A stretch of DNA of 60,448 nt. Origin: Candidatus Jordarchaeia archaeon (GTDB lineage Archaea; Asgardarchaeota; Jordiarchaeia; Jordiarchaeales; Jordiarchaeaceae). The DNA is taken from contig JAHQXB010000079.1 in the NCBI GenBank assembly GCA_029856435.1, positions 1-60,448 of the forward strand, in the 5' to 3' direction. Numbering within the stretch: the stretch's first letter is position 1; each line of letters begins with the position of its first letter. Of this stretch, positions 1 to 60,448 are shown one piece after another. The translations under genes were made by a program, and so were the position numbers. The notes under the pieces were generated by a model that saw only the letters and a program-made list of their open reading frames with translations, was not told where the DNA came from and made no database searches.

Positions 1-83
1 GAATAGTTTTGTAGGGCTTTTATTACGGGTGCCATTTTTATGATTTCGGGTCTTGTTCCCGCAACGCAGAGGACGCTTACCAC
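1..83 (-). CDS. wecB: UDP-N-acetylglucosamine 2-epimerase (non-hydrolysing), 5' fragment running off the window
   Basis: Hand translation from GTG at 83: VVSVLCVAGTRPEIIKMAPVIKALQNY, matching the GTRPE-IKMAP N-terminal signature; purine-rich GAAGGGGG upstream. Not in the ORF track. Confidence 0.75.
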   Translation of the reverse strand, partial: MVSVLCVAGTRPEIIKMAPVIKALQNY

Positions 84-612
84 GTTTGCCCCCTTCCGAG
101 CATATTTACGTTCTTTGGGAGGTTTTTTTCGCCTCGTTTAGGGTTTTGTTTTTCTTTTTTGCTTTTTTGTTTGGTGGGCTGGGTTTTTGGGTTGTTGGGT
201 TTTGGGTTGGTTGTTGTGGATTTTTGCCCATCTTTTTTGGTGTTGTTTTGGGTGGCTTTTGTTATTTCTTGTGTGTTTGGATATTTATGTTTTTTTGATT
301 TTGTTTTTGGGGCTTTGTTGTGAGTATGTGGTTTGTTGGCATTGAATTGTGTGCGGGGTTGGCTGGTTTACCATTTTTTGGGTTTATTTGGAGGGGAGCC
401 TTGTTAAGTCTTCTTTTTTGGGGGGTCAGGTGGTTATGTGTGGGGGGAGGCTGCATACTTAAAGATGGGGGTTCTTGTTTTGTGGTTTGGGTGTGTGGTT
501 TTTGTGGTGTTTGTTTTTTTGTTTTGTGTGGGTTGTTTTTGTTTTGGTTTTGTGTTGGTGTTTGGAGGGTTTTGGTGTGGGTTGGCTGGTTGGGTTGTGT
601 TTGTGGTTTTAT

Positions 613-1656
613 TTAGAGGTATCCTTGTTGTTTTAGGTGGTTTTCTATTATTTTTATTATGGTTGTTTCTATGGTGGTTTTTTGGTTGGGGTTTGTTTGT
701 GATTGGTATTTTTGGAGGGCTTGGAGTGTTTTTTGTGGGAGGGTTAGTTGTATGTGGTTGCTCGTTTTTGTTTTTATTGTTTGTAGGGCTTGTTGTGGGG
801 TTATTTTATTTCCTTGTTGGTGTTGTGTTCTTAGGGTTTTGCATAGTTTTGTTGTGGGGATGCTGTTTTTTGCTATGGTTTCTAGGATTTCTTTTTCTAT
901 TTGTTCTTGTTGGTTTGGGTTGCTGGCTATTTGTCTGGCTGTGGCTTGGATTTGTATGGTTGTGTTTCGGGTTAGTTTTTTGGGGTTTATGTCCAATTCT
1001 TGGACGGTTTTTTTGTGGCGTTGGAGGAAGTCTTGGTGTGCTATGTAGGAGGCTACTGCTTTTCTTTTGCTTTCGGGGTTTTTTCCTCCTAGTCCGTAGG
1101 TTTCTCCAATTTTTTGGTAGGTCCAGTGGGGGTGGCGCTGCTTTACTCTCCAGAGGAACTGGGATATTTCTGTGTCGGACAAGTTTTTGCGGTTGTAGTT
1201 TTCTTTGAAGCTTAGTATTTCTGCTTCTTCGGGTGTGAGGTCTTCGGTGTAGTCTACCTCGATGTATTCCTGCTTGTTTAGCACTGCGGCTCTGATTCTC
1301 CTCCATCCCTGAACCGCAAAAATTTCACCGTCTTCGCCGTCTTCGCTGCTTTCTGTGAATTTTTTGAAGGAGCAGACCAGTGGGGTGTGTATTATGCCGT
1401 CTTTTTTTATGCTTTCTGCTAGTTCTTCGATGTCTTCCCATGCGGAGTTTCTGCCTTGGTCTTTTGTCCAGTCGAGGTCGCCTCGGGGAGTGGAGAACGT
1501 TTCGCAATCCCGTTCTCCGAGCTTTATGTTGAGTCGCCTAACCATTTTGGGATCTATTCTGATTCTTCTGCGGAATATTCTTTTAAGGATGGGTTCACCC
1601 GATACTGCTTCAGGTTTCACGTTGACCGGAGCTTTCCGCTCGTTTGACACCTGCAC
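613..1656 (-). CDS. ParB/Spo0J-like protein (ParB CTPase domain + HTH)
   Basis: IEELAESIKKDGII..PL, GWRRIRAA (GxRRxxA) and ENYNRKNLS (ENxxRxxL) motifs, followed by HTH-like WTYQKIGETYG; AGGTGGGG RBS before the GTG start. Confidence 0.8.
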   Translation of the reverse strand: MQVSNERKAPVNVKPEAVSGEPILKRIFRRRIRIDPKMVRRLNIKLGERDCETFSTPRGDLDWTKDQGRNSAWEDIEELAESIKKDGIIHTPLVCSFKKFTESSEDGEDGEIFAVQGWRRIRAAVLNKQEYIEVDYTEDLTPEEAEILSFKENYNRKNLSDTEISQFLWRVKQRHPHWTYQKIGETYGLGGKNPESKRKAVASYIAHQDFLQRHKKTVQELDINPKKLTRNTTIQIQATARQIASNPNQQEQIEKEILETIAKNSIPTTKLCKTLRTQHQQGNKITPQQALQTIKTKTSNHIQLTLPQKTLQALQKYQSQTNPNQKTTIETTIIKIIENHLKQQGYL

Positions 1657-1713
1657 TCTGCCCCACCTAAACCGCCAAATTCTTTCAAGTTGAAAAAAAA
1701 TTGTTTATTATGG

Positions 1714-1721
1714 TATATAAA
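1714..1721 (-). promoter_or_regulatory. Probable TATA box of the ParB-like gene
   Basis: TTTATATA on the minus strand, preceded by an A-rich BRE-like CAAAAC, about 58 bp upstream of the start codon. Confidence 0.45.
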
Positions 1722-1977
1722 GTTTTGCATTTTTGTTGCTCTATTTCACAATTAATGGCTCCACGCTTCTCCCTGACTTCAATGATTAAAGCCACCCGAA
1801 AACCCTGAGCGATAGGGAAATAAAGGTTTATACAATTCTTCCCAAAATAAGTGGAGGAGTTCAAAACGTTTCTTTACAATTGTCAACAAAATGGAGCACT
1901 AAAACTCACAAAACAGCAACACCCCCACTTTTGGAATCTGCTTTAATAACTGGAGAAAATCCACCTCCCCCATCATT

Positions 1978-2156
1978 AGCACAGTTTAACTGAGTGTCAC
2001 CTTTTGGGTGCACGTTTGAGTCGCGTCCGGCGTCCCCATATTGAAGCTCATTTTAAGTTATTCTGTGGGGCAAAAAAGCCGAAAAGGGCACACCAAGGGA
2101 TGATGAAAACCGAAAAACAAACAACACGCAGCAGGAGACACCAAATTAATTGTGCC
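1978..2156 (+). mobile_element. MITE-like element, family A, copy 1 (179 bp)
   Basis: Ends AGCACAGTTTAACTGAGTGTC...GACACCAAATTAATTGTGCC form imperfect TIRs. It aligns over its full length with the reverse complement of 17918-18097. No clear TSD on this copy. Confidence 0.7.
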
Positions 2157-2291
2157 CCAAAATAAAATAGAGATTACTTCGATAAAGTTTAATGAGTTAA
2201 TACAGTTAGCGTACAAATTTGCAAAAGTAGAACCATACGCAAAAATGGGAAATAAGGAATGAGATTAAATTTGAGGGGATTTCTTTTTTTA

Positions 2292-2534
2292 CTAGGCTTC
2301 TTTTATTTCTATTTTGATTGCGTTGTTGGGGCAGATATTGATACATCTATTGCATGAGGTGCAGAAGAGTTCAAATGAAGGGATGATTACCCAGTTTTCT
2401 GGTTCTTTATAGCGTTCTCTGTCGGTTGCCACTAGGACGAAAACTGTACTGGGGCAGACTTCTAAGCATTTTCCACAATCCTGTGGTTTGGGGCATTTAT
2501 CTTTAATCCATTGGACTTTCACTTTGGCCGCCAT
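2292..2534 (-). CDS. 2x[4Fe-4S] ferredoxin
   Basis: CPKPQDCGKCLEVCP and CTSCNRCINICP clusters. Confidence 0.85.
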   Translation of the reverse strand: MAAKVKVQWIKDKCPKPQDCGKCLEVCPSTVFVLVATDRERYKEPENWVIIPSFELFCTSCNRCINICPNNAIKIEIKEA

Positions 2535-3386
2535 TTACCATACCTCCCTCAATGCTGGGATGCTTTCTCTTGGTATCAGTGTTATTGCGTTTTCCGGACA
2601 TCCTGCTCTACATACACCGCAACCGAAACATTTGAACTGGTTAATGTAGGCTTTACCCAATGTGACTCGAAGGTTTATTGCTCCAAATTGGCAACGGACA
2701 ACGCATTTGCCGCATCCTATACACTTGTCAATGTCTACATCTGCCACATAGTGCCCCTTCAAGAAGTGTTTTATGTCGAAGTCTATTCTTGGTCTTAAAG
2801 CTATACATTCAGGGTAGGAACAATTGCACATTGCAAATGCCAGTGGTAGTGGTGTTCCTGCAATTGTGTGAACAAGTCCTTTTTCGTCACACTCATCTAA
2901 GAATTCCTTTGCCTCCTCCACGGTTAGTCTTTCTACGCCTCTTGGCGCGTGGTCTACGTATCCCTCCACAGTCTCCCCGTGTAACCCTAATGGCATACAG
3001 GTATAAACTTTCTCGTTCCTGTTCATTCTGCGACAGGGACACATAACCCTGTAAACGTCTCCAGCGATTTCAACAATCTTTTTTGCTTCTTCCAGAGTGA
3101 TTACCTGCCCCATGTGGCCTTCAGGAAACACTCTATCTCGACCTTCATCCTTCTGTATCATACTTTCTATCATCTTTTTGGTTGGCTCTAGTAAACTGGG
3201 ATCATTAATAACATCTGCCAACATTTTCGCAGCATCACCATAAACTTTGTCTATTAGTTTCCAGTGATCCAACTCCCACTGTTCGTATCCTAGCTCTTTT
3301 GCCAATTTTACTGAAAGATTTCTCTCATTTAGATACCATCTTTTACCATCCCCATGTTTATAACAGAACTTACACAAAGATTTCAC
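2535..3386 (-). CDS. 4Fe-4S binding protein of unknown function
   Basis: N-terminal CxxCxxH, central CPCR and CNC..C cysteines, two C-terminal CxxCxxCxxxCP-type ferredoxin motifs; abuts the ferredoxin gene. Confidence 0.75.
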   Translation of the reverse strand: MKSLCKFCYKHGDGKRWYLNERNLSVKLAKELGYEQWELDHWKLIDKVYGDAAKMLADVINDPSLLEPTKKMIESMIQKDEGRDRVFPEGHMGQVITLEEAKKIVEIAGDVYRVMCPCRRMNRNEKVYTCMPLGLHGETVEGYVDHAPRGVERLTVEEAKEFLDECDEKGLVHTIAGTPLPLAFAMCNCSYPECIALRPRIDFDIKHFLKGHYVADVDIDKCIGCGKCVVRCQFGAINLRVTLGKAYINQFKCFGCGVCRAGCPENAITLIPRESIPALREVW

Positions 3387-3853
3387 CTCATAAATTAACG
3401 CAAGTTTTTGAAATATAATCCAATAATTATTAGTTCCTCAAATAATTCTTTTTTGCCTTATAGCATTTACGCTTTATATCTAAAAAATTACACTAAAATA
3501 CTTTTATTGAAGGGCAGGCAACCTTGTGATACACCAATGCGCAGCCTCAAAAAAGCAGCTTTAAAGCTCCTTTTACAATTTAAAGCCTCATTCCAAGAAA
3601 AAAGAGTCGATTAAATTTACAAGGTGGTCCTACCAACCATCACCTGTCATATACAGGTTCAATGTGCTCTGAAAATTCATCAACCAAAAGCCTAAAAACA
3701 GCGTTTTTTAGGTAGAATGCTCTATTTGAGTGTAAAATTGAGCCTGCAAAAAACACATAATACAAAATGGATAACTCTGAGCGTGTAGTTTCTAGAATGG
3801 AAGCCCAATTTAAGGGATCCAAAATCCAAGCTTATGTGACTAGTAATATTGAA

Positions 3854-4282
3854 TTATTCTACAATTTCTAATTGAATAGGTTTACCTTTTTTGTCATAAG
3901 CATATAAGCTCTGAAAACCGTGATATGGAAATACCGCAATTATATGTATAAATCCAAAATTAAACATAGAGTTAAGATCCTCGGCTGAGGGCATGCTGGA
4001 ACCGGAAGGGTGTGAATGAATGCTCCCCACAATCGAAAAATCAAATGGTAACATGTGGGGGCAAAACTGTGATAATCCTTGACCGTAAACACTCGCCGGA
4101 GCAAAAACGATCTCAGTAATCATACCCCTCTCAGCCCTGAGAAGACCAATAAATTCCCGAGGATGAACATTCCTACTAGCTTCTAGAATGCCCTCCACTA
4201 CCTCCTTTTTAATTCTCACTCTTGAAAGCCTGTAGGTCTCAGATTCACTTAATCCCAGAATTTTTCTCAAGAAACGGCTCAT
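3854..4282 (-). CDS. JAMM/MPN+ (JAB) metallo-isopeptidase
   Basis: PREFIG...IHSHPSGSSMPSAED fits E-x(n)-HSH-x7-S-x2-D. Confidence 0.9.
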   Translation of the reverse strand: MSRFLRKILGLSESETYRLSRVRIKKEVVEGILEASRNVHPREFIGLLRAERGMITEIVFAPASVYGQGLSQFCPHMLPFDFSIVGSIHSHPSGSSMPSAEDLNSMFNFGFIHIIAVFPYHGFQSLYAYDKKGKPIQLEIVE

Positions 4283-4639
4283 CTTTAAACTTCCCTTACC
4301 TAGGTATGTACATACTTGAGTTCATCTACCTTTTCACCAGAACATTTGGAAAATTATTTTGTTTAATGTCGTATTACTTACAAAAAAGTATAATGCTTTT
4401 TTAATTTTCTATCTATACTTTTAAAAAATGGAAACATTCTCAAAAAAATTTATATCACGCCCACTGCTTTATTTCAAACACAGAAAGACTGGAACCCTCT
4501 TAAGATTTCCTAGACCAACACAATAGTAGGAGCTAACTTTAACAACTCAGAATCCAATAAATTTATTGATAGGCAAAATGTTTTTCAAAAATAAAGCCTT
4601 AAAATAATGTCCTAAAAGTATGTTTGTAGGTGAGAAAAT

Positions 4640-5020
4640 ATGCCAAAGAACTGGAGAGGTGAGCTCGAAGGCCTATTAAAAGCCATGGAAGATGCTGACC
4701 CAGATATAGAAGCCTCCGCAGTAGTGAGAACTGATGGTTTAGTGATGGCTTCGGCTCTACCAAAAGATGCAGATGAAGGTTTAATTGCAGCCATGAGCGC
4801 TGCGCTTCTCAACATAGGAAACAGAGCAGTAGCTGAGCTCGCCCGAGGAGAAATGGATAAAGTAATAGTGAGTGGAACTAAAGGGGATATAATTCTCCGA
4901 GGCGTAGGAACAGAAGCTGTTTTATCAGCCATAACCAAACCAGGAGCTAACCTAGGACTCCTACTCGTAGAAATGAAAAGGGCCGGAGACCGTATAATAA
5001 ATGTACTGAAACAAATGTAA
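4640..5020 (+). CDS. Roadblock/LC7 (MglB-like) protein
   Basis: DIEASAVVRTDGLVMASAL..IAAMSAALL..GxxAxxEL..G and NLGLL motifs; 126 aa. Confidence 0.9.
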   Translation: MPKNWRGELEGLLKAMEDADPDIEASAVVRTDGLVMASALPKDADEGLIAAMSAALLNIGNRAVAELARGEMDKVIVSGTKGDIILRGVGTEAVLSAITKPGANLGLLLVEMKRAGDRIINVLKQM

Positions 5021-5413
5021 AAAAACTTCATAAAAAAATTATCAGAATAAATCCACCAATTAAAACAAAAAACAATCCCTCTAGTCACCCTTACCTCTAT
5101 TTTTATTTCCTCTAGTATTACAATATTCAAATCAAGTCAGGTGTGTATACCCCATACTTTTTGAAATCATTCCCAGTTTAATCCCCGCTTAAGTTTGTAG
5201 ACTATGTTTCCCATCTCTTTAACATATTTGTGTACAGAAAAATTGGACAAACGCTTGTAGACACAAGAAAAAGAACTCACTTCCAAAAATAATTAATATC
5301 CTTTAAACTAGTTTTGTTTAAACAAATAGACTGGGAAAAGCAGCCGAAAAACAAATCCATTTTAGAGGGGGCAGATAACTCTGGTTCGATCTTTATAAGC
5401 TAAGCACTTACAA

Positions 5414-7606
5414 TTATGTTATTCCCGCGGCGAAATTTCTGGCTATTTCCTCGTATTTTTCAAGTTGCCCTCTAGGTAGAGGTTTAACCCTCTCTAAAGC
5501 TTTTTCGAAGTGTCTCTTTTTAATTGTGTATTTTTTGAAATCCTCGGTTTTTTCATCTATCTGGTTACTCATAATGTACTCTCTTATCGCTATCATAATA
5601 GTCTCATTACAGACGGCGGCAAGATCTGCTCCAGTATAACCTTCTGTTCTCTCCGCCAATTCATTTAAGTCTACCTTTTTGTCCAGAGGACTCTTAGCCG
5701 TGTGAATCCTTAAAATCTCCTTTCTGGCCTCTTTATCCGGAACCGGAATATAAATTATGCGATCAAATCTGCCCGGACGCAGTAGCGCGGGGTCCACAAT
5801 GTCGGGCCTGTTAGTTGCAGCTACGACAACCACATCGTGAAGTTCCTCCAATCCATCCATCTCGGTGAGAATCTGACTTATCACCCTTTCAGAGACATGA
5901 GAATCACCGTAACCAGCCCCACGAACTGGGGCAATCGCATCAATCTCATCAAAGAATATGATGCAGGGTGCAGACTGTCTAGCTTTCCTGAAAGTTTCCC
6001 TAACAGTTTTCTCGCTTTCACCAACATACTTGCTGAAAAACTCCGGTCCCTTAACTGAAATGAAGTTTGCTTGGCTCTCATTTGCCAAAGCTTTTACCAG
6101 CAGGGTCTTGCCGGTTCCGGGTGCACCATGGAGGAATATTCCCTTCGGAGGTTTGGCGCCCATGTAGTTGAAGAATTTACCATATTTAAGTGGCCACTCA
6201 ACAGTTTCTATTAATTCCTGTTTTGCCTCTTGGAGGCCACCGACATCATCCCACCTCACATTTGGGACTTCTATTAGAACTTCCCTCATTGCTGAAGGTT
6301 CAATATTTCTCAGAGCATTGGTAAAGTCCTGCATATTCACCTCTATTTTGTTGAGTACTTCCGCGGGTAGACTCTCTGTTTCTAAATCTATTTCGGGCAA
6401 GATCCTTCTTATAGCAAGCATTGCAGCCTCTTTACATAAAGCTTCAATGTCTGCCCCAACGAAACCATGAGTATATTCTGCTAGAAACCTTATATCCACA
6501 TCGTCTGCAAGAGGCATCCCTCTTGTGTGTATTTGTAATATTTCCAGTCTCGCTTGCTTGTTAGGTATCCCAAACTCAATTTCTCTATCAAAACGCCCAC
6601 CGCGCCTCAGAGCAGGGTCAAGAGCGTTAGGCCGATTAGAAGCACCTATAACTACAAGTTCCCCTCTAGATTGTATTCCGTCCATTAGTGCTAGAAGCTG
6701 GGCAACGACTCTCCGCTCCACTTCTCCAGTGACTTCCTCTCTTTTGGGAGCTATACTATCCAGCTCATCTATAAAGATTATAGCAGGAGCATTCCTCTCC
6801 GCCTCTCGAAATATTTCCCTCAGTCGTCCCTCACTCTCTCCGTAGAATTTGCTCATAATTTCGGGACCACTTATAGAAATAAAGTAGGCCTCGGTCTCGT
6901 TTGCCACCGCCCTCGCCAGAAGAGTTTTTCCCGTTCCCGGTGGCCCATGCAACAAGACGCCCTTTGGCGCAGAGATACCTAGTCTCTCAAATATCTCAGG
7001 GTGACGCAGAGGAAGTTCGATCATCTCGCGTACCCGCCTCACCTCCTCATGCAAACCACCAATATCTTCATATGCAACCTTACGCACCCTGCTATCTTTA
7101 ATCTCTTTAACCGGTTTGGAAATCATCTTAATCTCAGTTCCCTTATTTACGATTACCGCATCGCCCTTCGGCTTATATGACACCACAATTAAAAGAATCT
7201 TTTTGCCCATCAAGGATAGCTCTATATAATCCCCTGCAGTAAAGACCCGCCCATCAAGAATCTTTTTAAAATATTCTTCACCTTCGACTAGGCTGAGAGG
7301 TTCAGTAGGCGCCAGCTCAATTTTGGATGCTGGACATGCTTCAATTCTTCTTATACTTGCTTTATCATCAATTCCTACACCAGCATTTTTTCGGGTTGCA
7401 CTATCGATTCTAATAATCTGAGTCCCTCTATCTTCGGGATAACCATACCAAGAAAGAGCTGCGGTTCTCCTTCTACCAATAATCTCCACCGTGTCTCCAG
7501 TTGTAATGTTAAGTTTTTCGGCAATTGAGGGATCTATCCTAACGATTCCATGTCCCACATCCCGGGGCTTAGCTTCTGCTACACGAACCACCGCAGATCT
7601 CATCAA
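5414..7606 (-). CDS. cdc48: CDC48/VCP AAA+ ATPase
   Basis: N-domain plus two AAA modules ([13 protein letters not shown] and [13 protein letters not shown], with SRH motifs RFDR). Confidence 0.97.
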
Positions 7607-7735
7607 AAACCACCTTAGAGCTTCAAAACGCTCTTTATTTTAAACAGTTTTATGTGTACGTTGAATACGCGCCCACTTTAAACATTTTTCCTAAATATTA
7701 AAAATATAAAGCGTTTGGTCAAGTATAACATATTT

Positions 7736-8686
7736 TTATTCGAATTCTATTGTTGCAGGAGGTTTAGACGTGATGTCATAGAGAACCCTTGAAACTCCTG
7801 GAATTTCTGAAACTATACGGTTCCTCATTTTAAAAAGCAGCTCCCAAGGAATTCCAGTAGGTTCAGCAGTCATGGCATCTTTAGAATCCACCGCACGAAT
7901 AACTATAATGTTCCCGTAAGCTCTTGTTCCCTCCCCAGTTATTCCCGTAGCCTTATCGTTAAGTAGAACCGCAAAAACTTGGAATGAAGGGAGATTTTTA
8001 GATTCTTCCTCAACAATTCTTGTAGCTTTCCTAACCAACTCTACCTTCTCCGGGGTTACTTCGCCAATCACTCGAATAGAAAGTCCTGGTCCCGGAAAAG
8101 GTTTACGATTAATAATGCTATCGGGAAGGTTGAGTTCCTTAGCCACTTTTCGAACCTCTGGCTTATACAGTTCCTTTACTGGCTCAATAATTTTGAGACC
8201 GAATTTTTCTAGAGGGTTTATTCCTATCTGTTCGAGCACATTGTGCTGTGATTTCACACCTCTTACGGTTTCAACAACATCAGCGGCTATTGTTCCTTGA
8301 AGAAGAATTTTAACGCCCAGTTCCCGGGCGATGTTGGCAAGAGAGTTATAGAAGGCTTGTCGGAAGGCTTTTCTCTTTTCTTCTGGATCAGTTAGATTCT
8401 TCATGGCCTGGAAAAAGTTTTTCTTAACATCATAGATCTCTATTTCAATGCCCATATCTTTGAAGATTTTAGTTACCGCCTCTGGCTCTCCTTCACGCAT
8501 CAATCCATCATCCAAGAAAACAACCGTTAATTTGCTCTTAAGAGCTTTAAAAGCGAGAACCGCAGTAACCGAACTGTCTACCCCACCCGAGACTGCCACT
8601 ATAGCCTTTTCACCACCTACTTCCCGCCTAATCCATTCCACCTTTTCGCTGATAAATTCTTTCGCATCAAACATAAATACCACCAA
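7736..8686 (-). CDS. guaAB: GMP synthase subunit B (ATP pyrophosphatase)
   Basis: SGGVDS PP-loop, QGTIAAD..KSQHNV, PFPGPGL and the C-terminus YDITSKPPATIEFE. Confidence 0.93.
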   Translation of the reverse strand: MVVFMFDAKEFISEKVEWIRREVGGEKAIVAVSGGVDSSVTAVLAFKALKSKLTVVFLDDGLMREGEPEAVTKIFKDMGIEIEIYDVKKNFFQAMKNLTDPEEKRKAFRQAFYNSLANIARELGVKILLQGTIAADVVETVRGVKSQHNVLEQIGINPLEKFGLKIIEPVKELYKPEVRKVAKELNLPDSIINRKPFPGPGLSIRVIGEVTPEKVELVRKATRIVEEESKNLPSFQVFAVLLNDKATGITGEGTRAYGNIIVIRAVDSKDAMTAEPTGIPWELLFKMRNRIVSEIPGVSRVLYDITSKPPATIEFE

Positions 8687-8814
8687 CCAAAAAATTTATG
8701 AAAAACGTATGTCTAATTCCAAAGGAATTAAGAGGATAAAAACTGTTACCAATACAACAATGCCTTGATAATTTTTGATGAAGACTACGGATACGAGTCC
8801 TTCAAGTTGTCTTT

Positions 8815-9252
8815 TTATGTTTTCTCTACGTCAAAAATTTCATTATCGTCTAATTCCTTGATGTCTAAAGCTATTTCTTCCAGAGTTTTTTCCTTATTTT
8901 TTAAGCTGCTGTCAAGATTTTTAAGAAATTTGTTTTTACAGCGTATCACTATCTTCTCTCCTTCGCCAAAAAATTCACCGCTTATTTCTGATGGAGATTC
9001 AACAACAGTCAATTTTGTGTTACCTATAGTGCATCTAGTTACTATCTGGATTCCATCTATAACACAGCTACGTGGGGGCTTTAGTGCGGTTTTGACTCTG
9101 ACTCTAGATATTTGTTTTAAAAATCTGTGTGCGGTTTTTGACATCCTGAGGCCCAATACTAGGAAGGGACCAAGATGGCCGTGAAAGTCAACTGCTCTTT
9201 TCAGAAGCTCAGAAGAAACCTCATATGATTCAGTGTTTTTGTCCTTATTCAT
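8815..9252 (-). CDS. FmdE (formylmethanofuran dehydrogenase subunit E)-family protein
   Basis: FHGHLGPFLVLG and SCVIDGIQIVTRCTIGN motifs. Confidence 0.8.
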   Translation of the reverse strand: MNKDKNTESYEVSSELLKRAVDFHGHLGPFLVLGLRMSKTAHRFLKQISRVRVKTALKPPRSCVIDGIQIVTRCTIGNTKLTVVESPSEISGEFFGEGEKIVIRCKNKFLKNLDSSLKNKEKTLEEIALDIKELDDNEIFDVEKT

Positions 9253-9439
9253 ATCTCAAAAACCCCTTTTATTATTTCAGTGGATGTATACCTCAATTCC
9301 ATACTCATTCATTACATATTTATAATTAAGTATATTCAAATCCTCAGTAGCGAATTAGTAATTGGATACACAAAGAGTTATTAAACCAAACGGTATATTT
9401 CTCAAAATAATTAAAGTCAATGTTTGAAGGTTATAAAAA

Positions 9440-10453
9440 ATGAAGGCACTCATAACTGCAGAATTTGACGAATATGGACTTAGTCTATTAAAAAGACATA
9501 TGGATTACACATATGAGAGCTGGCGTGACACCAAGAAGATTTACTATGATGAAAATGAATTCATTAGTAAAATTAAGAGCGAGGAAGCAGATGTTCTTAT
9601 TGTTGAAGCTGATTTCGTTACAAAAAAAGTTATAGAACAGTGTGAATTGAAAATAATTGCTTCATGCAGAGACGACCCTTGGAATGTGGATATCAAAACT
9701 GCTACTGAAAAGGGAATTCCGGTTTTTTCCGCTCCCCACAGGAATACCGAGTCCGTCGCAGATTTGACAGTGGGACTCATGCTATGTGTGACACGTAACA
9801 TTATGAAGGCGGACCGTCTTCTAAGAGCAGGGAAAATTATCTATAAAAGTGAAGCAGACCTTTTAACTTGCCACAACATGCTTAAGGGAATTGAACTCGG
9901 AGGGAAAAAGATTGGAATAATAGGTTTGGGCGCCATAGGCTTTCAAGTAGCCAAAAGGCTGAGATACGGTTTCGGCGCGGAAATCCTAGTCTACGACCCC
10001 TACGTTGATGAGAAACGCCTGAAAGAGGTTGAAGGTAAAAGAGTAGATCTGGAAACTCTCATGAGGGAGTCTGATATTGTAACCGTCCACACTAGAGTAA
10101 CCCCCGAAACCACTGGTATGATTAAGAAAAAGCATTTTGAAATGATGAAAAAAACTGCATTCTTCATCAACACTGCGCGTGCCGCCATAACCGAAGAAGA
10201 TGCCCTATTTGATGCTTTAAAGGACAAAAAAATAGCGGGAGCGGGCTTAGACGTCTTCATTAAAGACCCCATAGAATCAGGTGACCGTTTCCTGACCCTT
10301 GATAATGTCATCGCCACCCCTCACATAGGTGGAAACACAATTGACACTGTCAGGCGTCAATCAAAGATGATCGCAGAAGACATTATTAATTACTTATCCG
10401 GAAAAGAACCTAAATATATCCTTAACAAGGAGATCTTAAAAACAAAGAAGTGA
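9440..10453 (+). CDS. D-isomer-specific 2-hydroxyacid dehydrogenase
   Basis: GIIGLGAIG Rossmann motif, INTARA, GLDVF, TPHIGG. Confidence 0.9.
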   Translation: MKALITAEFDEYGLSLLKRHMDYTYESWRDTKKIYYDENEFISKIKSEEADVLIVEADFVTKKVIEQCELKIIASCRDDPWNVDIKTATEKGIPVFSAPHRNTESVADLTVGLMLCVTRNIMKADRLLRAGKIIYKSEADLLTCHNMLKGIELGGKKIGIIGLGAIGFQVAKRLRYGFGAEILVYDPYVDEKRLKEVEGKRVDLETLMRESDIVTVHTRVTPETTGMIKKKHFEMMKKTAFFINTARAAITEEDALFDALKDKKIAGAGLDVFIKDPIESGDRFLTLDNVIATPHIGGNTIDTVRRQSKMIAEDIINYLSGKEPKYILNKEILKTKK

Positions 10454-11994
10454 AATGTATGAGTAAAGAAAGTCTTATTGCCATAGATGTGGGAACTGGC
10501 TCTGTAAGATGCGCAATCTTTGACACAAAGGGAAATATCATATCATTCGCTCAAGAGGCTTGGGACTATGAAAGTCCACCTGAAACCTTTGGCATCGGGA
10601 AGGAGTTTAACTGTGATCAGCTCTGGAAAAGAATCATTCGCCTCATAAAAGAGGCTATGAGGCGGGGCAAAATTGATAAACAAAACGTTTTGGGTTTGAG
10701 CTCCACAAGCCAGAGAGAGGGAGTAATTTTCTTAGATAAGGATGGAAGAGAACTCTATGGCGGACCAAACATAGATATCAGAGGCATACTTGTAGAGGAT
10801 AAAATCCAAAAACTGGTAAAACTGGAATTTCAAAAAATCACGGGACACTGGCCCCCCTCTATGTTTGCTCCTGCACGTATGCTCTGGTTTAGGGAAAACA
10901 AACCGAACGTGTACAAAAAGATTGCTCATATGCTTATGATTAACGACTGGGTTTTATATAAACTATCAGGGGTGTACTCCTCAGAACCCACTAATGCTAC
11001 AGAATCATTTTTATTCGACATAAGAAACAGGACATGGTCACAAGAAATAATTGAGGGCTTTCAGATACCTCCAGATATCTTACCGGACGTTTATCTGTCT
11101 GGTACAGTGGTGGGTGAAATAACTTCGGAGGTAAGTGCCTTAACGGAACTGAAGAGGGGGACCCCAGTGGTTACTGGTGGGGCGGACACCCAGTGCGCTT
11201 TGGTGGCGGCTGGAGCTTTAGATGAGGGGCAAATATGCACCATTGCGGGAACAACTACTCCAATCCAGATGACCATTTCCAAGCCCATAATTGACGCAGA
11301 GAGAAGAATCTGGACCTGTTGCCACATAGTTCCGAAAATGTGGATTATAGAAAGTAATAGTGGTATAATGGGCAGAGTCTTGGAATGGTTTAAAAATTGG
11401 GTATTAGACTTAGGAGTGGAAGAAGCTGTTAAAAATAAGTCTAAAATCTACGAGGAGTTTAACAAGTGGGCTTCTGAGGCGCCTCCAGGTGCTAATGGAG
11501 TAAGAGTGACTATGGGGCCCCAGATAATGGATTTCAGCAAAGAATTAAGTGTAGTACCAACAGTTATCTTTGCTCCTCCCCTTTTGCTGGTTAGTGATGC
11601 CTTGTCGCTGAAAAATATGATACGGGCAATTTTTGAAAACTTGGCTTTTGCAATAAGGGCGAATAGTGAGCAGATAACAGCTGTTTCAAAGATTAAATTT
11701 GACACCATGAGGATTACTGGAGGAGTTTCAAGAAACAAAACATTACTAAAAATTCTGGCAGACTGCCTTGGTGTACCAGTGATAACACCCACAGTTAAGG
11801 AAGGCAGCTCCTTGGGTTGCGCAATGTGTGTGGCGGTGGGCACAGGCGTTTATAAGGACTTTAATGAAGCAGTAAAGTCCATGATAGTTTGGGATGAAAC
11901 ATTTAACCCCGATGACGCTACCCATAATCAATACAAAAATTATTACTCTGAATGGAAAGCACTATACTCAAAAATGTTAAATTTACAAAAGTGA
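10450..11994 (+). CDS. FGGY-family carbohydrate kinase (LsrK/YoaC-like)
   Basis: IDVGTGSVRC, SQREG, GGADTQ and ITGGVS...LGCAM; overlaps the upstream gene by 4 bp. Confidence 0.85.
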   Translation: MKCMSKESLIAIDVGTGSVRCAIFDTKGNIISFAQEAWDYESPPETFGIGKEFNCDQLWKRIIRLIKEAMRRGKIDKQNVLGLSSTSQREGVIFLDKDGRELYGGPNIDIRGILVEDKIQKLVKLEFQKITGHWPPSMFAPARMLWFRENKPNVYKKIAHMLMINDWVLYKLSGVYSSEPTNATESFLFDIRNRTWSQEIIEGFQIPPDILPDVYLSGTVVGEITSEVSALTELKRGTPVVTGGADTQCALVAAGALDEGQICTIAGTTTPIQMTISKPIIDAERRIWTCCHIVPKMWIIESNSGIMGRVLEWFKNWVLDLGVEEAVKNKSKIYEEFNKWASEAPPGANGVRVTMGPQIMDFSKELSVVPTVIFAPPLLLVSDALSLKNMIRAIFENLAFAIRANSEQITAVSKIKFDTMRITGGVSRNKTLLKILADCLGVPVITPTVKEGSSLGCAMCVAVGTGVYKDFNEAVKSMIVWDETFNPDDATHNQYKNYYSEWKALYSKMLNLQK

Positions 11995-12006
11995 AACATT
12001 CCCCTA

Positions 12007-12672
12007 GTGGTGTTATCTATGAGTGACATAAAGCAGAAGTTAAGAGAAGAACTCGTTATGTATGGAAGACTCATGCCTGAAAGAAACCTAGTTGTGGGCA
12101 AATCAGGAAATCTCAGTGCACGAGTCCCCGGAGAAGACGCAGTTCTAATTACACCCAGTATGATAGAATACCAAGTATTAAAACCAGAGGATATACCCTT
12201 AGTAAATCTGGAGGGTGAAGTTTTAGAAGGTAAAACAGTACCTTCAACCGAAAAAGTTATGCATTTAGCAGTTTACAATGCGAGAAAGGACGTAGGCGCA
12301 GTCATCCACGCACACCCCATATATGGAACAATTCTAGGAGTTGTGGGCAAACCTCTACCTCCCCTAATAGACGAAATGGCCATTAGACTGGGGGGCCAAG
12401 TAGAAGTCGCCGAATACAAGCTGGCGGGAACCCCCGAACTGGCCCAAAGCGCAATAAAGGGACTCGGAAACAGGGCAGCGGTCTTCCTAGCAAACCATGG
12501 AACACTATGCTGCGGGAAAGACCTCAAAGAAGCGTTTCACGTAACAGAATTTTTAGAACGAATGTCGCAAATATACGTTATCAGCCTACTACTTGGAAAG
12601 CCCAGACCCCTACCCGAAGAGTCCATAAAATTCGAAACTGAATTATACAAAGTGTTACACAAAATAGAGTGA
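12007..12672 (+). CDS. Class II aldolase/adducin-family protein (FucA-like)
   Basis: SGNLS, PSTE..MH, IHAHP and LANHG zinc ligands. Confidence 0.88.
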   Translation: MVLSMSDIKQKLREELVMYGRLMPERNLVVGKSGNLSARVPGEDAVLITPSMIEYQVLKPEDIPLVNLEGEVLEGKTVPSTEKVMHLAVYNARKDVGAVIHAHPIYGTILGVVGKPLPPLIDEMAIRLGGQVEVAEYKLAGTPELAQSAIKGLGNRAAVFLANHGTLCCGKDLKEAFHVTEFLERMSQIYVISLLLGKPRPLPEESIKFETELYKVLHKIE

Positions 12673-12736
12673 AAAAACAGCTACGCTGACATATTAAAAA
12701 TAAACATTTTTATTTTATAATGGAAAGAATGTCACC

Positions 12737-14014
12737 TCAAGATAGAAAATTGAGGGCGATGAGAGAATAGATTTTTGACATTGTAACCATATCCTCTATG
12801 TCAACATACTCGTTTGCTGAGTGGCTACTCTCATTTCCGGGGCCCAAAATGACAGTAGGTATACCCCTCAAACTCCTTATGTACCGGGCGTCAGTTGCCC
12901 CTGAGCCAATAATAGTATTAACTTGCTGCGTTCCAGTAATTTCCGCAACACATTTTTTTACGAGAGAAACAAAGGGATGGTCAGGATTTTCATAAGAGGG
13001 CAAAGCCACATCTTTGTCTAAACCTATCCCTCGAATACCTGAATCAGCCACCATTTTCTGAATCTCAGAGAAAACCTCTTCGGGATCTTGGCCTGGAAGT
13101 AGCCTGATATCCACCTTGGCCTCAGCATAATCTGGAACCACGTTGGTCTTCACACCACCCTTAATTACCCCAATGTTAACAGTCATTTTACTAAAAAGTG
13201 TTCTATAATTTTCGGCGGGAATACCAGAAGTTTTAGCAATTTTTTCATAGTAGGGAACACTCTGCTCTATTATTTTTTGAACCACGAGTGGTGTCTGGAC
13301 TTTTTTATTTTCCAATTTCTTAATCATCAGCAGCAAATTAATGAGCTTCTCAATGGCGTTTTCTCCCAAGAAGGGCACACTGGCATGGGAGGTTTTTCCC
13401 AGTGCTGAAACATACAGGTCGAGTATTCCTTTCTCAGCAACACGCACCGCAATACCCCAAACTCTGGAAGAAGTGCCTTCACCCACAATACATGCGTCAC
13501 CAGCACTTATACCCTTCTCTACCAGATATTTTGTCCCATGATATCCACCAGTCTCTTCGTCAGGAACAAAATCTAACTGAATTCCTCCCCTAATACGTGC
13601 ATCAATCTCAGAAAGGTGAGACGCTACAACCATGGCGACTGCCAAACCTGCCTTCATATCAGAAGCGCCCCTACCAAAAATCTTTCCATCATGCACCACC
13701 CCCACATAGGGATCAGTAGACCAGAGTTCTCTTCTACCCGCAGGAACCACATCCATGTGTCCATTCCACAAGAGCCTTCTCCCCTCTCCTCCATCAAGTC
13801 TGGCAGAAACACTAACCTTCCCCTTTTCAGGTTCATAAGTATTAACCTTGAAGCCCCTCTCTTTAAAATAATCTCGAATAAAGTAAGCTATGTCCGCAAC
13901 GTTCGCTGGAGGATTCTCGCTTTTAAAACCTATCAATTCGCAACACAGTTTCACCATTTCATCCCGCTTATTTTCTAACCCTTTAAGAACCTTCTCAAAA
14001 TTCAAAGCAACCAC
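12737..14014 (-). CDS. M20 family ArgE/DapE-like amidohydrolase
   Basis: NGHMDVVP, GRGASDMKAG, DEETGG and HSANE. Confidence 0.9.
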   Translation of the reverse strand: MVALNFEKVLKGLENKRDEMVKLCCELIGFKSENPPANVADIAYFIRDYFKERGFKVNTYEPEKGKVSVSARLDGGEGRRLLWNGHMDVVPAGRRELWSTDPYVGVVHDGKIFGRGASDMKAGLAVAMVVASHLSEIDARIRGGIQLDFVPDEETGGYHGTKYLVEKGISAGDACIVGEGTSSRVWGIAVRVAEKGILDLYVSALGKTSHASVPFLGENAIEKLINLLLMIKKLENKKVQTPLVVQKIIEQSVPYYEKIAKTSGIPAENYRTLFSKMTVNIGVIKGGVKTNVVPDYAEAKVDIRLLPGQDPEEVFSEIQKMVADSGIRGIGLDKDVALPSYENPDHPFVSLVKKCVAEITGTQQVNTIIGSGATDARYIRSLRGIPTVILGPGNESSHSANEYVDIEDMVTMSKIYSLIALNFLS

Positions 14015-14291
14015 CGATTATAGACACAATCTCGTAATCTAGCAAAAAACAATCACTAATAAAAGTGACTGTCAATATCCAACCCAAAGATTAAAAATAC
14101 GTCCCACCAACCGGAAAATTGTTTACCCTAAAAACTAGTTTTAGATGCCACAAGAAAAGAATAGTTTAATTTGAATATTTAAGAAAAGTTTGTCATATAA
14201 ATAGATAAAAAGGTAGTACCTCAGAAAAAGCGATTGCAAAACGGGGAAATCTAAAAAGCTAGCTTTGAAAGAGGGGTTCGTACATTCTTAT

Positions 14292-15071
14292 TTACAAAAT
14301 TATTTCTATACCGTCGAATGCAACATGGAATTCACCTTTATTTCTAATAAATTCGCACAAGTCGTCGTGGGGTAGTGTCCTATGCCCGATGTGTGTGAAA
14401 ACTGTTTTTTTCACCTTGCAACTAGTTGCGAATCTCATCCCATCTATGATACTTATGTGCCCCCATCTACTTGTTCCTATTGGTAGGGGATGTTTAAGCG
14501 TTGAACCGTCTAAAAACAGGCAGTCTAATTCCTCAAAATATTTTTTATCATCCTCCCTGACTAGACTTCGAAAGTCTGGAAAGTAACCTAAAACTTTTTG
14601 GTCCTTAATGACGAATCCCACGGTTGAAGCATTTTTTGAGTGAACCACGGGCACCGGAGTAAACTTCAATCCACCCAAATCAAATGACTTGTAACTTTCG
14701 AAAAACTCTTTTTTATAACCCGCGTTTGGAAAAATTTTCTTAAGGGTTATCCAAGTTTCTTCCAATCCATAAACAGGAACTCCCCTCATAGCCTTAAACT
14801 TTTTGGGAATGAGATCGTGTAAGCCTAATATGTGATCCGGATGGCTGTGAGTTAGCAAAATAGCAGTTATCTTTGAAATATTAAACCTAATAAGCTGGTG
14901 GTAAATATCGGGTCCCGCATCAACAAGTATGGAATCATTAATAATAATAACCGATCTCATTCTTTTGTCCTTCTCATTTATAGATGAACAGATTTTACAA
15001 CTACATCCGAGTCGAGGAAGAGCCCAGCCAGAACTAGACCCCAACACTTTAATCTTCATTTGACCCTTCAC
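14292..15071 (-). CDS. PhnP-like metallo-beta-lactamase-fold phosphodiesterase
   Basis: LGSSSG..P..GCSCxxC, THSHPDH and HIGH motifs. Confidence 0.85.
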   Translation of the reverse strand: MKGQMKIKVLGSSSGWALPRLGCSCKICSSINEKDKRMRSVIIINDSILVDAGPDIYHQLIRFNISKITAILLTHSHPDHILGLHDLIPKKFKAMRGVPVYGLEETWITLKKIFPNAGYKKEFFESYKSFDLGGLKFTPVPVVHSKNASTVGFVIKDQKVLGYFPDFRSLVREDDKKYFEELDCLFLDGSTLKHPLPIGTSRWGHISIIDGMRFATSCKVKKTVFTHIGHRTLPHDDLCEFIRNKGEFHVAFDGIEIIL

Positions 15072-15232
15072 GACCTTAAATTGTTTGGCTTAAACCAAGA
15101 GAAGTAACCCATAAACTTCCCAATTTATTGAAACAGATACATAAAGCCTCTATCTTAAAATACGTTGTATGTATTATAATTCTTTTATCCATAAATTGGA
15201 AAATAGAAGATGTTGCTGGTTCAGGTGATTTT

Positions 15233-16360
15233 ATGGTTAAAGATGTTAGAAGATTCGTTAAGCCCCACCTAATAGGAATTAAATCCAACTATGAGATTTT
15301 AACCGGCATTTTGGGAGCAAAAATAGTTAGCGACGCCATATGTAGTGAAGAGGTGATAAGAATGTTTAATAATGAGAGCCCCTACCCGCCTTCTCCCAAA
15401 GTTTTTGATGTTGTAGAAAACCGCTTGGCATCAATAAGCAGATACCCCGACCCTACTTGCTACTACTTGAATGAGAAGATAGCGGAATACGTTGGTCTCA
15501 AGCCGGAAAACGTCATCGTGGGAAGAGGGTCGCTGGGAGTCATAGAATTAATTTATAATGTTTTTGTAGAATTCAACGATGAGGTTATAATACCTATTCC
15601 CTCTTTTGAACAATTTGAATTCTTATCAAATGCTGTTGGTGGAAAGCCCGTTTTTATACAACTTGAGAAACCAGATTTTATTCTAAAATCAGAAATGGTA
15701 TCAGAGCGGGTCACTAAAAAAACCAAGCTCATAATTATTATAAATCCCAACAACCCCATAGGTAACTACACACCCATAGAAACTGTCAAAGAAATCTTGG
15801 AAGAAGAAGCCATTGTTGTAGTAGACGAAGCATATTACGAATACTGTAAAAAGACCGTAGCACCATTAATTTTAGAATATGAGAATCTAATTGTTACCAG
15901 AACCTTCTCTAAAGCCTTCAGCCTTGCAGGCCTAAGAATAGGATACGGCCTTGCGAATCCTGAACTAATAATGCAGCTACGCAAACTTGACACCGTCTTC
16001 CCCATGAGCACAATTGCCATCCAAGCCGCCATAGCCGCTCTCGAAGACATAGATTATGCTGAAAAAAACGTTTCAGAAACCATAAAAGAAAGAGAATACA
16101 TCAGAGAGGAAATAACAAAAATCGAAGGACTGAGACCCTACTCCTCAGAAACTAACTTCATACTAGTAGAAATCACCAAAGAGAATCTTGATGCAGGAAA
16201 ATTAACAGCGAAACTCTTAGAAAACAAGATTCTAATAAAAAACTGTGCAGACCAAAGAGGTCTAAACAACAAATTTTTCCGGGTATCAACATCAACACCA
16301 GAAAACAATAGATTATTCATAAAAGCTCTAACAAATATAATGAACGCACAAAATTTCTAA
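15233..16360 (+). CDS. PLP-dependent class I/II aminotransferase (HisC/CobD-like)
   Basis: NNESPY, RYPD, NPNNPIG, DEAY and RTFSKAFSLAGLRIGY. Start moved to ATG 15233, which follows an AGGTGA RBS. Confidence 0.85.
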   Translation: MVKDVRRFVKPHLIGIKSNYEILTGILGAKIVSDAICSEEVIRMFNNESPYPPSPKVFDVVENRLASISRYPDPTCYYLNEKIAEYVGLKPENVIVGRGSLGVIELIYNVFVEFNDEVIIPIPSFEQFEFLSNAVGGKPVFIQLEKPDFILKSEMVSERVTKKTKLIIIINPNNPIGNYTPIETVKEILEEEAIVVVDEAYYEYCKKTVAPLILEYENLIVTRTFSKAFSLAGLRIGYGLANPELIMQLRKLDTVFPMSTIAIQAAIAALEDIDYAEKNVSETIKEREYIREEITKIEGLRPYSSETNFILVEITKENLDAGKLTAKLLENKILIKNCADQRGLNNKFFRVSTSTPENNRLFIKALTNIMNAQNF

Positions 16361-16384
16361 AAATCAAAAGCATCAGCCACCTAA

Positions 16385-16563
16385 CCATATGTTTAGGCAG
16401 CACTCCTATTTGTAGGGATCTGTTTTTGTGGCTGGCTTGAGAGAAACCATCTCTCCATCTTTTTAACACCTTTGTGTAGAAAAATGGAGGGAGGGATGTG
16501 GAGGCAGGCTAAGGCAAGGTCACCACAAAAATTCAGCCTCAGGAGTGTTGTTTAAACATATGG
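16385..16563 (+). mobile_element. MITE-like rod hairpin, family B (179 bp)
   Basis: 23-bp TIRs (16385-16407 and 16541-16563) with three mismatches, all G-T; flanked by CACCTAA and CGCCTAA (7-bp TSD, one mismatch); nested internal stems. Confidence 0.7.
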
Positions 16564-16652
16564 CGCCTAACCCTTCTTTGCAAGACCTACTCCTAATAAA
16601 AAAGGAAAGGTAAGAATGATTTAAAAGGGTACACGTTTTCCTGAACAAATCA

Positions 16653-17090
16653 TTAGTTCACACTAACACTTTTTTCGGATTCCTTCTTTAGAACAACTCT
16701 TAGCACTCCATTCTTATAAACAGCCTTTGCATCTTCGCCTTTTACTCTTGCGGGTAGGCTGATTTTTGCTTTGAATGTTTTCTTCTCTGTTCCTCTCAGT
16801 TTTATTTCCTCTTCGTTGTGATCCCGTTCCGCGCTAACTTCCAAGTAATAGTCGCCTACCCTTAAATCAATGTCGTCTTTCTCAAAGCCAGGGATGTCAA
16901 TCTCCACTATAACGCGGTCTTGGTCTTCGGCAATATAAGTTGACTCCAAAACTCTCATTTTCTCAAACAATTCTGGGAATTTCTGAGACATCATTTTTCC
17001 AATGTTTCTCATATGGTGTCCGAACCTGTGATCCCAAGGAAGGAAAAATTCCGGCCTGTACCATTTACCGCAATCCATAACCTTTTTCAC
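16653..17090 (-). CDS. Small heat-shock protein Hsp20
   Basis: Alpha-crystallin core DIPGFEKDDI...A.YKNGVLRV.L.K. Confidence 0.9.
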   Translation of the reverse strand: MKKVMDCGKWYRPEFFLPWDHRFGHHMRNIGKMMSQKFPELFEKMRVLESTYIAEDQDRVIVEIDIPGFEKDDIDLRVGDYYLEVSAERDHNEEEIKLRGTEKKTFKAKISLPARVKGEDAKAVYKNGVLRVVLKKESEKSVSVN

Positions 17091-17093
17091 CTC

Positions 17094-17714
17094 CTATTCA
17101 ACTTTTATCCTCTTCGGTAATTCATGGGAGGACTTCTGTTGTTCCAGCCTCTTAATAGTGGCATCAATAGATTTCAATTCTGATTCCAACTGAGCCTTTA
17201 ACGCCCTCAAAATTTTCAAAGTCTCCTCAGGAGACAGAAAAGATGTTGCGTAGTCTTTTGCAAGCTTAGTCAATTGCTCAATCCTGTCAGCCATGAAGTG
17301 AGTTCTTTTTAGAGCGTACTTCTCGAAACTGGAACAAAGATGATCATCAACAAAGCCCACAAAATTCTGGAAGAAGTCAATTTCCCTATCAAACTTCTCC
17401 ACAATTTCTTTCAAGGCCTCTTCACCGGAGGGAGTTATCTCATACCTTTTTCTGCTAGGACCTCTATCGCTCTCCTCTTTAGTTCCTTGAATTAGTCCTT
17501 TTTCCTCAAGTCGAGACAATGCGGGATATATTACGCCAGCTTTAATCTCCCAAAAACCCTTAAACTTCTCACTGAGTCTGTTTATAATCTCGTAACCATA
17601 ACAAGGTCTCTCCTTAATCATCACTAATATGAGAAACTCCATGGGGCTTATTTTCTGAAGTCTATCCCAAACATTTCTACCGAAGCCACGTCCTTGCCAT
17701 ATCATATCCATCAC
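17094..17714 (-). CDS. PadR-family transcriptional regulator
   Basis: ILVMIKERPCYGYEI, IYPALSRLE..GLI and RKRYEITPSG; 3 bp upstream of hsp20. Confidence 0.9.
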   Translation of the reverse strand: MMDMIWQGRGFGRNVWDRLQKISPMEFLILVMIKERPCYGYEIINRLSEKFKGFWEIKAGVIYPALSRLEEKGLIQGTKEESDRGPSRKRYEITPSGEEALKEIVEKFDREIDFFQNFVGFVDDHLCSSFEKYALKRTHFMADRIEQLTKLAKDYATSFLSPEETLKILRALKAQLESELKSIDATIKRLEQQKSSHELPKRIKVE

Positions 17715-17719
17715 ACTGT

Positions 17720-17792
17720 TTATTGTTAACTCTACATATTATTAACTAATTATTGTTAGCTCTATATACTAAAGATAAATATAAACCTTTCG
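17720..17792 (-). promoter_or_regulatory. padR-hsp20 promoter with two 19-bp direct repeats (candidate operator)
   Basis: Minus-strand CGAAAGG-TTTATA (BRE+TATA, 17780-17792). Repeats TTATTGTTAACTCTACATA (17720-17738) and TTATTGTTAGCTCTATATA (17750-17768) match at 17/19 with a 30-bp period. Confidence 0.55.
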
Positions 17793-17917
17793 GCAAAAAG
17801 GGGTGATGTAGAATTGTTTGGTTTCGCCTCAAAAAGGGGGTGTTTATAGGGTTTCTTTCACGATTTGGAGCCTTATTAGGGAGATGGAGCCGAATAAATC
17901 TGCATCACCAAAAAGGG

Positions 17918-18097
17918 GGCGTAATTAATTTGGTGTTGCCTGCTGCGTATCATTTGTTTTTCGGCTTTCATCACCCATAAGGCGCCCTTTTCTACGTTTT
18001 TACCCTGCAGAATAACTCCTAATGGGCTTAATATGGATGGGGACGCAGGACACGGCCCAAATGTAAACCCAAAAGGTGACACTCAGTTAACTGTGCC
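17918..18097 (-). mobile_element. MITE-like element, family A, copy 2 (180 bp)
   Basis: Reverse-complement homolog of 1978-2156 with ~30-bp imperfect TIRs; flanks AAAAAGGG (17910-17917) and AAAAAGGA (18098-18105) look like a 7-8 bp TSD. Confidence 0.75.
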
Positions 18098-18325
18098 AAA
18101 AAGGAATTTAAAAAGGGTTCTAGGAACAAAGAAACTCATTACATATAGGCGGAGGAAAAGGAAAGTTCTATCCTCATAAAAACCATTACAAAAACACTCA
18201 TTCAAAGATAATCTTAGTTTCCTTTCAAGTAATCGCTAATTTAAATGTCCCCCGCAACCACCTGTATTAAAAATATAAAAGGGAAAACAGAGAATTATTT
18301 AGCGTGGAGGGAAGTTAAAGGATTT

Positions 18326-19489
18326 TTAGAGTTCTATTCCATGTGTTGGAAAAATTCTCTCTTTTACCTCCCTTACCACTTGCTTTACCTCTTCAAAAAT
18401 TTTCTTTTTCATTCTTTCATCTATCATTACTTCTAGATCTCCCATGCTAATTGGTGCATGAGCATTTAACCCAATTTTTCGCGAAATATTTTCATAGAGT
18501 TCTCTCCAAGGTTCAGGAGTTTCTTTGGGAATAGGTAAGTTGAGTATTTCACAAAGCATAGAAGCCCAAGCCCTTGCCACTACATCCATTTGGTAGCCGC
18601 CACCACCGAACATTAGATATTTTCCATCACATATTTCGTGAGCTAGTTTGTGCATTTTTCCAAACACTTTTACATAGGTGTTAATTGTAATAGCCTCCGA
18701 GGTTAGAGGGTCAGTATAGTGAGTGTCTACCCCTGACTGTTGCAAAAGTATTTCTGGTTGGTAAGCTCTAACCAAGGGAGGTACTATTTCGTTGAATGCA
18801 TAGATATAAGCCTCATCAAATGTGTGTGGAGGAAGGGGTATATTTACGCAGTAGCCCTTTCCCTCTCCCTCCCCTGTCTCAAATACGAAACCAGATCCCG
18901 GGAAAAGATATGTTCCATCCTCATGCAGGGACACAGTTAAGACGCTTGGCTCAGAGTAGAAGGCATCCTGTGTTCCATCGGCATGATGACAGTCGAAATC
19001 TACAATCATTATTCTTTTTAGGTGATATTTTCTCTGAATGTAACGAATAGTGCAAGCAATATCGTTGAATACACAGAAACCAGACCCTCTACTTCTTGTA
19101 GCGTGATGAAGTCCTCCGCCGATATTAAAGGCGTGTTGAACTTTACCTGTGTTTATTAGGTCAGCGGCCTTCAGCGACCCGCCAACGATGTTTCTGGTGA
19201 CCTCGAACATTCCAGGGAAAGCCGGGGTATCGCCATAATCCAGATAACCTTCTCCTGTTTTGCTAAAGTATTTTACCATTTCGATGTACTCAGGGCTGTG
19301 AGCAAGCTCTAATTCTTCCTCCTTACAAAATTGTGGCTCAACTAACGTTACATTGGGGTCGTTGAGAATACCTATGCTTTCCATTAGCTTAAGAGCTAGC
19401 CACAATCTTTGGGGACGTAAAGGGTGATCGGGGCCAAAATAGTATTTTAGGTAGTCGTCAGAGTAAATTATTGCAAGTTTGCCAGTCAT
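18326..19489 (-). CDS. AcuC/histone deacetylase-family Zn-dependent deacylase
   Basis: HPLRPQR, GGGLHHA, GFCVFND, DFDCHHADGTQ and GGGGY. Start moved to MTGKL (19489) after a GGAGG RBS. Confidence 0.92.
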   Translation of the reverse strand: MTGKLAIIYSDDYLKYYFGPDHPLRPQRLWLALKLMESIGILNDPNVTLVEPQFCKEEELELAHSPEYIEMVKYFSKTGEGYLDYGDTPAFPGMFEVTRNIVGGSLKAADLINTGKVQHAFNIGGGLHHATRSRGSGFCVFNDIACTIRYIQRKYHLKRIMIVDFDCHHADGTQDAFYSEPSVLTVSLHEDGTYLFPGSGFVFETGEGEGKGYCVNIPLPPHTFDEAYIYAFNEIVPPLVRAYQPEILLQQSGVDTHYTDPLTSEAITINTYVKVFGKMHKLAHEICDGKYLMFGGGGYQMDVVARAWASMLCEILNLPIPKETPEPWRELYENISRKIGLNAHAPISMGDLEVMIDERMKKKIFEEVKQVVREVKERIFPTHGIEL

Positions 19490-19544
19490 TAAAAGCCTCC
19501 ATATCAAACTGCTTAGGTGGAGTAGGAGTGAAGGGAGATTTATG

Positions 19545-19976
19545 TTAACGCACAATGAATACTGGTCTTTTACTCCAGCGCACAATTCTTATGGCGTGGC
19601 TTCCCACAGCTACCCTTTGAACCCCTGTGCTCCCCCTTGTGCCAACAACTATTAAGTCTGCGCCATCTCTCTCAGCTTGATCTACCACTAATTCCGCTGG
19701 ATCTCCCTCTAAGACATACTTAGTGACTTTTAATCCTTTAACCTTAGCCTTCTTCTCCGCCTCATCCACAAATTGGTTTGCCTTTATCTTCATCTTTTCC
19801 CTAATTTCCCCTACACTATCTTTAGCATAGGGTTCTAGACGTTCTAACTGGGACTGCTCCACGACACTTAAAACAACAAGTTCGGACTTGAAAGCCTCCG
19901 CAAGTCCAATAGCGTAATTTACAGCCTTTTCTGCATACTTGGATCCATCTGTAGCCACCAAAATTTTCTTAAACAT
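19545..19976 (-). CDS. Universal stress protein (UspA family)
   Basis: MFKKILVATDGS...DLIVVGTRG..G...VGS. Confidence 0.93.
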   Translation of the reverse strand: MFKKILVATDGSKYAEKAVNYAIGLAEAFKSELVVLSVVEQSQLERLEPYAKDSVGEIREKMKIKANQFVDEAEKKAKVKGLKVTKYVLEGDPAELVVDQAERDGADLIVVGTRGSTGVQRVAVGSHAIRIVRWSKRPVFIVR

Positions 19977-20268
19977 AGATAAGTACCAGCATGAAACCAT
20001 TTTTATTTACCTATATTAGCTAATTTGGCTTAAAAAGGTTAATAATTTGGAATTGTCTGCCCAATTGGAAGGGCTTTATTCCCTTAGCGCCTTTTTGGCG
20101 ATATTTTTTCAATTTTCTTTATTAGATTTTTAATAAAATGTTAAAAAGTAATAGTTTAAAATTTATCAAACTATAATATATACAAGGTAAAAAAATTGTG
20201 CAACTAAGAGTCTCTAAGGCAATGTTTAAATTTTAAAATCATTTCGTTTTCCTAGACTCTTCCGGGAG

Positions 20269-21219
20269 TTGTTTGTATTGCCCACGAAAAGTAGAATCAG
20301 AGAATTGCAAGAGGAAATATTGAAGCTTAAGAAAAATGAGAACGTGTTTATTGCGGCTCACAATTACCAGAGGCCTGAGATTCAGGAAATAGCGGACGTT
20401 CTTGGCGATAGTCTGGAATTGGCGATGCTTGCCCAAAAAAACATTGAATGTGACATTATCGTTTTTTGTGGCGTCGACTTTATGGCGGAGACCATGTCAA
20501 TTCTCAACCCAGACGCTCAAGTCTATGTTCCAGAACCAAAAGCCAAATGTCCCATGGCGACAATGTGCCCAAAAAGCATCGTCGAAAAGGCAAAAAAGGA
20601 ACATCCAGACCTACCAGTAGTATTATATGTTAATACTCTCGCAGAGGCAAAGGCAGAAGCCGATGTTATGTGCACATCTGCAAACGCGGCAAAAGTTGTA
20701 GAGGCCTTAGGCTCAGACAAGATCCTATTCGGGCCCGATGCAAACCTAGCAGCCTATGTGGAGAAGAGGACTGGAGTTAAGACTATTCCAGTACCAGAGG
20801 ATGGATACTGCATAGTACACGTAAGATTCACGGCAGATAAGATTCTCGAATTGAAGAATAAGTACCCCGACGCAATTGTACTTGTCCACCCAGAGTGCGA
20901 CATGGAAGTTCAAGAAGTAGCGGATGTAGTTGCATCCACAAGTCAAATGCTCAAATATGTTCAAGACTCAAAAGAAAAGAAATTCATCATCGGAACAGAA
21001 ACAGGACTGATAGACCGTATGAGAAGAGAAGTTAGTGAGAATAAGATATTTATTCCCGCATCAGAAACCGCTGTCTGCAGAAACATGAAACTGAACACTC
21101 TGGAAAAAATTCGAGATGTAATCATCAGTAAACCCCATAAGAACTTAATTAAGGTTCCAGAAAACATAGCAGAGAAAGCAAGAAACGCTCTTGAAAAAAT
21201 GTTTGAACTAACTAGGTAA
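20269..21219 (+). CDS. nadA: Quinolinate synthase A
   Basis: AHNYQRPEIQ, FCGVDFMAE, KCPMA, YVNT, CTSANA, HPEC and CRNMK. Confidence 0.95.
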   Translation: MFVLPTKSRIRELQEEILKLKKNENVFIAAHNYQRPEIQEIADVLGDSLELAMLAQKNIECDIIVFCGVDFMAETMSILNPDAQVYVPEPKAKCPMATMCPKSIVEKAKKEHPDLPVVLYVNTLAEAKAEADVMCTSANAAKVVEALGSDKILFGPDANLAAYVEKRTGVKTIPVPEDGYCIVHVRFTADKILELKNKYPDAIVLVHPECDMEVQEVADVVASTSQMLKYVQDSKEKKFIIGTETGLIDRMRREVSENKIFIPASETAVCRNMKLNTLEKIRDVIISKPHKNLIKVPENIAEKARNALEKMFELTR

Positions 21220-21408
21220 TTATTACCAAAAATGGTGCCAACGCCCATCTTATTCAAGGTAAAAATGAACTGCGAAGTGTTAAAATAAATAAGAGAGGGG
21301 AAAACTAATAGAGCTTGACACGGAAAAAACGCCCTTAAAAATTAGCTGACCAGACAGCGGTACCTCTATGCTCGAAGAAGGGGGGATAGTATGAAAGTTG
21401 TGGATATG

Positions 21409-21717
21409 TTATAAATTCGGGTAGTAAGAAAGCCCACCTCCACCATGAACTGCTGAGAGGAAAACCACATTATCTCCATCTTGTAATTTTGTATCTATCC
21501 CTTGAAGCAAATCTATATCTACCTTGTTTATTAGAATAATTATACCGGGATTCAGCTGACCTTCATTAACTGTGATGGCATTAAAAAGCTTCTCGTCAAC
21601 TTCACGTATTAAGTTGAGAAGTGAGCGAACAGTGGCCCCATTTTCAATAGTGAATAGCATTTTACTCTTTTTTGCTGCATATTTAAGAGAAGACAAAGCG
21701 TGTACAATCACCTTCAC
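21409..21717 (-). CDS. Urm1/SAMP-like ubiquitin-fold protein with a C-terminal extension
   Basis: IILINKVDIDLLQGIDTKLQDGDNVVFLSAVHGG followed by GGLSYYPNL-stop. Confidence 0.85.
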   Translation of the reverse strand: MKVIVHALSSLKYAAKKSKMLFTIENGATVRSLLNLIREVDEKLFNAITVNEGQLNPGIIILINKVDIDLLQGIDTKLQDGDNVVFLSAVHGGGGLSYYPNL

Positions 21718-22001
21718 GAGAAACCCACCTATGAAAAAAGTTTATTGAATTTTCAAATACGGTTCATGATATTTAAATTGATTTAAAATTAGTCGTTGTG
21801 AAAAAATTATGAAAGGATGATCAAAATAGGTGCGTTTCCTCATCGCTCGACAAGCTCAGTGCAGGTCAGTTTTCTCATCCAAATCCACTTATAAGCGAAC
21901 ACTCTTTTTAGTGTTTCTGTCAAGACTAACAAGCATACTTCGACGTGGATGCTGGTGTTAATAAACAAGGCAAAAACTAGTTTTAAGCCAACCTCCGTGT
22001 A

Positions 22002-23189
22002 TCACTGGTCTTTTATTTTGTTTCTAATTTTGCTTTTTAGCCAGTAAGGTATTGCTCGGACTAATATTTGAGAATAGGATTTTCTCCCCATTAAAAGGTC
22101 GCCTACTAGTTTCTGCATACCCCTATCTGACATAATTTCGGCTCCTACATTGGAGGACTGCCCCATTAAGAAGTAGTTTTGGAGCCAAACACCCCATTTC
22201 AATTCGCTTCCAATCTGTTTTTTCAATTTTTTCTGATAAACTGCCAAGTACTTTTCACTAAAATCAACTTTTTTGAAAGCTTTACCGATAACGTCTGCAG
22301 CTATTTTCCCACTAACCATAGAGTAATACATACCTTCTCCCGTGATGGGAGACACGGTACCAGCAGCATCACCCAAAAGTACAACTCTGTTCGAATAAAT
22401 TTTAGAATACAGACCTCCAAGTGGAACCAAGGCAGCATCAAAACGAACTATCTCTGCGCCTTCAAGCCTTCTTGAAGCTATGGGATGTTTCTTAACAAAT
22501 TTTTCAAGATAGATTTTTAGATTTCCCTCAACCTTGGAAAGAAGCGAACCCACACCAACAGCTAGATAGTCTCTCTTTGGGAAAATCCAAGCATAACCAA
22601 AAGGAGAAACACCACTACCATAGTAGAACTCGTTTATATTTCCAAACCTTTCATCTATTAGTTCGGGCTGCATGCTCATTAAGTACTGCACACAGAAACC
22701 CAGAGATTCCCGGCCCTCCATAGGGTTTAAAAAATTTTTAATTAAAGAGTTGACTCCGTCTGCTCCCACAACCATTTTCGTCTGGAATGTTTCAGATGTA
22801 ACCAGCTCCACATGGTTCTGTCGTACCTTTAACTTCTTAACACGCTCATTTGATCTTACCTCAGCACCAGCAGAAATCGCTTTTTGAGCCAGATATTTCC
22901 CCAGTTTGGTACGATGAACATTTCCTCCCACCCTCTCATTATATTTTATAGTAAACGATTCCTCTTCACGGTACATCACTCTAACTCCCCAAATCTCCCT
23001 CTCTATAATACTCTCATCCAAAGAAAATTCACGTATGGCTCTCTCTGTTAACATGCCACCGCAGGGTTTATCCTTATTCGGTTGGGCTCTCTCGTCCAAA
23101 ACAAGCACATCTAATCCCAGCGAAGCCAATTTTTCCGAACAAACAAGTCCAGAGGGACCCCCACCCACAATTATTACATCCCAATCCAT
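22002..23189 (-). CDS. Geranylgeranyl reductase-family flavoprotein
   Basis: GGGPSG, KPCGG, YAWIFPK and LGDAAG.VSP.TGEG. Confidence 0.9.
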   Translation of the reverse strand: MDWDVIIVGGGPSGLVCSEKLASLGLDVLVLDERAQPNKDKPCGGMLTERAIREFSLDESIIEREIWGVRVMYREEESFTIKYNERVGGNVHRTKLGKYLAQKAISAGAEVRSNERVKKLKVRQNHVELVTSETFQTKMVVGADGVNSLIKNFLNPMEGRESLGFCVQYLMSMQPELIDERFGNINEFYYGSGVSPFGYAWIFPKRDYLAVGVGSLLSKVEGNLKIYLEKFVKKHPIASRRLEGAEIVRFDAALVPLGGLYSKIYSNRVVLLGDAAGTVSPITGEGMYYSMVSGKIAADVIGKAFKKVDFSEKYLAVYQKKLKKQIGSELKWGVWLQNYFLMGQSSNVGAEIMSDRGMQKLVGDLLMGRKSYSQILVRAIPYWLKSKIRNKIKDQ

Positions 23190-23214
23190 TTACAACACCT
23201 CAAAAGGCACTCAC

Positions 23215-24009
23215 TCAAACAATATCTCCAAAGCTTACAATAGCGCTCAGAGCAATTTTAATGGCGTCGTCTAGTCCCTGTAATAGTTCTGATGCATACT
23301 TTACGGCATAAAGTAAACTCTCTTCGGTTCCCGGCTTATCACTTACAACCATTATTGCAGCAGTCCTCATTTTGTAAATTTTTCCTAAAGTAAAAATAGC
23401 TGAGCTTTCCATATCTATTCCAATAGAGCCTTTTTTAACCGCCTTCTTGTATAATTCAGGTGTCTCCCTAAATAGAGCATCCGTAGTCCAAACTGAACCT
23501 ACATAAATTTTCCTATCAAAATCCTTGGATTTTTGGATGAGTAAATTTGTTAAATGGGAATCGGCTTCTACTTTCTCTCCTTCCATATAGTGTCTGGTAG
23601 TGCCGTCCCCTTTGAAGGCAGAATTCGCTATGACGATATCCCCAATGCGTAGATATTCCATTAGTCCTCCTACAAAATCTACTCTTACGGCGATTTTGAC
23701 CTTAGCCCTATGTAATGCCTCCATAACAATAGCCGCAGAGGGACATCCGATTCCAGTTGGAACTACGGACACATCCAAGGAATCTATTTTTCCCAGATGT
23801 GTTTGGCCCTTGACCTCGGGTTTCTTTATAAAACTCAGTATTCTGCTGGTGCAAGTCGGGACTGCTGGAAGCAACACTCTTTTTGCAATGGCGTTGGGCC
23901 CGCAACCAAGCAACATGTTTACAATTAAGGAATCCTCAGGCAAAAACCTCATCCCTATTGATTTGGGCAAAACTTCGATGCCATATTTTAACTTCCTTTT
24001 AAGATCCAT
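23215..24009 (-). CDS. Nucleoside phosphorylase (PNP/UDP family)
   Basis: TGIGCPSAAI, GDIVIA.SA..GDGT, WTTDALFRET and IDMESS. Start moved to MDLKRK. Confidence 0.85.
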   Translation of the reverse strand: MDLKRKLKYGIEVLPKSIGMRFLPEDSLIVNMLLGCGPNAIAKRVLLPAVPTCTSRILSFIKKPEVKGQTHLGKIDSLDVSVVPTGIGCPSAAIVMEALHRAKVKIAVRVDFVGGLMEYLRIGDIVIANSAFKGDGTTRHYMEGEKVEADSHLTNLLIQKSKDFDRKIYVGSVWTTDALFRETPELYKKAVKKGSIGIDMESSAIFTLGKIYKMRTAAIMVVSDKPGTEESLLYAVKYASELLQGLDDAIKIALSAIVSFGDIV

Positions 24010-24342
24010 GTTTATAATATACTTATCTATTAAAAGATATCTTTTACTAAATACCAAGAAAAACTAATCTAAACACCGAGGGAAAGGGTAACGGTGTTCA
24101 ACCAGTAGTTTGAAAAAATAAAAAGGGGATTGTATGTATTCGGCTTGCGGAAGCAGATCTGGCTTTTTATGGCTCCTTTTTTCAGAAAGGTACTGTTTTG
24201 GCTATTTTACTTCCGGGTGGATTTCAGCTAATGATTCACGCCAATTCTTTCCTTTAAGCAGACTGAGTCCTATTATTTGTTCCCTAGTCGTAACAGCTAG
24301 GTGTGAATTGGGTTTCTTATTGCATTTCAGTTTTGAGATTTC

Positions 24343-25191
24343 CTATAGCAGAAGGAGTAGCCAACCTAATTCTTCCCAGTAGTTAAATGCCAGAAATTGG
24401 GTTAACAGGCGTTTGGCTTCCGAGGGGGGTGGCCAGCGGCCCACAAATGTAGCGTAAACTGGGTCGGTTGCCAGCCCGTAGATAAGTAAACCAGCAAGGA
24501 GCAAAATTACAGAAATAACCACGAATAGAGTGAACGGTGACTCCTTTAATGAGGCTCCACCTTTGGAAGCCAAAAGGAAAACGCCGAATACGCCTATTGA
24601 GAGCACAATTGATTGAGGCACAAATTGTCCTTCTGTGACCGCCTGAACAACGAGGAAGCCGGCAACTCCACCCGAGATAATAATCGCAACGTAGTCAGCT
24701 CTTCCTAGGGACTTATGCTCATCCATCCAGAGCTCTAGAATCATACCGGAGACGAGTAATAGTAAGAAACCTGTGTAAACTAATTGGTGGCCAAGCATCT
24801 CATCAAAATAGTATATTTTGGAGTAAATGGTCCAGAAGTATATCTGCGCCGTCGGGTTGCTCAATGGAAATGTTAGGGAGGCTAAATGGATAAAGGGTAG
24901 ACTTTCTGCCATAAGCACTTCAATATTGTTGGCAGTGAAGTGCATACCATGCCCTTCGAAGAATATGAAAAAGGATAGTACCATAAATGTTTGAAGCAGG
25001 AACATTTTCTTACTAGAAAATTTGTTTTTTTCGACGACGATGAATTTGTAGAAAATCATGGCGAAAAGGGCGACGAAGGGAGCTTGTACAACTATATCCC
25101 AGAACTCACCTAGCGGAATTATTTCTGGTAGGGCGTAAACCAAGAAAAAAAGAAACATAAACGCCAAGATTATTTTTGCCAACTTATCCAC
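24343..25191 (-). CDS. Polytopic membrane protein, CLN6-like
   Basis: About 7 hydrophobic segments with FEGHGMHFTANN, YYFDEMLGH and VTEGQF motifs resembling CLN6 motifs as I recall them. Confidence 0.6.
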   Translation of the reverse strand: MDKLAKIILAFMFLFFLVYALPEIIPLGEFWDIVVQAPFVALFAMIFYKFIVVEKNKFSSKKMFLLQTFMVLSFFIFFEGHGMHFTANNIEVLMAESLPFIHLASLTFPLSNPTAQIYFWTIYSKIYYFDEMLGHQLVYTGFLLLLVSGMILELWMDEHKSLGRADYVAIIISGGVAGFLVVQAVTEGQFVPQSIVLSIGVFGVFLLASKGGASLKESPFTLFVVISVILLLAGLLIYGLATDPVYATFVGRWPPPSEAKRLLTQFLAFNYWEELGWLLLLL

Positions 25192-25600
25192 ATCTAGTCC
25201 TCCTTTAAATAACCTCTTTTTAGTAATGTTTTATAGGGCGATGTAAAATGTAATAAAAGTTACGCCGATTTAGTCAACTAAAAGCTATAAAATTTCTAGG
25301 TACCAAGTGTTCTAAAAAATCTGATAAAATAAGTTAGGGTGAAAGTAGACACTTGCGTAGAAGGATTTTAAAATTTGAAGCGGTTTGCAAATTTACACAA
25401 AATGCACAAGATTCGGTTCATTACACTCTTGCATAAAAAGTCAGTTAGACCTACAAAACGGGGTTTCCAATAGGCGTAGTGTTTTGCGCTAAATTTATTA
25501 AACTATTAGATTGATTGGTTTTCACGATTAGCCTAATGTCGCCCAACGCCTCAGAAACATACGCTTACCCATTAGAAAAAAGCGCGACTGGTGCTGTGAG

Positions 25601-25789
25601 ATGAGTAAAAAAATAGAGCTAAACGAGGAACAAGAACTCCTCGTAAAAGAAGTAATGGAAGAATTGGGCCTAAAAGGCGGAAAGGACAAGAGACTAGTCT
25701 CCATAATTGGTAAAAGAACAAACTTTGACAAGCGGAAGATGATAGTAGCCCTAAAACGAGCAATAATTGGAAGACCCGCCAATGAGTAG
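25601..25789 (+). CDS. Small basic hypothetical protein
   Basis: 62-aa ATG ORF, A-rich like neighbouring genes, ending 32 bp before hdrA. Confidence 0.55.
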   Translation: MSKKIELNEEQELLVKEVMEELGLKGGKDKRLVSIIGKRTNFDKRKMIVALKRAIIGRPANE

Positions 25790-25821
25790 ACTGATCCTAT
25801 AAAGGAGGTGTTCAACAAAGA

Positions 25822-27774
25822 ATGAGTAATGATGAAAAAAAAGCATCGGAACCAGCTATCGGTGTCTACGTTTGCGAGTGAGGTATTAACATAGGAAGCG
25901 TCGTTAACTGCAATGAAGTAGCAGAGTTCGCCAGCAAACTTCCTAACGTAAAAACAGCGAAAACTTATTCGTTTTTCTGTTCAGATCCTGGGCAGAACAT
26001 AATAAAGAAGGACATTGAGACTCTTGGAATAAATAGGGTGGTGGTAGCCTCCTGTACACCCAAGATACACGAGCCAACGTACAGAGCATTGCTGGAAAGC
26101 GCCGGACTCAGCCCCTACTATTTCCAGATGGTTAACCTTAGAGAACAATGCTCTTGGGTGCATTTCACCAATCCTGAGGAAGCTACAAGGAAAGCAAAAG
26201 ACTTAGTTGCTGCCGGGGTAGCTAGAGCACGACTACTCGAGGATGTTCCACAAAGGAAAGTGAAGGTTGAACCAGCTGTTATGGTGGTTGGAGGCGGAAT
26301 AGCCGGAATAAGCGCAGCACTAACTATCGCAAATCATGGAATCAAGGTGTACCTTGTTGAAAAAAAACCAACCATAGGAGGACTTGCAGCCCAGCTTGAT
26401 AGAACCTTTGCTACAGATGACTGTGCAATATGAATACTGGCTCCGAAAATGGTGGAAGTCGCCAAACACCCCAACGTAGAACTATACACCTACACTGATA
26501 TAAAAAGAGTTTCTGGAAGCCCAGGAGAGTTCTTAGTCACATTGCTTAAAAAGCCAAGATATGTAGATGAAGCCAAGTGTACGGGGTGCGGCTCGTGCGC
26601 CGAAAAGTGCCCTGTTGAAGTGCCCGACGAATTTAACTTTGGACTGGGAACCCGAAAGGCGATTTACATCCCCTTCTCACAGGCGGTGCCTAAAATTGCC
26701 TTAATATCCATGGAGGATTGTATTCAGTGCAAATCTTGCGAGCGCCAGTGTCTCGCAGGTGCAATCAAATATGACCAGCAACCCGAGGAAATTGAGATTA
26801 AAGTTGGAGCCATAATATTAGCTACGGGTACAGAAATATACGATGTGGCAAAGTATGGCGACTATGGATACGGCATCTATGAGGATGTAATCACTCAAGC
26901 TGAACTTGAGCGAATGCTAAGCCCCACCGGACCCACAGGGGGAAGAGTGCTCAGAGTTTCCAATAGAAAAACACCTAAACGTATAGTTATGATTCAATGC
27001 GTTGGATCTAGGGACATAAGAAGAAATCCTTACTGCTCAGAAGTCTGTTGCATGGTGGCCTTAAAAAACGCTAAGCTTATAAAACAGGAACACCCCGAAG
27101 CCGAGGTAACAATATGGTACATAGATATACGAGCAGTGGACGAAGGACACGAAGAATATTACAGAAGAGTTCGAGAGAGCGGAATTAATTTCATCAGAGG
27201 AATGCCAGAGGTTACGTTCAACGGTAAAAGCCTATTAGTTGAAGGCGAAAACACCCTTACCAACGAGTTTGTGAGTATGGAAACAGATCTTGTGGTTCTC
27301 TCCGCAGCCATAGTTCCTTCGCCATCAGGAATAGAAATCGGTCAGATGTTGGGTCTTGACAAGGCTCCTAGTGGCTTCCTCAAACCTCTACATACTGGGC
27401 TTAGTCCCCAAGAGACAAAAACCCGCGCAGTATTCGTCTGTGGTACAGCACAAGGTCCCAAGGATATATCCTACTCGGTATCCTCGGCAAGAGCCGCGGC
27501 CTCAGCTGCAACAGCTTGGTGCCTAGCTGGTGAGGCCAGCCTCGAATTAATAACACCAGTAATCATAGAGGAACTATGTGTTGGCTGTAAAAGATGTGAA
27601 AGAAACTGTCCTTTCGGAGCCATAAAGGTTGTCGACGGCGTTGCGAAAGTGGATGAGGCTAGTTGTAAAGGTTGTGGAATCTGTGTTGCTTCTTGTCCTG
27701 CGCATGCACTAGATCTTAGATATTACCGCGATAAACAGATAAGGGAAGAGGTAGCAGCGTTGGTGAAAACTTAG
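25822..27774 (+). CDS. hdrA: Heterodisulfide reductase subunit A, selenoprotein (Sec20, Sec204; 650 aa)
   Basis: One continuous frame from ATG 25822 (AGGAGGTG RBS). TGA at 25879 reads GVYVCE-U-GINI and TGA at 26431 reads DDCAI-U-ILAPK, both at conserved HdrA Cys positions. FAD motif GGGIAG, QCVGSRD and ferredoxin motifs are intact. Confidence 0.9.
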
Positions 27775-27782
27775 AATCCTTA

Positions 27783-27839
27783 TGCTTAATGATTCCACCA
27801 GCGAAAGCCTTGACTGGTGGATGAAGGCTCTGGTAAGCA
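27783..27839 (+). promoter_or_regulatory. SECIS-like element for hdrA
   Basis: ATGA(27789)-T-TCCACCAG-CGAAAGCCTTGA-CTGGTGGA-TGAA: a perfect 8-bp stem closed by an AUGA/UGA core, with outer stem TGCTTA/TAAGCA, starting 9 bp after the stop. Confidence 0.75.
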
Positions 27840-27895
27840 ACCAGGAGGATTAAAAAATTATAATTAAAAAAGGAGTGTGTGTTGGAGGAAAATAG

Positions 27896-28303
27896 TTGAC
27901 CTATCAAGTTGTTGTGTATGCATGCTGGAAATGAGGTTATGGAGTAGCCGACCTCACAGGTGTTTCCAGAGTAGCCTACGACCCTGCCCTTAGAATCGTG
28001 CGTTTAAGGTGTACGGGACGATTGGACAGTTCATTGTTGCTGGAGCCGATTTGTAATGGTGCAGACGGCGTTATGGTGGTGGGATGACACATAGGCGAGT
28101 GCGACTTTGAACAGGGAAACATTATGGCGGAGAAACATGTAAACTTTGTTAAAAGAATCCTTGAAAGACGGGGAATCGGAGGAGACCGAGTAAATATGTA
28201 TCATTGTTCAGCAGCTGAGGTCGGACGATTCAAAGAATCCGTTGAGGATATGATGAGTAAAATCAGAAAACTGGGGCCTAATCCCTTACGGCAAGAAAAA
28301 TAG
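27896..28303 (+). CDS. mvhD: MvhD/VhuD hydrogenase Fe-S subunit, selenoprotein (Sec13, Sec64; 135 aa)
   Basis: Not in the ORF track. From TTG 27896 (GGAGGA RBS): YACWK-U-GYGVADLTG..RCTGR..GADGVMVVG-U-HIGECDF..CSAAE..LGPNPL, with TGA at 27932 and 28085. Confidence 0.9.
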
Positions 28304-28307
28304 TTAC

Positions 28308-28388
28308 GGTTACTCTCTGGATGATCCTGAATCGGTAAATTTCTGAGGGTCCAGGTGACATTCCTCGTAAGCGGAGGATTGAGTAACC
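28308..28388 (+). promoter_or_regulatory. SECIS-like element for mvhD
   Basis: ATGA(28321)-T-CCTGAATC-GGTAAATTTCTGA-GGGTCCAGG-TGAC, with a perfect outer stem GGTTACTC/GAGTAACC, starting 5 bp after the stop. Confidence 0.65.
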
Positions 28389-28420
28389 TCTAGCAGATAT
28401 CTTGAGTGGAGGTCACATAG

Positions 28421-29854
28421 TTGGTAAATAAACTAGAGTTGGACTCTACGTTAGAGGCATTGAGGAGTTTTAGGGTTCGTGCCTTGTTCGGAGGAGAAAA
28501 AGAGATCATCGAGTGTGGAAAAATAACCCGTGAAGAATGGGAAAAACTCTTAGATTTCGTCGTGGACGATGAAACTGAGCGGAGGAAAGTTCTGTTAACT
28601 GTTAAGAAATTAGGCGGTGCATCGCTGCCTCAACTGGAAAAAGAGCTAGGAATGTCTAATTTTAGTATTCAAAAACATCTTCGGCTCTTGGAGTACGAAG
28701 GTTTAGTTGAGAAAAGCTCTGAGAGTGGTTCAGAAGCAGTTTATAAGCCTATTTTAAAAGAACCTTCAAGACCTCCTTTTGAAAAAATTAAATTTATTGT
28801 GGATGAGAAGCTCTGCGTGGACTGCGGAGCCTGCGTAAGTTATTGCCCAACAAACGCGATAACTATTGTTGATGAAGCCCCAGTAATTGATGAGGACAAA
28901 TGCATTGGGTGTGGTATTTGTAACAGTGTGGCTTGCCCCAGAACCTTCCTTTACCTAGATGTTTTGAGGCATTATGTAAAGGGTGAGCCTTGTAAACTTG
29001 ATCAGGAACCAATAGCGGGATATAAGAGCGCCCTTGCGGCGCAAACTATGAAGGAGGAAATAAGAAAAGTTTGCCAGGATGGAGGCATAGTAACATCAAT
29101 ATTGACCTATCTTTTTGATCACAACTTGATAGATGGGGCCCTAGTTGTTAAAAAGAGGGGGGAGAACTGGGCATCTGAGCCAGTAGTGGTGACTAATAAG
29201 GGGGAACTGCTTGAAACAGCGGGTACCAAGTATGTGGTTACTCCCACGCTGGTAGGATTGGAAAAGGCCAAAAAGATGGGGCTTAAAAAAATTGCTGTGG
29301 TGGGAACCCCTTGCCAGGTTCAAGCAGTAAGAAAGGCGCAGGTCTTTTCAAGTGCCTTCCAAGAAATTATGGGAAACATAGTGCTCATAATAGGGATATT
29401 CTGTATGGAAAATTTCTCCTACCAGAATATGAAAAAAATTGTTGAAGAATACTGCAAGGTGAATTTAGAAAACGCACGTAAAATGGACATCAACAAAGGC
29501 CAGTTCTCAGTACACATCAAAAGTGGCGAAAGATCTTCCGTACCAATCAAGGATATAACAGGTTTGGCAAGAACTGCTTGCCATGTGTGTCCAGACCTCA
29601 CCAATGAACTTGCAGACATCGCGGTGGGCTCTATAGGATCACCACCAAGTTGGTCAACTGTACTTATTAGAACAGAGAAAGGCGAAGAAATTTTCCAGAA
29701 AGCCCAGGAAGAGGGTTACTTGACCTCAAAACCGCTGGAGGAATCTGAAACGGGACTTCTACTGCTTATAAAACTTGCGAGAGGAAAAAGAAAGAGAAAC
29801 CTTGAGAAACTGGAATCCAAAAGAACAGAAGGAAAATATGCTACCCACTTCTAA
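28421..29854 (+). CDS. FrhB/FdhB-like F420-dependent oxidoreductase beta subunit with an N-terminal wHTH and 2x[4Fe-4S]
   Basis: HTH-like SLPQLEKELGMSNFSIQKHL..LEYEGLV; CVDCGACVSYCP and CIGCGICNSVACP; QDGGIVT, GTKY, GTPCQ, GIFCMENF and CHVCPD..ADI.VGS.GSP. Confidence 0.85.
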   Translation: MVNKLELDSTLEALRSFRVRALFGGEKEIIECGKITREEWEKLLDFVVDDETERRKVLLTVKKLGGASLPQLEKELGMSNFSIQKHLRLLEYEGLVEKSSESGSEAVYKPILKEPSRPPFEKIKFIVDEKLCVDCGACVSYCPTNAITIVDEAPVIDEDKCIGCGICNSVACPRTFLYLDVLRHYVKGEPCKLDQEPIAGYKSALAAQTMKEEIRKVCQDGGIVTSILTYLFDHNLIDGALVVKKRGENWASEPVVVTNKGELLETAGTKYVVTPTLVGLEKAKKMGLKKIAVVGTPCQVQAVRKAQVFSSAFQEIMGNIVLIIGIFCMENFSYQNMKKIVEEYCKVNLENARKMDINKGQFSVHIKSGERSSVPIKDITGLARTACHVCPDLTNELADIAVGSIGSPPSWSTVLIRTEKGEEIFQKAQEEGYLTSKPLEESETGLLLLIKLARGKRKRNLEKLESKRTEGKYATHF

Positions 29855-29899
29855 ATTTACAGCTTCTTTATTTGAAAATTTGATCAATACTCCTAGTGT

Positions 29900-31171
29900 C
29901 TACTTTGTTTCTATTTCAAATTCGCAGTAATCATTTCCCATAGCCATACACTTTGTTTCTTTGCAGATCCATTCTTTATTTGTAATCACTTGAAGGATGC
30001 CCACAAGAGCACCCCCAACAAAGGTGCAAACTGGCCTATCAGAATGGTTATAAGATAGTGCGATTGTAGAAATGCCCTTTATTTTTAATTTGCCAGTATC
30101 AACACTTCCCTCAATTGATAGTACCCTACCCCACCCCGAAACAGTGTTATATTTAAAGACTTCGAACAGGGGGTTTTTGTTATCTTTTAGCGACTCGGAT
30201 TTTATGAGAAGAGCCGCTCCACGCCCTACCTGCTTACCCAATTCGAGGAGGATTCTCTTGGATTCTTCTGGGCTGTGTTGTTTTTCTATGGCTTTAATAA
30301 ATAGTATGAGGGTCTGTATTGGGGTTATAATGTGGTTCCAGCCGAGTATTGAAACCTGACCCAATTCGTTGAACGACATACTCTCCTTCAATTTAGTGAA
30401 GGAGTCATAAAGTGGGAAAAGAGTGACGAACTTGTCGGGAGTAAAAAGGTAGGCGAATCTTTGATTCAAAATTTTGTGCGCCTCTCTTATCAAGGGAGTT
30501 CTTGAAATGTGTACGTATGATTGCCTTTTTTCTTCAACAGTTTCGAAACTAAAGTTTATGGCATAGTCAATAATATGAGTCAGGGTGCTAGTTACCTGTG
30601 GTTCATGAACATCGCGGTTTACTATCCCCAAGAATATTCCTCCATCGCCCTTAGCGTCGAGGGTTAATTTTCTGATCATTCTCAAAACAGTTTTTGAATC
30701 AAAGTCGATAATTGAGGAGCTTATATTGGCGTAAATTACAAGTATTGGAACATCCGGAAATTTTTGCTTAAGCCGAGATTTCGCCTCTTTTATTTCGTAA
30801 ATTATTCTCTTCGGCTCATTCGCTATCTCCCTAATATTCCTAACTTCATCATAAACTACTTTGGTTTTATTTTCGCTTGAAACCAAATCTAAAAAGTAGA
30901 AGCGGTCTTCCTGAATAGCCCTTTGAAAAATTGTATTCATTTTCTCTGAGAAATTCTTCTTAATTTGTCTATTAATTATTTCGAAGGGCAAATTTGTGTG
31001 GATCGTTATAACAGCTCCGCCTTTCCCCAAAAAATTTAAAGCTATTAGGGCCGCAAGTCTATTGGCATCGTTAAGTGTGAAGGAGTCCGACGTTACCAGA
31101 ATTGACAGGCCACTATATAGACGGCCTAATGTACTATCAATGTAATCAATTTCGGTTTTACGAATCTTCAA
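29900..31171 (-). CDS. Degenerate KaiC/RecA-like domain + C-terminal V4R domain (paralog 4)
   Basis: IDYIDSTLG.LYSG start with no Walker A; C-terminal VCTFVGG.L.GIL..W.CKE.KC.AMG..YCEF. Confidence 0.7.
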   Translation of the reverse strand: MKIRKTEIDYIDSTLGRLYSGLSILVTSDSFTLNDANRLAALIALNFLGKGGAVITIHTNLPFEIINRQIKKNFSEKMNTIFQRAIQEDRFYFLDLVSSENKTKVVYDEVRNIREIANEPKRIIYEIKEAKSRLKQKFPDVPILVIYANISSSIIDFDSKTVLRMIRKLTLDAKGDGGIFLGIVNRDVHEPQVTSTLTHIIDYAINFSFETVEEKRQSYVHISRTPLIREAHKILNQRFAYLFTPDKFVTLFPLYDSFTKLKESMSFNELGQVSILGWNHIITPIQTLILFIKAIEKQHSPEESKRILLELGKQVGRGAALLIKSESLKDNKNPLFEVFKYNTVSGWGRVLSIEGSVDTGKLKIKGISTIALSYNHSDRPVCTFVGGALVGILQVITNKEWICKETKCMAMGNDYCEFEIETK

Positions 31172-31265
31172 CTTTTCTCCCGACCTTCAAATTCTTAATG
31201 ATTATGTTAACGCTGTATAGCTTTCTCGGTATGCATTAGTGGTATATGTGTTGAATGCTGAATTT

Positions 31266-32540
31266 TTAAGGGGGCTGTTCAATTTTTGCCTCAAATACAC
31301 ACCATTCATCTCCCCTTGCTATGCAATGAGTTTCATTACAAATCCACTTCTTCCCTGTAACTCCTTCTAAAATGCCAGCCAAAATGCTTCCAACTAACAC
31401 GCAAACTTTGCGATTGGATTTGCCATAGTAGTAGGATAGCGTCATGAAATTGTAAATCTTAAATTCTCCAGATTCTGGGCTTCCCTCCCTCTTGATTAGT
31501 CTTCCCCATCCTCGAATCAAGAAGTAATTAAGCGCTTCCCTCAGCAAATAACTCCCTTCTAAACCATACCTTGATTTGAAGAGATTTGTGACCTCCAAAC
31601 CCAACTTTCTACCAAAACTCTCCATAAATTTTTCATATTCATTTATCCCCAAAGTCTTTTCAAGTTCTTTAAACAATAATAGGAATGTACTCAGGGGAGT
31701 GATCAAAAACTCCCTATCATGAATTAAAATTTTTCCCTCCTCATAGGAAATACTTCTCTTAAAATCGTCAAAAACCGGAGCCAAAGCGGGAAGCTTCACG
31801 AAAGTATCATTGTAAAAAATATAAGCGTACCTCTGGTAGATATTAGGTGAGCCTGGCTCCAAAACTGGAGACTTTAATACGCGAATGTAGGGCTGTTTTA
31901 AGCCTCCCCCTTCTTCGGATCTGAGTTCTACTACAAAATCAGCCAAGTGTATCAGCGTATTTAGTGTCAGAGCATCGTGAATGTCGCGATTAACTAGTCC
32001 CGTGATAATGTCTCCCCATCGCTTCACATTTGCAGTTAACTTTCTAAACATTTTTAACACAGTTTTTGAGCCAAAATCAAGAATAGACGAGCTAAAATTT
32101 TGGTACAAAATTATGAGAGGTGTCTCTGGCAAAACATTTTTAATTTTTTCTCTCAAGTGACTGACTTCAAACAGAATCCTGTCAGGGTCATTTTCAATTC
32201 TGAATACGCCCTTTAAACTACTCGAACCTTTGTGAAAAACATTGTTTGGCGTTGTATCGAGATAATAACATTTGCCTTCATTAAAGGCCTGCCAAATAAA
32301 ATTAATATCCTCTGGCGAAAACCTTGTTTGAATATCTTCATTTATCATAGAGGATGGCAAACTTGTTCCTAACACGATACCCCCTCCTCCTTGTTTAAGG
32401 AAATTTATGCCAACAAGAAGGTTGAGAGTTATAGCATCATTTAAAGTGAACGAATCGCATATAAACAAAATTGAAGTGCCGCCAAATAACGCGCCTAGGT
32501 GCGCATCTATGAATTTCACTAAGGTTTTTTCAATCCTCAA
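31266..32540 (-). CDS. Degenerate KaiC/RecA-like domain + V4R (paralog 3)
   Basis: Same architecture; VCVLVGS.L.GILE..W.CNE.HC.ARG..WCVF. Confidence 0.7.
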   Translation of the reverse strand: MRIEKTLVKFIDAHLGALFGGTSILFICDSFTLNDAITLNLLVGINFLKQGGGGIVLGTSLPSSMINEDIQTRFSPEDINFIWQAFNEGKCYYLDTTPNNVFHKGSSSLKGVFRIENDPDRILFEVSHLREKIKNVLPETPLIILYQNFSSSILDFGSKTVLKMFRKLTANVKRWGDIITGLVNRDIHDALTLNTLIHLADFVVELRSEEGGGLKQPYIRVLKSPVLEPGSPNIYQRYAYIFYNDTFVKLPALAPVFDDFKRSISYEEGKILIHDREFLITPLSTFLLLFKELEKTLGINEYEKFMESFGRKLGLEVTNLFKSRYGLEGSYLLREALNYFLIRGWGRLIKREGSPESGEFKIYNFMTLSYYYGKSNRKVCVLVGSILAGILEGVTGKKWICNETHCIARGDEWCVFEAKIEQPP

Positions 32541-32589
32541 ACCTTATCCCTCATTTTATAACTTTTAACCTCTTGAAAGACGTATGGTT

Positions 32590-33867
32590 TTAAGCCACAA
32601 GTTTTAATTCGAATTTACACCTACTATTTCCCTTGGCGATACACTCTTTTTCATCGCAAGTCCAGTTCCGTAGGGAGATTTCTTCTAAGATTCCCTGTAG
32701 AACGCCACCTTCAATTATACAGACGGGATAATCAGATTTTCCATAATGGGCAGCAAAGTTAGAATAGCCTTCAACTATTATGCGTCCGGATTTAAGGCTT
32801 CCTTCGTAAATGTTAAATTTGCCCCAACCAGTAATTGAGAGGTGGTTTATTGCAGCTTTAAAAAGTTCTTTGTCAGTTAGCTTGAATCGGGAAGACAGGA
32901 TCTTTAAAATATGTGACCCTATAAGCCTGCCTACATTTTTTACTATTTTTGTATATTCGCTTCTTCCCAGTTTTTTCTCAATTTCTTTTAGGAGAATTGT
33001 GAAGGTGGGCATCTCTGCAATAATGTAATTTGTGTCGTAGGCTATTACTTCCCCTCTTTCAAGATAGGAGATGCTTGCCTTCAACTCTTCAAAGGATGTA
33101 GGAATAGTAGGGAGAATGTAAAAAGTGTCCTCGAAAAGTTCATATGTGAATTTTTTGTATAATATTTTCTTATTATCCACGGATAGGGGTGTTCTAGTTA
33201 CAGACACGTAGGGTTGCTTTTTGCCTTCGATAAGATCTACCCCAAATTCAAGTATATAATCAGCTAAGTGGGCGAGAGAATTAGCCACGCTCAGTTCTTG
33301 CATATCCCGATTAAAGATTCCCAGAAACAAATCACCATGTATTTTAACGTCTAATATCAATTTTCTTATCATACTTAAAACGACTCCTGGTTCAAAATCT
33401 AAAATCAGGTAGCTGATATTTGATTGCAAAATGAGAACTGGGGCATCTGAAAAATTCTTAATTTTATTTCTTGCATTTAGAATTTCATATAAAATTCTGT
33501 TGAGGTCGTTTACAACAGGCGTAACATACTCTGAATGATTAAGAGTAAAGTTACTAATATTATCCTCCAGCACAATGTTAATATAGTGTAATCTACCCTC
33601 ATTTGTCGCCTCTTGTAGAACGCGTCTTACTTCCGGAGAGCTGAAATATAATACATCTTTTATTGCCCAAGAGAAGGGCAAGTTTTCATAGACAAAAACG
33701 CAACCTCCACCATTTTTCAAAATATTTAACGCCACCAGGCTTGCCAATTTTTGAGCATCATTTGCAGTGTTTGAATCCGCTGAGAACAATATTGGAAAAC
33801 CCTGGTAAAGAACGCCCAGAGACTGATCTAGAAACTCTATTCCAATTTTTTTAATTTTCAAATCCAC
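32590..33867 (-). CDS. Degenerate KaiC/RecA-like domain + V4R (paralog 2)
   Basis: IEFLDQSLG start; VCIIEGG.LQGILE..W.CDEKEC.AKG..RCKF. Confidence 0.7.
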   Translation of the reverse strand: MDLKIKKIGIEFLDQSLGVLYQGFPILFSADSNTANDAQKLASLVALNILKNGGGCVFVYENLPFSWAIKDVLYFSSPEVRRVLQEATNEGRLHYINIVLEDNISNFTLNHSEYVTPVVNDLNRILYEILNARNKIKNFSDAPVLILQSNISYLILDFEPGVVLSMIRKLILDVKIHGDLFLGIFNRDMQELSVANSLAHLADYILEFGVDLIEGKKQPYVSVTRTPLSVDNKKILYKKFTYELFEDTFYILPTIPTSFEELKASISYLERGEVIAYDTNYIIAEMPTFTILLKEIEKKLGRSEYTKIVKNVGRLIGSHILKILSSRFKLTDKELFKAAINHLSITGWGKFNIYEGSLKSGRIIVEGYSNFAAHYGKSDYPVCIIEGGVLQGILEEISLRNWTCDEKECIAKGNSRCKFELKLVA

Positions 33868-33920
33868 CCCACCTTAAAGACGAAAAATTGAGAATCTATA
33901 AAAATTTATTCTTGCCTAAA

Positions 33921-35204
33921 TCATATTTGGGTCAATTCAAATTCACAATAATTATCGCCCATAGCAATGCACCTTATCTCTTTACTTGTCCACTTTTTTC
34001 CGGTAATTTCTTGAACTGCTCCCAGTAAACTGCCTTCGATTAATAAGTCCACAGGCTTGTCTGATTTGCCCCACAATTCAGCTAAAGAGGAGTGAACTCT
34101 GACTTTTAGAGTACCGGATTCTAAGCTTCCCTCAATGTTTAGCACTCTGCCGTAGCCTCTAGCACCGACATACATTAGAGTTGAATGCAAAAGGCGATCC
34201 TCTTTAAGATTAAACTCTGATTCGACAATTCTAACGCTCTTAGCCCCGAAATCTTTACCAAGCTCCATAACAATGTTTCTATAGCCATCATAGTCTATAC
34301 TTTTTTCAAAATTTAATAGAAGACTCGCTAGAAGTTGGGTGGGAAGCACGAGGTGTTTCGTTCCCAGTATTGAAATTTCACCATTTTGATAAAAAACTTG
34401 TCCGTCTTCCAACTCGTCTAGATAGAAAGATGCTGGTGAAAAGGTTTCAAACTTGTTTCCAGAAATGTGGTAAGCAATTTTTTTGTGCAAAAGCTTCCTA
34501 GCAAATCCAACTAAGGGTGTCTTAGACACTTGCAAATAGGGACGAGGTAAGTCTTCTTTAAACTCTAATCCAAACTCCATAGTATAGTTTGAAAAATGTT
34601 TCAGAGTACTTGTTATTTCCAGCTCATGAATATCCCTGTTTAACACACCAATGAAAATACCCCCGTTCTGCTTTATGTTTGATATCAATTTTTTAAACAT
34701 ATTTAAGGCAGCCTTGGAATCGAAATCAACCATAGTAGAGCTAATATTATGATACAAGAGAATAACTGGGCTTTCGGGAAAACTTGCTCTCATTTTTTCC
34801 ATCGCGCGATTAGCTTCATATAATATTCTATCTATATCATTCCTAACAAGTACCAGCCCCACCAAACCCTCAAAATTTTCACCAGAAGGAAATTTGTCAG
34901 ACACAAGATCCAAATACGTGAAACGCCCCTCATCCATCGCCTTTGTTAAAGCATGGTACTTATCAGGCAGAAACATATGCTTAAATTTTTTCGCGGCCAA
35001 ACTGTGGGGCTCATCCGTTTGAACAGCAACACAGGACAATCCCTGATCCATTAGATTAAAGGCCGCCAACATGCTGAGTAGCAAGGCATCATTTAACGTA
35101 GCAGAGTCAGCTATGAAGAGTAATACCTGACCTCCAGAAACGCCTCCCAGAGAAAAGTCTACAACCGGAATCCTAGTTTCAAACTCCAAAACCCAATCCC
35201 TCAA
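33921..35204 (-). CDS. Degenerate KaiC/RecA-like domain + V4R (paralog 1)
   Basis: IPVVDFSLGG start; V4R lacks two Cys (PVDLL, WTSKE) but keeps C.AMG..YCEF. Confidence 0.7.
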   Translation of the reverse strand: MRDWVLEFETRIPVVDFSLGGVSGGQVLLFIADSATLNDALLLSMLAAFNLMDQGLSCVAVQTDEPHSLAAKKFKHMFLPDKYHALTKAMDEGRFTYLDLVSDKFPSGENFEGLVGLVLVRNDIDRILYEANRAMEKMRASFPESPVILLYHNISSTMVDFDSKAALNMFKKLISNIKQNGGIFIGVLNRDIHELEITSTLKHFSNYTMEFGLEFKEDLPRPYLQVSKTPLVGFARKLLHKKIAYHISGNKFETFSPASFYLDELEDGQVFYQNGEISILGTKHLVLPTQLLASLLLNFEKSIDYDGYRNIVMELGKDFGAKSVRIVESEFNLKEDRLLHSTLMYVGARGYGRVLNIEGSLESGTLKVRVHSSLAELWGKSDKPVDLLIEGSLLGAVQEITGKKWTSKEIRCIAMGDNYCEFELTQI

Positions 35205-35363
35205 ATATCTAAATTATATTAATGAAATAGTAAACCTATTTTAGTAAATTCATCTCACCATAATAAAATATTAATGGTTACCCTAATTTAAGAAAAAAGG
35301 ACTATGATTTTAAGTTTTTATTAAACTTAGGAGGGATGTTAGGAAGATTGTGTACTTGATTTT

Positions 35364-36524
35364 TTAATTTTTGGTAGGTTTTATTTTGATTCTTTTGGTT
35401 ATAACGTTTCCTTCGTTGTCTTCGAAGGACATTTGGAAACTTTGAACATTCTTTTCACGCAACTCATAGTTGAGTTCCACTTCTTTTCCCGTCGGCAACC
35501 TTTTTATTCCCAGCATATAAGGTGCTGTTTCGAATAGCTCCTCCTTTATGCCAACCACTTTAATGGTAACGCCCTTAAGCTCCTGTTTCGTATTGTTTGT
35601 CACATGTATGACTAGTTTCTCTTTTTCTTTTTGTTCCACCGAAACCTCTATTGATTGTGGTAACAGTTTCCCTTTTAATATATTCTGGGCTTTTGCCTCT
35701 TCAAACAACCCCGCCTCTTCCATGGGAGGTAATACAATGTTTATCGGTATCTGGAACTTAATACTTTCACCAGTAACCTTTATACATGTAATATCAAGGT
35801 ACCAGTGGGAGTAAGCGCCAAATGTCTGAGACCACTGAGTTCTTTCGGTGGGCTCCCAGAAGTAGTTATAGCTGTGTTCAGCGTACTGCGGCACCCTGAT
35901 GGATAAGTAGCCCCGCGTAGGATTTTTTTCCTCAACAGTGGTCAAAATCTCTGGAGGATTCTTTTTAATGTGGACGCAAACCTTTGCATATTTGGGACAG
36001 GAACAACTAATATTTGAGTCATTAACCAAGTCTACGGTTAATAGTTTTAATCCCTCAGTCTTATAATTCAGTTTAATTACTTCACCAGGTTGAACAGCGT
36101 CCTTTTCGATGTTAAAGCTCATCCCCTTAATAGTAAGAGAAACAGGATTAGGCTCAAATCTCTGTTCCGACCTTATTTTGATGGGTTTCTCTGAAACAAT
36201 CTTGAACGCCTCACCATACCTATCTAGTTTCCCCACAGAAAGGGAAGCCCTAATGAGGTAGTGGACATTTTTTCGTATAAGGGTGGGAACCGCCCTTCTG
36301 CTTACAGAGAGCTCACGTTCTCTAACATAAGTTCCACTCTCAAGAAAGCCCTCACAGAATACCTCACTTGAAGATAAGGGAAGCTCGTTTCCACAGGGCA
36401 AGTTAGTGAGAAGAGTAACTCCACCCCACCAAACCTTTGTATCCTCAGCTAGGTCAAACTTGGTTACTGTTCTTATGGAAGAACCAGCCACTGCAAAATC
36501 TCTTGCGCGTAACTCTATCGACAT
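35364..36524 (-). CDS. Arrestin/Vps26-fold-like protein with a C-terminal beta module
   Basis: Two beta-rich lobes (GTY..E.EL.V...VPT...VHYLIRA and IEKDAVQPGEVI...LSIRVP...WYLDI), a CxC-x6-CxH insert and the shared C-terminal module. Confidence 0.5.
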   Translation of the reverse strand: MSIELRARDFAVAGSSIRTVTKFDLAEDTKVWWGGVTLLTNLPCGNELPLSSSEVFCEGFLESGTYVRERELSVSRRAVPTLIRKNVHYLIRASLSVGKLDRYGEAFKIVSEKPIKIRSEQRFEPNPVSLTIKGMSFNIEKDAVQPGEVIKLNYKTEGLKLLTVDLVNDSNISCSCPKYAKVCVHIKKNPPEILTTVEEKNPTRGYLSIRVPQYAEHSYNYFWEPTERTQWSQTFGAYSHWYLDITCIKVTGESIKFQIPINIVLPPMEEAGLFEEAKAQNILKGKLLPQSIEVSVEQKEKEKLVIHVTNNTKQELKGVTIKVVGIKEELFETAPYMLGIKRLPTGKEVELNYELREKNVQSFQMSFEDNEGNVITKRIKIKPTKN

Positions 36525-36565
36525 TAGTAACTACCCTAAATTTTGAATTATTTGTTTCCCCCATA

Positions 36566-37480
36566 CTAGCCTTCAGCGTGAGCTCTAACCACAAGATCAG
36601 CGAACATGGACATGTCAGAAAGCAATGTATCAATCTTCTCCTGAGCTTTTTTATCCAATTCCTGAGTCTTCATTATCAACACTGCGATTATGAATTTGAA
36701 CACATGAAGCGAAATCTCCTTACCACCATCCAGTCCCCGTCCAGTGAATTCCGCCGATTCAGACATAAAGAAGTTTTCCCTCAAATTATTACAAGCACTT
36801 ATGAAATCCCTCAGGTCTCCCCTCAGCTGTAATCCCGTACTAACTCCCTGAACATTATGCACAATCACATTACCCGAGGTGTCGCTAATAATGATTCTGG
36901 CGGGAATTTCACTTAACTGTTTCTGGGCAGTTTCAACATGCTTCTCCAGAGACTTGTAACTCGCAACCAATATGTCCCGAAATATTTCAGCGAGTCTCTC
37001 CTGCTCATAAATGGAAGTCACATGAAAAGTAGGATTCCACCTAGAGAACAAATCTAGGAATATACTCTTAGCCTTTTCAAGATTCGTATCAAGAAGCTCC
37101 TTAACATAATCCTTCAGATCATACTTGTGGAAGAAAATGTGCACCGCTGGCTTAATATTATTCTTTGTGAACAGGTCTATAATCTGTTTAAAGTACTCCT
37201 TCGCAGCATCGAAACTTTCAGGCTCATGAAGATCCACAACTGGAATCAAAACATCCGTACCCTGAAACACCTTAGGGTCACTAATATAAGATTCTCTGTA
37301 CTGCTCCTGACCACCAAAGTCAAAAATGGAAACCTCCAAGCCCAAAAAGGGATGCCTCCTAATCTCATACATAATAGTTGGAGCTGCGCCCACAGTCTGT
37401 TCAGGTTTTTTGCCAGCGAACGTTGTCAGATATATACTAGTTTTCCCACATCCTGAAAGTCCAACCAATGAGATTTTCAA
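36566..37480 (-). CDS. Rag/Gtr-type small GTPase with a C-terminal roadblock/longin-like domain
   Basis: GLSGCGKT (G1), PT (G2), DFGGQ (G3), HKYD (G4) and TSIYE (G5). HKxD and TSI are Rag-family hallmarks; ~120-aa alpha/beta C-domain. Confidence 0.8.
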   Translation of the reverse strand: MKISLVGLSGCGKTSIYLTTFAGKKPEQTVGAAPTIMYEIRRHPFLGLEVSIFDFGGQEQYRESYISDPKVFQGTDVLIPVVDLHEPESFDAAKEYFKQIIDLFTKNNIKPAVHIFFHKYDLKDYVKELLDTNLEKAKSIFLDLFSRWNPTFHVTSIYEQERLAEIFRDILVASYKSLEKHVETAQKQLSEIPARIIISDTSGNVIVHNVQGVSTGLQLRGDLRDFISACNNLRENFFMSESAEFTGRGLDGGKEISLHVFKFIIAVLIMKTQELDKKAQEKIDTLLSDMSMFADLVVRAHAEG

Positions 37481-37531
37481 GATTCTCTAACCTCCGCAAA
37501 GACTAAGAATCAAATAACTATTTAACATTTA

Positions 37532-39049
37532 TTATTCCGTTTTCTTACTCTCACCCAACTTTTTACCCTCGATTTCCTTTACACTAAGTTTCTGAGACAG
37601 AATAGTTCCCTGTCTATCAGAAATAGTCAACAAGTATTCCCTATCATCCTTAACCCGAGGATAACAAAATTCAAGCTCATCAAAAGGATACCATGTCTCA
37701 ATCTCAGTCTCCCAAGCGTTACTCTCAAACAAATCCTCCAAATGGGCAATCCTCACCTTAATATCATTTATGGGTTTCCCCGAATTATTCGCTAAAGTTA
37801 TCTGAAGCATAGTCCCACCATCAACAAACCGAGCATCCGAAACCTTCAGCAACTTCTGAAGAGCACGCTCAGTTATACCTGCCTTTGCCTCTGCTTTCTC
37901 CTCAACCAAAGGTATTGCCCCCCGCCGTTCCAAAGGTTCAGGAACCCCAGCCACTGTCGGAACATATTTCAAAACATAGGTTTGGCGTCTCCTCTCAGTG
38001 TACATTTGCACCTTCTTCAACCTCGCTAGATTCAACACCTTCTGCAAACCATCCCTATCCAAAGGCTGCAAAGTTAAATAACCATCCTCCATAGCATCCT
38101 CAAGAAGTTCATTAGCCACACCACTACGCACCAGAATAGTTGAATACCCATCAGGAGACCCAACACTCCCCACAGAGATGTCAGCCAACTCCGAAGTAAG
38201 ATCCCTACAATAATGACAACTTGTCGAACGATACTTATCAAGATCCTTTACCGGCCAACCAGCAGTCTTGTCACCATCATAAATTATGTTAAATTTGCCA
38301 GCAGATATGCTCATTTTACTGATGGAACTTAAAGGTATTCCCTGCTTCACCTCAAAGAACTCCTTCAAACCATCATGATAGAAGGAGTCCATACAGAACA
38401 GCCCCACCTTTAATATCTTCACCTTCATAAACAAGTGGAGCAAACCGAAAGGCTGCATCTGCATCTTAGCCACCGCATCTATATTACAAGGAGTACCCAC
38501 AAAAGCAATGGAACGATACCCCTTATCAATCGCCTCAACCAAAGCCTCAACAGTCCTACTGTGAGAATAAACACTACCAGAAGACTTTAAAATATCCTCA
38601 GAACTCGTAGCTATCTTTGCAACGGGCTTCCAAGGCTCCCTCTCATCCTTCTGAGTAACTATAGCCGCATCTATCAAACCATGATCCATAGCATACAATA
38701 GGAGGGAGGTTACAACCCCACCATCCTGACCCTTAACCTTATCTATCGCTGATTTGCCAACAAAAGCCGCGATGTAATCTCCAATCAAGGACTTCAGAGA
38801 AGTTATGGTTCTGGGACACGCACGGTAGCATATGCCACAAGCGCTGCATTTTCCAACTAATTTGGGTGTTTCGTCTTCCATCACGAGAGCCTTCTCGGGA
38901 CAAACTGAGACACAGGTGCAGCATGCTGTACAGACGCCGCTTCTTATAACTTCTTGATTTAGGCGTCCAAAGTTTTCAAGTTTTTTCACTTTTAAGAGTC
39001 TTTCGGGAAACGTGTAGCTTACGTATCCTTTTTCCTCCTCGTTTAACAT
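37532..39049 (-). CDS. FrhB-like Fe-S/flavin protein fused to a C-terminal beta module
   Basis: CTACCTCVSVCP and CSACGICYRACP, QDGGVVT, GTPC, GLFCM, CHYCRD..ADISVGSVGSP; then a linker and an ~80-aa module shared with 35364-36524 and 41463-42509. Confidence 0.8.
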   Translation of the reverse strand: MLNEEEKGYVSYTFPERLLKVKKLENFGRLNQEVIRSGVCTACCTCVSVCPEKALVMEDETPKLVGKCSACGICYRACPRTITSLKSLIGDYIAAFVGKSAIDKVKGQDGGVVTSLLLYAMDHGLIDAAIVTQKDEREPWKPVAKIATSSEDILKSSGSVYSHSRTVEALVEAIDKGYRSIAFVGTPCNIDAVAKMQMQPFGLLHLFMKVKILKVGLFCMDSFYHDGLKEFFEVKQGIPLSSISKMSISAGKFNIIYDGDKTAGWPVKDLDKYRSTSCHYCRDLTSELADISVGSVGSPDGYSTILVRSGVANELLEDAMEDGYLTLQPLDRDGLQKVLNLARLKKVQMYTERRRQTYVLKYVPTVAGVPEPLERRGAIPLVEEKAEAKAGITERALQKLLKVSDARFVDGGTMLQITLANNSGKPINDIKVRIAHLEDLFESNAWETEIETWYPFDELEFCYPRVKDDREYLLTISDRQGTILSQKLSVKEIEGKKLGESKKTE

Positions 39050-39331
39050 TTACCTGTCTCCTTTCGCTTCAGTTTCTACAGTTTCTGGACGTAAGTCAGG
39101 TCTTCAAACAGTGTAGGGTTATAGTAGGTATCTTTCAATTTGTTCCAGAGTTATAGTTGGAATTATATTACCGTCAAGTATATAAATTTTTTAGAAGACC
39201 TTAGACTTACGTTCTATAATCTTGTGAGCTTCAATAGTACAGTTTTTTGCGTATTTAATACTTTTTCGATTGTGAAGAATTTTGAGAAAATTGTTGGTTT
39301 ATGACGAAAAGCGTCCATATTTCTTCCATTT

Positions 39332-41407
39332 TTACATTTTTTGAGTGGAATCCGATGGTTGTTCTTCTTTTGGGGGCCACTCAAAAATAACCACAGTTAA
39401 ACAGATGAGGAAGGGCATGAAGGATAAGAAAATCTGCAGGTACTGAGAGTTCCCAAAGGGAATAATTCCCACCATTAGAACTGTGGGGTTTAATTCAGAG
39501 CTTTGAACACATATCCTTTGGGCGTCAGAGATGGTCTGATAGCCTTGAGAGTCTATCGCGCAGGCATAAAATACTATGCTGTGATTGTTGAAATAGGAGG
39601 AATCTATGGTAAAGCTGTGACTGGGGGCTAGCATTGGCGTTGAATTGATAATTACTTTATGATAGTCTGTAACCACTATTTCTAGACTGATTATTCCTTG
39701 GGGGTCGCTGCAAGAGATGTTGATTGTAAATTGTTCTCCGGGGCTGATGCTTGTGGGGGCGTTGATGTTGAAGATGGTGGGTTTGTCTGGTGTAGAGCCT
39801 ACTTCTAGGATTGTGGTGTTATAGAGATGGTTGGGTTTGGTTACTGTGATATTATATTTGCCAGTTGTGGGCGCTGGGATTTTTATTCGGCCTTGAGAGT
39901 CGGTGAGGTAAGTGTGATAATATTCTGTTCCTTGTATGCATATTAGGGCGTTGCTCACTGGGCGTCCTCCGCTGTTTTGGATTCTAATCTGCATTATTTG
40001 GCCCGGTGTGGGTGTGTATTCTGGTAGAATGATGCTTAAGTTTTGCGGGATGTTGGTCCATATGGGGAGCTCTGGGTCTCCTAGTAGGATGTATTCAAAG
40101 AATTCCTGTCTGTATATGCTGTTTTCAGCCATTCTAAATAGGCCCACCTTCTGGTAGTACTCCTGTTTACTTTGGTATAGGGCATAGCCAGCGCGTTGGG
40201 AAAAAAGGCCGTCATCAGTGTGGAGGAGTATTTCAAAGAATAATGCGTCCAGAAGAGAATCTGATAAATCATTAATGTTGTCTCCACCATAACTTGTTCT
40301 GGTAGCTCCAATATAGGATATTGCTCCACCATCTGGGTTCTTTAACATAGCCTCACCTAAGCAATCCCCTGCATAGTCTAGACGTGCTGTTGAGCAGGCC
40401 GAAGCAAAAACTAGGGGCAACCTATAACTGTTATTTGAACTCGAAGCATAAGTGGAGTCATAGTAACTGCCGGAGCTTTCAGATCGGTAAACTGAAGTGG
40501 GGGAACCGTGCGAGCATAGGTTGACTATTGCGCATCCATTGTTTATTGCATTTCTAAAATTGTCTAAAGTTAAATTGGTATAACTGCGGATGGAGTCGTA
40601 AAATAGAGTGGTAAAGTTCATGTTTAGATCTTTGGGGAAAATATAGTCTCGGATGTAGTTTTTGATTCGCCATCCCTGAATGTTTCCGCTCTGGCTTAGT
40701 TGGCCTCCCGCGAAAACAGCCATTTGCATCCAGTCCCCGATATAGTTGGCTATTTCTATTTCGTAGGTAAGTATCTTGTTTATCATGTCTTCAAGCTCGG
40801 TTATGTTTGAGGCTGGAAGTCTTCCAACGTATAGTTCTGGAATCCAATCTATCTCGCCAAATTCCCCGTATAACTCATTTCCATTATTGTCAAAGGTTCC
40901 ATTCAGAGCGGCGTAGTAATAGTCGCTTGGTACATTGTCCAGTCCAGTCCAAAAGTATCTTGTGGGAATTATGCTGACGTCGCCTGCCAGTAGGACCCAG
41001 CGAATATTCCACTGATTGTATGCGTCTATCAGAAAGTTGCGTAATTTTGATTGATTGTCGTTTCCGGGATAGTTTTCGTAGATGTAGGTTGTGTTGAATA
41101 TGGTTGCGGGTATTCCTTTTTGTGTTTTCCATTCCGCAAATTGGACTAGGTGGGGGTTGTTGGCCCATTCTGGGGGGGCTATTATTATGTACTGTGTGGT
41201 GTTTGTTTTAAGAATTAGTGGCGTGGGGATGTCTTGTATTTGTAGGGCTTGCTGGTTTTGTGAGATAACTGTGGGTATCCAAGTGTTGGGTGCGGGGAGG
41301 AGTAGAAGTGTGGCTCCTAGGGTTATCAGGAGTATTAGGAATCCAAGCTTTATGAGTGAATTTCTCAATGTGAACACTCCTATTTCTGGAAATGGGGGAA
41401 TCCTCAA
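39332..41407 (-). CDS. Secreted, membrane-anchored C25 (gingipain-family) cysteine peptidase
   Basis: N-terminal signal/TM; YIIIAP, VLLAGD..IIP, SDYYY, VGRLPA, catalytic HG (CSHGS) and SACS, LLGDP; Ig-like region and C-terminal TM helix. Confidence 0.85.
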   Translation of the reverse strand: MRIPPFPEIGVFTLRNSLIKLGFLILLITLGATLLLLPAPNTWIPTVISQNQQALQIQDIPTPLILKTNTTQYIIIAPPEWANNPHLVQFAEWKTQKGIPATIFNTTYIYENYPGNDNQSKLRNFLIDAYNQWNIRWVLLAGDVSIIPTRYFWTGLDNVPSDYYYAALNGTFDNNGNELYGEFGEIDWIPELYVGRLPASNITELEDMINKILTYEIEIANYIGDWMQMAVFAGGQLSQSGNIQGWRIKNYIRDYIFPKDLNMNFTTLFYDSIRSYTNLTLDNFRNAINNGCAIVNLCSHGSPTSVYRSESSGSYYDSTYASSSNNSYRLPLVFASACSTARLDYAGDCLGEAMLKNPDGGAISYIGATRTSYGGDNINDLSDSLLDALFFEILLHTDDGLFSQRAGYALYQSKQEYYQKVGLFRMAENSIYRQEFFEYILLGDPELPIWTNIPQNLSIILPEYTPTPGQIMQIRIQNSGGRPVSNALICIQGTEYYHTYLTDSQGRIKIPAPTTGKYNITVTKPNHLYNTTILEVGSTPDKPTIFNINAPTSISPGEQFTINISCSDPQGIISLEIVVTDYHKVIINSTPMLAPSHSFTIDSSYFNNHSIVFYACAIDSQGYQTISDAQRICVQSSELNPTVLMVGIIPFGNSQYLQIFLSFMPFLICLTVVIFEWPPKEEQPSDSTQKM

Positions 41408-41462
41408 CTAGTATAGTTTTTTATGATTTGGGGGTTGTTTCCCAAGATTTGTTTTTTGGGGT

Positions 41463-42509
41463 TTATTCCATTTCTTTTATTGAGATTCTTTTTACTAGTA
41501 GTTTGTTGGTTCGGTCTTCTATTTTTAGGATGTATTCGCCGTTGTTGTCGACTCGGGGATATTGGAATACTAGTTCTTCGTAGGGGAACCAGATTTCTAC
41601 TGTTGTGTCCCAGGAGTAGGTTTCAAAAAATTCTTCGATGTGAGCGATGGATATTTTTATGTTTTCCAGTCCTTTTTCAGAGTTGTTCTTGACGGTTATT
41701 TTTAGTTTTTTCTTGTTATCGGTGAATTCTACGCCCACCAGTTCTATGGGGCTTTCGGGAATGTGCTCGATGGCTCTGGTTTCTATGGCGCTTTTTCCGG
41801 ATAGCGGGACAGACCTGGTTTGGGGGCCACTTAAACCGTAAATGTTGCTGAGAAGGAAGTATATTAGGTTTCTCTGTTTCTCCACATCGCTCTGTAGGGC
41901 CTCCATTAATTCTGACGATATTATTGGTATGGATATCTCGCATATGTTCAGGAGATTATTTTCGATTTCTTCCCCTTCCTTAATAATTTTGTTATCTTCT
42001 TGGGTTCTTATAGGTTTGCAACGAGCCAAATCCTTCTCTATTAAGAGGTAAAGCTTGTCCTGCAAGCTCTCTCTGATTTTCTGAAGTATAACGCTGAGCA
42101 ACTTATCTCCTAAAGGTTTAGCTAAACCCACGGGTACACTGATTATGAGAACAAAAACCTCCTCTGTCTCAGGAGACATACCTGCCCTTTGTTTTTCCCT
42201 AGCTGACTTCGCCTTAAACTTCGTGGCGGCATAAACCTTCCCCCCAAACTCCAAATCCACGCGGTTCAGCCCCTCTTTGAAATCGTCTGCTCCCAGCCAC
42301 CAGACAGGATGCTTCTGAATAATTCTCAGCGTCTCCAAATCATTCTTAAGACTCTCTGGGCATGTAAATAGGGCAAGATGTCCTTTGGTTTCGTGAAAGT
42401 AGCACAGGTAAATGCCAATCAAACCCTCTAAAATATTTGGGTGTCGCTCTTCCTTCTTTTGTTGAAATTCTAGACCCTTAATTACATTATCATCCGAATT
42501 TTTAGACAT
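41463..42509 (-). CDS. uDENN/longin (NPRL2/FLCN-like) protein with a C-terminal beta module
   Basis: IYLCYFHETKGHLALFTCPE resembles the uDENN first hairpin (I....F....G..+.+..PE); Arg-rich loop KSAREKQRAG; shared C-terminal module. Start moved to MSKNS. Confidence 0.55.
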   Translation of the reverse strand: MSKNSDDNVIKGLEFQQKKEERHPNILEGLIGIYLCYFHETKGHLALFTCPESLKNDLETLRIIQKHPVWWLGADDFKEGLNRVDLEFGGKVYAATKFKAKSAREKQRAGMSPETEEVFVLIISVPVGLAKPLGDKLLSVILQKIRESLQDKLYLLIEKDLARCKPIRTQEDNKIIKEGEEIENNLLNICEISIPIISSELMEALQSDVEKQRNLIYFLLSNIYGLSGPQTRSVPLSGKSAIETRAIEHIPESPIELVGVEFTDNKKKLKITVKNNSEKGLENIKISIAHIEEFFETYSWDTTVEIWFPYEELVFQYPRVDNNGEYILKIEDRTNKLLVKRISIKEME

Positions 42510-42617
42510 CTTAACGCACCAGAGAGTCTGGTAAAACAGTAAAGGATTCATTTTTCAGAGCAATCTTAATCTCTCGGTTCAAGAGTAGAAGTTTGGAAGT
42601 TAGTTAATTAATTTTTC

Positions 42618-43190
42618 TTAAACTCTTTTTTCAGCTGTATCCTTAGGTTGTAACTGGATCTCGTAATACCGTGTGTATTTTTTGAATTGGTTAACCCATT
42701 TTTTACTAATGACGCCCACAATCTGTCCCTGTTTATTAACAACTCCGACCCGCTTCACTTTAGTTTTGTCAAAGAGGGCTCTTAACTCGTCCATAGAAAC
42801 GTCCTCGCTCACCGTTATGATATCTCTAACCATCACATCTCCCGCTTTATAAATTCGGGGATCCTTCTCCTTAGCCACCAAACGGAATATGACTCCATCT
42901 GTGATTATTCCAACAACCTTGTCGTTATCATCTTTTACGAATACTGAGCTTATCCAGTTATCCACCATTAGTTTTGCTACTTTGGGCAGGGAATCGTTGA
43001 CATGACAGGTTATCACGTCACGACTTGCGGCGTTGACTATTGAGAATTTTTCCTTATCTTCAGTTGACAATGTTTCCACCAAATTTTTATGAATCCATCT
43101 GTTGATACCTTTTTTGATTAGGCTTTTATACTTTTTTAATGTGCTAACAGGACTAAATTGTTCTTGTGTGTCTAGGGATGCAAAAGGCAC
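42618..43190 (-). CDS. CBS-domain pair protein
   Basis: VAKLMVDNWISSVFV...VVGIITDG..FR and VGVV...IVGVIS; start uncertain. Confidence 0.85.
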   Translation of the reverse strand: MPFASLDTQEQFSPVSTLKKYKSLIKKGINRWIHKNLVETLSTEDKEKFSIVNAASRDVITCHVNDSLPKVAKLMVDNWISSVFVKDDNDKVVGIITDGVIFRLVAKEKDPRIYKAGDVMVRDIITVSEDVSMDELRALFDKTKVKRVGVVNKQGQIVGVISKKWVNQFKKYTRYYEIQLQPKDTAEKRV

Positions 43191-43433
43191 TGTTTTGTGT
43201 AGTTTTTTGTTTTTTCACCCTTTTTATTAATTTGCGTAATTTATTCATATTTTTGGAGGTTTTCAATTAAAGAGCAATGTTAAAAAGGAAAATTGTGCAA
43301 ATGGGGCAGCGTTATTGGTAAATAAATATTTGATATTTGCATTCGCCTTTTGGGAAGGATGACGGTAGATAGAGTTAAAATTGTTTTTTGGCTAGGTAGA
43401 ATTTAATTGAGGACTGTTTTAGAGGTTGTGGAA

Positions 43434-44801
43434 ATGGTATTAAAGCACCAGTACATATCAGCAACCGAGAAAGATAAGAAGGCTATGTTAGACGAACTCG
43501 GTATCAGAAGCGTTGAGGAACTATATAGGGATATACCGAAAAAAATTAGGTTGAATAGGCCACTGGACCTTCCCAGCCCGCTGGTGGAGGCTGATTTGAA
43601 GCAGTTTATTGAGCAGATGATGGATAAGAATGTTACACATAAGGATATGCCTGTTTTTTTGGGCTCGGGGGTCTGGCTTCACTACGTTCCAGCAGTGGTA
43701 AGGTCGCTGGCTTTTCTTCCAGAATTTTTAACTTCCTATACTCCCTACCAGCCGGAGGTTTCTCAGGGAATCCTTCAAGCTTTGTTCGAGTATCAAAGTA
43801 TGATCTGTGAGATTACAGGTATGGATGTGGCTAATGCTTCTATGTATGATTGGGCATCCGCGCTTGGTGAGGCTGCATTAATGGCGGGGAGAGTAACCAG
43901 AAGGGAGGAAATTTTAATACCTAAGATAATTCATCCCGAAAGAAAAGCCACACTTGAAACATATACGCATAACATAATGAGTTTTAAAGAGATTCCTTAT
44001 GACGCGGAGACAGGAACCATCGACGTCAACGCTTTGAACAATATGATTTCTGAGAAAACTGCAGCAGTATATGTAGAGAACCCAAACTATTTTGGTGTGA
44101 TGGAACATGAAGTTGCCGAAATTAGCGGTATAGCTCACGAAAACGGCGCCTTATTTATGGTGGGTGTAGATCCTACTTCTTTGGGCGTTCTTGCGCCACC
44201 AGGAGAATATGGTGCGGATATCGTGATTGGAGAGGGACAACCCCTTGGCGTTGACCCATCTTTTGGGGGCCCCTTGATTGGACTATTTGCCTGTCGAGAT
44301 GACAAGGCGTTAATAAGAAATATGCCCGGAAGACTCATTGGTATGACTGAGGACGCACGGGGAAATCGCTGTTTTACAATAACCTTGCAGACCCGAGAGC
44401 AACACATTCGCAGAGAGAAGGCCACAAGTAATATCTGCTCTAATGAGGCACTTTGCGCAGTTCAGGTGGCAATATATCTTGCTTGCGTGGGACCAAACGG
44501 GCTGGCCCAGCTGGGAGAGACCTGTATGGCCAACGCTAAATACGTGATGAAAAAGATAAATGAAATAGAAGGATTTACTGCACCGATATTTCATTCGCCT
44601 CATTTCAAGGAATTTACAGTTAAATCTCAGAGATCTGCAGAGGAGGTTCACAGAATGCTGTTGGATAGAGGGGTACATGGAGGTAAAATCATTAAAAATG
44701 AGTTCCCAGAGCTTGGAGAAGCTAGCCTCTACAGCGTAACTGAGATCCACAGCCTCGAAGATATGGAAAAATTGTTAGAAGCTCTCACAGAAATCGCGTA
44801 G
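43434..44801 (+). CDS. gcvPA: Glycine dehydrogenase (decarboxylating) subunit 1
   Basis: TSYTPYQPEVSQG, NASMYD and REQHIRREKATSNICSNE. Confidence 0.95.
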   Translation: MVLKHQYISATEKDKKAMLDELGIRSVEELYRDIPKKIRLNRPLDLPSPLVEADLKQFIEQMMDKNVTHKDMPVFLGSGVWLHYVPAVVRSLAFLPEFLTSYTPYQPEVSQGILQALFEYQSMICEITGMDVANASMYDWASALGEAALMAGRVTRREEILIPKIIHPERKATLETYTHNIMSFKEIPYDAETGTIDVNALNNMISEKTAAVYVENPNYFGVMEHEVAEISGIAHENGALFMVGVDPTSLGVLAPPGEYGADIVIGEGQPLGVDPSFGGPLIGLFACRDDKALIRNMPGRLIGMTEDARGNRCFTITLQTREQHIRREKATSNICSNEALCAVQVAIYLACVGPNGLAQLGETCMANAKYVMKKINEIEGFTAPIFHSPHFKEFTVKSQRSAEEVHRMLLDRGVHGGKIIKNEFPELGEASLYSVTEIHSLEDMEKLLEALTEIA

Positions 44802-44857
44802 TTCAAGATAGGAGGTTAAGGGAAGAAACAGTGTTTGTGGTTTGAGGAGGTTATGAA

Positions 44858-46402
44858 ATGTCTGAGGGATTTAAACAAGCTATCTGGAAGGAAAAAGAGA
44901 AGGTGCTGGAGCCACTCATATTTGAGATAAGTGTACCGGGTAGAGTTGGACATATTTTGCCCAAGGCTTGTGACAAAGTTCTTAGAGAAGTTGGAGATGT
45001 GCTGAAAAGTATTCCGGAAAAAATCAGGAGAAAAACTCCAGTCAATCTGCCTGAGGTATCAGAAATACAGTTAACTAGGCACTATCTCCATCTCGCCCAG
45101 ATGAACTATGCGGTGGATTTAGGTTTTTACCCTCTGGGTTCCTGTACAATGAAGTACAATCCAAGGATAAATGAAGAAATAGCCAGAATGGACAAGATTT
45201 CAAGACTTCACCCATATCAAGACGCCTCTACGGTTCAGGGAGCCTTGGAGTTGCTCTACCGTTTAGAAAAAATACTCGCAGAAATCTCGGGAATGGCACG
45301 GGTTACCTTGCAACCTTCTGCGGGGGCTCATGGAGAACTAACCGGCCTCTGTATAATAAGAAAATACCATGAAGATAAGGGAGAAATTCAGAATAGAAGG
45401 GAAATAATTGTACCAGATTCGGCTCATGGAACCAACCCTGCGAGTGCTAATATGGCTGGTTTTAATGTAGTGACAATTCCATCCTCCAAAGAGGGCTGTG
45501 TTGACCTAGAAGCCCTAAGAGCCATAGTGGGGAAACAAACAGCGGGCCTTATGCTTACCAACCCTAACACGCTGGGCATATTTGAGGAGGACATACTGGA
45601 AATTTCACACATTATTCATAATGTTGGTGGCCTCCTATACTATGATGGAGCTAACTTGAACGGAGTTTTGAATAAGGTTAGACCGGGAGATATGGGGTTT
45701 GACATTGTTCACTTCAATCTGCATAAAACCTTTTCTACGCCTCATGGTGGAGGAGGCCCAGGCGCGGGACCAGTAGGAGTAAAGGAGGAGTTGGTTCCCT
45801 ATCTACCGATACCCACGATCGAGTACGACGAGAAGAAGGGCATTTACTACTTGGAGTATGATAGGCCTAAGTCCATAGGAAAGATGAAGGGGTTCTACGG
45901 GAACTTCGGGGTAATCGTCAAAGCTTACTCCTACATTCTTTCACTTGGAGCTAAGGGATTAAATGAGGTCGCTGAGGTTGCGGTTCTTAATGCCAATTAC
46001 TTGGCAAAAAAAATTAGTGAAATACCCGGATTCGGTCTCCCCTACGCTGAAAAGCCTCGTAAGCATGAGTGCGTGATAAGCGCCGCAAAACTGAAGGCTG
46101 AAACTGGCGTCACCGCATTTGACGTAGCGAAAAGAATACTGGATTTTGGGATACACGCACCAGTTGTTTACTTTCCCCAGATAGTTGAGGAGGCACTAAT
46201 GATTGAGCCAACAGAAACTGAAACTAAGGAAAACTTAGACACTTTTGTTTCGGTGATGAGAAAGATATCCAGCGAAGCCTATGGTGAAAAAGAAAAGGTT
46301 CTGAACGCCCCCCATAATACCTCAGTGGGCAGAGTGGATGAGGTTAGAGCAGCCAGAAAACCAATACTGAGTTGGAAAATGTATCAGAAATATAAAAGTT
46401 AG
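44858..46402 (+). CDS. gcvPB: Glycine dehydrogenase (decarboxylating) subunit 2
   Basis: YPLGSCTMKYNP, AHGTNPASA and NLHKTFSTPHGGGGPG (PLP Lys). Confidence 0.96.
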   Translation: MSEGFKQAIWKEKEKVLEPLIFEISVPGRVGHILPKACDKVLREVGDVLKSIPEKIRRKTPVNLPEVSEIQLTRHYLHLAQMNYAVDLGFYPLGSCTMKYNPRINEEIARMDKISRLHPYQDASTVQGALELLYRLEKILAEISGMARVTLQPSAGAHGELTGLCIIRKYHEDKGEIQNRREIIVPDSAHGTNPASANMAGFNVVTIPSSKEGCVDLEALRAIVGKQTAGLMLTNPNTLGIFEEDILEISHIIHNVGGLLYYDGANLNGVLNKVRPGDMGFDIVHFNLHKTFSTPHGGGGPGAGPVGVKEELVPYLPIPTIEYDEKKGIYYLEYDRPKSIGKMKGFYGNFGVIVKAYSYILSLGAKGLNEVAEVAVLNANYLAKKISEIPGFGLPYAEKPRKHECVISAAKLKAETGVTAFDVAKRILDFGIHAPVVYFPQIVEEALMIEPTETETKENLDTFVSVMRKISSEAYGEKEKVLNAPHNTSVGRVDEVRAARKPILSWKMYQKYKS

Positions 46403-46430
46403 TGTCTTCAATCACAATTTGAACTTTTAT

Positions 46431-47585
46431 CTAGCGATTTTGGTTCCCGCCAGCCTTCAGTTCCCTTAGCAGCTTCATTAGATCTACAACCTTGGCAAGT
46501 CTAGGCTTTTCTTTTATGATTATCTGCACCTGAGTTCCAAGAATTGAAAAATCTGGATGCACGTAGCCCATTCCTATGCCCATTTTTCCATGGGTTACTG
46601 ATATGCCTCCACTGGTGATTGAACCTATTTCTCTGTCACCGTGAAAAATGGGGTAGTGAGGCCTGGGAATTCCCCTATCCTCCATAGCTATTCCAACCCT
46701 CACACGAGAAAGGGGAACCTCTTTAAGCTTTATCAATTTTTCTTTTCCAACAAAGTTCTTCTTTTCAAGGTTCAAAAATGCGTCCAGTTTTGCTTCGAAG
46801 GGATTGGTGTTCTCGTCTATGTCATTTCCATAAAGTGGCAAACCAGCTTCAAGCCTCAAGGTATCTCTAGCCCCCAGCCCGCAGGGGAGAATACTAAACT
46901 CTTCTCCCGCCTCTAAAATGTTATTCCACAGGTTCAGGGCCTGCTTAGCACTGTTAAGAGGAACATCAAACTGAATGATTTCAAAGCCATCTTCACCAGT
47001 GTACCCAGTCCTCGAAACCATACAGGGATGATTCGAAACTTCTGTCATTATAAAATTGAAACGTTTCAAAAGGTTTAGGTCAACTTGTACTAGTTTCTGT
47101 AAAGTTTTTTGGGAAGCTGGTCCTTGAAGAGCATACATTGGTGTTAGATCAGAAATATCGTTTATTTTTACTTTGTAGTTTTTGGATTTTTCCAGAAGCC
47201 AATTGAAATCCTTTTCTCTGTTCCCAGCATTTACTACTAAAAGACTCTTTTCTTCATGAAAATAGTTTATAATAATGTCATCCATTATTCCGCCTTCCTC
47301 GTTAAGTAGGAGACCATATCTGCAGGCGCCTTCATGTAAATCATACATATTTCTCGAGGTAACATAATCAAGAAAATCTTTTGAGTCTTGACCGGTAATT
47401 TCGAACCTCCCCATATGGGTTACATCAAAAATTCCGACACTATTTCTGACAGCCAAATGTTCCTTTATTATGCCGTACTGCTTGTATTCTTGGGGCATTG
47501 CGAAGCCAGAAAAACTGGTCATGATTGCTCGTCCAACATGCCAGTTGTATAAATGAGTCACTCTCAGATTTTCTTCATTTCTCAT
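46431..47585 (-). CDS. gcvT: Glycine cleavage system aminomethyltransferase T
   Basis: FDVTHMG, SRTGYTGEDGFE and GLGARDTLRLEAG. Confidence 0.95.
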   Translation of the reverse strand: MRNEENLRVTHLYNWHVGRAIMTSFSGFAMPQEYKQYGIIKEHLAVRNSVGIFDVTHMGRFEITGQDSKDFLDYVTSRNMYDLHEGACRYGLLLNEEGGIMDDIIINYFHEEKSLLVVNAGNREKDFNWLLEKSKNYKVKINDISDLTPMYALQGPASQKTLQKLVQVDLNLLKRFNFIMTEVSNHPCMVSRTGYTGEDGFEIIQFDVPLNSAKQALNLWNNILEAGEEFSILPCGLGARDTLRLEAGLPLYGNDIDENTNPFEAKLDAFLNLEKKNFVGKEKLIKLKEVPLSRVRVGIAMEDRGIPRPHYPIFHGDREIGSITSGGISVTHGKMGIGMGYVHPDFSILGTQVQIIIKEKPRLAKVVDLMKLLRELKAGGNQNR

Positions 47586-47814
47586 GAAACCACCATGAAA
47601 AATTAACTAATTTCTCCTTTAGTACTATCTCGCCTAGATAGCTAATTTATTTTCCCCTAGGTGGGTATTAAAGTTAGTTAAACTGACTTCTTTAGGATTA
47701 GCGGAAAGAGGTCATAAAAGGGTTGATCTGCAGCACTTCAAGAAATCAAGAAATAAATAAATGGTTGGTAGAATATTTTTGACATAAAATTATTTTCAGA
47801 TAGGGGGTGTCTAA

Positions 47815-48813
47815 TTGGATTTTTTGAAGATTGGTAGGTTCTATGAGAAACTAGCGGAGAAAAGCCTTTCTTTTTTTAAAAAAGACTTTAAGAGTGCTGG
47901 GTACTGGTATAGTAGCGCGGCGGACTGCTATAAGATTGGAGGGGCTGAAGAAAAGTTCTTCGACTTAAAAAATTTAGCGCTAAAATATTTTCTGAGACTT
48001 TTAGAGGAGCCCAAAGAAAAGGGCATAGTAGATAGTATAGGCAAGGTTTACCTATGGGTTTCCTATGCGTATCGTGCATTGGGAAATCTAGATGAGCACC
48101 GCAACTTTTTAATCAAAGCAGCTAAAAACTTTGTCCTACAAGCACAGAATCTAAGTAAAAGTTATAAAACATCACTGCAAGCCATCATAAATTATTGTAG
48201 CGCTGCAAACTGTTACCGAATTCTCGGTGACAGAAGCAGAGCCGAGGAACACTATAAAAATGCTTTAAGAATATATTATCAAAGAGGCAAAAATAAGGGT
48301 GTAGAGTTTTCATCGGTACTGCTAGCCTCATGCCACTACAGATTGGGTGACATTAAAAAGGCGATTGAAATTTTAGGAAAAGAATCAAAAAAGCAGAACC
48401 TTCCTCCACTAGTATTCTCAAACATCAACTTAATCCTTGGATGTTATTATCTGGAAGGTGGGGAGGAAGAGGAAGCTAGGAAACACTTCGAAGAAGCACG
48501 AGTCCCTCCTGATACTGAAAAGCTTTCAGCACCTGAACTAGTTACCCAAGCCCTATGCCAACTTATGTTAAACAATGCTGAAAACGCCGCGGGGCTAGCT
48601 GATGTATCTATAAGGCTGGCATCCAAATTACGGGACTACAATCTGGGACAACTTATACAAGAAATAGGAGAACTTATATTAAGCCTTATTAAAGGACAAG
48701 AACAAAAAATTGAAGAATTAATGGAAAGCCTAACTTGGCAACATATGGAACTCCCACTTTATGACGCTCTAAACATAATTACTAGAAAACGGAGCCAGTG
48801 GAAACGCAATTAG
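47815..48813 (+). CDS. TPR/alpha-solenoid protein (SNAP-like repeats)
   Basis: Repeated A..Y..AA.CY helices (AGYWYSSAADCYK, AIINYCSAANCYR, ASCHYRLGD..KA). Confidence 0.65.
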   Translation: MDFLKIGRFYEKLAEKSLSFFKKDFKSAGYWYSSAADCYKIGGAEEKFFDLKNLALKYFLRLLEEPKEKGIVDSIGKVYLWVSYAYRALGNLDEHRNFLIKAAKNFVLQAQNLSKSYKTSLQAIINYCSAANCYRILGDRSRAEEHYKNALRIYYQRGKNKGVEFSSVLLASCHYRLGDIKKAIEILGKESKKQNLPPLVFSNINLILGCYYLEGGEEEEARKHFEEARVPPDTEKLSAPELVTQALCQLMLNNAENAAGLADVSIRLASKLRDYNLGQLIQEIGELILSLIKGQEQKIEELMESLTWQHMELPLYDALNIITRKRSQWKRN

Positions 48814-48825
48814 GAGAAGAGGGTA

Positions 48826-49332
48826 TTAGCAGTAGTATCTTGTGGTTTGTTGCCTAAAATTTTTAACAATTTCGATTTTCATGTCTGAAACGTCCATTTC
48901 TGGTGTGGGGTAGGTTATAAAGGGGAAGAAGTGGCTGATACCCTTATTGCCCATCTGGGTTGCGGGATGATCATCTCCAAGTAGAGACCGGGATATTTCA
49001 ACGGTTAAGTGGCGTACAGCGTTTTCATCTAAGACACCTAGGCTGTGAAGGTATTCATGGAGCAATAGGTGGAAAACGTAAGCGTTGTAATACTCGGGTG
49101 ACTGCTCCTTTATTCTCCTAAGAGGAGTTTTATTTAAAACAATCAGCTCGGAGCCTACTGGGTGAAATGCGCCAACAAGGTAACTTCCCTGAGCCCCCAA
49201 ATCTGTTAACCCCAGCATTACCGCTCTACGTACTTTATACTTCAACATAACCGCGTCTTCGACCAAGCTGAAAATATCAGTAAATGATTTAGAGTTGTTC
49301 AACCGACTCACAAATTCTTCCTGCCTATTCAA
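48826..49332 (-). CDS. Putative zincin-like metalloprotease
   Basis: HLLLHEYLHSLG (HExxH). Confidence 0.6.
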   Translation of the reverse strand: MNRQEEFVSRLNNSKSFTDIFSLVEDAVMLKYKVRRAVMLGLTDLGAQGSYLVGAFHPVGSELIVLNKTPLRRIKEQSPEYYNAYVFHLLLHEYLHSLGVLDENAVRHLTVEISRSLLGDDHPATQMGNKGISHFFPFITYPTPEMDVSDMKIEIVKNFRQQTTRYYC

Positions 49333-49578
49333 AAAATCAAACCCCGTCTATAAAAGTTAAATAATTTGTTTCCGGTTTAAACAATTCTCACATTCATATA
49401 TATTGACTAAGTTTTAAACACGAACAAAAAACAATTTTATCAATAACGGTTGAAAAGCCCCAAATCTGAATGCTTCAAAAAAGTAATAAGCTTCTTTGAA
49501 TTAACAATTTAACTCAAATACTTCGAAGGAACAAAAGTTTACCAACTAAAGAATACTTCTGGTATAATAACTGGGAGT

Positions 49579-50355
49579 GTGAAAAATATGGAAGATGAGG
49601 TACTTAAAGAACTTAAAACAAGATATGAAAAAGGCGCCCCCAACCTAGTTGCTCGTTTAGTGGGATACTTGTCCATAGCCTCAATAGTAGCTATGATACC
49701 AATTATAGGAATATCTTATCTTTTATTGGAAGTTCTTCCGATAGATATCCCTTGGTATCTAATAATCTCACTTGCACCGGTTTACGTGGTGCTGGCAAGA
49801 TGGATTTTTAACTTAACACTCATAGCCATTGCACGAATAACATTGAAACCAGTAGAGGAAGGAGAATACGAGATGGATGTAAAAAACAAAAATGTCAGAA
49901 ACTGGCTAATAAACGGTCTGGGAACCACACTTGCACTACACTACGTTGGATATCAGCCCTTCGGCATGCCCGCCCTAAGTGGAGTAGTCTTGAGAATGCT
50001 TGGAGCAAAAATGGGATACGCAACACAGGCAAACTTTGCCGCAGACCCCTACCTAATGGAGTTTGGCGACGGAGCCATAGCGGGAGGAGGAACAATATTA
50101 TCAGGACATGCCTTCGCCGGCGGCCGACTAATTATAGGAAAAACTAAACTAGGGAGAAACGTTACAATAGGAGCCAACAGCGTAATATTTCCAGGCGTAG
50201 AAATAGGGGATAACAGCATTGTAGCCACGTTATCAACAGTACCATACAAAACGAGGATTCCACCAAACCAGCTATGGGGCGGAAACCCCGCACGCCAGAT
50301 TGGAATAATAACTAAGGGTGGAAAGGTAAAGATGTTAAAGGAAATGGAGGAGTAA
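49579..50355 (+). CDS. Membrane-anchored hexapeptide-repeat (LbH) acyltransferase
   Basis: Two N-terminal TM helices, then LGRNVTIGANSVIFPGVEIGDNSIV and W.GNPAR. Confidence 0.8.
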   Translation: MKNMEDEVLKELKTRYEKGAPNLVARLVGYLSIASIVAMIPIIGISYLLLEVLPIDIPWYLIISLAPVYVVLARWIFNLTLIAIARITLKPVEEGEYEMDVKNKNVRNWLINGLGTTLALHYVGYQPFGMPALSGVVLRMLGAKMGYATQANFAADPYLMEFGDGAIAGGGTILSGHAFAGGRLIIGKTKLGRNVTIGANSVIFPGVEIGDNSIVATLSTVPYKTRIPPNQLWGGNPARQIGIITKGGKVKMLKEMEE

Positions 50356-50538
50356 ATCCTCTTAACCATTTTCTTATTCGTGATGTAGGAAGTTAGAAAT
50401 AGAGTTTGATTCTTCAGCTAATCCTTATAAGTGGTAGATACAAAATAAGGCACTATTTTTAATTTGGAAGGATAGCGGTGTTTACCATAAAAAATTTAAC
50501 TTAATTGTTAATATTGCATTACATTGGTCGTGTATTCG

Positions 50539-51963
50539 ATGCAGGGTTCGAAGGTAATAATTTTAGACTCCACGCTACGTGAAGGAGAACAAACTCCCGG
50601 AGTTTCCTTTAAAGTAGAAGAGAAAATAGAGATTGCAAGGAAGCTCGACGAAATAGGAGTTGGAATGATTGAAGCAGGCTCCCCGATTGTTTCAGATGGA
50701 GTCAAGGAAGCCGTCAAAAAAATTGCGAAAGAAAATCTGAACGCGGAAATAATAAGTCACATAAGACCCGTAAAGAGCGACATCGACGTATCCATAGACT
50801 GTGACGTAGACAGAGTGGCGATCTTCATTGGGACATCGAAAAGCCACCGCGAAGCCAAACTTAAAATGACCAAGGAGCAGATCCAAGAAAAAATTTTGGA
50901 AGCCATCAGCTACGCTAGGGATCATGGTTTAAAGGTGCGCTTCACACCAGAGGACGCCACCAGAACTGAAACGGATTATCTCTTACACGTCTGCAAAGAG
51001 GCTGTTGAGGCGGGAGCTGACCGAATAAGCGTGGCAGACACTGTGGGCATCATGACTCCCAACCAGATGTATGATTTGGTCTCAAAAATTCGCGCAAATG
51101 TGAATGCAGAGCTGGATCTACACTGTCATAACGATTTGGGGTTAGCCACGGCCAACTGTTTAGCAGGGGTACAGGCTGGAGCCACAGCGGTGCACACCAC
51201 GGTGAATGGACTGGGAGAGAGAGCAGGAATTGCCTCTCTTTCCGAGGTTTCCGTGGCTCTCAAGGTGCTCCTAAACATTGATACGGGAATAAAATTAGAT
51301 AAACTTTCTGAGTTATCCAGTATCGTTGAGAGGTACAGTGGTATCTATCTCTGCCCCACAACGCCCATTGTAGGCACAAACGCCTTTTCGCACAAAGCAG
51401 GGATTCACACCTCCGCAGTACTCGTCAATCCCGCAACCTATGAGGCATTTGACCCATCACTATTGGGAAGAACCAGAAAAATAATTGTGGATAAATATGC
51501 AGGTAGACACGCTGTAAAGGCCAAGCTAGATGAAATGGGAATAAACGTCAACGACGACCAATTAGCCAAGATAACTACGGAAATAAAGAATCTAGCTGAC
51601 AAGAAAAGACGCATAGAAGACTCCGACATCGTGACGGTAACCGAGAAGATCTTAGGACAGAAGGTGAGCGGCGAATCCCCAGAAATGATTACTGGACTAG
51701 TCTCCATTATGACAGATCCCCACATCTATACTACAAATATCATAAGGAGAATAATCAATATAAATGGGGTTTCCGAAGCATACGAAATCAGTGGAGAATA
51801 TGATGTGGTTGCGCATATCCAAGCAAAAGATGTAGCCGCCTTAAATGAGTGCCTGGAGGCCATAAGAAACACTAAAGGGGTGGAAGCAACAACCACAACA
51901 ATTGTGCTTAAAAAATTCCAAAGAAAGGAGGAAGCAAAAGGACTGAGAAAAATCTTCAGTTAA
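50539..51963 (+). CDS. Homocitrate/isopropylmalate synthase-family protein with a C-terminal Lrp/AsnC-type RAM domain
   Basis: DSTLREGEQ, HCHNDLG, NGLGERAG and HKAGIH; C-terminal V.EAYEISGEYDVVA..LNECLE.IR...GV.TTT.IVL. Confidence 0.88.
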   Translation: MQGSKVIILDSTLREGEQTPGVSFKVEEKIEIARKLDEIGVGMIEAGSPIVSDGVKEAVKKIAKENLNAEIISHIRPVKSDIDVSIDCDVDRVAIFIGTSKSHREAKLKMTKEQIQEKILEAISYARDHGLKVRFTPEDATRTETDYLLHVCKEAVEAGADRISVADTVGIMTPNQMYDLVSKIRANVNAELDLHCHNDLGLATANCLAGVQAGATAVHTTVNGLGERAGIASLSEVSVALKVLLNIDTGIKLDKLSELSSIVERYSGIYLCPTTPIVGTNAFSHKAGIHTSAVLVNPATYEAFDPSLLGRTRKIIVDKYAGRHAVKAKLDEMGINVNDDQLAKITTEIKNLADKKRRIEDSDIVTVTEKILGQKVSGESPEMITGLVSIMTDPHIYTTNIIRRIININGVSEAYEISGEYDVVAHIQAKDVAALNECLEAIRNTKGVEATTTTIVLKKFQRKEEAKGLRKIFS

Positions 51964-52187
51964 TACCAAAACTCACTTTCTCTTACCCTCTTGCCCACTA
52001 AAAGAATATTGTAATAGGTATGTCCTTGTGAGGAAAGTGTTTTTTACCATCACGGAATTGTAGAGATTGCAGTGAAGATTCCTATTCTCAACTGTGGTAT
52101 CGAGTGAGGCAACATACAAAAGCTTCCATACAATTAAGGGGAGACATAATAGAGAACCGTTACACTGTTTTTTTTACTCTAGGGAAC

Positions 52188-52368
52188 GAACTTGTTAAAA
52201 AATTGTTGTTTCAGGGGTTCTGGTTGGCCTTTCCAGCGGGTGTAAACTGGTGATTCTGCGAATTCCAAGGCAGAAATATACCATAAAGGAAGGCTTTGCA
52301 CCACACCCCACCAATCCTTGAAACAATTGCAAACAAACCGCGAAAAAGACTTATTCTTTAACAAGTTC
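52188..52368 (+). mobile_element. MITE-like element, family C (181 bp)
   Basis: TIRs GAACTTGTTAAAAAAT / ATTCTTTAACAAGTTC (15/16 match); perfect 9-bp TSD CTAGGGAAC at 52179-52187 and 52369-52377. Confidence 0.85.
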
Positions 52369-52552
52369 CTAGGGAACAAAAGAAATATATATTACGGCGC
52401 TTAACATGTTAATACCTTTTGGAGGTATTTTAACAATGGGGTATTATCTTCCGACTAAATAGGAAAAGCTGTTCCAAATTTATAGCGACTTTTGAGTTGA
52501 TATTTCCTTTACCCCAAGAAACGGCAACTATTTTTCGGCGAGGCGATGAGTT

Positions 52553-52801
52553 TTGCAGAGTAAAATAGGTATAAACATATCTAAGTGCAGTGCATGTAAA
52601 ATTTGCCAAGTTTTCTGCGCGGCTTGGAACACGGGAACTGTGAATCCCAAGAAGGCGCACATCAGAGTTGTAAACATGTTCCCCACACCCAAGATTGAGT
52701 TTTTGGAGAGCTGTAATTTCTGTGCATCATTAGATGTTGAAATTCCGATTTGTGTAAAGTACTGCAACAGAAAGGCATTAACACTGAAGGAGGAATACTA
52801 A
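52553..52801 (+). CDS. 4Fe-4S ferredoxin-like subunit
   Basis: CSACKICQVFC and CNFC...P.CVKYC; abuts the aor gene. Confidence 0.85.
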   Translation: MQSKIGINISKCSACKICQVFCAAWNTGTVNPKKAHIRVVNMFPTPKIEFLESCNFCASLDVEIPICVKYCNRKALTLKEEY

Positions 52802-54628
52802 ATGGGCATTGGGGGATACATGGGCAAAAACTTGTTAATAGACGTTTCTAAAGGAAGCTTCAAAGCGCTAAACTGGATGAATCAGAAAAGCCAGTGGCTA
52901 AAATTAATTGGAGGAAGGGGCTTCGGAGCAAAAATAATATGGGAGAGTACAAGCGCCAAAACTAATCCTCTCAGCCCAGAGAGTCTGATAACCTTAAACA
53001 CGGGTCCACTCACAGGACTACCTATCCCTGGATCAGGTAGAATATCTATCTGCGCAATAAGTCCTCTCACGGGGATTTGGGCTGATAGCAGTATAGGAGG
53101 GGCCGCAGGAACAGATATTAAACAATGTGGCTACGATTCGATTATCATAAAAGGCAGAAGCAAAAAACCAATTTATCTACACATAAATGATAATGGAGCG
53201 GACTTCGAGGACGCCGAACACTTGTGGGGTAAGGGTAGTTTCGAAACAGAAACCATAATCAAAGACGAATTAACCAACGAGGCAAGTGTCTTAACTATAG
53301 GTCCCGCCGGAGAAAACAGAGTGCTTTTTGCCTGTATATCAACTGAGTATGGACGACAAGCAGGAAGAGCAGGAATGGGAGCAATTCTCGGATCAAAGAA
53401 TATTAAGGCAATTGCCATAAGCGGAACAAAGGACATACCCGTGGCAGACCTGAAAAAAGTTATTGAAATCACAGACCAAGCAATAGAGTATATGATGAAA
53501 AACGATCCAGAGCGTTATGATGTTTTCACACGCCACGGAACAACTATGGCTCTTGACTGGGCTCAAGAGGTGGCGTGCCTACCAACCCGTAACTTCCAAG
53601 AAAACGTTTTTGAGCAATCAGAAAATATAAACGCTGAAAGCATGGAACAAAAAATCAAGGTGGGAGATAGAGGCTGCTACTGCTGCCCACTTGCATGTGG
53701 CAAATTAACGAAAACAAAAGTCAACGGAGAACAGGTATACGTCGAAGGACCAGAATATGAAACACTAGCCCTACTGGGATCAAACTTGGGGCTGGGAAAC
53801 ATAGAAGCTATAGCAGCGGCAAATTATCTCTGCGACCAATATGGCATAGACACTATTTCGACAGGTGTTGTCATAGGTTTCGCCATAGAATGCGCACAGA
53901 AGGGAAAAATCTCATTAGACGGTTTAAAGGCTGAGTGGGGTAACACGGAAACCATATTCAAACTGATAGAAAAAATAGCTAACCTTGAAGGTGTAGGAAA
54001 AACACTAGCTCAAGGAGTGAAAAAGGCAGCCGAAATCTTTGGCAATAACTGCCAATCCCTAGCCATGCACGTCAAGGGACTAGAGCAGTCAGGCTACGAA
54101 ACAAGATCCACACCTGGAATGGCCCTAGCCTACGGCACTTCAGATCTTGGGGCCCATCACAGCCGATCCACAATAGTTGGATGGGAAACAGCGACAGACC
54201 GCTTTGGAATCACCAAGCAGAAGGTAGAAATGCAAGTATTCCTACAGCACCAGCGCAGTTTATTCGACGCCCTAGGAACCTGTAGATTCCAGTACTGCGA
54301 AGCCAAACTTCCACCCCAAGATTTCTACCCAAGATACTACATTGCAGCAACGGGATTAAACACAAGCCAAGAAGAGCTGCTTCTGGGTGCAGAAAGAATA
54401 TTCAATTTGACTCGTATGGTTAACGTTAGGCTTGGAATCTCAAGGAAGGACGATTACCCACCGGCCAGAGTGTTTGAGGAGCCCCTACCAAGCGGACCAT
54501 ACAAGGGTAAAAAGATGAACAGAGAAGACTATGACAAGCTTTTGGATATGTACTATGAGTTGAGAGGGTGGGATAAATATGGAATACCAACCAAAGAAAA
54601 ACTAGAAGCACTAGAATTGCAACTATAA
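52802..54628 (+). CDS. aor: Tungsten-dependent aldehyde:ferredoxin oxidoreductase family
   Basis: IGGRGFGA, GRAG.GA.LGSKN.KAI, C..CPLACG, EGPEYET, D.YG.DTIS and the C-terminus YY..RGWD..G.P. Confidence 0.92.
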   Translation: MGIGGYMGKNLLIDVSKGSFKALNWMNQKSQWLKLIGGRGFGAKIIWESTSAKTNPLSPESLITLNTGPLTGLPIPGSGRISICAISPLTGIWADSSIGGAAGTDIKQCGYDSIIIKGRSKKPIYLHINDNGADFEDAEHLWGKGSFETETIIKDELTNEASVLTIGPAGENRVLFACISTEYGRQAGRAGMGAILGSKNIKAIAISGTKDIPVADLKKVIEITDQAIEYMMKNDPERYDVFTRHGTTMALDWAQEVACLPTRNFQENVFEQSENINAESMEQKIKVGDRGCYCCPLACGKLTKTKVNGEQVYVEGPEYETLALLGSNLGLGNIEAIAAANYLCDQYGIDTISTGVVIGFAIECAQKGKISLDGLKAEWGNTETIFKLIEKIANLEGVGKTLAQGVKKAAEIFGNNCQSLAMHVKGLEQSGYETRSTPGMALAYGTSDLGAHHSRSTIVGWETATDRFGITKQKVEMQVFLQHQRSLFDALGTCRFQYCEAKLPPQDFYPRYYIAATGLNTSQEELLLGAERIFNLTRMVNVRLGISRKDDYPPARVFEEPLPSGPYKGKKMNREDYDKLLDMYYELRGWDKYGIPTKEKLEALELQL

Positions 54629-54902
54629 CAATATAACATAGGTTCTTTTTCATCTCTTAAAGCATCTTGGTAGTCCGCCTCTCACCTTTTTGAAAAGTCC
54701 CTTGTGCTTTTCCCCATTCATTAACTTGTCGTTCTTTTTGGCTGTGATTCTGGGATTCCTCTAAAATTTGTGTGGAAAAAGCGTCTCCTTTTCGAGATTG
54801 CCAAGTTTAAAAATGGAAATGGATGAAATGGCGTGTAATGTGTTGATGTAGAGCAGAATTTTCCATATTTGAAAAAAGTTGGAGATTGAGGTTATTCCGG
54901 AT

Positions 54903-56519
54903 TTATTCAAGTTTTCTAGCCTTCACTAGGTTTTCCCTTAGGGGTCTTGATAGTTCCTCAATGTATCCCTCCATGGCGCTTATGACGGCAATCATTTGTT
55001 TTGCGCCTGGAGTTCTGGGGGCGAATAGTATTTCTTCCCGGTCTCTTAGCAGTCCAATCAGGTTTTCTGTCTCTGATATCTTAACTGTGGTATTTGGTCT
55101 TGTGGCAAGTTTTTTGAGAATATTGGGGTTTCCTGTCGCTGATATTTCCACTTTTACCCTTGGATTTATGGCGGAAATTGCCTCCGCGTCTTTTTCGTCC
55201 AGATTGGGCAGAACTATCAGAATATTTGACTTGGTTTGCGCCATGGATTTCCTCATAAACTCTTTTATGTTGTCATAGCCGGAAATGACTCCGGTGCCCA
55301 CGACTTCAGTCATGGTTAGCTCTTTAATCTGTTTTAGAGCGGATAGAGCTTTTCCTTTAGCATCTGCAATTTGGCTGTCAACCTGTGTTTTAACTGGTTT
55401 GAGGGCGGTATCAACATTGCCTGCAATTCGTGTGGTTTGTTCCTTTACACTATTTGAGACGCCTGAAAGGAGGGAGCCCATTTTTTCTTTAGTGTCGTTT
55501 ACCGCAGTTTTTCTCTTTGCCCCCTCAGCGGCTATCTTGTCTTGTATACTTTTTGATGCATTTAGCAAACCTTTGGAGGAGCTGGTGCTTGTGGCGTCAA
55601 TTGAGGACTCAATGTCGGTTCTTAAATTGTCGAAGTTATCCTTAACTTCTCTGGTTGTTTTGTCTATAGAGGCGGTTAGTTGATTTTCAAAACTTGTGGA
55701 GAAACTGCTAAGATTGGATTCGATGGTTTCTCTAAGTTTTGTGACATCTTTGGTTACATTCTCGGACGAGAGAGCGGTGATGTCATTAGTTTTGGTCTTT
55801 ATGTTTTTTAAGGATTCTAAAACATTCGATTCTGTTCCCCTCAGAGACTCTTCTAACTGTTGCTTTACGGATAATACATGTTGATTTAAGGTTTCCAGTT
55901 GATTCGCCACATCGGAGAGAACACTTTCTATACTACTTCTTACCCTTAAAAGTGAGTCCTTGGAGGAAGAAGAGGAGACGTCTATACTTGACGCTATCTC
56001 ATTTTTCAACCCACTTATGGTGCTTTGGAAACTTCTTAGACTCTCGTTTAGATTGGATGAAACTCGAGTATTCAAATCTTTAACCCGGTCGCCGAGCAGT
56101 GTCTGCAGCCCGCTCTTAAGTTCCAAGTTCTTAGAGGCGAACTGTGTACTAGTGTTATCTAACCCCTTACCAACCTTATCCTTTAACTGAGTCAGAGCAG
56201 CAGAAAGATTTTTTTCCTCAGTAGAAAAACCTGAAGATACACTTCCTACAATAGACTTGAGTATAGCCTCATCTGAGATAAGAAGATCCTCCAAACTTTT
56301 AGTCAACTCTATTCTGTAATTTGAAAACATACCCCCTAAATCCGCAGCTAGTTTTTCAAGGTTTGCTTTGGTCTCCTGATTGACCCCAGTTAACCTTTCT
56401 CCGATAAAACTCGCTAAGTTATCCAACTGCCGTGAAATTTCCTCGGCGTTTTTGTCTACCTTCACTTTTAGTTCATCTATACTCTTTTTAAGAGTCTGAA
56501 CCACAGTAACATCAGACAT
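54903..56519 (-). CDS. Long Ser/Lys/Leu-rich helical (coiled-coil) protein with a C-terminal alpha/beta domain
   Basis: ~420 aa of heptad-like helices with internal repeats, then ISGYDNIKEFM..SNILIVLP (TrmB-effector/PLD-like by eye). Confidence 0.6.
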   Translation of the reverse strand: MSDVTVVQTLKKSIDELKVKVDKNAEEISRQLDNLASFIGERLTGVNQETKANLEKLAADLGGMFSNYRIELTKSLEDLLISDEAILKSIVGSVSSGFSTEEKNLSAALTQLKDKVGKGLDNTSTQFASKNLELKSGLQTLLGDRVKDLNTRVSSNLNESLRSFQSTISGLKNEIASSIDVSSSSSKDSLLRVRSSIESVLSDVANQLETLNQHVLSVKQQLEESLRGTESNVLESLKNIKTKTNDITALSSENVTKDVTKLRETIESNLSSFSTSFENQLTASIDKTTREVKDNFDNLRTDIESSIDATSTSSSKGLLNASKSIQDKIAAEGAKRKTAVNDTKEKMGSLLSGVSNSVKEQTTRIAGNVDTALKPVKTQVDSQIADAKGKALSALKQIKELTMTEVVGTGVISGYDNIKEFMRKSMAQTKSNILIVLPNLDEKDAEAISAINPRVKVEISATGNPNILKKLATRPNTTVKISETENLIGLLRDREEILFAPRTPGAKQMIAVISAMEGYIEELSRPLRENLVKARKLE

Positions 56520-56804
56520 CAGATTCCTCCTAAAAAACACGTTATTCACTATTACAGTTAGATATATACTCGACGAAAATAAAAATTAATATGTAAATTA
56601 ATTTTGTCATTTTAGTTAATAAGTCCATTGGACAGTGTTATCGGGAAACTTGAAGTTTTGGAAACATCCTTTTTGTGGCGCCCCTTTGACGAAAAAGGGT
56701 AATAAAAAGGAGTGCACACCCACTTTGATTTAAAAGTTCTTCCAAATAGTATTATAATGAGAACATTTCACTTTTTATTTTTGATCATTTTAGAAAACTT
56801 AATT

Positions 56805-57665
56805 TCAAGTTTCCTTGGTAACTAGTTCAATGAAGCCTTCCATTAGGAAGTACCCCAGAACAACCTTGACAAAGCCGGGGTTAAGCCTTAAATCTTGAGC
56901 GATTTTCTTTACAGAACGTTTTCCATCATTGGCGAAAAGAATTTCCACCCCCTTTACGCCATAGATTTTTTGAATTTTTTCAAGTTGGTAAACTCCTTTC
57001 ATTAGAGCTTCCCATGTTCTTGGAGAAATCTGGTACACGTCATCCTCAAGAACCTTAACCTTGAAGCGGATTAAGCCCCTGACCACAAAACTTCGAATTT
57101 CCTCCAAAATCTCGCCAATATCGTAGCCGCTCTTTCTTGAGATTCCTTGCAAGTTGGTGTTAGGATCCTCCTTCAAAATTTGTAGGATAGCGGACATTTT
57201 GGGGCTTAGCTCAACATTTTTGCTGAGTCTCGTAAGGAGCTCGGGAACATATTGAGGTAATATTGACTGCGCGGGGAAAACCCTAAACACATCGTTTCTA
57301 AAATCGTCAAAAACGCCGATTTCACCCTTCCATTCTTTAATTTTTGGTCCAAACTTTTTTTCGAATGCTTTTACCAGCTCTATCAGCTTTGCTCTCACTT
57401 CAGGAACACTCTTGTCCACAATTAATAGGCCGTAAACGTGATCCCCTCGTTCCACAATTAAGCTGAAACTCCCCCTATCTATGGTTTTTAACCAGTCATC
57501 ACCCATTTTAGGTAGCAGTTCCTCGGAAAAAGAAACTATGGCGGAAATAAATCCAGACAATCTGTCAGGGTCAACCTCAACACCGCTGAACTTTTGATAG
57601 TACATACACTTCCCAGAGTCTCTCTCAATAAAATACAAAGCGTAAATGTTGGGTTCACTAATCAT
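56805..57665 (-). CDS. Longin-domain protein with two C-terminal winged-helix-like domains
   Basis: IYALYFIERDSG..MY..F...DPDRLSGFISAI.SF longin pattern; wHTH-like NLQGISRKSG..GLI and SVKKIAQDL..GFI. Confidence 0.65.
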   Translation of the reverse strand: MISEPNIYALYFIERDSGKCMYYQKFSGVEVDPDRLSGFISAIVSFSEELLPKMGDDWLKTIDRGSFSLIVERGDHVYGLLIVDKSVPEVRAKLIELVKAFEKKFGPKIKEWKGEIGVFDDFRNDVFRVFPAQSILPQYVPELLTRLSKNVELSPKMSAILQILKEDPNTNLQGISRKSGYDIGEILEEIRSFVVRGLIRFKVKVLEDDVYQISPRTWEALMKGVYQLEKIQKIYGVKGVEILFANDGKRSVKKIAQDLRLNPGFVKVVLGYFLMEGFIELVTKET

Positions 57666-57955
57666 CTGAAAAAAGCCCCTTTTGATTTTTGACTGTAAGT
57701 TACCCCCTCGATTTTCACGCACCTCTATTAGGTTTTAGGCCTCCTATACCTGTTTAGCTGGTTAAGGTTGTTCAACTCTCCTCTGTAGTTTATATTCTTG
57801 AAAACAAATAAATTTATCGTATAAAAAAGGTTTAAACATTAAAAAATAGTCAGTCTCAACTCGTTAGAATAAAACTGAAAAATCTAAATTGAAATTGGAC
57901 AGAAAACCGAACATCAAAAATTCTTATATGTACCAAGAAGCGAATTGTGTTTATG

Positions 57956-59323
57956 TCAGTGTTTCATTCTCTCCTGATGTACGATATGCTGCCTCCTGTT
58001 AATCAATCTTGTGAATCTTTCTGATGAGGAGAGCCATAGAATAGCTGCTAACACAATTTGAGAAATTAGGAACGCCCCAGCAAAACCCAAAGCTTGAAAA
58101 TGCTGGCCTAACAACAGTATTCCCAGAACGTCAACCATGAGTGCCGAAACATATCCTACCAGTACAATTTTTGACCGCTCCTCACTAAGAAGTACGGAGG
58201 ACTTTATGTTGGCAAGGGTTGCGGGAATTACAGCTAGAGAAATGAGCTGAGTCGTTGGAATGCTACCAGTAAAATTGGGGAAGAGCCAGTTTATGAGATA
58301 GGGTGCAAGGGAGACACCAAGAACGGTGATGGCGACAGCAGCCAGTATACCGATGATTTCTACTTCACGCCTTACGGAACCAGCAGATTTCTCTGGAAGC
58401 AGATATGAAAGTAAACTCTGAGGAATAATCAAAAAGATTAGAAGAAATTGAAAAGCCAAATTGTAAGTCCCCAAGAACAGCAAACCGAAAAATAAGCCAA
58501 TAACAATTTTATCAAGGACGGTCCTTGAGGCTTGAGCCAATCCCATCCCCCAAGTATGAAGGGTAAAGGCCAACTTTGAACGGATCTCCGCAAAATGGAG
58601 GGACGCTCTTCGAACACTGAAAAGATCTCTAAAATAGTCGTAACTAACCAGATAGAATGGAACAATGTAGGCCACCAACATCAACTTCTCGATATCCTTA
58701 AGAAAATAACCCGAAAAAGCACAAAAAAAGTAGAAAACAGCCACCAAGCCGAGTTCTGCAACCCGGACAAAGGAAGTAATAAAAGCAAACCTCCTGTACT
58801 CTCGCCTACCCAAAGCTCGCGCCAAAGCAATAGTATAGAAAACAATGCCCAAAACCAGTGGAAGTATAAAAAGGAAGTCCAAATTTCCACCTATAAGCGC
58901 TTGCATCGAAAATTGCAAACCATATAAATTATCAGAACCAGCAGGAGCGGGGAGGAAAAATACATACAGGGCGGTTACCACCCCCACGATTAATCCCAAA
59001 ATAAAGGTGAGGAGGGCAGACTCCCTGATTAAATCGTCCTTCCCCTCCTTAGGATAAAAAGTAGAAATGGTGGCACTCAAACCCAAAACCGCAATAGAAG
59101 ACACAAAAAAACCCAAAGAAAGATAATAAGTTATGTAACCATAATTGGTAACACTCAGTATCCTCGCAGCAACCAGATAAAACAATCCACCCAAAACGGC
59201 GTTAACCAAGTTTCCAAAAGTAACATAAATAAAACCCTTGACCTTCAATCCTTGCCTTATCAATGCCAAAAAAGAGTTTGCATTTAGCACAGAAAACAAA
59301 TTCCGATCTTTTCTCTCGGCCAT
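57956..59323 (-). CDS. Oligosaccharide flippase (Wzx/MOP family)
   Basis: About 12-14 TM segments; RILS...YG, LDKIVIGLFFG...LGTYNLA. Start moved to MAERK. Confidence 0.85.
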   Translation of the reverse strand: MAERKDRNLFSVLNANSFLALIRQGLKVKGFIYVTFGNLVNAVLGGLFYLVAARILSVTNYGYITYYLSLGFFVSSIAVLGLSATISTFYPKEGKDDLIRESALLTFILGLIVGVVTALYVFFLPAPAGSDNLYGLQFSMQALIGGNLDFLFILPLVLGIVFYTIALARALGRREYRRFAFITSFVRVAELGLVAVFYFFCAFSGYFLKDIEKLMLVAYIVPFYLVSYDYFRDLFSVRRASLHFAEIRSKLAFTLHTWGMGLAQASRTVLDKIVIGLFFGLLFLGTYNLAFQFLLIFLIIPQSLLSYLLPEKSAGSVRREVEIIGILAAVAITVLGVSLAPYLINWLFPNFTGSIPTTQLISLAVIPATLANIKSSVLLSEERSKIVLVGYVSALMVDVLGILLLGQHFQALGFAGAFLISQIVLAAILWLSSSERFTRLINRRQHIVHQERMKH

Positions 59324-60018
59324 TTTGATACCTCTCATAAATGCATAAAGGGATAGGACTAGTATTATTCTTGGTGCCAACCGTCACAATAACTAATCCA
59401 AAGACATATATGAGAATAAAAGGAAATAGTAGTAAAATCCTATAAACCTTTTGATTAAATTTTAATTAGTACCTTCGACTCTCGAATCAGCTGAAGAGTG
59501 GCACACCTTCGCAAAAGGATTTAAACCACACCTAAACTCTTGATCCAAAGACATGTTCAACGAACACGACTCCACCCAGAATCCATTCCAAGTTTCAGCC
59601 TAATAGTAACTCAAACCACAACCAACACGCAGCTAAACATATGACAGCCATAACCACAAACAAGCCCATAAATGAGTTTAAAAATCTATGGAAGGTGAAA
59701 CAAACGAATCCCCCCAACAAAACTATTTTATGAAAACAAATCGGGTTCACAATATGTTATGATTGAAAGACACCTTTTTCTTTAAATGGTTCAACTTATT
59801 TACCGCTATTTTTTTTAAGGTAGGTCAGACAACTGCATACGAAGGGGATTTAACATTCTCTATTCTTGAAACAACTTTAGAGAATTCTGTCTCCAACGAA
59901 GGTAAGACGAAAAATTGCGGAACGAGCGTAATGGATGTAACGCTCTAAAAAGAACTAGAAGAGATGTAGCAAACTTTAATATTTGAATAGGTAATAATGC
60001 TTATTTATCTAAAAGAGT

Positions 60019-60448
60019 GTGAATGCTTTGAGTAGAGTTAGGATAAGAATTTTGGTGTTTCAAAATCTCTTATTGGAACTTGTGGAGGCAAAGGCGCGAT
60101 ACCTTTTATACTTGTTCATAGCAATTTACACGGTTGTCTTTTCGTATTTTACTGTGGTTAAGCATTTCGCCTTTCAAACATATGCTGGTGACCTAGGCAT
60201 ATTTGAACAGAGTCTTTGGTCCACGTTAAAGTGTGGACTTTTCTTCTATAACACCCCCGAATTAGGTACTCATTTTGCATATCACCTCGACCCCATACTT
60301 TACCTTCTCCTCCCAATCTATAACATTTATCCTAGTCCTTTGACTCTTCTGGTTTTGCAGTCCTTCTTTTTGTCGCTGGGGGCGGTTCCCATTTTCTGGC
60401 TTGCTAGGGATGAATTGGGAAGTGATAGGGCAGGGTTAGTTTTTGCAA
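60019..60448 (+). CDS. DUF2079-like (GT-C superfamily) membrane protein, 5' fragment
   Basis: Hand translation: YAGDLGIFEQSLWSTL..HFAYHLDPILYLLLPIY.IYP...LLVLQ; open to the window end. Not in the ORF track. Confidence 0.7.
   Translation, partial: MNALSRVRIRILVFQNLLLELVEAKARYLLYLFIAIYTVVFSYFTVVKHFAFQTYAGDLGIFEQSLWSTLKCGLFFYNTPELGTHFAYHLDPILYLLLPIYNIYPSPLTLLVLQSFFLSLGAVPIFWLARDELGSDRAGLVFA

Follow-up and report, generated by a model that had tools for sequence, protein, structure and literature searches.

A lineage-restricted Ig-like tail shared by three proteins gene-linked to a Rag/Gtr-like GTPase in Asgard archaea

Three proteins encoded close together in a 60,448-nucleotide stretch of DNA from Candidatus Jordarchaeia archaeon (the window) carry at their C-termini an Ig-like domain that, judging from sequence comparison, is homologous in all three. 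The domain is confined to three host families, is of ancient origin, and is co-inherited and gene-linked with a Rag/Gtr-like GTPase and with CBS proteins. We consider it about an even bet (probability roughly 0.5) that this tail is a common docking domain, by which each of the three hosts engages the same partner in a module centred on the Rag GTPase.

One domain at three C-termini

All three carrier genes lie on the minus strand, at the coordinates given in the initial annotation. Protein A (35364..36524; a 386-aa open reading frame) has an arrestin/Vps26-like body (residues about 1-285) followed by its copy of the tail (residues about 288-386; 35367..35663, minus strand), recognized by BLASTP, HMM and profile comparisons. 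Protein B (37532..39049; 505 aa) consists, by Pfam, of a 2x[4Fe-4S] ferredoxin domain, FrhB_FdhB_N and FrhB_FdhB_C, then a linker and the tail (residues 396-495; 37565..37864, minus strand; BLASTP, HMM and model). Protein C (41463..42509; 348 aa) is modelled as a longin domain (residues about 30-150) and a helical region (to about 223), with a disordered linker (residues 224-251) ahead of the tail (residues about 251-348; 41466..41759, minus strand; BLASTP and HMM). Homologues agree with the start of C at 42509 that had been chosen initially, as against the longer reading frame starting at 42551. Between the genes for B and A sits that of a 304-aa Rag/Gtr-like GTPase (36566..37480, minus strand; Pfam Gtr1_RagA), comprising a G domain and a C-terminal domain of about 120 aa, and the upstream neighbour of C encodes a 190-aa CBS-pair protein (42618..43190, minus strand; Pfam CBS, E=1.6e-20).

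The tails of B and C had been aligned without gaps at 38 identities in 81 positions. A recount gave exactly this number, which none of 20,000 shuffles reached (top shuffle, 18). BLASTP linked all three pairs, with E=1e-27 for B and C, 7e-6 for A and C, and 4e-5 for A and B. The A tail, at first described as following the pattern more loosely, passed independent profile tests as a copy of the same module: a profile made from longin (C) family members and no A sequence retrieved it genome-wide at E=2e-7, and the A family profile in turn picked up both other tails (C at 2.1e-10, B at 1.5e-6). Scanning the entire 3.54-Mb assembly in six frames with an HMM found only these three copies. Outside the tail no alignment was obtained between A, B and C, in keeping with the earlier statement that the remainders are unrelated. 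A 146-aa BLAST alignment had raised the possibility that B and C also have the linker in common; the linkers compared alone gave no alignment, and the shared unit is therefore the sandwich only. The full model of C has a 28-residue stretch with pLDDT below 50 immediately before the tail, which therefore appears to be tethered.

AlphaFold2 folded the B tail into a seven-strand Ig-like β-sandwich of about 95 aa (pLDDT 90.7, pTM 0.82), and VIA matched the model to many Ig-like domains with Z up to 10.0, which bears out the Ig-like character first proposed. The module is also unannotated, as claimed: no Pfam family reached threshold in the 23 tails scanned, and none of the named Ig-like families (CARDB, Big_1, FlgD_ig, CBM49, GAE_BBS1 and others) rose above its gathering threshold. 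Subthreshold hits were to CBM49 in 8 members (best E 0.015; 14.8 bits against a cut-off of 23.4 for the B tail of the window) and to FlgD_ig in 2 (best E 9.5e-4). A Foldseek search of the module against the PDB returned nothing at E<=1e-3, the best rows being archaeal pilin, FlaF, GH3 FnIII-like domains and RhoGDI. The same seven-strand sandwich occurs in the Ig-like domains of GH2 glycosidases, transglutaminases, CARDB/NPCBM-associated proteins, the BBSome (GAE) and PDE-delta/RhoGDI (VIA Z 9-10, 85-97 residues aligned, rmsd 1.9-3.2; Atlas TM 0.64-0.76), at 4-18% sequence identity and with no match standing out; unlike these domains, the module has its own signature (N25 and an F45-E46 hairpin) and its own narrow host range. 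The comparison with known folds thus upheld the Ig-like assignment and yielded no specific structural relative, and such generic matches tell nothing of the module's function.

Across 62 non-redundant tails from all three hosts, N25 is conserved in 100%, F45 in 90% and E46 in 83%. The last two belong to an acidic-aromatic hairpin, [E/D][E/D][L/F]-F-E, exposed between strands 3 and 4. Other conserved positions are specific to host type, namely G33, P49 and G53 in A, and W50 and W57 in B and C.

The host proteins and the Rag/Gtr-like GTPase

The three host labels proposed initially (arrestin-like, FrhB-like and NPRL2-like) stand for the most part, with unequal firmness. That of B is firm, with Pfam matches to FrhB_FdhB_C (E=1.2e-42) and FrhB_FdhB_N (E=1.1e-22), Fer4 matches, and eight Cys in the N-terminal ferredoxin domain. 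B shares this complete arrangement with the F420- or ferredoxin-reactive iron-sulfur flavoproteins of the FrhB/FdhB family; it departs from the usual members in its C-terminal tail and in adjoining a GTPase gene rather than hydrogenase, formate dehydrogenase or Hdr partners. The second FrhB of the window (28421-29854) is without the tail.

For the body of A, leads only suggest an arrestin-like fold: its language-model neighbours were arrestin/Vps26 clusters (score 0.92), with all of the 10 best falling in a single clan, and Arrestin_C appeared below threshold in 8 of 20 family members (best E 3.4e-5). Cysteines at positions 44, 174, 176 and 183 are invariant in the A family.

The model of C (pLDDT 79) has the β-β-α-β-β-β-α topology of the longin fold. 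Its top VIA matches were in entries of GTPase-activating longin complexes, with Z 10.8 over 143 aligned residues for 6nzd_H (a folliculin entry) and Z 10.1 over 140 for 8fw5_B (a GATOR1 entry); a SNARE longin, Sec22 (3egd_C, Z 10.4), ties with these, and a Lokiarchaeal longin (8yqg_B) scored Z 10.0. The longin fold is thereby supported. Among 30 members of the C family there was no Pfam match at E<=1, including NPR2 and Folliculin, and feature-space comparison gave a weak lead, a cluster with NPR2 on 19% of members. Sequence searches of PDB chains returned nothing usable for A or C singly or for the C- and A-family profiles. In longins that act as GAPs, strand 2 opens with a GP motif (PMC12290439). 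Strand 2 of C begins with G43, nearly invariant in the 30 family members and followed mostly by His, with Pro in one. A basic loop, S-x-R-x-K-x-R-x-G, is the family consensus between strands 4 and 5 and is a candidate for the catalytic arginine finger.

The G domain of the GTPase belongs to Gtr1_RagA (PF04670, E=7.6e-20, 71.8 bits against a cut-off of 22), and its C-terminal 124 aa, where Rag/Gtr GTPases have a roadblock domain, had no Pfam match. The protein is 61-64% identical across Lokiarchaeial-type genomes and has a single orthologue per genome in most genomes (E<=1e-70). The initial annotation did not name it as a hub.

Complex prediction with two copies of the GTPase and the B tail gave ipSAE values of 0.63, 0.60 and 0.60, against 0.02 for the best of three controls. 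The score for the GTPase and tail is within a band where passes are more often wrong than right unless the pairing was already likely. The mark applied let through 58 of the 80 solved complexes, as against 2 of the 110 mismatched pairs; passes at 0.60 or under comprise only 7 of the 80 solved complexes, plus both passing mismatches. The runs shared at least 65% of their contacts, with partner pLDDT of at least 76, and the verdict was 'weak support'. To that extent modelling suggests that the tail may dock onto the neighbouring Rag-like GTPase.

Eukaryotic Rag/Gtr GTPases and their longin GAPs (GATOR1/SEACIT with NPRL2-NPRL3-DEPDC5; FLCN-FNIP) likewise bring together a Gtr1/RagA-family GTPase and longins, and the near-invariant Gly of C occupies the place of the GP motif of GAP longins, whereas the Pro of that motif is mostly His. 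The archaeal cluster has one GTPase instead of a RagA/RagC-type pair, and the window encodes one longin protein, tandem paralogues being found in some Lokiarchaeial genomes only. The cluster also differs from the eukaryotic system in having no DEPDC5, Ragulator or TOR and no Pfam NPR2 match, in the Ig-like tail that its partners share and that eukaryotic complexes lack, and in counting a redox enzyme among those partners.

Distribution, gene order and age

The module is rare: a search of 1.84 billion proteins gave 109 cluster representatives at E<=1e-3, and every carrier with a classifiable N-terminal body belongs to the A, B or C host family. What is left consists of short sequences, truncated for the most part, and of weak partial matches in giant secreted repeat proteins; the latter (E 6e-11 to 9e-4, partial and in multiple stretches) were taken as generic Ig repeats. 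Among the 34 short matches (65-267 aa) whose ends were listed, 11 have no start Met and the rest may start internally, so they look like fragments and a stand-alone form of the module is doubtful. The wider search for hosts and synteny suggested initially thus led to three host families, with synteny conserved across several Asgard lineages, and not to a common stand-alone domain.

Within the phylum the module occurs in 103 of 301 genomes, usually in three copies. By family it is present in 5/5 (f1), 5/5 (f2), 65/68 (f9), 21/21 (f21) and 3/3 (f13) genomes, and was not found in f7 (0/76), f5 (0/29) or f12 (0/19). The GTPase orthologue (one copy, E<=1e-70) tracks these families with the exception of f13 (module 3/3, GTPase 0/3), and was found in none of the families without the module; with seven candidates per genome scored, this co-distribution is a lower bound.

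Seven loci in other assemblies have the gene order FrhB with tail, Rag GTPase and A with tail, with tailed C and a CBS gene adjacent or nearby. The spacing between the B and C tails is the same within the genus and similar in some sister-family genomes. C is loosely linked, since 13-60 kb separate the C genes from the FrhB-Rag pair in Lokiarchaeial-type genomes. In other lineages C is flanked by CBS genes, and in some the CBS domains are fused to C after the tail (for example, P0052, 641 aa, named a CBS protein). Two further neighbours were set aside as parts of the conserved set: the peptidase C25 gene between B and C is absent from that position in other loci and is apparently a lineage-specific insertion, and the four downstream KaiC-like/V4R paralogues are missing from the neighbourhoods in other lineages.

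The tails cluster by host type and not by genome (SH-aLRT 96 for the A clade; 3 label changes, compared with a mean of 40 after shuffling). On this grounds for grouping we reject both concerted evolution and a recent swap of tails inside one genome, and the tagging of the three hosts is therefore ancient and maintained.

As family f13 demonstrates, retention of the tail does not require the other two hosts. In its three genomes, which are 94-97% complete and two of which are single contigs, no GTPase orthologue, A body or C body was found, and FrhB with its tail stands alone. The tail profile gave E-values similar to those in other lineages (about 1e-14), and N25 and the fold signal are kept; in 3 of 3 sequences seen E-A-P-S/K stands in place of the F-E hairpin. 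Only here, where the rest of the protein set is missing, has the signature hairpin been lost. Since this family keeps the tail without the GTPase, the domain must retain some GTPase-independent use or stability role. The hairpin loss in f13 represents a single evolutionary event.

A candidate docking domain and its alternatives

On the reading we prefer, a lineage-restricted Ig-like sandwich, tethered by a flexible linker to the C-termini of FrhB-type, longin and arrestin-fold proteins, would bind a protein common to all three. The single-copy Rag/Gtr-like GTPase is the leading candidate for this partner, and the likely contact would be the hairpin between strands 3 and 4. Longin C could then serve as a GAP-type regulator, FrhB-like B as a redox input and arrestin-like A as an adaptor. 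In a bolder version, which we think rather unlikely, the tail would be an Ig domain by which archaeal proteins dock onto a GTPase, its F-E hairpin serving as the plug. A single Rag GTPase would in this way receive a redox enzyme, a GAP-type longin together with its CBS energy sensor, and an adaptor of the arrestin type; the assembly would be a precursor, in prokaryotes, of the Rag nutrient hub that reads redox and adenylate state, not amino acids.

Asgard ESP inventories cover NPRL2-like longins, RagA-like GTPases and arrestin-like proteins (Liu et al., bioRxiv 10.1101/2020.10.19.343400; Tran et al., PMC10933270; PMC12290439). These are the same kinds of protein in the same phylum, but the gene cluster, the FrhB link and the shared tail are not described there, and we found no paper in the published literature describing the tail or its Rag-linked cluster. 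Asgard archaea encode many proteins of the Rag-, longin- and arrestin-like kinds, and the question of which GTPases work with their GAP-like longins has been raised (PMC12290439). Asgard partnerships are hard to infer from genomes because such genes rarely share operons; the GTPase genes of MK-D1 generally lie outside operons with roadblock, longin or TRAPPC3 genes (PMC10933270), which makes a conserved neighbourhood an exception worth using. Members of the present cluster carry two marks, their linked genes and a shared domain of their own. They form a testable partner set around an archaeal relative of the eukaryotic nutrient switch: one GTPase, a candidate GAP longin, a CBS sensor, an arrestin-fold adaptor and a redox enzyme. 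If the tail docks on the GTPase, it would reveal the wiring of an archaeal Rag switch and tie that switch to redox or energy metabolism, with a bearing on the origin of the eukaryotic nutrient-sensing hub.

The tails might instead bind one another and, in line with the single complex proposed initially, assemble A, B and C into a hetero-oligomer with the GTPase as client and not as docking site. Such a tag would fit a domain that recurs on three and only three co-inherited proteins, typically one copy on each in a genome, and the conservation of N25, F45 and E46 in all three host types, as a symmetric contact would predict; the lone FrhB with tail of f13 could still self-associate. Yet that family lost the would-be contact hairpin and kept the tail, and the conserved residues that differ by host type argue that the tails are not interchangeable. 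We regard this explanation as possible but doubtful.

Considerably less probable than common docking is that the sandwich binds a lipid, membrane or envelope component and so places the three proteins at one site. The GTPase-binding sandwiches of the PDE-delta, RhoGDI and UNC119 type bind lipid, and all three recur in Foldseek for the module (E 2e-4 to 1e-3, for RhoGDI up to about 3e-3; TM by target 0.3-0.45), with 1ksg_B, an Arl2-PDE-delta entry, within 1 Z of the best VIA row (Z 9.2, rmsd 2.9, 90 aligned; best Z 10.0). Against this, the small GTPases of Asgard archaea reportedly do not have the terminal cysteines through which lipid modification occurs (PMC10933270). The likeness itself appears generic, because these rows tie with GH2, transglutaminase, Kir and cytokine-receptor Ig-like domains.

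Ig-like domains often serve as passive modules, the carrier genes adjoin, which favours local duplication of a domain, and f13 keeps the tail on FrhB alone; a stabilizing or spacer domain that spread to neighbouring genes and has no common function is nevertheless improbable, given that at least seven families in the phylum keep the tail on all three hosts, with motifs that stay conserved from host to host, that its hairpin is lost only with the remaining set, and that among 1.84 billion sequences it occurs on no other protein family.

A C-terminal domain shared by three clustered proteins

Six genes with intergenic gaps of 41-282 bp lie together on the minus strand. They encode a CBS-pair protein assigned by Pfam (42618-43190), a longin protein without a Pfam family (protein C, 41463-42509), a membrane-anchored peptidase C25 also assigned by Pfam (39332-41407), an FrhB-like protein with ferredoxin, FrhB_FdhB_N and FrhB_FdhB_C domains (protein B, 37532-39049), a Gtr1/RagA-family (Rag) GTPase (36566-37480; Pfam E = 7.6e-20) and an arrestin-like protein without a Pfam family (protein A, 35364-36524). 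The names that close homologues bear in public sources put the organism in the Jordarchaeia/'Freyarchaeota' Asgard lineage. The initial annotation had proposed that A, B and C, although otherwise unrelated, end in the same domain. Its count of 38 ungapped identities in 81 positions between the B and C tails was exact (maximum of 18 in 20,000 shuffles), and BLASTP aligned all three pairs of tails (B with C, 1e-27; A with C, 7e-6; A with B, 4e-5) and nothing outside them. The looser A tail, named beforehand as a possible refutation, held up in profile searches run both ways: the C-family profile by itself recovered it genome-wide at 2e-7, and the A-family profile by itself matched the C tail at 2.1e-10 and the B tail at 1.5e-6. 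The B and C linkers compared by themselves gave no alignment, which limits the common unit to the sandwich. The 3.54-Mb assembly contains exactly three copies, the tails of A, B and C.

A model of the domain from a 23-sequence alignment (pLDDT 90.7, pTM 0.82) is a seven-strand beta sandwich. Foldseek against the PDB returned nothing at E ≤ 1e-3; an exhaustive structural aligner gave ties at Z 9-10 with many Ig-like domains (including those of GH2 glycosidases, transglutaminases and Kir channels, the BBSome GAE domain and PDE-delta), bearing out the earlier Ig-like reading. Pfam assigned no family at threshold to any of the 23 tails; together with the many tied matches, this makes the module a new sequence family built on a very common fold. 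Among 62 non-redundant tails drawn from the three hosts, N25 never varies, F45 is kept in 90% and E46 in 83%; F45-E46 starts strand 4 straight after a hairpin turn, in the motif [E/D][E/D][L/F]-F-E. In the full-length model of C a 28-residue low-confidence stretch precedes the module, as would be expected of a tethered domain.

The peptidase between B and C (691 aa, gingipain family, Pfam E = 5.9e-68) has hydrophobic segments at both termini plus Ig-like domains; it is absent from the equivalent place in the other lineages examined and thus looks like a lineage-specific insertion. Immediately downstream of A are four tandem paralogues of 423-427 aa (29900-35204, minus strand), likewise absent from the cluster neighbourhood in other lineages; in the one that was scanned, Pfam places a V4R domain at the C-terminal end (E = 6.3e-11). 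A second FrhB-family protein (28421-29854, plus strand; 477 aa), with a winged-helix-like N-terminal region and a ferredoxin domain, is without the shared tail and so provides a useful internal contrast to B.

Distribution of the module and co-inheritance with a Rag GTPase

Searching 1.84 billion representative proteins with a profile (E ≤ 1e-3) yielded 109 matches. The module is not a common stand-alone domain: every carrier with a classifiable N-terminal body belonged to one of the three host families (FrhB-like, ~500 aa; C-like, ~335-357 aa; A-like, ~385-395 aa), the remainder being short pieces (no start codon in 11 of the 34 inspected) and stretches of giant secreted repeat proteins that matched weakly and in part. 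Among 301 sampled genomes of the phylum it occurs in 103, usually in three copies; it is frequent in families f1 (5/5), f2 (5/5), f9 (65/68) and f21 (21/21), and was not found in f7 (0/76), f5 (0/29) or f12 (0/19). Tails group by host type and not by genome (three host changes, against about 40 with shuffled labels), with A tails forming one clade (SH-aLRT 96); tagging of A, B and C therefore predates the split of these lineages and has been maintained from then on.

The gene set is conserved well beyond the genus. Its order is CBS, a C-CBS fusion, FrhB, Rag and A in one assembly; FrhB, Rag, A, C and CBS in two others; and TPR, CBS, C, CBS, FrhB, Rag and A in a fourth. At three further loci tailed FrhB adjoins Rag, with tailed A 1.7-5.4 kb downstream in two and none detected in the third. 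The Rag GTPase is single-copy and unusually conserved, its Jordarchaeial and Lokiarchaeial-type versions being 61-64% identical. By family, it was found wherever the module occurs except in f13, and in no module-less family; because only seven candidates were scored in each genome, its counts are lower bounds.

In Lokiarchaeial-type genomes the C genes lie farther off (13-60 kb), some as tandem paralogues with a tail on each. One adjacent tailed pair (L010:6483-7493 and L010:7595-8665, contig G143:C16), 43% identical and followed by a GNAT acetyltransferase gene, could possibly form a heterodimer, as in NPRL2-NPRL3 or FLCN-FNIP. In some genomes CBS domains are fused to C beyond the tail (631-641 aa; L001:7839-9734 and protein P0052), which leaves the tail in an internal position and joins C physically to CBS.

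Identity of the host proteins

As its label implied, B has the full make-up of an FrhB/FdhB-type protein, and every Fe-S motif can be seen in it. The model of C has a longin domain (beta-beta-alpha-beta-beta-beta-alpha). Its best structural matches are to the lysosomal folliculin complex (chain H; Z 10.8, rmsd 3.1, 143 aligned) and to a GATOR1 complex (chain B; Z 10.1, 140 aligned), level with Sec22 (Z 10.4) and also with a Lokiarchaeal longin (Z 10.0). GAP-type longins carry a GP motif at the start of strand 2 (PMC12290439), whereas the C family keeps a nearly invariant Gly there followed mostly by His. The earlier name 'NPRL2-like' is thus reasonable for the fold and not for family membership. 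A basic S-x-R-x-K-x-R-x-G loop in the C family could be a candidate arginine-finger site.

For A, the arrestin-like label has only two leads, its feature-space neighbours and a subthreshold Arrestin_C hit (in 8 of 20 family members). Cysteines 44, 174, 176 and 183 are invariant across the 20 members, with weak SWIM-like matches, and may form a putative zinc site inside the arrestin-like body. Individually, NPRL2-like longins, Rag-like GTPases and arrestin-like proteins are already known from Asgard archaea; our literature search found no account of the cluster, the FrhB link or the shared tail.

A proposed common docking domain and its alternatives

Because A, B and C are co-inherited with one GTPase and each ends in this tethered domain, conserved hairpin included, the reading that fits best is that the tail would serve as a common docking domain on three different proteins. 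The initial annotation's suggestion that tails oligomerize with one another would also place one domain on all three and is a less probable alternative. Still less probable is a role in localization or lipid binding, suggested only by a generic structural likeness to PDE-delta and RhoGDI. A passive domain without common function is unlikely given the tail's conservation and narrow host range.

For the docking domain, complex prediction of the GTPase dimer with the B tail lends weak support to docking onto the GTPase. The runs gave ipSAE values of 0.63, 0.60 and 0.60 (best of three controls, 0.02) with contact agreement of at least 65% and partner pLDDT of at least 76. Of 80 solved complexes, 58 reach the mark applied, only 7 of them at 0.60 or under; of 110 mismatches, 2 reach it, both at 0.60 or under.

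Family f13 offers a contrast. Tailed FrhB was found alone in its three genomes, which are 94-97% complete and in two cases a single contig; no Rag orthologue, A body or C body was detected there. All three tails seen from this lineage (two of the three genomes and one database representative) have E-A-P-S/K in place of the F-E hairpin, the rest of the domain being kept. Hairpin loss without Rag points the same way as tail-Rag docking, and is suggestive only, as it represents one evolutionary event; persistence of the tail without Rag counts against Rag as its only partner. A TrmB regulator lies alongside tailed FrhB in this lineage (L008:6444-8030 in G012, L011 in G023, and protein P0082).

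Follow-up and report, generated by a model that had tools for sequence, protein, structure and literature searches.

Does a Rag/Gtr-type GTPase gene of an Asgard archaeon stand by chance among genes for a longin-fold protein, an Fe–S flavoprotein and an arrestin-fold protein, or do these genes encode the parts of one device? This question is raised by a locus on a Freyarchaeia/Jordarchaeia contig, of which a stretch of 60,448 nucleotides (the window) was analysed. The reading favoured here, with a probability of about 0.5 for the full explanation including the roles of the parts, is that of a conserved Asgard multi-protein switch organized around one Rag/Gtr-type GTPase; that the gene set represents a functional module is, taken by itself, highly probable. 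A longin protein, a CBS protein, an Fe–S flavoprotein and an arrestin-fold protein are co-inherited with this Asgard Rag-type GTPase, which makes them a testable set of candidate partners for this archaeal relative of the nutrient switch known from eukaryotes.

Organization of the locus

The minus strand of the contig encodes successively a small CBS-pair protein, a longin-fold protein (hereafter LNG), a C25 peptidase, an FrhB-family protein, a GTPase and a 386-aa all-beta protein. The five ORFs of the initial annotation were all found again on this strand, with their coordinates unchanged. Of the two short gaps then reported, that of 41 bp between the GTPase and the 386-aa gene is exact, while the one between the FrhB-like and GTPase genes measures 51 bp instead of 52 bp. 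LNG (41463..42509) has 348 aa when counted from the ATG used by its orthologs, a longer ORF reaching 42551, and its gene lies, as first described, upstream beyond a single peptidase gene. The CBS ORF (42618..43190; Pfam CBS 1.6e-20 in two stretches) has 190 aa counted from a GTG; its real start is probably further downstream, because its orthologs have only about 150–165 aa.

The gingipain/PorU-like peptidase (39332..41407; Pfam Peptidase_C25 5.9e-68), with hydrophobic segments at its N- and C-termini, is not a member of the module. It intervenes between module genes only in families f1 and f2 (Asgard families are numbered with the prefix f) and is missing from the clusters of f15, f17, f21, f11 and f20, the pattern of a Jordarchaeia-specific insertion.

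A GTPase of the Rag/Gtr type

The GTPase (36566..37480, minus strand; 304 aa) comprises, according to Pfam and PDB profiles, a G domain (residues 1 to about 175) and a C-terminal domain (about 180–304). Its best Pfam match is Gtr1_RagA (7.6e-20, versus 4e-12 for Arf and 2e-9 for Ras), and the 23 best matches of its profile in the PDB are all Rag/Gtr proteins, headed by 8yl2 (1e-28), with Gtr1/RagA at about 1e-19 to 1e-20, RagC/D/Gtr2 at 1e-9 to 1e-12 and Arf from 4e-8. These sequence comparisons support a protein of the Rag/Gtr type, to which RagA/Gtr1 is nearer than RagC/Gtr2, Arf being distant, in line with the early proposal of a Rag-like rather than an Arf- or Rab-like GTPase. The G4 and G5 motifs HKxD and TSI of that proposal are present as HKYD (118–121) and TSI (155–157), and are invariant in 11 orthologs together with GLSGCGKTS (7–15), T35 and DFGGQ (54–58).

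The longin protein and its arginine loop

In LNG a longin domain is followed by a helical region and a C-terminal domain; the longin domain and the helices after it cover residues about 26–205 (41895..42434) according to VIA-align. The AF2 model of LNG, which is of low confidence (pLDDT 56, below 50 in the Arg loop), has a bbabbbaa topology, and its N-domain aligns with Sec22b (Z 11.1 over 120 aa), NPRL2 (6ces_N, Z 10.1 over 138 aa, rmsd 3.6), a Loki roadblock-longin (8yqg, Z 9.9) and FLCN (8dhb_J, Z 9.6). At Z 10–11 the longin fold of the modelled N-domain is confirmed and robust. The longin-like character first attributed to the protein was therefore upheld at the level of the fold, but the suggested resemblance of one of its strings to NPRL2 could not be reproduced by sequence search. 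LNG has no sequence match in Pfam or the PDB; NPR2, Folliculin and DENN, the families with which the initial annotation proposed to compare it, are reached from it by none of the sequence searches, so that it has no sequence-level membership in them. The DENN core is absent from LNG, and the window contains a single longin gene and no DENN.

The two LNG strings initially singled out were located at residues 33–52 (IYLCYFHETKGHLALFTCPE) and 104–110 (REKQRAG). In a set of 20 LNG orthologs, with identities down to 29%, the residues that never vary are F38, E40, G43, S102, R104, K106, R108 and G110; H44 is kept in at least 90% of them. In the AF2 model, G43–H44 (42378..42383) stands immediately ahead of strand b2 (strands 32–39 and 44–50), at the position of the ‘GP motif’ that a 2025 Traffic paper (PMC12290439) defines, in the passages considered here, for GAP-type longins; its P is replaced by H in LNG. 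The candidate arginine-finger loop S102-x-R104-x-K106-x-R108-A-G110 (42180..42206) lies between strands b4 and b5, and its two invariant Arg fall, by range mapping, roughly at the location of NPRL2 Arg78.

LNG probably regulates the neighbouring Rag-type GTPase; the specific proposal of an arginine-finger GAP is more tentative, somewhat short of an even chance. In its favour, NPRL2/Npr2 chains (GATOR1/SEAC) lead the Foldseek list of LNG and fill most of its top ranks, and the placement of the two invariant Arg agrees with NPRL2. In family f11, a tandem longin pair (LNGa–LNGb) keeps the Arg loop and GH in one copy and has lost the loop from the other, which mirrors GAP heterodimers. Such a one-copy Arg asymmetry is described, in the parts of the sources considered, for NPRL2/NPRL3, FLCN/FNIP2 and SMCR8/C9orf72 (PMC12290439, PMC8213707). 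PF06218 (NPR2) is carried by 19% of the members of the ESM-Atlas neighbour cluster of LNG, which is a lead only.

The same module could also contain LNG as a GEF or a nucleotide-state-specific platform (as Mon1–Ccz1, DENN, TRAPP, Ragulator or MglB-type proteins), with no arginine finger and a basic loop binding a partner or phosphorylated ligand. Against the Foldseek ranking, the loop position and its loss from one paralog, this reading can set the GH in place of an intact GP motif, the lack of a sequence match to NPR2 or Folliculin, and VIA Z scores of 7–9.7 for Mon1–Ccz1, Fuzzy–Inturned, BLOC-3, TRAPP and DENND1A, close to those of NPRL2 and FLCN, which themselves tie with SNARE and adaptor longins and give no separation for LNG. 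As partners of small GTPases, longin and roadblock proteins mostly serve as GEFs or platforms, and the majority of longins likewise belong to these two kinds rather than to the GAPs; the longin GAPs known so far are heterodimers with DENN-type C-lobes. On balance a GEF or platform is considered unlikely.

A private C-terminal domain

The strongest link among the module proteins is an Ig-like C-terminal domain of ~93 aa (C-dom), which had escaped the initial annotation, as had the CBS partner. It is common to three otherwise unrelated proteins, LNG (41475..41753), the FrhB-like protein (37577..37855) and the arrestin-fold protein (35379..35657), all on the minus strand; by blastp, C-dom of LNG matches the C-terminus of the FrhB-like protein with 46% identity (2e-28) and that of the arrestin-fold protein at 4e-6 (HMM 1.5e-22). 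A genome-wide search confines C-dom to three ORFs of the 3.5-Mb genome, and among 1.84 billion protein representatives it occurs in 125 clusters, almost all of LNG-, FrhB- or arrestin-type lengths. Because the domain is present in three proteins and otherwise absent from the genome, and because about ten Asgard families contain the set of genes again, the arrangement is far beyond chance.

Co-inheritance across Asgard archaea

LNG was found in 175 of 400 Asgard genomes and the GTPase ortholog in 156 (E≤1e-60), mostly as one copy with a second match in a few. LNG, the GTPase ortholog and the arrestin-fold protein co-occur in f1, f2, f15–18, f20, f21 and f32 and are all absent from f3, f5–10, f12–14, f19 and f22–30, a phyletic match that overstates its support because related genomes are not independent. 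Wherever the fetched region contains both genes, FrhB lies immediately ahead of the GTPase gene, except in f11, where the two are adjacent but convergent; their adjacency is near-universal. Across families the genes occur together and in synteny, their clusters recurring with varied gene orders in at least eight of them: CBS–LNG–(CBS pair)–FrhB–GTPase–ARR in f15 (Helarchaeota-type; ARR is the arrestin-fold gene), FrhB–GTPase–ARR–LNG–CBS in f21, LNGa–LNGb–CBS–FrhB with a convergent GTPase in f11 and, in f17, an LNG–CBS fusion followed by FrhB–GTPase(–ARR). A CBS ortholog adjoins the longin gene in f1, f2, f15, f16, f17, f21 and f11, and in f16 and f17 the longin protein itself carries a fused CBS pair.

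These data bear on the view that the neighbours have no common function and that shuffling has distributed the tail as a generic Ig-like domain. Ig-like sandwiches are indeed common, the VIA matches of LNG C-dom (Z 7–8.4 to HAP2 D3 and SKICH domains) are unspecific, and in Lokiarchaeia (f20), where FrhB and GTPase always adjoin, LNG and the GTPase are encoded at unlinked sites, separated by tens to hundreds of kb. However, the restriction of the tail to three ORFs of the genome and nearly always to the same three architectures, the agreement of the phyletic patterns, the recurrence of clusters in differing orders and the LNG–CBS fusion make this view very improbable, the least credible of those considered.

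The Fe–S flavoprotein

The FrhB-family protein (37532..39049, minus strand; 505 aa) contains a 2x[4Fe–4S] ferredoxin domain, FrhB_N, FrhB_C and C-dom, and the initial FrhB-like assignment is borne out by Pfam matches to Fer4, FrhB_FdhB_N (1.1e-22) and FrhB_FdhB_C (1.2e-42). It resembles FrhB, FdhB and FpoF, the F420-reactive FAD/[4Fe–4S] subunits, in its two FrhB domains with all cluster Cys and QDGG kept, and FpoF also in the N-terminal ferredoxin domain. Unlike them, it falls under the NCBIfam equivalog cut-offs (257 bits against 269 for PRK09325; 209.5 against 331.5 for FrhB), bears the private tail and has a GTPase gene as its neighbour instead of genes for hydrogenase, formate dehydrogenase or Fpo subunits. 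All eight ferredoxin Cys, QDGG (108–111) and C188, C219, C278 and C281 are invariant in 14 sequences, so that the ligands of three Fe–S clusters and every Fe–S and flavin-site residue are kept; because all catalytic cofactor ligands are present, the protein looks like a working enzyme. In f1, f15, f17, f32 and part of f20, the module genes have HdrA/FrhB2 genes no more than about 10 kb away.

With three Fe–S clusters in the flavoprotein and a gene that adjoins that of the GTPase wherever both lie in the fetched region, the GTPase could be an assembly or maturation factor, inserting cofactors into the flavoprotein as G3E-type GTPases do into metalloenzymes, with the other proteins as accessory chaperones. 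This is quite improbable: by type the GTPase is Rag/Gtr, its C-terminal region is Rag-like and it does not belong to SIMIBI/G3E; within the window, FrhB2, the paralog in the Hdr operon, lacks a comparable GTPase partner; and arrestin or longin partners have no known precedent in cofactor insertion.

The arrestin-fold protein

The 386-aa protein (35364..36524, minus strand) folds into two arrestin-type sandwiches, which take up residues 1 to about 265, with C-dom after them. It was initially called arrestin-like, and its fold agrees (AF2 pLDDT 82): Foldseek retrieves Vps26C at 1.9e-11, Vps26A/B at about 1e-9 to 1e-10 and arrestins at 1e-9 to 1e-7, as well as ARRD-6, TXNIP and Rgp1, with TM about 0.5 on the target, while the protein has no Pfam Arrestin or Vps26 sequence match. 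It shares the two beta-sandwiches with the arrestin clan (Vps26 of retromer/retriever, alpha-arrestins such as TXNIP, Rgp1 of the Ric1–Rgp1 Rab6 GEF), in which Rgp1 works with small GTPases and TXNIP and thioredoxin are redox partners, and differs from it by the third, private Ig-like domain, by four invariant Cys (C44, C174, C176 and C183) and by the lack of Vps35 or Vps29 genes at the locus.

These relatives, which are cargo or GTPase adaptors, suggest a sorting or localization device in which the GTPase, LNG and the arrestin-fold protein recruit or sequester the FrhB-family enzyme and, through it, the HdrA-type complex at a membrane or protein assembly, the flavoprotein being cargo or output. 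The enzyme-like state of the flavoprotein, the recurrence of HdrA/FrhB2 operons beside the module and the action of eukaryotic Rags through effector recruitment fit this scheme. However, a Pfam search of LNG, the FrhB-like protein, the GTPase and the arrestin-fold protein matched no membrane-related family, and the association with CBS and GNAT proteins suits metabolic sensing better, and sorting is considered unlikely.

A proposed Rag-type switch

In the favoured multi-protein switch, C-dom, rather likely a docking module, would bring LNG, the FrhB-like and the arrestin-fold proteins together at a single place, on the GTPase itself (perhaps on its C-terminal dimerization domain) or on a common scaffold. 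LNG would act on the GTPase as a GAP-type regulator through its SxRxKxRxG loop and G–H motif, and the CBS pair next to it or fused with it could adjust its activity by reporting adenine-nucleotide or energy status. The flavoprotein, as a putative sensor, may connect the switch with the redox state of F420/ferredoxin or with the HdrA-type complex encoded nearby, signals running through it as input or regulated output. The arrestin-fold protein may be an adaptor or effector.

Comparison with known systems

No paper describing the module was found in the literature. NPRL2-like and FLCN/SMCR8-type longins and RagA-like GTPases of Asgard archaea are treated in Liu et al. (bioRxiv 10.1101/2020.10.19.343400), Tran et al. 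2024 (PMC10933270) and PMC12290439, which, in the passages considered, concern the same phylum and protein classes and share the idea that GP-motif/Arg-finger longins may be GAPs for Asgard Rag/Arf-related GTPases. Those passages report no operon joining a Rag-family GTPase to such a longin and mention neither FrhB, an arrestin partner nor a shared tail domain, the word arrestin having no occurrence in the text considered of Liu et al. and Tran et al. Liu et al. describe there a LAMTOR1-like/Rab-like/DENN operon, the GTPase of which is stressed as not Rag, and according to the corresponding parts of Tran et al., MK-D1 as a rule does not encode its GTPases in one operon with longin or roadblock genes.

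Compared with the eukaryotic Rag system, the module is without DEPDC5, Ragulator and TOR, and its partners are joined by the private tail. There is no obvious A/C heterodimer because the Jordarchaeia genome has a single GTPase ortholog. LNG differs from NPRL2 and FLCN by the absence of detectable NPR2/Folliculin homology and of a DENN/NPRL C-lobe, and by GH instead of GP. An Fe–S flavoprotein, an arrestin-fold protein and CBS/GNAT proteins are associated with it instead of amino-acid sensors. The likenesses, which may reflect an ancestor–descendant link to TORC1 signalling, are a G domain resembling that of RagA/Gtr1, with the HKxD and TSI motifs, the long domain C-terminal to it, the association with metabolic-state sensors, the longin domain with a conserved Gly directly before b2 and invariant Arg in the b4–b5 loop as in NPRL2–NPRL3 (GATOR1/SEACIT), FLCN–FNIP and SMCR8–C9orf72 (for Arf), and, in some Asgard lineages, tandem longins with the Arg loop in one copy only, as in the eukaryotic longin GAP pairs.

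Gene content and organization of the module

The locus is best explained as encoding a multi-protein switch built around a Rag-type GTPase. In the genome of this Jordarchaeia archaeon (3.54 Mb, 97.8% complete), the genes concerned lie on the minus strand of the window and specify, in transcription order, a CBS-pair protein (42618–43190), a longin protein of 348 amino acids (LNG, 41463–42509), a FrhB-family protein that begins with a 2x[4Fe-4S] ferredoxin domain (37532–39049), the GTPase of 304 amino acids (36566–37480) and, last, a protein of 386 amino acids with an arrestin/Vps26 fold (ARR, 35364–36524). The CBS-pair protein carries two CBS repeats, recognized by Pfam in two stretches (CBS, 1.6e-20), and both LNG and ARR are without a Pfam match. 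The gaps separating the FrhB-like, GTPase and ARR genes are short (51 and 41 bp), and 282 bp lie ahead of the FrhB-like gene. A C25 peptidase gene (39332–41407, minus strand) is located between the LNG and FrhB-like genes; its product is gingipain/PorU-like and hydrophobic at both its N- and C-terminus. Since this gene sits inside the cluster only in families f1 and f2 (Jordarchaeia and Freyarchaeia), it was rejected as a member of the module.

The Rag/Gtr-type GTPase

The initial annotation placed the GTPase in the Rag/Gtr type on the basis of its G4 and G5 motifs, an assignment that profile searches bear out. The HKYD and TSIY motifs, together with GLSGCGKTS, T35 and DFGGQ, are invariant in all 11 orthologs compared, and HKYD and TSI align with HKMD and TSIWD of RagA/Gtr1 in the PDB profile search. 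The best Pfam match is Gtr1_RagA (7.6e-20, 71.8 bits), followed by Arf (4e-12, 46.4 bits) and Ras (2e-9, 37.6 bits). When a profile built from 11 orthologs was searched against the PDB, ranks 1–23 were all Rag/Gtr chains (1e-28 to 2e-9), with Arf chains appearing from 4e-8. The top match (1e-28) is 8yl2, an entry named 'GTP-binding protein'; no paper on entries 8YL2, 8ZLA or 8YQG came up in a literature search. Matches to Gtr1 and RagA lie at ∼1e-19 to 1e-20, those to RagC/D and Gtr2 at 1e-9 to 1e-12. By this ranking the proteins are of Rag/Gtr type rather than what their public names suggest ('ADP-ribosylation factor-like', 'GTPase SAR1 family' or hypothetical).

Resemblance to Rag proteins may extend beyond the nucleotide-binding motifs. 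The C-terminal region of 120 amino acids, where a Rag protein would carry its roadblock domain, is conserved among orthologs, and the HMM alignments of the PDB search extend to residue 206–228 of Rag-type chains; the ESM features of residues 178–304 come closest to those of eukaryotic Gtr1_RagA clusters (0.85), a similarity to be taken as a lead only. Identity between Asgard families ranges from 56 to 71%. There is one ortholog in the genome studied here and one in most genomes that have it, with a second match in a few and a second copy (∼1e-126) in some Lokiarchaeia genera. Another contig of the same genome (C76:207-1472) holds a relative of the module GTPase (phmmer 1.8e-16), a longer GTPase ORF of 422 amino acids measured stop to stop.

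A C-terminal domain private to three of the proteins

LNG, the FrhB-like protein and ARR all end in a homologous stretch of ∼93 residues. The tails of LNG and the FrhB-like protein share 46% identity (2e-28), and that of ARR is recognized at 4e-6. Within the genome, an HMM made from 43 copies recognizes the domain in these three ORFs only. A profile of 31 copies, searched against 1.84 billion representatives, retrieves 125 clusters, and almost every one of them agrees in length and domain position with one of the three architectures or with an LNG–CBS fusion. One protein of 450 amino acids (P0046), considered as a new architecture, turned out to be of LNG type with a divergent N-terminus. By fold, the tail is an Ig-like sandwich (Z 7–8.4 to HAP2 D3 and SKICH), and Pfam searches up to E=10 with 31 copies gave no consistent match. 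Weak profile matches concerned giant Ig-repeat proteins, one of them of the ASH/Cep192/HYDIN type; assignment of the tail to ASH was rejected because hhalign did not uphold these matches (probability 5%). Within the proposed switch, this private tail would serve as the common docking device.

The longin protein and its candidate regulatory loop

LNG had been proposed to be a uDENN/longin GAP of the NPRL2 kind. The longin part of this proposal stands on structural comparison, but no sequence match to the NPR2, Folliculin or uDENN families accompanies it. The AF2 model, obtained from 12 close sequences, is weak (pLDDT 56) and displays the topology b-b-a-b-b-b-a-a, followed by long helices and the C-terminal sandwich. 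Foldseek returned NPRL2/Npr2 chains of GATOR1/SEAC first (1.3e-3 to 7e-3), then FNIP2 and NPRL3. VIA-align, used for an independent search and again to re-examine the result, matched residues 26–205 to Sec22b (Z 11.1 over 120 residues), NPRL2 (Z 10.1, 138 residues, rmsd 3.6), a Lokiarchaeal roadblock-longin (Z 9.9) and FLCN (Z 9.6–9.7). On these models, the predicted longin fold of the N-terminal domain is certain; a specific kinship with NPRL2 or FLCN is not, because the VIA Z-scores are tied with those of other longins. Searches with 12 and 20 family members up to E=10 gave no match to Pfam NPR2 (PF06218), Folliculin or uDENN, nor did the LNG profile or the longin core alone retrieve an NPR2, Folliculin or DENN protein from the PDB. 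The structural matches span residues 26–205 and 247–348 only, with no DENN match, residues 206–250 being poorly modelled.

Conserved positions of LNG include residues at two sites. According to PMC12290439, GAP-type longins are marked by an arginine finger and by a GP motif that closes the b1-b2 loop, and both marks are present in some Asgard longins. Among 20 LNG orthologs with identities down to 29%, F38, E40 and G43 are invariant (YFDExxGH, directly ahead of strand b2), as are S102, R104, K106, R108 and G110 in the b4-b5 loop. The invariant G43 occupies the position of the GP motif, but the residue after it is H instead of P, with Q, N or L in some copies. Mapping of ranges (model residues 25–207 to NPRL2 3–164) brings NPRL2 Arg78 near model residue 100, an approximate correspondence; pLDDT is <50 in this loop. 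LNG, under the control of the CBS protein, would be the regulator of the switch and most likely GAP-like. The rival reading makes of LNG a GEF or a platform; it would accommodate the missing P and the tied Z-scores, while the invariant arginines at this site speak rather for a GAP. Prediction of a complex between the GTPase and LNG residues 25–348 with GTP and Mg scored 0.41, 0.00 and 0.00 in its runs and is evidence neither way.

The window has one LNG copy, and tandem pairs occur in family f11 and in one Lokiarchaeia genus (L051:5436-7554 in genome G075 and L052:12814-14915 in genome G067, as well as loci L053 and L054). The two f11 copies are unequal: LNG-b keeps FFDExQGH and a TRRxKRRxG loop, whereas LNG-a keeps only the Gly and has its Arg loop deleted. 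Asymmetry is milder in the Lokiarchaeia genus: there the loop of the second copy is degenerate and its GH is replaced by GN. In known longin GAPs two different subunits pair and one of them bears the finger (PMC12290439, PMC8213707), and the asymmetry of the f11 pairs resembles that of NPRL2/NPRL3 and FLCN/FNIP2.

The flavoprotein and the arrestin-fold protein

The FrhB-like protein scores above the Pfam gathering score for both FrhB_FdhB_N (80.3 bits) and FrhB_FdhB_C (145.8 bits), in agreement with its original designation. It falls below the equivalog cut-offs (209.5 versus 331.5 bits for TIGR03289 and 257 versus 269 for PRK09325), and judged by these scores would not be an equivalog of the F420-reducing hydrogenase subunit beta. 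Invariant in 14 sequences are C40/43/46/50, C68/71/74/78, QDGG at 108–111 and C188/219/278/281, whose assignment to particular cofactors we presume from knowledge of the family. Since the eight ferredoxin Cys, QDGG and four more Cys are kept, the protein is considered redox-competent and not degenerate. It would tie the switch to redox metabolism. A much less likely possibility is that the GTPase has a role in cofactor assembly; the Fe-S clusters of the neighbouring gene's product would suit this role, and the Rag/Gtr type of the GTPase speaks against it.

The arrestin-like character attributed to ARR is confirmed at the level of fold: residues 1 to ∼265 form two arrestin-type beta-sandwiches, followed by a third sandwich, in an AF2 model from 12 sequences (pLDDT 82). 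Foldseek matches are led by Vps26C (1.9e-11), followed by Vps26A (2.5e-10, TMt 0.53), and include arrestin-1 (2.1e-7), Vps26B, ARRD-6, TXNIP, Rgp1 and visual and beta-arrestins. Sequence searches gave no Pfam family at E≤0.01 and none in NCBIfam. Residues C44, C174, C176 and C183 do not vary among orthologs with identities as low as 30% and likely constitute a metal or redox site, to judge from their conservation; this site may bridge the two arrestin lobes, the model being poor around 179–183. ARR would act as the adaptor of the switch. Its Vps26 likeness is also in keeping with a rival reading, in which the proteins serve to recruit or sort and the enzyme is what they act on; the association with CBS and GNAT genes is a better fit to metabolic sensing.

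Conservation across Asgard families

The gene set recurs in varied orders in families f15, f17, f21, f32, f11 and f20, so that the synteny anticipated for the locus does exist. In f15 (Helarchaeota by name) the order is CBS-LNG-CBS pair-FrhB-GTPase-ARR and the peptidase is absent; f17 has CBS, an LNG–CBS fusion, FrhB, GTPase and in part ARR; f21 has FrhB-GTPase-ARR-LNG-CBS; and in f32 all four genes are inside 9 kb. Family f11 has two tandem LNG genes, CBS and FrhB, with the GTPase gene convergent and no ARR. In f20 (Lokiarchaeota by name, 135 genomes) the FrhB and GTPase genes are always adjacent, ARR is 0–80 kb off, and LNG is elsewhere, followed by a GNAT gene. In these Lokiarchaeia LNG loci (L029–L040, for example L030:3313-3798) the acetyltransferase has ∼160 amino acids, and after it there is often an HMG-CoA-synthase/DUF35-type fusion and then a thiolase, so that the regulator gene has acetyl-CoA enzymes at its side.

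In the Asgard genomes searched (400 for LNG and the GTPase), LNG, the GTPase ortholog (E≤1e-60) and ARR (E≤1e-30) have the same family-level presence, with f11, which is without ARR, as the sole exception; all three are absent from >20 other Asgard families. This match amounts to about ten lineage-level observations because related genomes are not independent. It bears on the rival view that the genes have no common function: the separation of LNG from the GTPase gene in f20 would fit that view, and joint presence together with a tail private to three of the proteins argues for a functional set. As the module is conserved in genomes of Lokiarchaeia, Helarchaeota-type archaea, Jordarchaeia and Freyarchaeia, it may also be present in cultured Lokiarchaeia strains.

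Relation to Rag signalling

Asgard genomes encode many small GTPases, longins and roadblock proteins, and the pairing of regulators with GTPases is largely unknown. The module singles out a Rag-type GTPase, a longin candidate whose loop for mutation is defined, and three further partners tied to them by tail or context; with these named, the pairing question becomes testable with recombinant proteins. The initial annotation saw here a candidate proto-Rag/GATOR locus. In its full form, an archaeal counterpart of Rag–GATOR1/FLCN would comprise one Rag-like GTPase, an arginine-loop longin GAP gated by a CBS energy sensor, a tail-docked flavoprotein linking it to the F420/ferredoxin redox state and an arrestin/Vps26-like output. 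This remains a tentative proposal, with a probability of about 0.3. For the switch as a whole, the analysis establishes what the parts are, the domain they have in common, their joint inheritance and the conserved residues, whereas binding, the direction of signalling and the chemistry are what we infer. If the proposal is true, Rag signalling of the nutrient type would have started out as a sensor of redox and energy state at a time when neither TOR nor lysosomes existed; a true link to redox and adenylate sensing would reveal the function of a Rag switch that predates TORC1.

Earlier work has described RagA-like GTPases in Asgard archaea, as well as longins of NPRL2-like or FLCN type (bioRxiv 10.1101/2020.10.19.343400, PMC10933270, PMC12290439). 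The operon of Liu et al. differs in having a Rab-like GTPase, not Rag, with LAMTOR1-like and DENN proteins (bioRxiv 10.1101/2020.10.19.343400). According to Tran et al. (2024, PMC10933270), the GTPase genes of MK-D1 as a rule do not share an operon with a longin or roadblock gene, and genome layout is said rarely to help in pairing a regulator with a GTPase in Asgard archaea. A 2025 Traffic paper (PMC12290439) explicitly asks if the GAP-like longins of Asgard archaea have Rag or Arf-related GTPases as partners. Among the papers searched, none treats Asgard archaea, Rag, longin and FrhB together. The pairing of a Rag GTPase and a longin regulator is of a known kind, and what is new here is the partner set and the private, putatively docking domain.

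Neighbouring genes

Directly downstream of the module, 29900–35204 holds four tandem KaiC-like–V4R paralogs of 423–427 amino acids with V4R as their terminal domain (Pfam 6.3e-11 in the last copy); they were rejected as module members because their synteny is confined to the same genus. On the other side, 43407–46402 encodes both glycine dehydrogenase (GcvP) subunits, divergent from the CBS gene and syntenic within the same genus only. An HdrA-like/MvhD/FrhB2 gene set is located ∼6 kb from the module (25600–29854), and its FrhB2 is the closest paralog of the module flavoprotein (36% identity). Homologs of the HdrA-like and FrhB2 genes (window 26449–29854) lie no more than ∼10 kb from module genes in families f1, f15, f17 and f32 and in one f20 genus.

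Follow-up and report, generated by a model that had tools for sequence, protein, structure and literature searches.

The window analysed here, a stretch of 60,448 nucleotides from a Candidatus Jordarchaeia contig (JAHQXB010000079.1), encodes a ferredoxin–FrhB protein with an Ig-like tail, FrhB-beta, which is tied to a Rag-family GTPase both by conserved gene order and by a tail domain held in common with two other proteins of the GTPase cluster. The most likely reading, which we advance tentatively and from sequence comparison, is that FrhB-beta would serve as the redox input of a Rag-like GTPase switch.

FrhB-beta has a complete ferredoxin and FrhB core

FrhB-beta consists of an N-terminal extension, a 2x[4Fe-4S] ferredoxin domain, FrhB_N, FrhB_C, a linker and the Ig-like module, in that order, and its orthologues across Asgard lineages are full-length at 477–515 aa. 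The gene and its parts are as follows.

37532–39049 (−): FrhB-beta gene, ATG start, 505 aa (ORF list and translation, Pfam, orthologues)
38951–39049 (−): family-specific N-terminal extension, residues 1–33 (alignment A1)
38792–38947 (−): ferredoxin domain, residues 35–86 (Pfam Fer4 families)
38540–38764 (−): FrhB_FdhB_N domain, residues 96–170 (Pfam, E 1.1e-22)
38057–38515 (−): FrhB_FdhB_C domain, residues 179–331 (Pfam, E 1.2e-42; same coordinates in the genome scan)
37877–38047 (−): basic helix (KKxQxYT.RRR), then a variable charged and Pro-rich linker (alignment A1)
37565–37876 (−): C-terminal Ig-like beta-sandwich module, copy 1 (profile match, E 8e-40; AF2 model)

Both FrhB domains lie above their curated cut-offs, FrhB_N (PF04422) with 80.3 bits against 22 and FrhB_C (PF04432) with 145.8 bits against 23.3. 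Fer4-type dicluster families match residues 35–81, where eight cysteines are arranged in two CxxCxxCxxxC-type motifs, for two [4Fe-4S] clusters; all eight (C40, C43, C46, C50, C68, C71, C74 and C78) are invariant across 43 FrhB-beta orthologues in alignment A1. The same orthologues retain the GQDGG motif (residues 107–111), identical in the aligned Fsr (7np8), and C188, C219, C278 and C281, which align with identical cysteines of Fsr. The assignment of GQDGG to FAD and of the four FrhB-domain cysteines to a [4Fe-4S] cluster is made via published structures.

Outside this core, L19, K23, F27 and L30 of the N-terminal extension are nearly invariant, and the alignments of Fsr and ACDS zeta to FrhB-beta begin only at around residues 26–31. 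Within the basic helix K345, K346 and Y350 are invariant and R355 nearly so, after which the columns of A1 become gapped and variable. About one third of linker residues ~345–404 are K, R, E or D, and the linker differs in length among orthologues. The sequence-only reading of this gene had described a complete ferredoxin plus FrhB domain, fused through a charged linker to a beta module, and the Pfam matches, the eight ferredoxin cysteines and the linker composition bear this out. The best explanation, offered with reserve, is that FrhB-beta forms a cofactor-complete, working F420-type flavo-iron-sulfur module, its use of F420 being assumed from homology. Of the genes for F420 biosynthesis, the genome has two cofE, cofD and cofH.

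The GTPase operon and its neighbours

The genes around FrhB-beta that concern us are listed below.

36566–37480 (−): Rag-family GTPase, 304 aa, TTG start (Pfam Gtr1_RagA, 7.6e-20)
35364–36524 (−): arrestin/Vps26-like protein, 386 aa, ending in module copy 3 (35367–35693; profile 2e-26)
39179–39186 (−): TTTATATA box, preceded by an A-run, in the 282-bp spacer (read from the sequence)
39332–41407 (−): Peptidase_C25 gene, between the longin and FrhB-beta genes (Pfam, 5.9e-68)
41463–42551 (−): NPRL2-like longin protein, 362 aa, ending in module copy 2 (41466–41780; profile 3e-38)
42618–43190 (−): CBS-pair protein, 190 aa (Pfam CBS, 1.6e-20)
28421–29854 (+): Hdr/MvhD-linked FrhB paralogue, 477 aa (36% identity to FrhB-beta, E 6e-67)

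The FrhB-beta stop codon and the TTG start of the GTPase are separated by 51 bp, and a further 41 bp separates the GTPase from the arrestin-like gene, all on the minus strand. Upstream of FrhB-beta, a 282-bp AT-rich spacer intervenes before the Peptidase_C25 gene and contains the TTTATATA box, which, from its apparent likeness to the consensus, may be regarded as a candidate archaeal TATA/BRE of the operon. FrhB-beta thus stands first in the GTPase operon, with the peptidase gene upstream and the GTPase downstream in place of an adjacent catalytic partner, and the second FrhB paralogue lies in the Hdr cluster; on all three points the earlier reading was right.

The GTPase carries HKYD at the G4 position and has a conserved C-terminal domain (alignment A3). 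In a profile search of the PDB its top match was the 'GTP-binding protein' chain of 8yl2 (3.6e-28), followed by Gtr1 and RagA at 1e-21. The identity of the 386-aa protein is a lead from atlas feature matches to arrestin/Vps26 clusters. For the longin protein, whose true start is perhaps at 42509, the AF2 model of the N-terminal part has a mean pLDDT of 75.5, and its best Foldseek matches were SEA complex and GATOR1 chains, followed by other longin domains, with weak scores (E 2.6e-4 to 1e-2, TM about 0.3). The CBS-pair gene is co-clustered in families f1, f2 and f21 (8 loci) and Peptidase_C25 occupies this place in families f1 and f2 only (5 loci). Four V4R paralogues downstream (29900–35204) occur in family f1 only and lie outside the conserved core.

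A rare Ig-like tail marks the GTPase cluster

A genome profile search with the tail module (~100 aa) found exactly three copies in the 97.8%-complete genome, all inside 7 kb: in FrhB-beta (E 8e-40), the NPRL2-like longin protein (3e-38) and the arrestin-like protein (2e-26). In alignment A2 the FrhB-beta tail shares 41% identity with the C-terminal end of the longin protein and 17% with that of the arrestin-like protein; BLASTP against the latter tail aligned 79 residues at 22% identity (E 8e-6). The beta module had indeed been described as shared before these comparisons were made.

The AF2 model of the module has seven strands (pLDDT 86), and the fold search returned generic Ig-like and FN3-like sandwiches only, the best Z (9.9) being to glycosidase domains. 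Weak matches to RhoGDI, UNC119 and a BBSome chain (E ~3e-3, TM 0.4–0.5; Z 8.8) are taken as a fold-level coincidence and not as a sign of GTPase binding. A complex predicted from the GTPase (A3) and the tail module (A2) scored 0.19, against a mark of 0.32, and counts neither for nor against an interaction.

An unbiased library search of 1.84 billion proteins, on which our census of the module is based, recovered 94 representatives, and FrhB was the only enzyme family detected on it. A module-profile search for longer proteins gave almost only FrhB-beta orthologues, because they dominate the profile. All GTPase-linked copies of the module, as well as those of the longin and arrestin-like proteins, retain an E-E/D-L-F-E loop motif; other residues take its place in the Atabey lineage, which is without the GTPase.

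Conservation across Asgard genomes

Of the sampled Asgard genomes, 45 encode both FrhB-beta and the Rag-like GTPase, and in 39 of these, spread over five families, the two genes are direct neighbours, although the genomes are akin and such counts overstate independence. In 36 of these pairs the genes share a strand with FrhB-beta upstream, and three are convergent. The FrhB-beta proteins of the five families are only 45–60% identical to the 505-aa protein described here. The association is not strict: three Atabey-type genomes, two of them single-contig, encode FrhB-beta without a GTPase orthologue or any other module carrier, one f21 genome (G101) likewise lacks the GTPase but encodes FrhB-beta, and the reverse, a GTPase with no FrhB-beta, is seen in ten genomes.

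Across 21 loci from six Asgard families, neither hydrogenase, formate dehydrogenase, Fpo nor sulfite reductase genes were a conserved neighbour of FrhB-beta, and CODH/ACS and Fwd genes were not found within about 9 kb of it. An HdrA-MvhD-FrhB cluster lies less than 10 kb away in f1, f2, f18 and part of f9, which makes a metabolic partner possible.

Relatives of FrhB-beta

The nearest solved relatives of FrhB-beta are all F420 enzymes: the N-terminal half of Fsr (3e-59), FrhB (4e-49), ACDS zeta (9e-48) and FwdI (3e-40). Bit scores against solved chains, used as a proxy for a labelled FrhB/FdhB/FpoF/HCAR tree, fall from 204 for the Fsr N-half through 171 for FrhB, 166 for ACDS zeta and 141 for FwdI to 61 for FdhB and 42 for HCAR. 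Besides the Hdr-linked paralogue, the genome holds two more distant FrhB_C genes on other contigs. FrhB-beta and the Hdr-linked paralogue fall in separate clades with 98% ultrafast bootstrap each, and we therefore rejected the reading of FrhB-beta as a recent copy of that paralogue. FrhB-beta itself forms one clade (support 98/93), which fits a single fusion event; its sister clade, in family f7, is a stand-alone Fd-FrhB protein without module or GTPase.

A scan of the genome for NiFe large subunits found one group-3-type locus (HdrA-MvhD-MvhG-MvhA) and one NuoD-like gene on a 5.8-kb contig; neither is near FrhB-beta, and FrhA/FrhG genes were not found. We rejected FrhB-beta as the beta subunit of an Frh hydrogenase on the lack of an FrhA/G-type locus. 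It was likewise rejected as half of a split Fsr, as NIR_SIR (PF01077) has no match in the 97.8%-complete genome or in FrhB-beta itself.

Among characterized proteins, Fsr gives the best sequence match, its F420H2-oxidase N-half (7NP8) aligning over residues 31–357 (E 2.9e-59) with identical GQDGG and four proximal-cluster cysteines and a co-positioned ferredoxin domain (10.1101/2022.04.07.487323); FrhB-beta lacks the siroheme sulfite reductase half. FrhB of the F420-reducing [NiFe] hydrogenase (3ZFS/4OMF, 6QGR) belongs to the same FrhB_N + FrhB_C fold family (E 4e-49 to 3e-48). ACDS zeta (8RIU_B) and FwdI (8RJA_E) are plug-in F420-reductase subunits of Ca. Ethanoperedens thermophilum, in which a ferredoxin domain is followed by an FrhB-type domain with FAD and one [4Fe-4S] cluster and by a short C-terminal extension (PMC11493965). 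FrhB-beta aligns with them over residues 30–348 (8riu_B, E 9e-48) and 26–347 (8rja_E, E 3e-40), and adds the N-terminal extension, the long linker and the Ig-like tail. These subunits have CO dehydrogenase or formylmethanofuran dehydrogenase as docking partners, but no such genes lie nearby here, and the conserved neighbours of FrhB-beta are the GTPase, arrestin-like and longin proteins. FpoF/FqoF likewise join a ferredoxin part to an FrhB part, and the soluble form of FpoF reportedly catalyses ferredoxin:F420 oxidoreduction unaided (PMC9012536). By analogy, FrhB-beta could do the same alone, and the absence of a neighbouring partner is therefore not evidence for a sensor.

Redox input, regulated enzyme or complex subunit

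If FrhB-beta is the redox input of the switch, electrons would be expected to follow the path F420H2/F420 <-> FAD <-> [4Fe-4S] <-> 2x[4Fe-4S] <-> ferredoxin or another Fe-S partner. The Ig-like domain would dock FrhB-beta, the arrestin-like protein and the longin protein on a common platform, and the redox charge of F420 or ferredoxin, read by the flavin and the clusters, would bias regulation of the GTPase, possibly by way of the longin GAP-like protein. Against this reading, the full cofactor set is no less fitting for an ordinary enzyme than for a sensor, FrhB-beta and the GTPase each occur without the other (in the three Atabey-type genomes and G101, and in ten genomes, respectively), and the f7 sister clade stands alone without a GTPase.

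The invariant ligands, the F420 genes, the GTPase-less Atabey-type genomes and the f7 clade together indicate that the redox core is probably autonomous, as an FpoF-like ferredoxin:F420 oxidoreductase or a plug-in reductase, and was recruited to the GTPase set. The earlier proposal that this FrhB copy was repurposed to report redox state to the GTPase rather than run a catabolic reaction thus holds in part. It is separate from the Hdr-linked paralogue, has no adjacent partner, and is linked to the Rag-like GTPase set through a private domain and through adjacency across deeply diverged families; yet with all 12 cysteines and GQDGG invariant there is no sequence sign of a loss of catalysis. The persistence of FrhB-beta without the GTPase in Atabey-type genomes and the stand-alone f7 relatives likewise speak against a sensor in place of an enzyme.

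Information could also run in the opposite direction. A possible though somewhat doubtful account is that FrhB-beta is an autonomous ferredoxin:F420 oxidoreductase, which the GTPase set recruits, positions or switches via the tail, so that the GTPase controls redox flux. Arrestin and Vps26 are adaptor-type proteins in eukaryotes, and the arrestin/Vps26-like neighbour bears the same tail. The intact, invariant cofactor set, the relatives that stand alone without a GTPase (families f13 and f7) and the reported capacity of soluble FpoF to carry out Fd:F420 oxidoreduction alone (PMC9012536) also favour regulated output. However, FrhB-beta opens the operon and shares a transcript with the switch, as would befit a stoichiometric partner whichever way the signal runs. 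In eukaryotes, the metabolic proteins that associate with the Rag/GATOR machinery are sensors, a consideration that counts against an output role by analogy only.

We consider it unlikely that FrhB-beta is instead an plug-in F420 reductase or oxidase subunit of a catabolic complex with genes elsewhere or close by, for example HdrA-MvhD, docking through its N-terminal ferredoxin domain as ACDS zeta and FwdI do, with the GTPase link reflecting co-regulation only. Its Fd + FrhB architecture is that of these subunits, which are anchored through the ferredoxin domain (PMC11493965); the HdrA/MvhD/FrhB cluster is within 10 kb in the families named above, and Atabey-type genomes keep FrhB-beta without the GTPase. 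The Hdr operon, however, already includes an FrhB paralogue that belongs to a separate clade, no catalytic neighbour recurs across families, and FrhB-beta keeps closer to the GTPase, and over a wider range of families, than to Hdr. A subunit role also leaves unexplained a tail held in common only with two non-redox proteins of the GTPase cluster. That the adjacency and the shared tail are functionally meaningless, the product of gene hitch-hiking and a generic Ig-like fold, is hardly credible. The beta-sandwich is generic, matching unrelated glycosidase domains best, and co-occurrence of FrhB-beta and the GTPase is not strict, but the three tails are homologous in sequence (up to 41% identity), are confined in this genome to the GTPase cluster and belong to a module rare among 1.84 billion proteins, and the gene pair is adjacent in 39 of 45 genomes with both genes, over five families.

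Implications for Rag-type switches

Like the eukaryotic Rag/Gtr systems (GATOR1/SEACIT NPRL2-NPRL3, FLCN-FNIP), the Asgard set combines a Rag-family GTPase with a weakly NPRL2-like longin protein and a metabolic-type protein. The likeness, known here from genes, is one of logic, with sensors feeding a Rag switch, and not of membership: neither the FrhB protein nor the shared tail has a eukaryotic counterpart and, unlike in the eukaryotic Rag switch, TOR kinase has no part in the Asgard set. In the literature we found no published link of an FrhB protein to an Asgard Rag GTPase and no description of the module.

Asgard small-GTPase genes generally lie outside operons with their regulators, and their partners are hard to assign (PMC10933270). 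Here, a private domain singles out a defined and conserved group of candidate partners for one Rag-family GTPase, and these include a redox enzyme, the state of which can be both imposed and monitored in vitro. Should FrhB-beta turn out to be merely a tethered enzyme, a non-enzymatic GTPase assembly would be a new class of partner for FrhB-type modules. If the link is functional, a eukaryote-type switch would be joined to anaerobic energy metabolism (F420, ferredoxin, Hdr) in a lineage related to the ancestor of eukaryotes, providing a model for Rag-like GTPases before TOR. On the gene evidence, a GTPase related to the eukaryotic nutrient switch may be coupled to the redox chemistry of the cell. 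It is conceivable, albeit far from assured, that a Rag-type switch reads the F420/ferredoxin redox charge via a dedicated flavo-iron-sulfur subunit whose private Ig-like domain docks it next to a GAP-like longin protein and an arrestin-like adaptor. If true, nutrient sensing by Rag/GATOR would have a prokaryotic forerunner that senses reducing power as its 'nutrient'.

Domain layout and neighbours of FrhB-beta

We analysed the ferredoxin-FrhB protein FrhB-beta (P0001) together with the genes around it.

37532-39049, minus strand: FrhB-beta, 505 aa, from the ORF and its translation
36566-37480, minus strand: GTPase, 304 aa
35364-36524, minus strand: arrestin-like protein, 386 aa
41463-42551, minus strand: longin protein, 362 aa
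42618-43190, minus strand: CBS-pair protein, from Pfam

Pfam places dicluster ferredoxin matches at residues 35-81 of P0001, FrhB_FdhB_N at residues 96-170 (E 1.1e-22) and FrhB_FdhB_C at residues 179-331 (E 1.2e-42). The eight ferredoxin cysteines, GQDGG (107-111), C188, C219, C278 and C281 are invariant in 43 orthologues. Both domains are complete, as the sequence-only reading had held. A conserved basic helix follows FrhB_C, then a variable charged/Pro-rich linker (residues ~357-403), which leads, as had also been proposed, into the C-terminal ~100 residues, where Pfam has no match. An AT-rich spacer of 282 bp containing a TTTATATA box lies 5' of the gene. Downstream, on the same strand, are the GTPase gene, separated from FrhB-beta by 51 bp, and then the 386-aa gene, separated from the GTPase gene by 41 bp. 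This order agrees with the sequence-only reading, which put FrhB-beta at the head of the GTPase operon.

Pfam assigns the 304-aa protein to the Rag-family GTPases (Gtr1_RagA, 7.6e-20). The profile of this GTPase matched 8yl2 ('GTP-binding protein') best among solved structures, followed by Gtr1/RagA (E ~1e-21), RagC/Gtr2 and Arf/Arl, and alignment places HKYD, the Rag-type HKxD variant of NKxD, at the G4 position. For the 386-aa protein, the protein atlas offers arrestin/Vps26 as a lead. Modelling of the N-terminal region of the 362-aa protein with 12 orthologues gave a mean pLDDT of 75.5, and Foldseek ranked SEA complex and GATOR1 chains best, then other longin domains, with weak scores (E 2.6e-4 to 1e-2, TM about 0.3). 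This gives a fold-level lead to an NPRL2-like longin, in line with those reported in Asgard archaea (10.1101/2020.10.19.343400).

Between the longin and FrhB-beta genes lies a gene (39332-41407, minus strand) for a gingipain-type Peptidase_C25 protein that also has a CarboxypepD_reg-like domain; of the sampled families, f1 and f2 alone have it at this place. Divergent from the CBS and longin genes is a split glycine-cleavage P protein (adjacent GDC-P and GcvP2_C genes, 43407-46402, plus strand), an arrangement which recurs in the same-genus genome G038.

A rare module shared by three neighbours

The shared beta module of the sequence-only reading was borne out. In A2, the alignment of module copies, the FrhB-beta tail shows 41% identity with the C-terminal end of the 362-aa protein and 17% with that of the 386-aa protein (BLASTP for the latter: 22% over 79 residues, E 8e-6). 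A profile of 23 copies, searched against the whole genome (3.54 Mb, 97.8% complete), matched three ORFs only (505, 386 and 362 aa), all inside 7 kb. Among 1.84 billion representative proteins it occurs in only 94, nearly always C-terminally. Of the 51 such proteins of at least 200 aa, Pfam assigns FrhB to seven, CBS to one and Arrestin_C to one; the others have no Pfam match, and many of them measure ~310-360 or 375-395 aa. We conclude that the module is genuine and rare, and that it is confined to the GTPase/FrhB-beta gene set. AlphaFold2 predicts a seven-stranded Ig-like sandwich (pLDDT 86), with which fold searches returned generic sandwich matches and nothing else; the predicted fold indicates nothing specific about function.

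The representative library includes a 641-aa protein, P0222, in which the module is internal, at residues 252-345. The single CBS match among the 51 scanned proteins is strong (4.8e-47) and probably belongs to P0222, pointing therefore to further module architectures in other lineages.

Conservation across Asgard genomes

Full-length orthologues span 477-515 aa with 44-87% identity, tail included, under the source names Frey-, Jord-, Hel-, Heimdall-, Hod-, Odin-, Thor-, Hermod-, Loki-, Njord- and Atabeyarchaeia, which are labels on metagenome bins. Named database proteins with 100% identity give f1 the label Freyarchaeota and f13 the label Atabey, and show f9 to be of Loki type. Among 201 genomes of the phylum, which are related and so do not count as independent events, FrhB-beta is essentially full-length in 48 and partial at a contig end in two more (six families), and the orthologous GTPase is present in 55 (five of those six families). 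FrhB-beta of other families is only 45-60% identical to P0001. Both genes occur in 45 genomes and are directly adjacent in 39, with FrhB-beta upstream on the same strand in 36 and the pair convergent in three; of the other six genomes, three have 1.3-4.2 kb between the two genes and three have them on separate contigs of fragmented assemblies. The arrestin-like gene comes next in f1, f2, f18 and most f9 loci, and longin and CBS genes join the cluster in f1, f2 and f21; the f18 locus has the longin gene as well.

FrhB-beta occurs without the GTPase in one f21 genome and in three f13 genomes (two single-contig), which have no GTPase orthologue at E <= 1e-50. In each of these f13 genomes the tail module is single-copy, and its E-E/D-L-F-E loop motif, conserved in the other copies, is replaced. 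The reverse case, a GTPase gene but no FrhB-beta, is found in ten genomes, six of f21 and four of f9.

Several loci have features of their own. In one orthologous Rag-like GTPase gene (L035:11737-12639, genome G025, f18), codon 6, in the P-loop region, is an in-frame TAA; the gene may be a pseudogene, its start may be mis-called, or the stop may be a sequencing error. In f9 loci (e.g. L043:10529-12139, neighbour cluster 13) FrhB-beta is closely preceded, in the same orientation, by a gene for a ~535-aa HEAT-repeat protein, whose match to mTOR_dom is weak and sub-threshold (E 3e-4). At L036:6288-9547 (f21, in Heimdall-labelled genomes) a further pair of redox genes adjoins the module genes, divergent from longin, CBS and FrhB-beta: one encodes a 609-aa protein (Pyr_redox_2 + DHODB Fe-S), the other a GltD/NfnB-like protein (Fer4_20 + Pyr_redox_2).

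Relatives of the FrhB core

We compared FrhB-beta with solved structures. The nearest is the F420H2-oxidase half of Fsr (2.9e-59), in whose aligned sequence the cysteine ligands and GQDGG are identical, followed by FrhB (4e-49 to 3e-48) and the ethane-oxidiser subunits ACDS zeta (9e-48) and FwdI (3e-40), with FdhB (5e-16) and HCAR (4e-10) well behind. Both of these subunits, ACDS zeta and FwdI, share the ferredoxin-FrhB layout and serve as plug-in F420 reductases; in ACDS zeta it is the ferredoxin domain that anchors the subunit to its partner (PMC11493965). The genome carries F420 biosynthesis genes (two cofE, cofD, cofH). Neither a sulfite reductase domain nor an FrhA/G-type hydrogenase was found in it, its sole group-3 locus being HdrA-MvhD-MvhG-MvhA.

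Immediately after that operon (contig C43 of G000, L051:776-7222, HdrA of 663 aa) come a gene for a small GTPase of the Ras family (6063-6578, Pfam Ras 7e-8) and an ORF of 183 aa that Pfam does not match. This is a second case in this genome of redox and GTPase genes side by side.

In a maximum-likelihood tree of the ferredoxin-FrhB core, tail-bearing proteins form one clade (98/93), and Hdr-linked paralogues a separate one (98/94) that includes the second copy at 28421-29854, correctly recognised from the sequence. The sister of the tail-bearing clade (100/100) comprises f7 proteins of 349-365 aa without tail or GTPase orthologue, whose genes adjoin GTP cyclohydrolase II and NTPase genes, again with no catalytic partner.

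Around the f7 genes (L070:6145-6870, L071-L073), the gene for GTP cyclohydrolase II, an enzyme of riboflavin/deazaflavin precursor synthesis, is divergent in four of six loci, and an NTPase_1 gene lies downstream in three. The paralogue at 28421-29854 (plus strand) has a ~110-aa region ahead of its ferredoxin domain with weak TrmB and HTH_20 matches (E 4e-3 and 8e-3).

Sensor or enzyme

The sequence-only reading had argued from the missing partner gene to a sensor rather than an enzyme. The observation holds, no catalytic neighbour beside FrhB-beta being conserved across families; the step to a sensor does not follow, because soluble FpoF is reported to act alone as a ferredoxin:F420 oxidoreductase (PMC9012536). 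That FrhB-beta provides redox input to the GTPase switch is still the reading we tentatively prefer, at rather less than even probability. The FpoF precedent speaks for an alternative in which FrhB-beta is an enzyme that the switch recruits or controls, an alternative that we consider somewhat unlikely. That the FrhB core has a function of its own is also argued by the sister clade without the tail and by the Atabey copies, whose genomes have no orthologue of the GTPase. In f1, f2, f18 and part of f9, an HdrA-MvhD-FrhB-paralogue cluster no more than 10 kb away would suit a catabolic-complex subunit with only a regulatory link to the GTPase, but the lack of a neighbour kept across families makes this improbable. 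A meaningless linkage is very improbable, and other readings share the remainder.

Our literature search found no published link between an FrhB-type protein and an Asgard Rag GTPase, and in the cultured Asgard strain MK-D1 small-GTPase genes generally lie outside operons with their regulators (PMC10933270). The sequence comparisons support FrhB-beta as a putative working F420-type redox module, tagged in one Asgard clade with what would be a private docking domain and kept beside a Rag-family GTPase, with the same tag on the predicted longin GAP-like and arrestin-like proteins.
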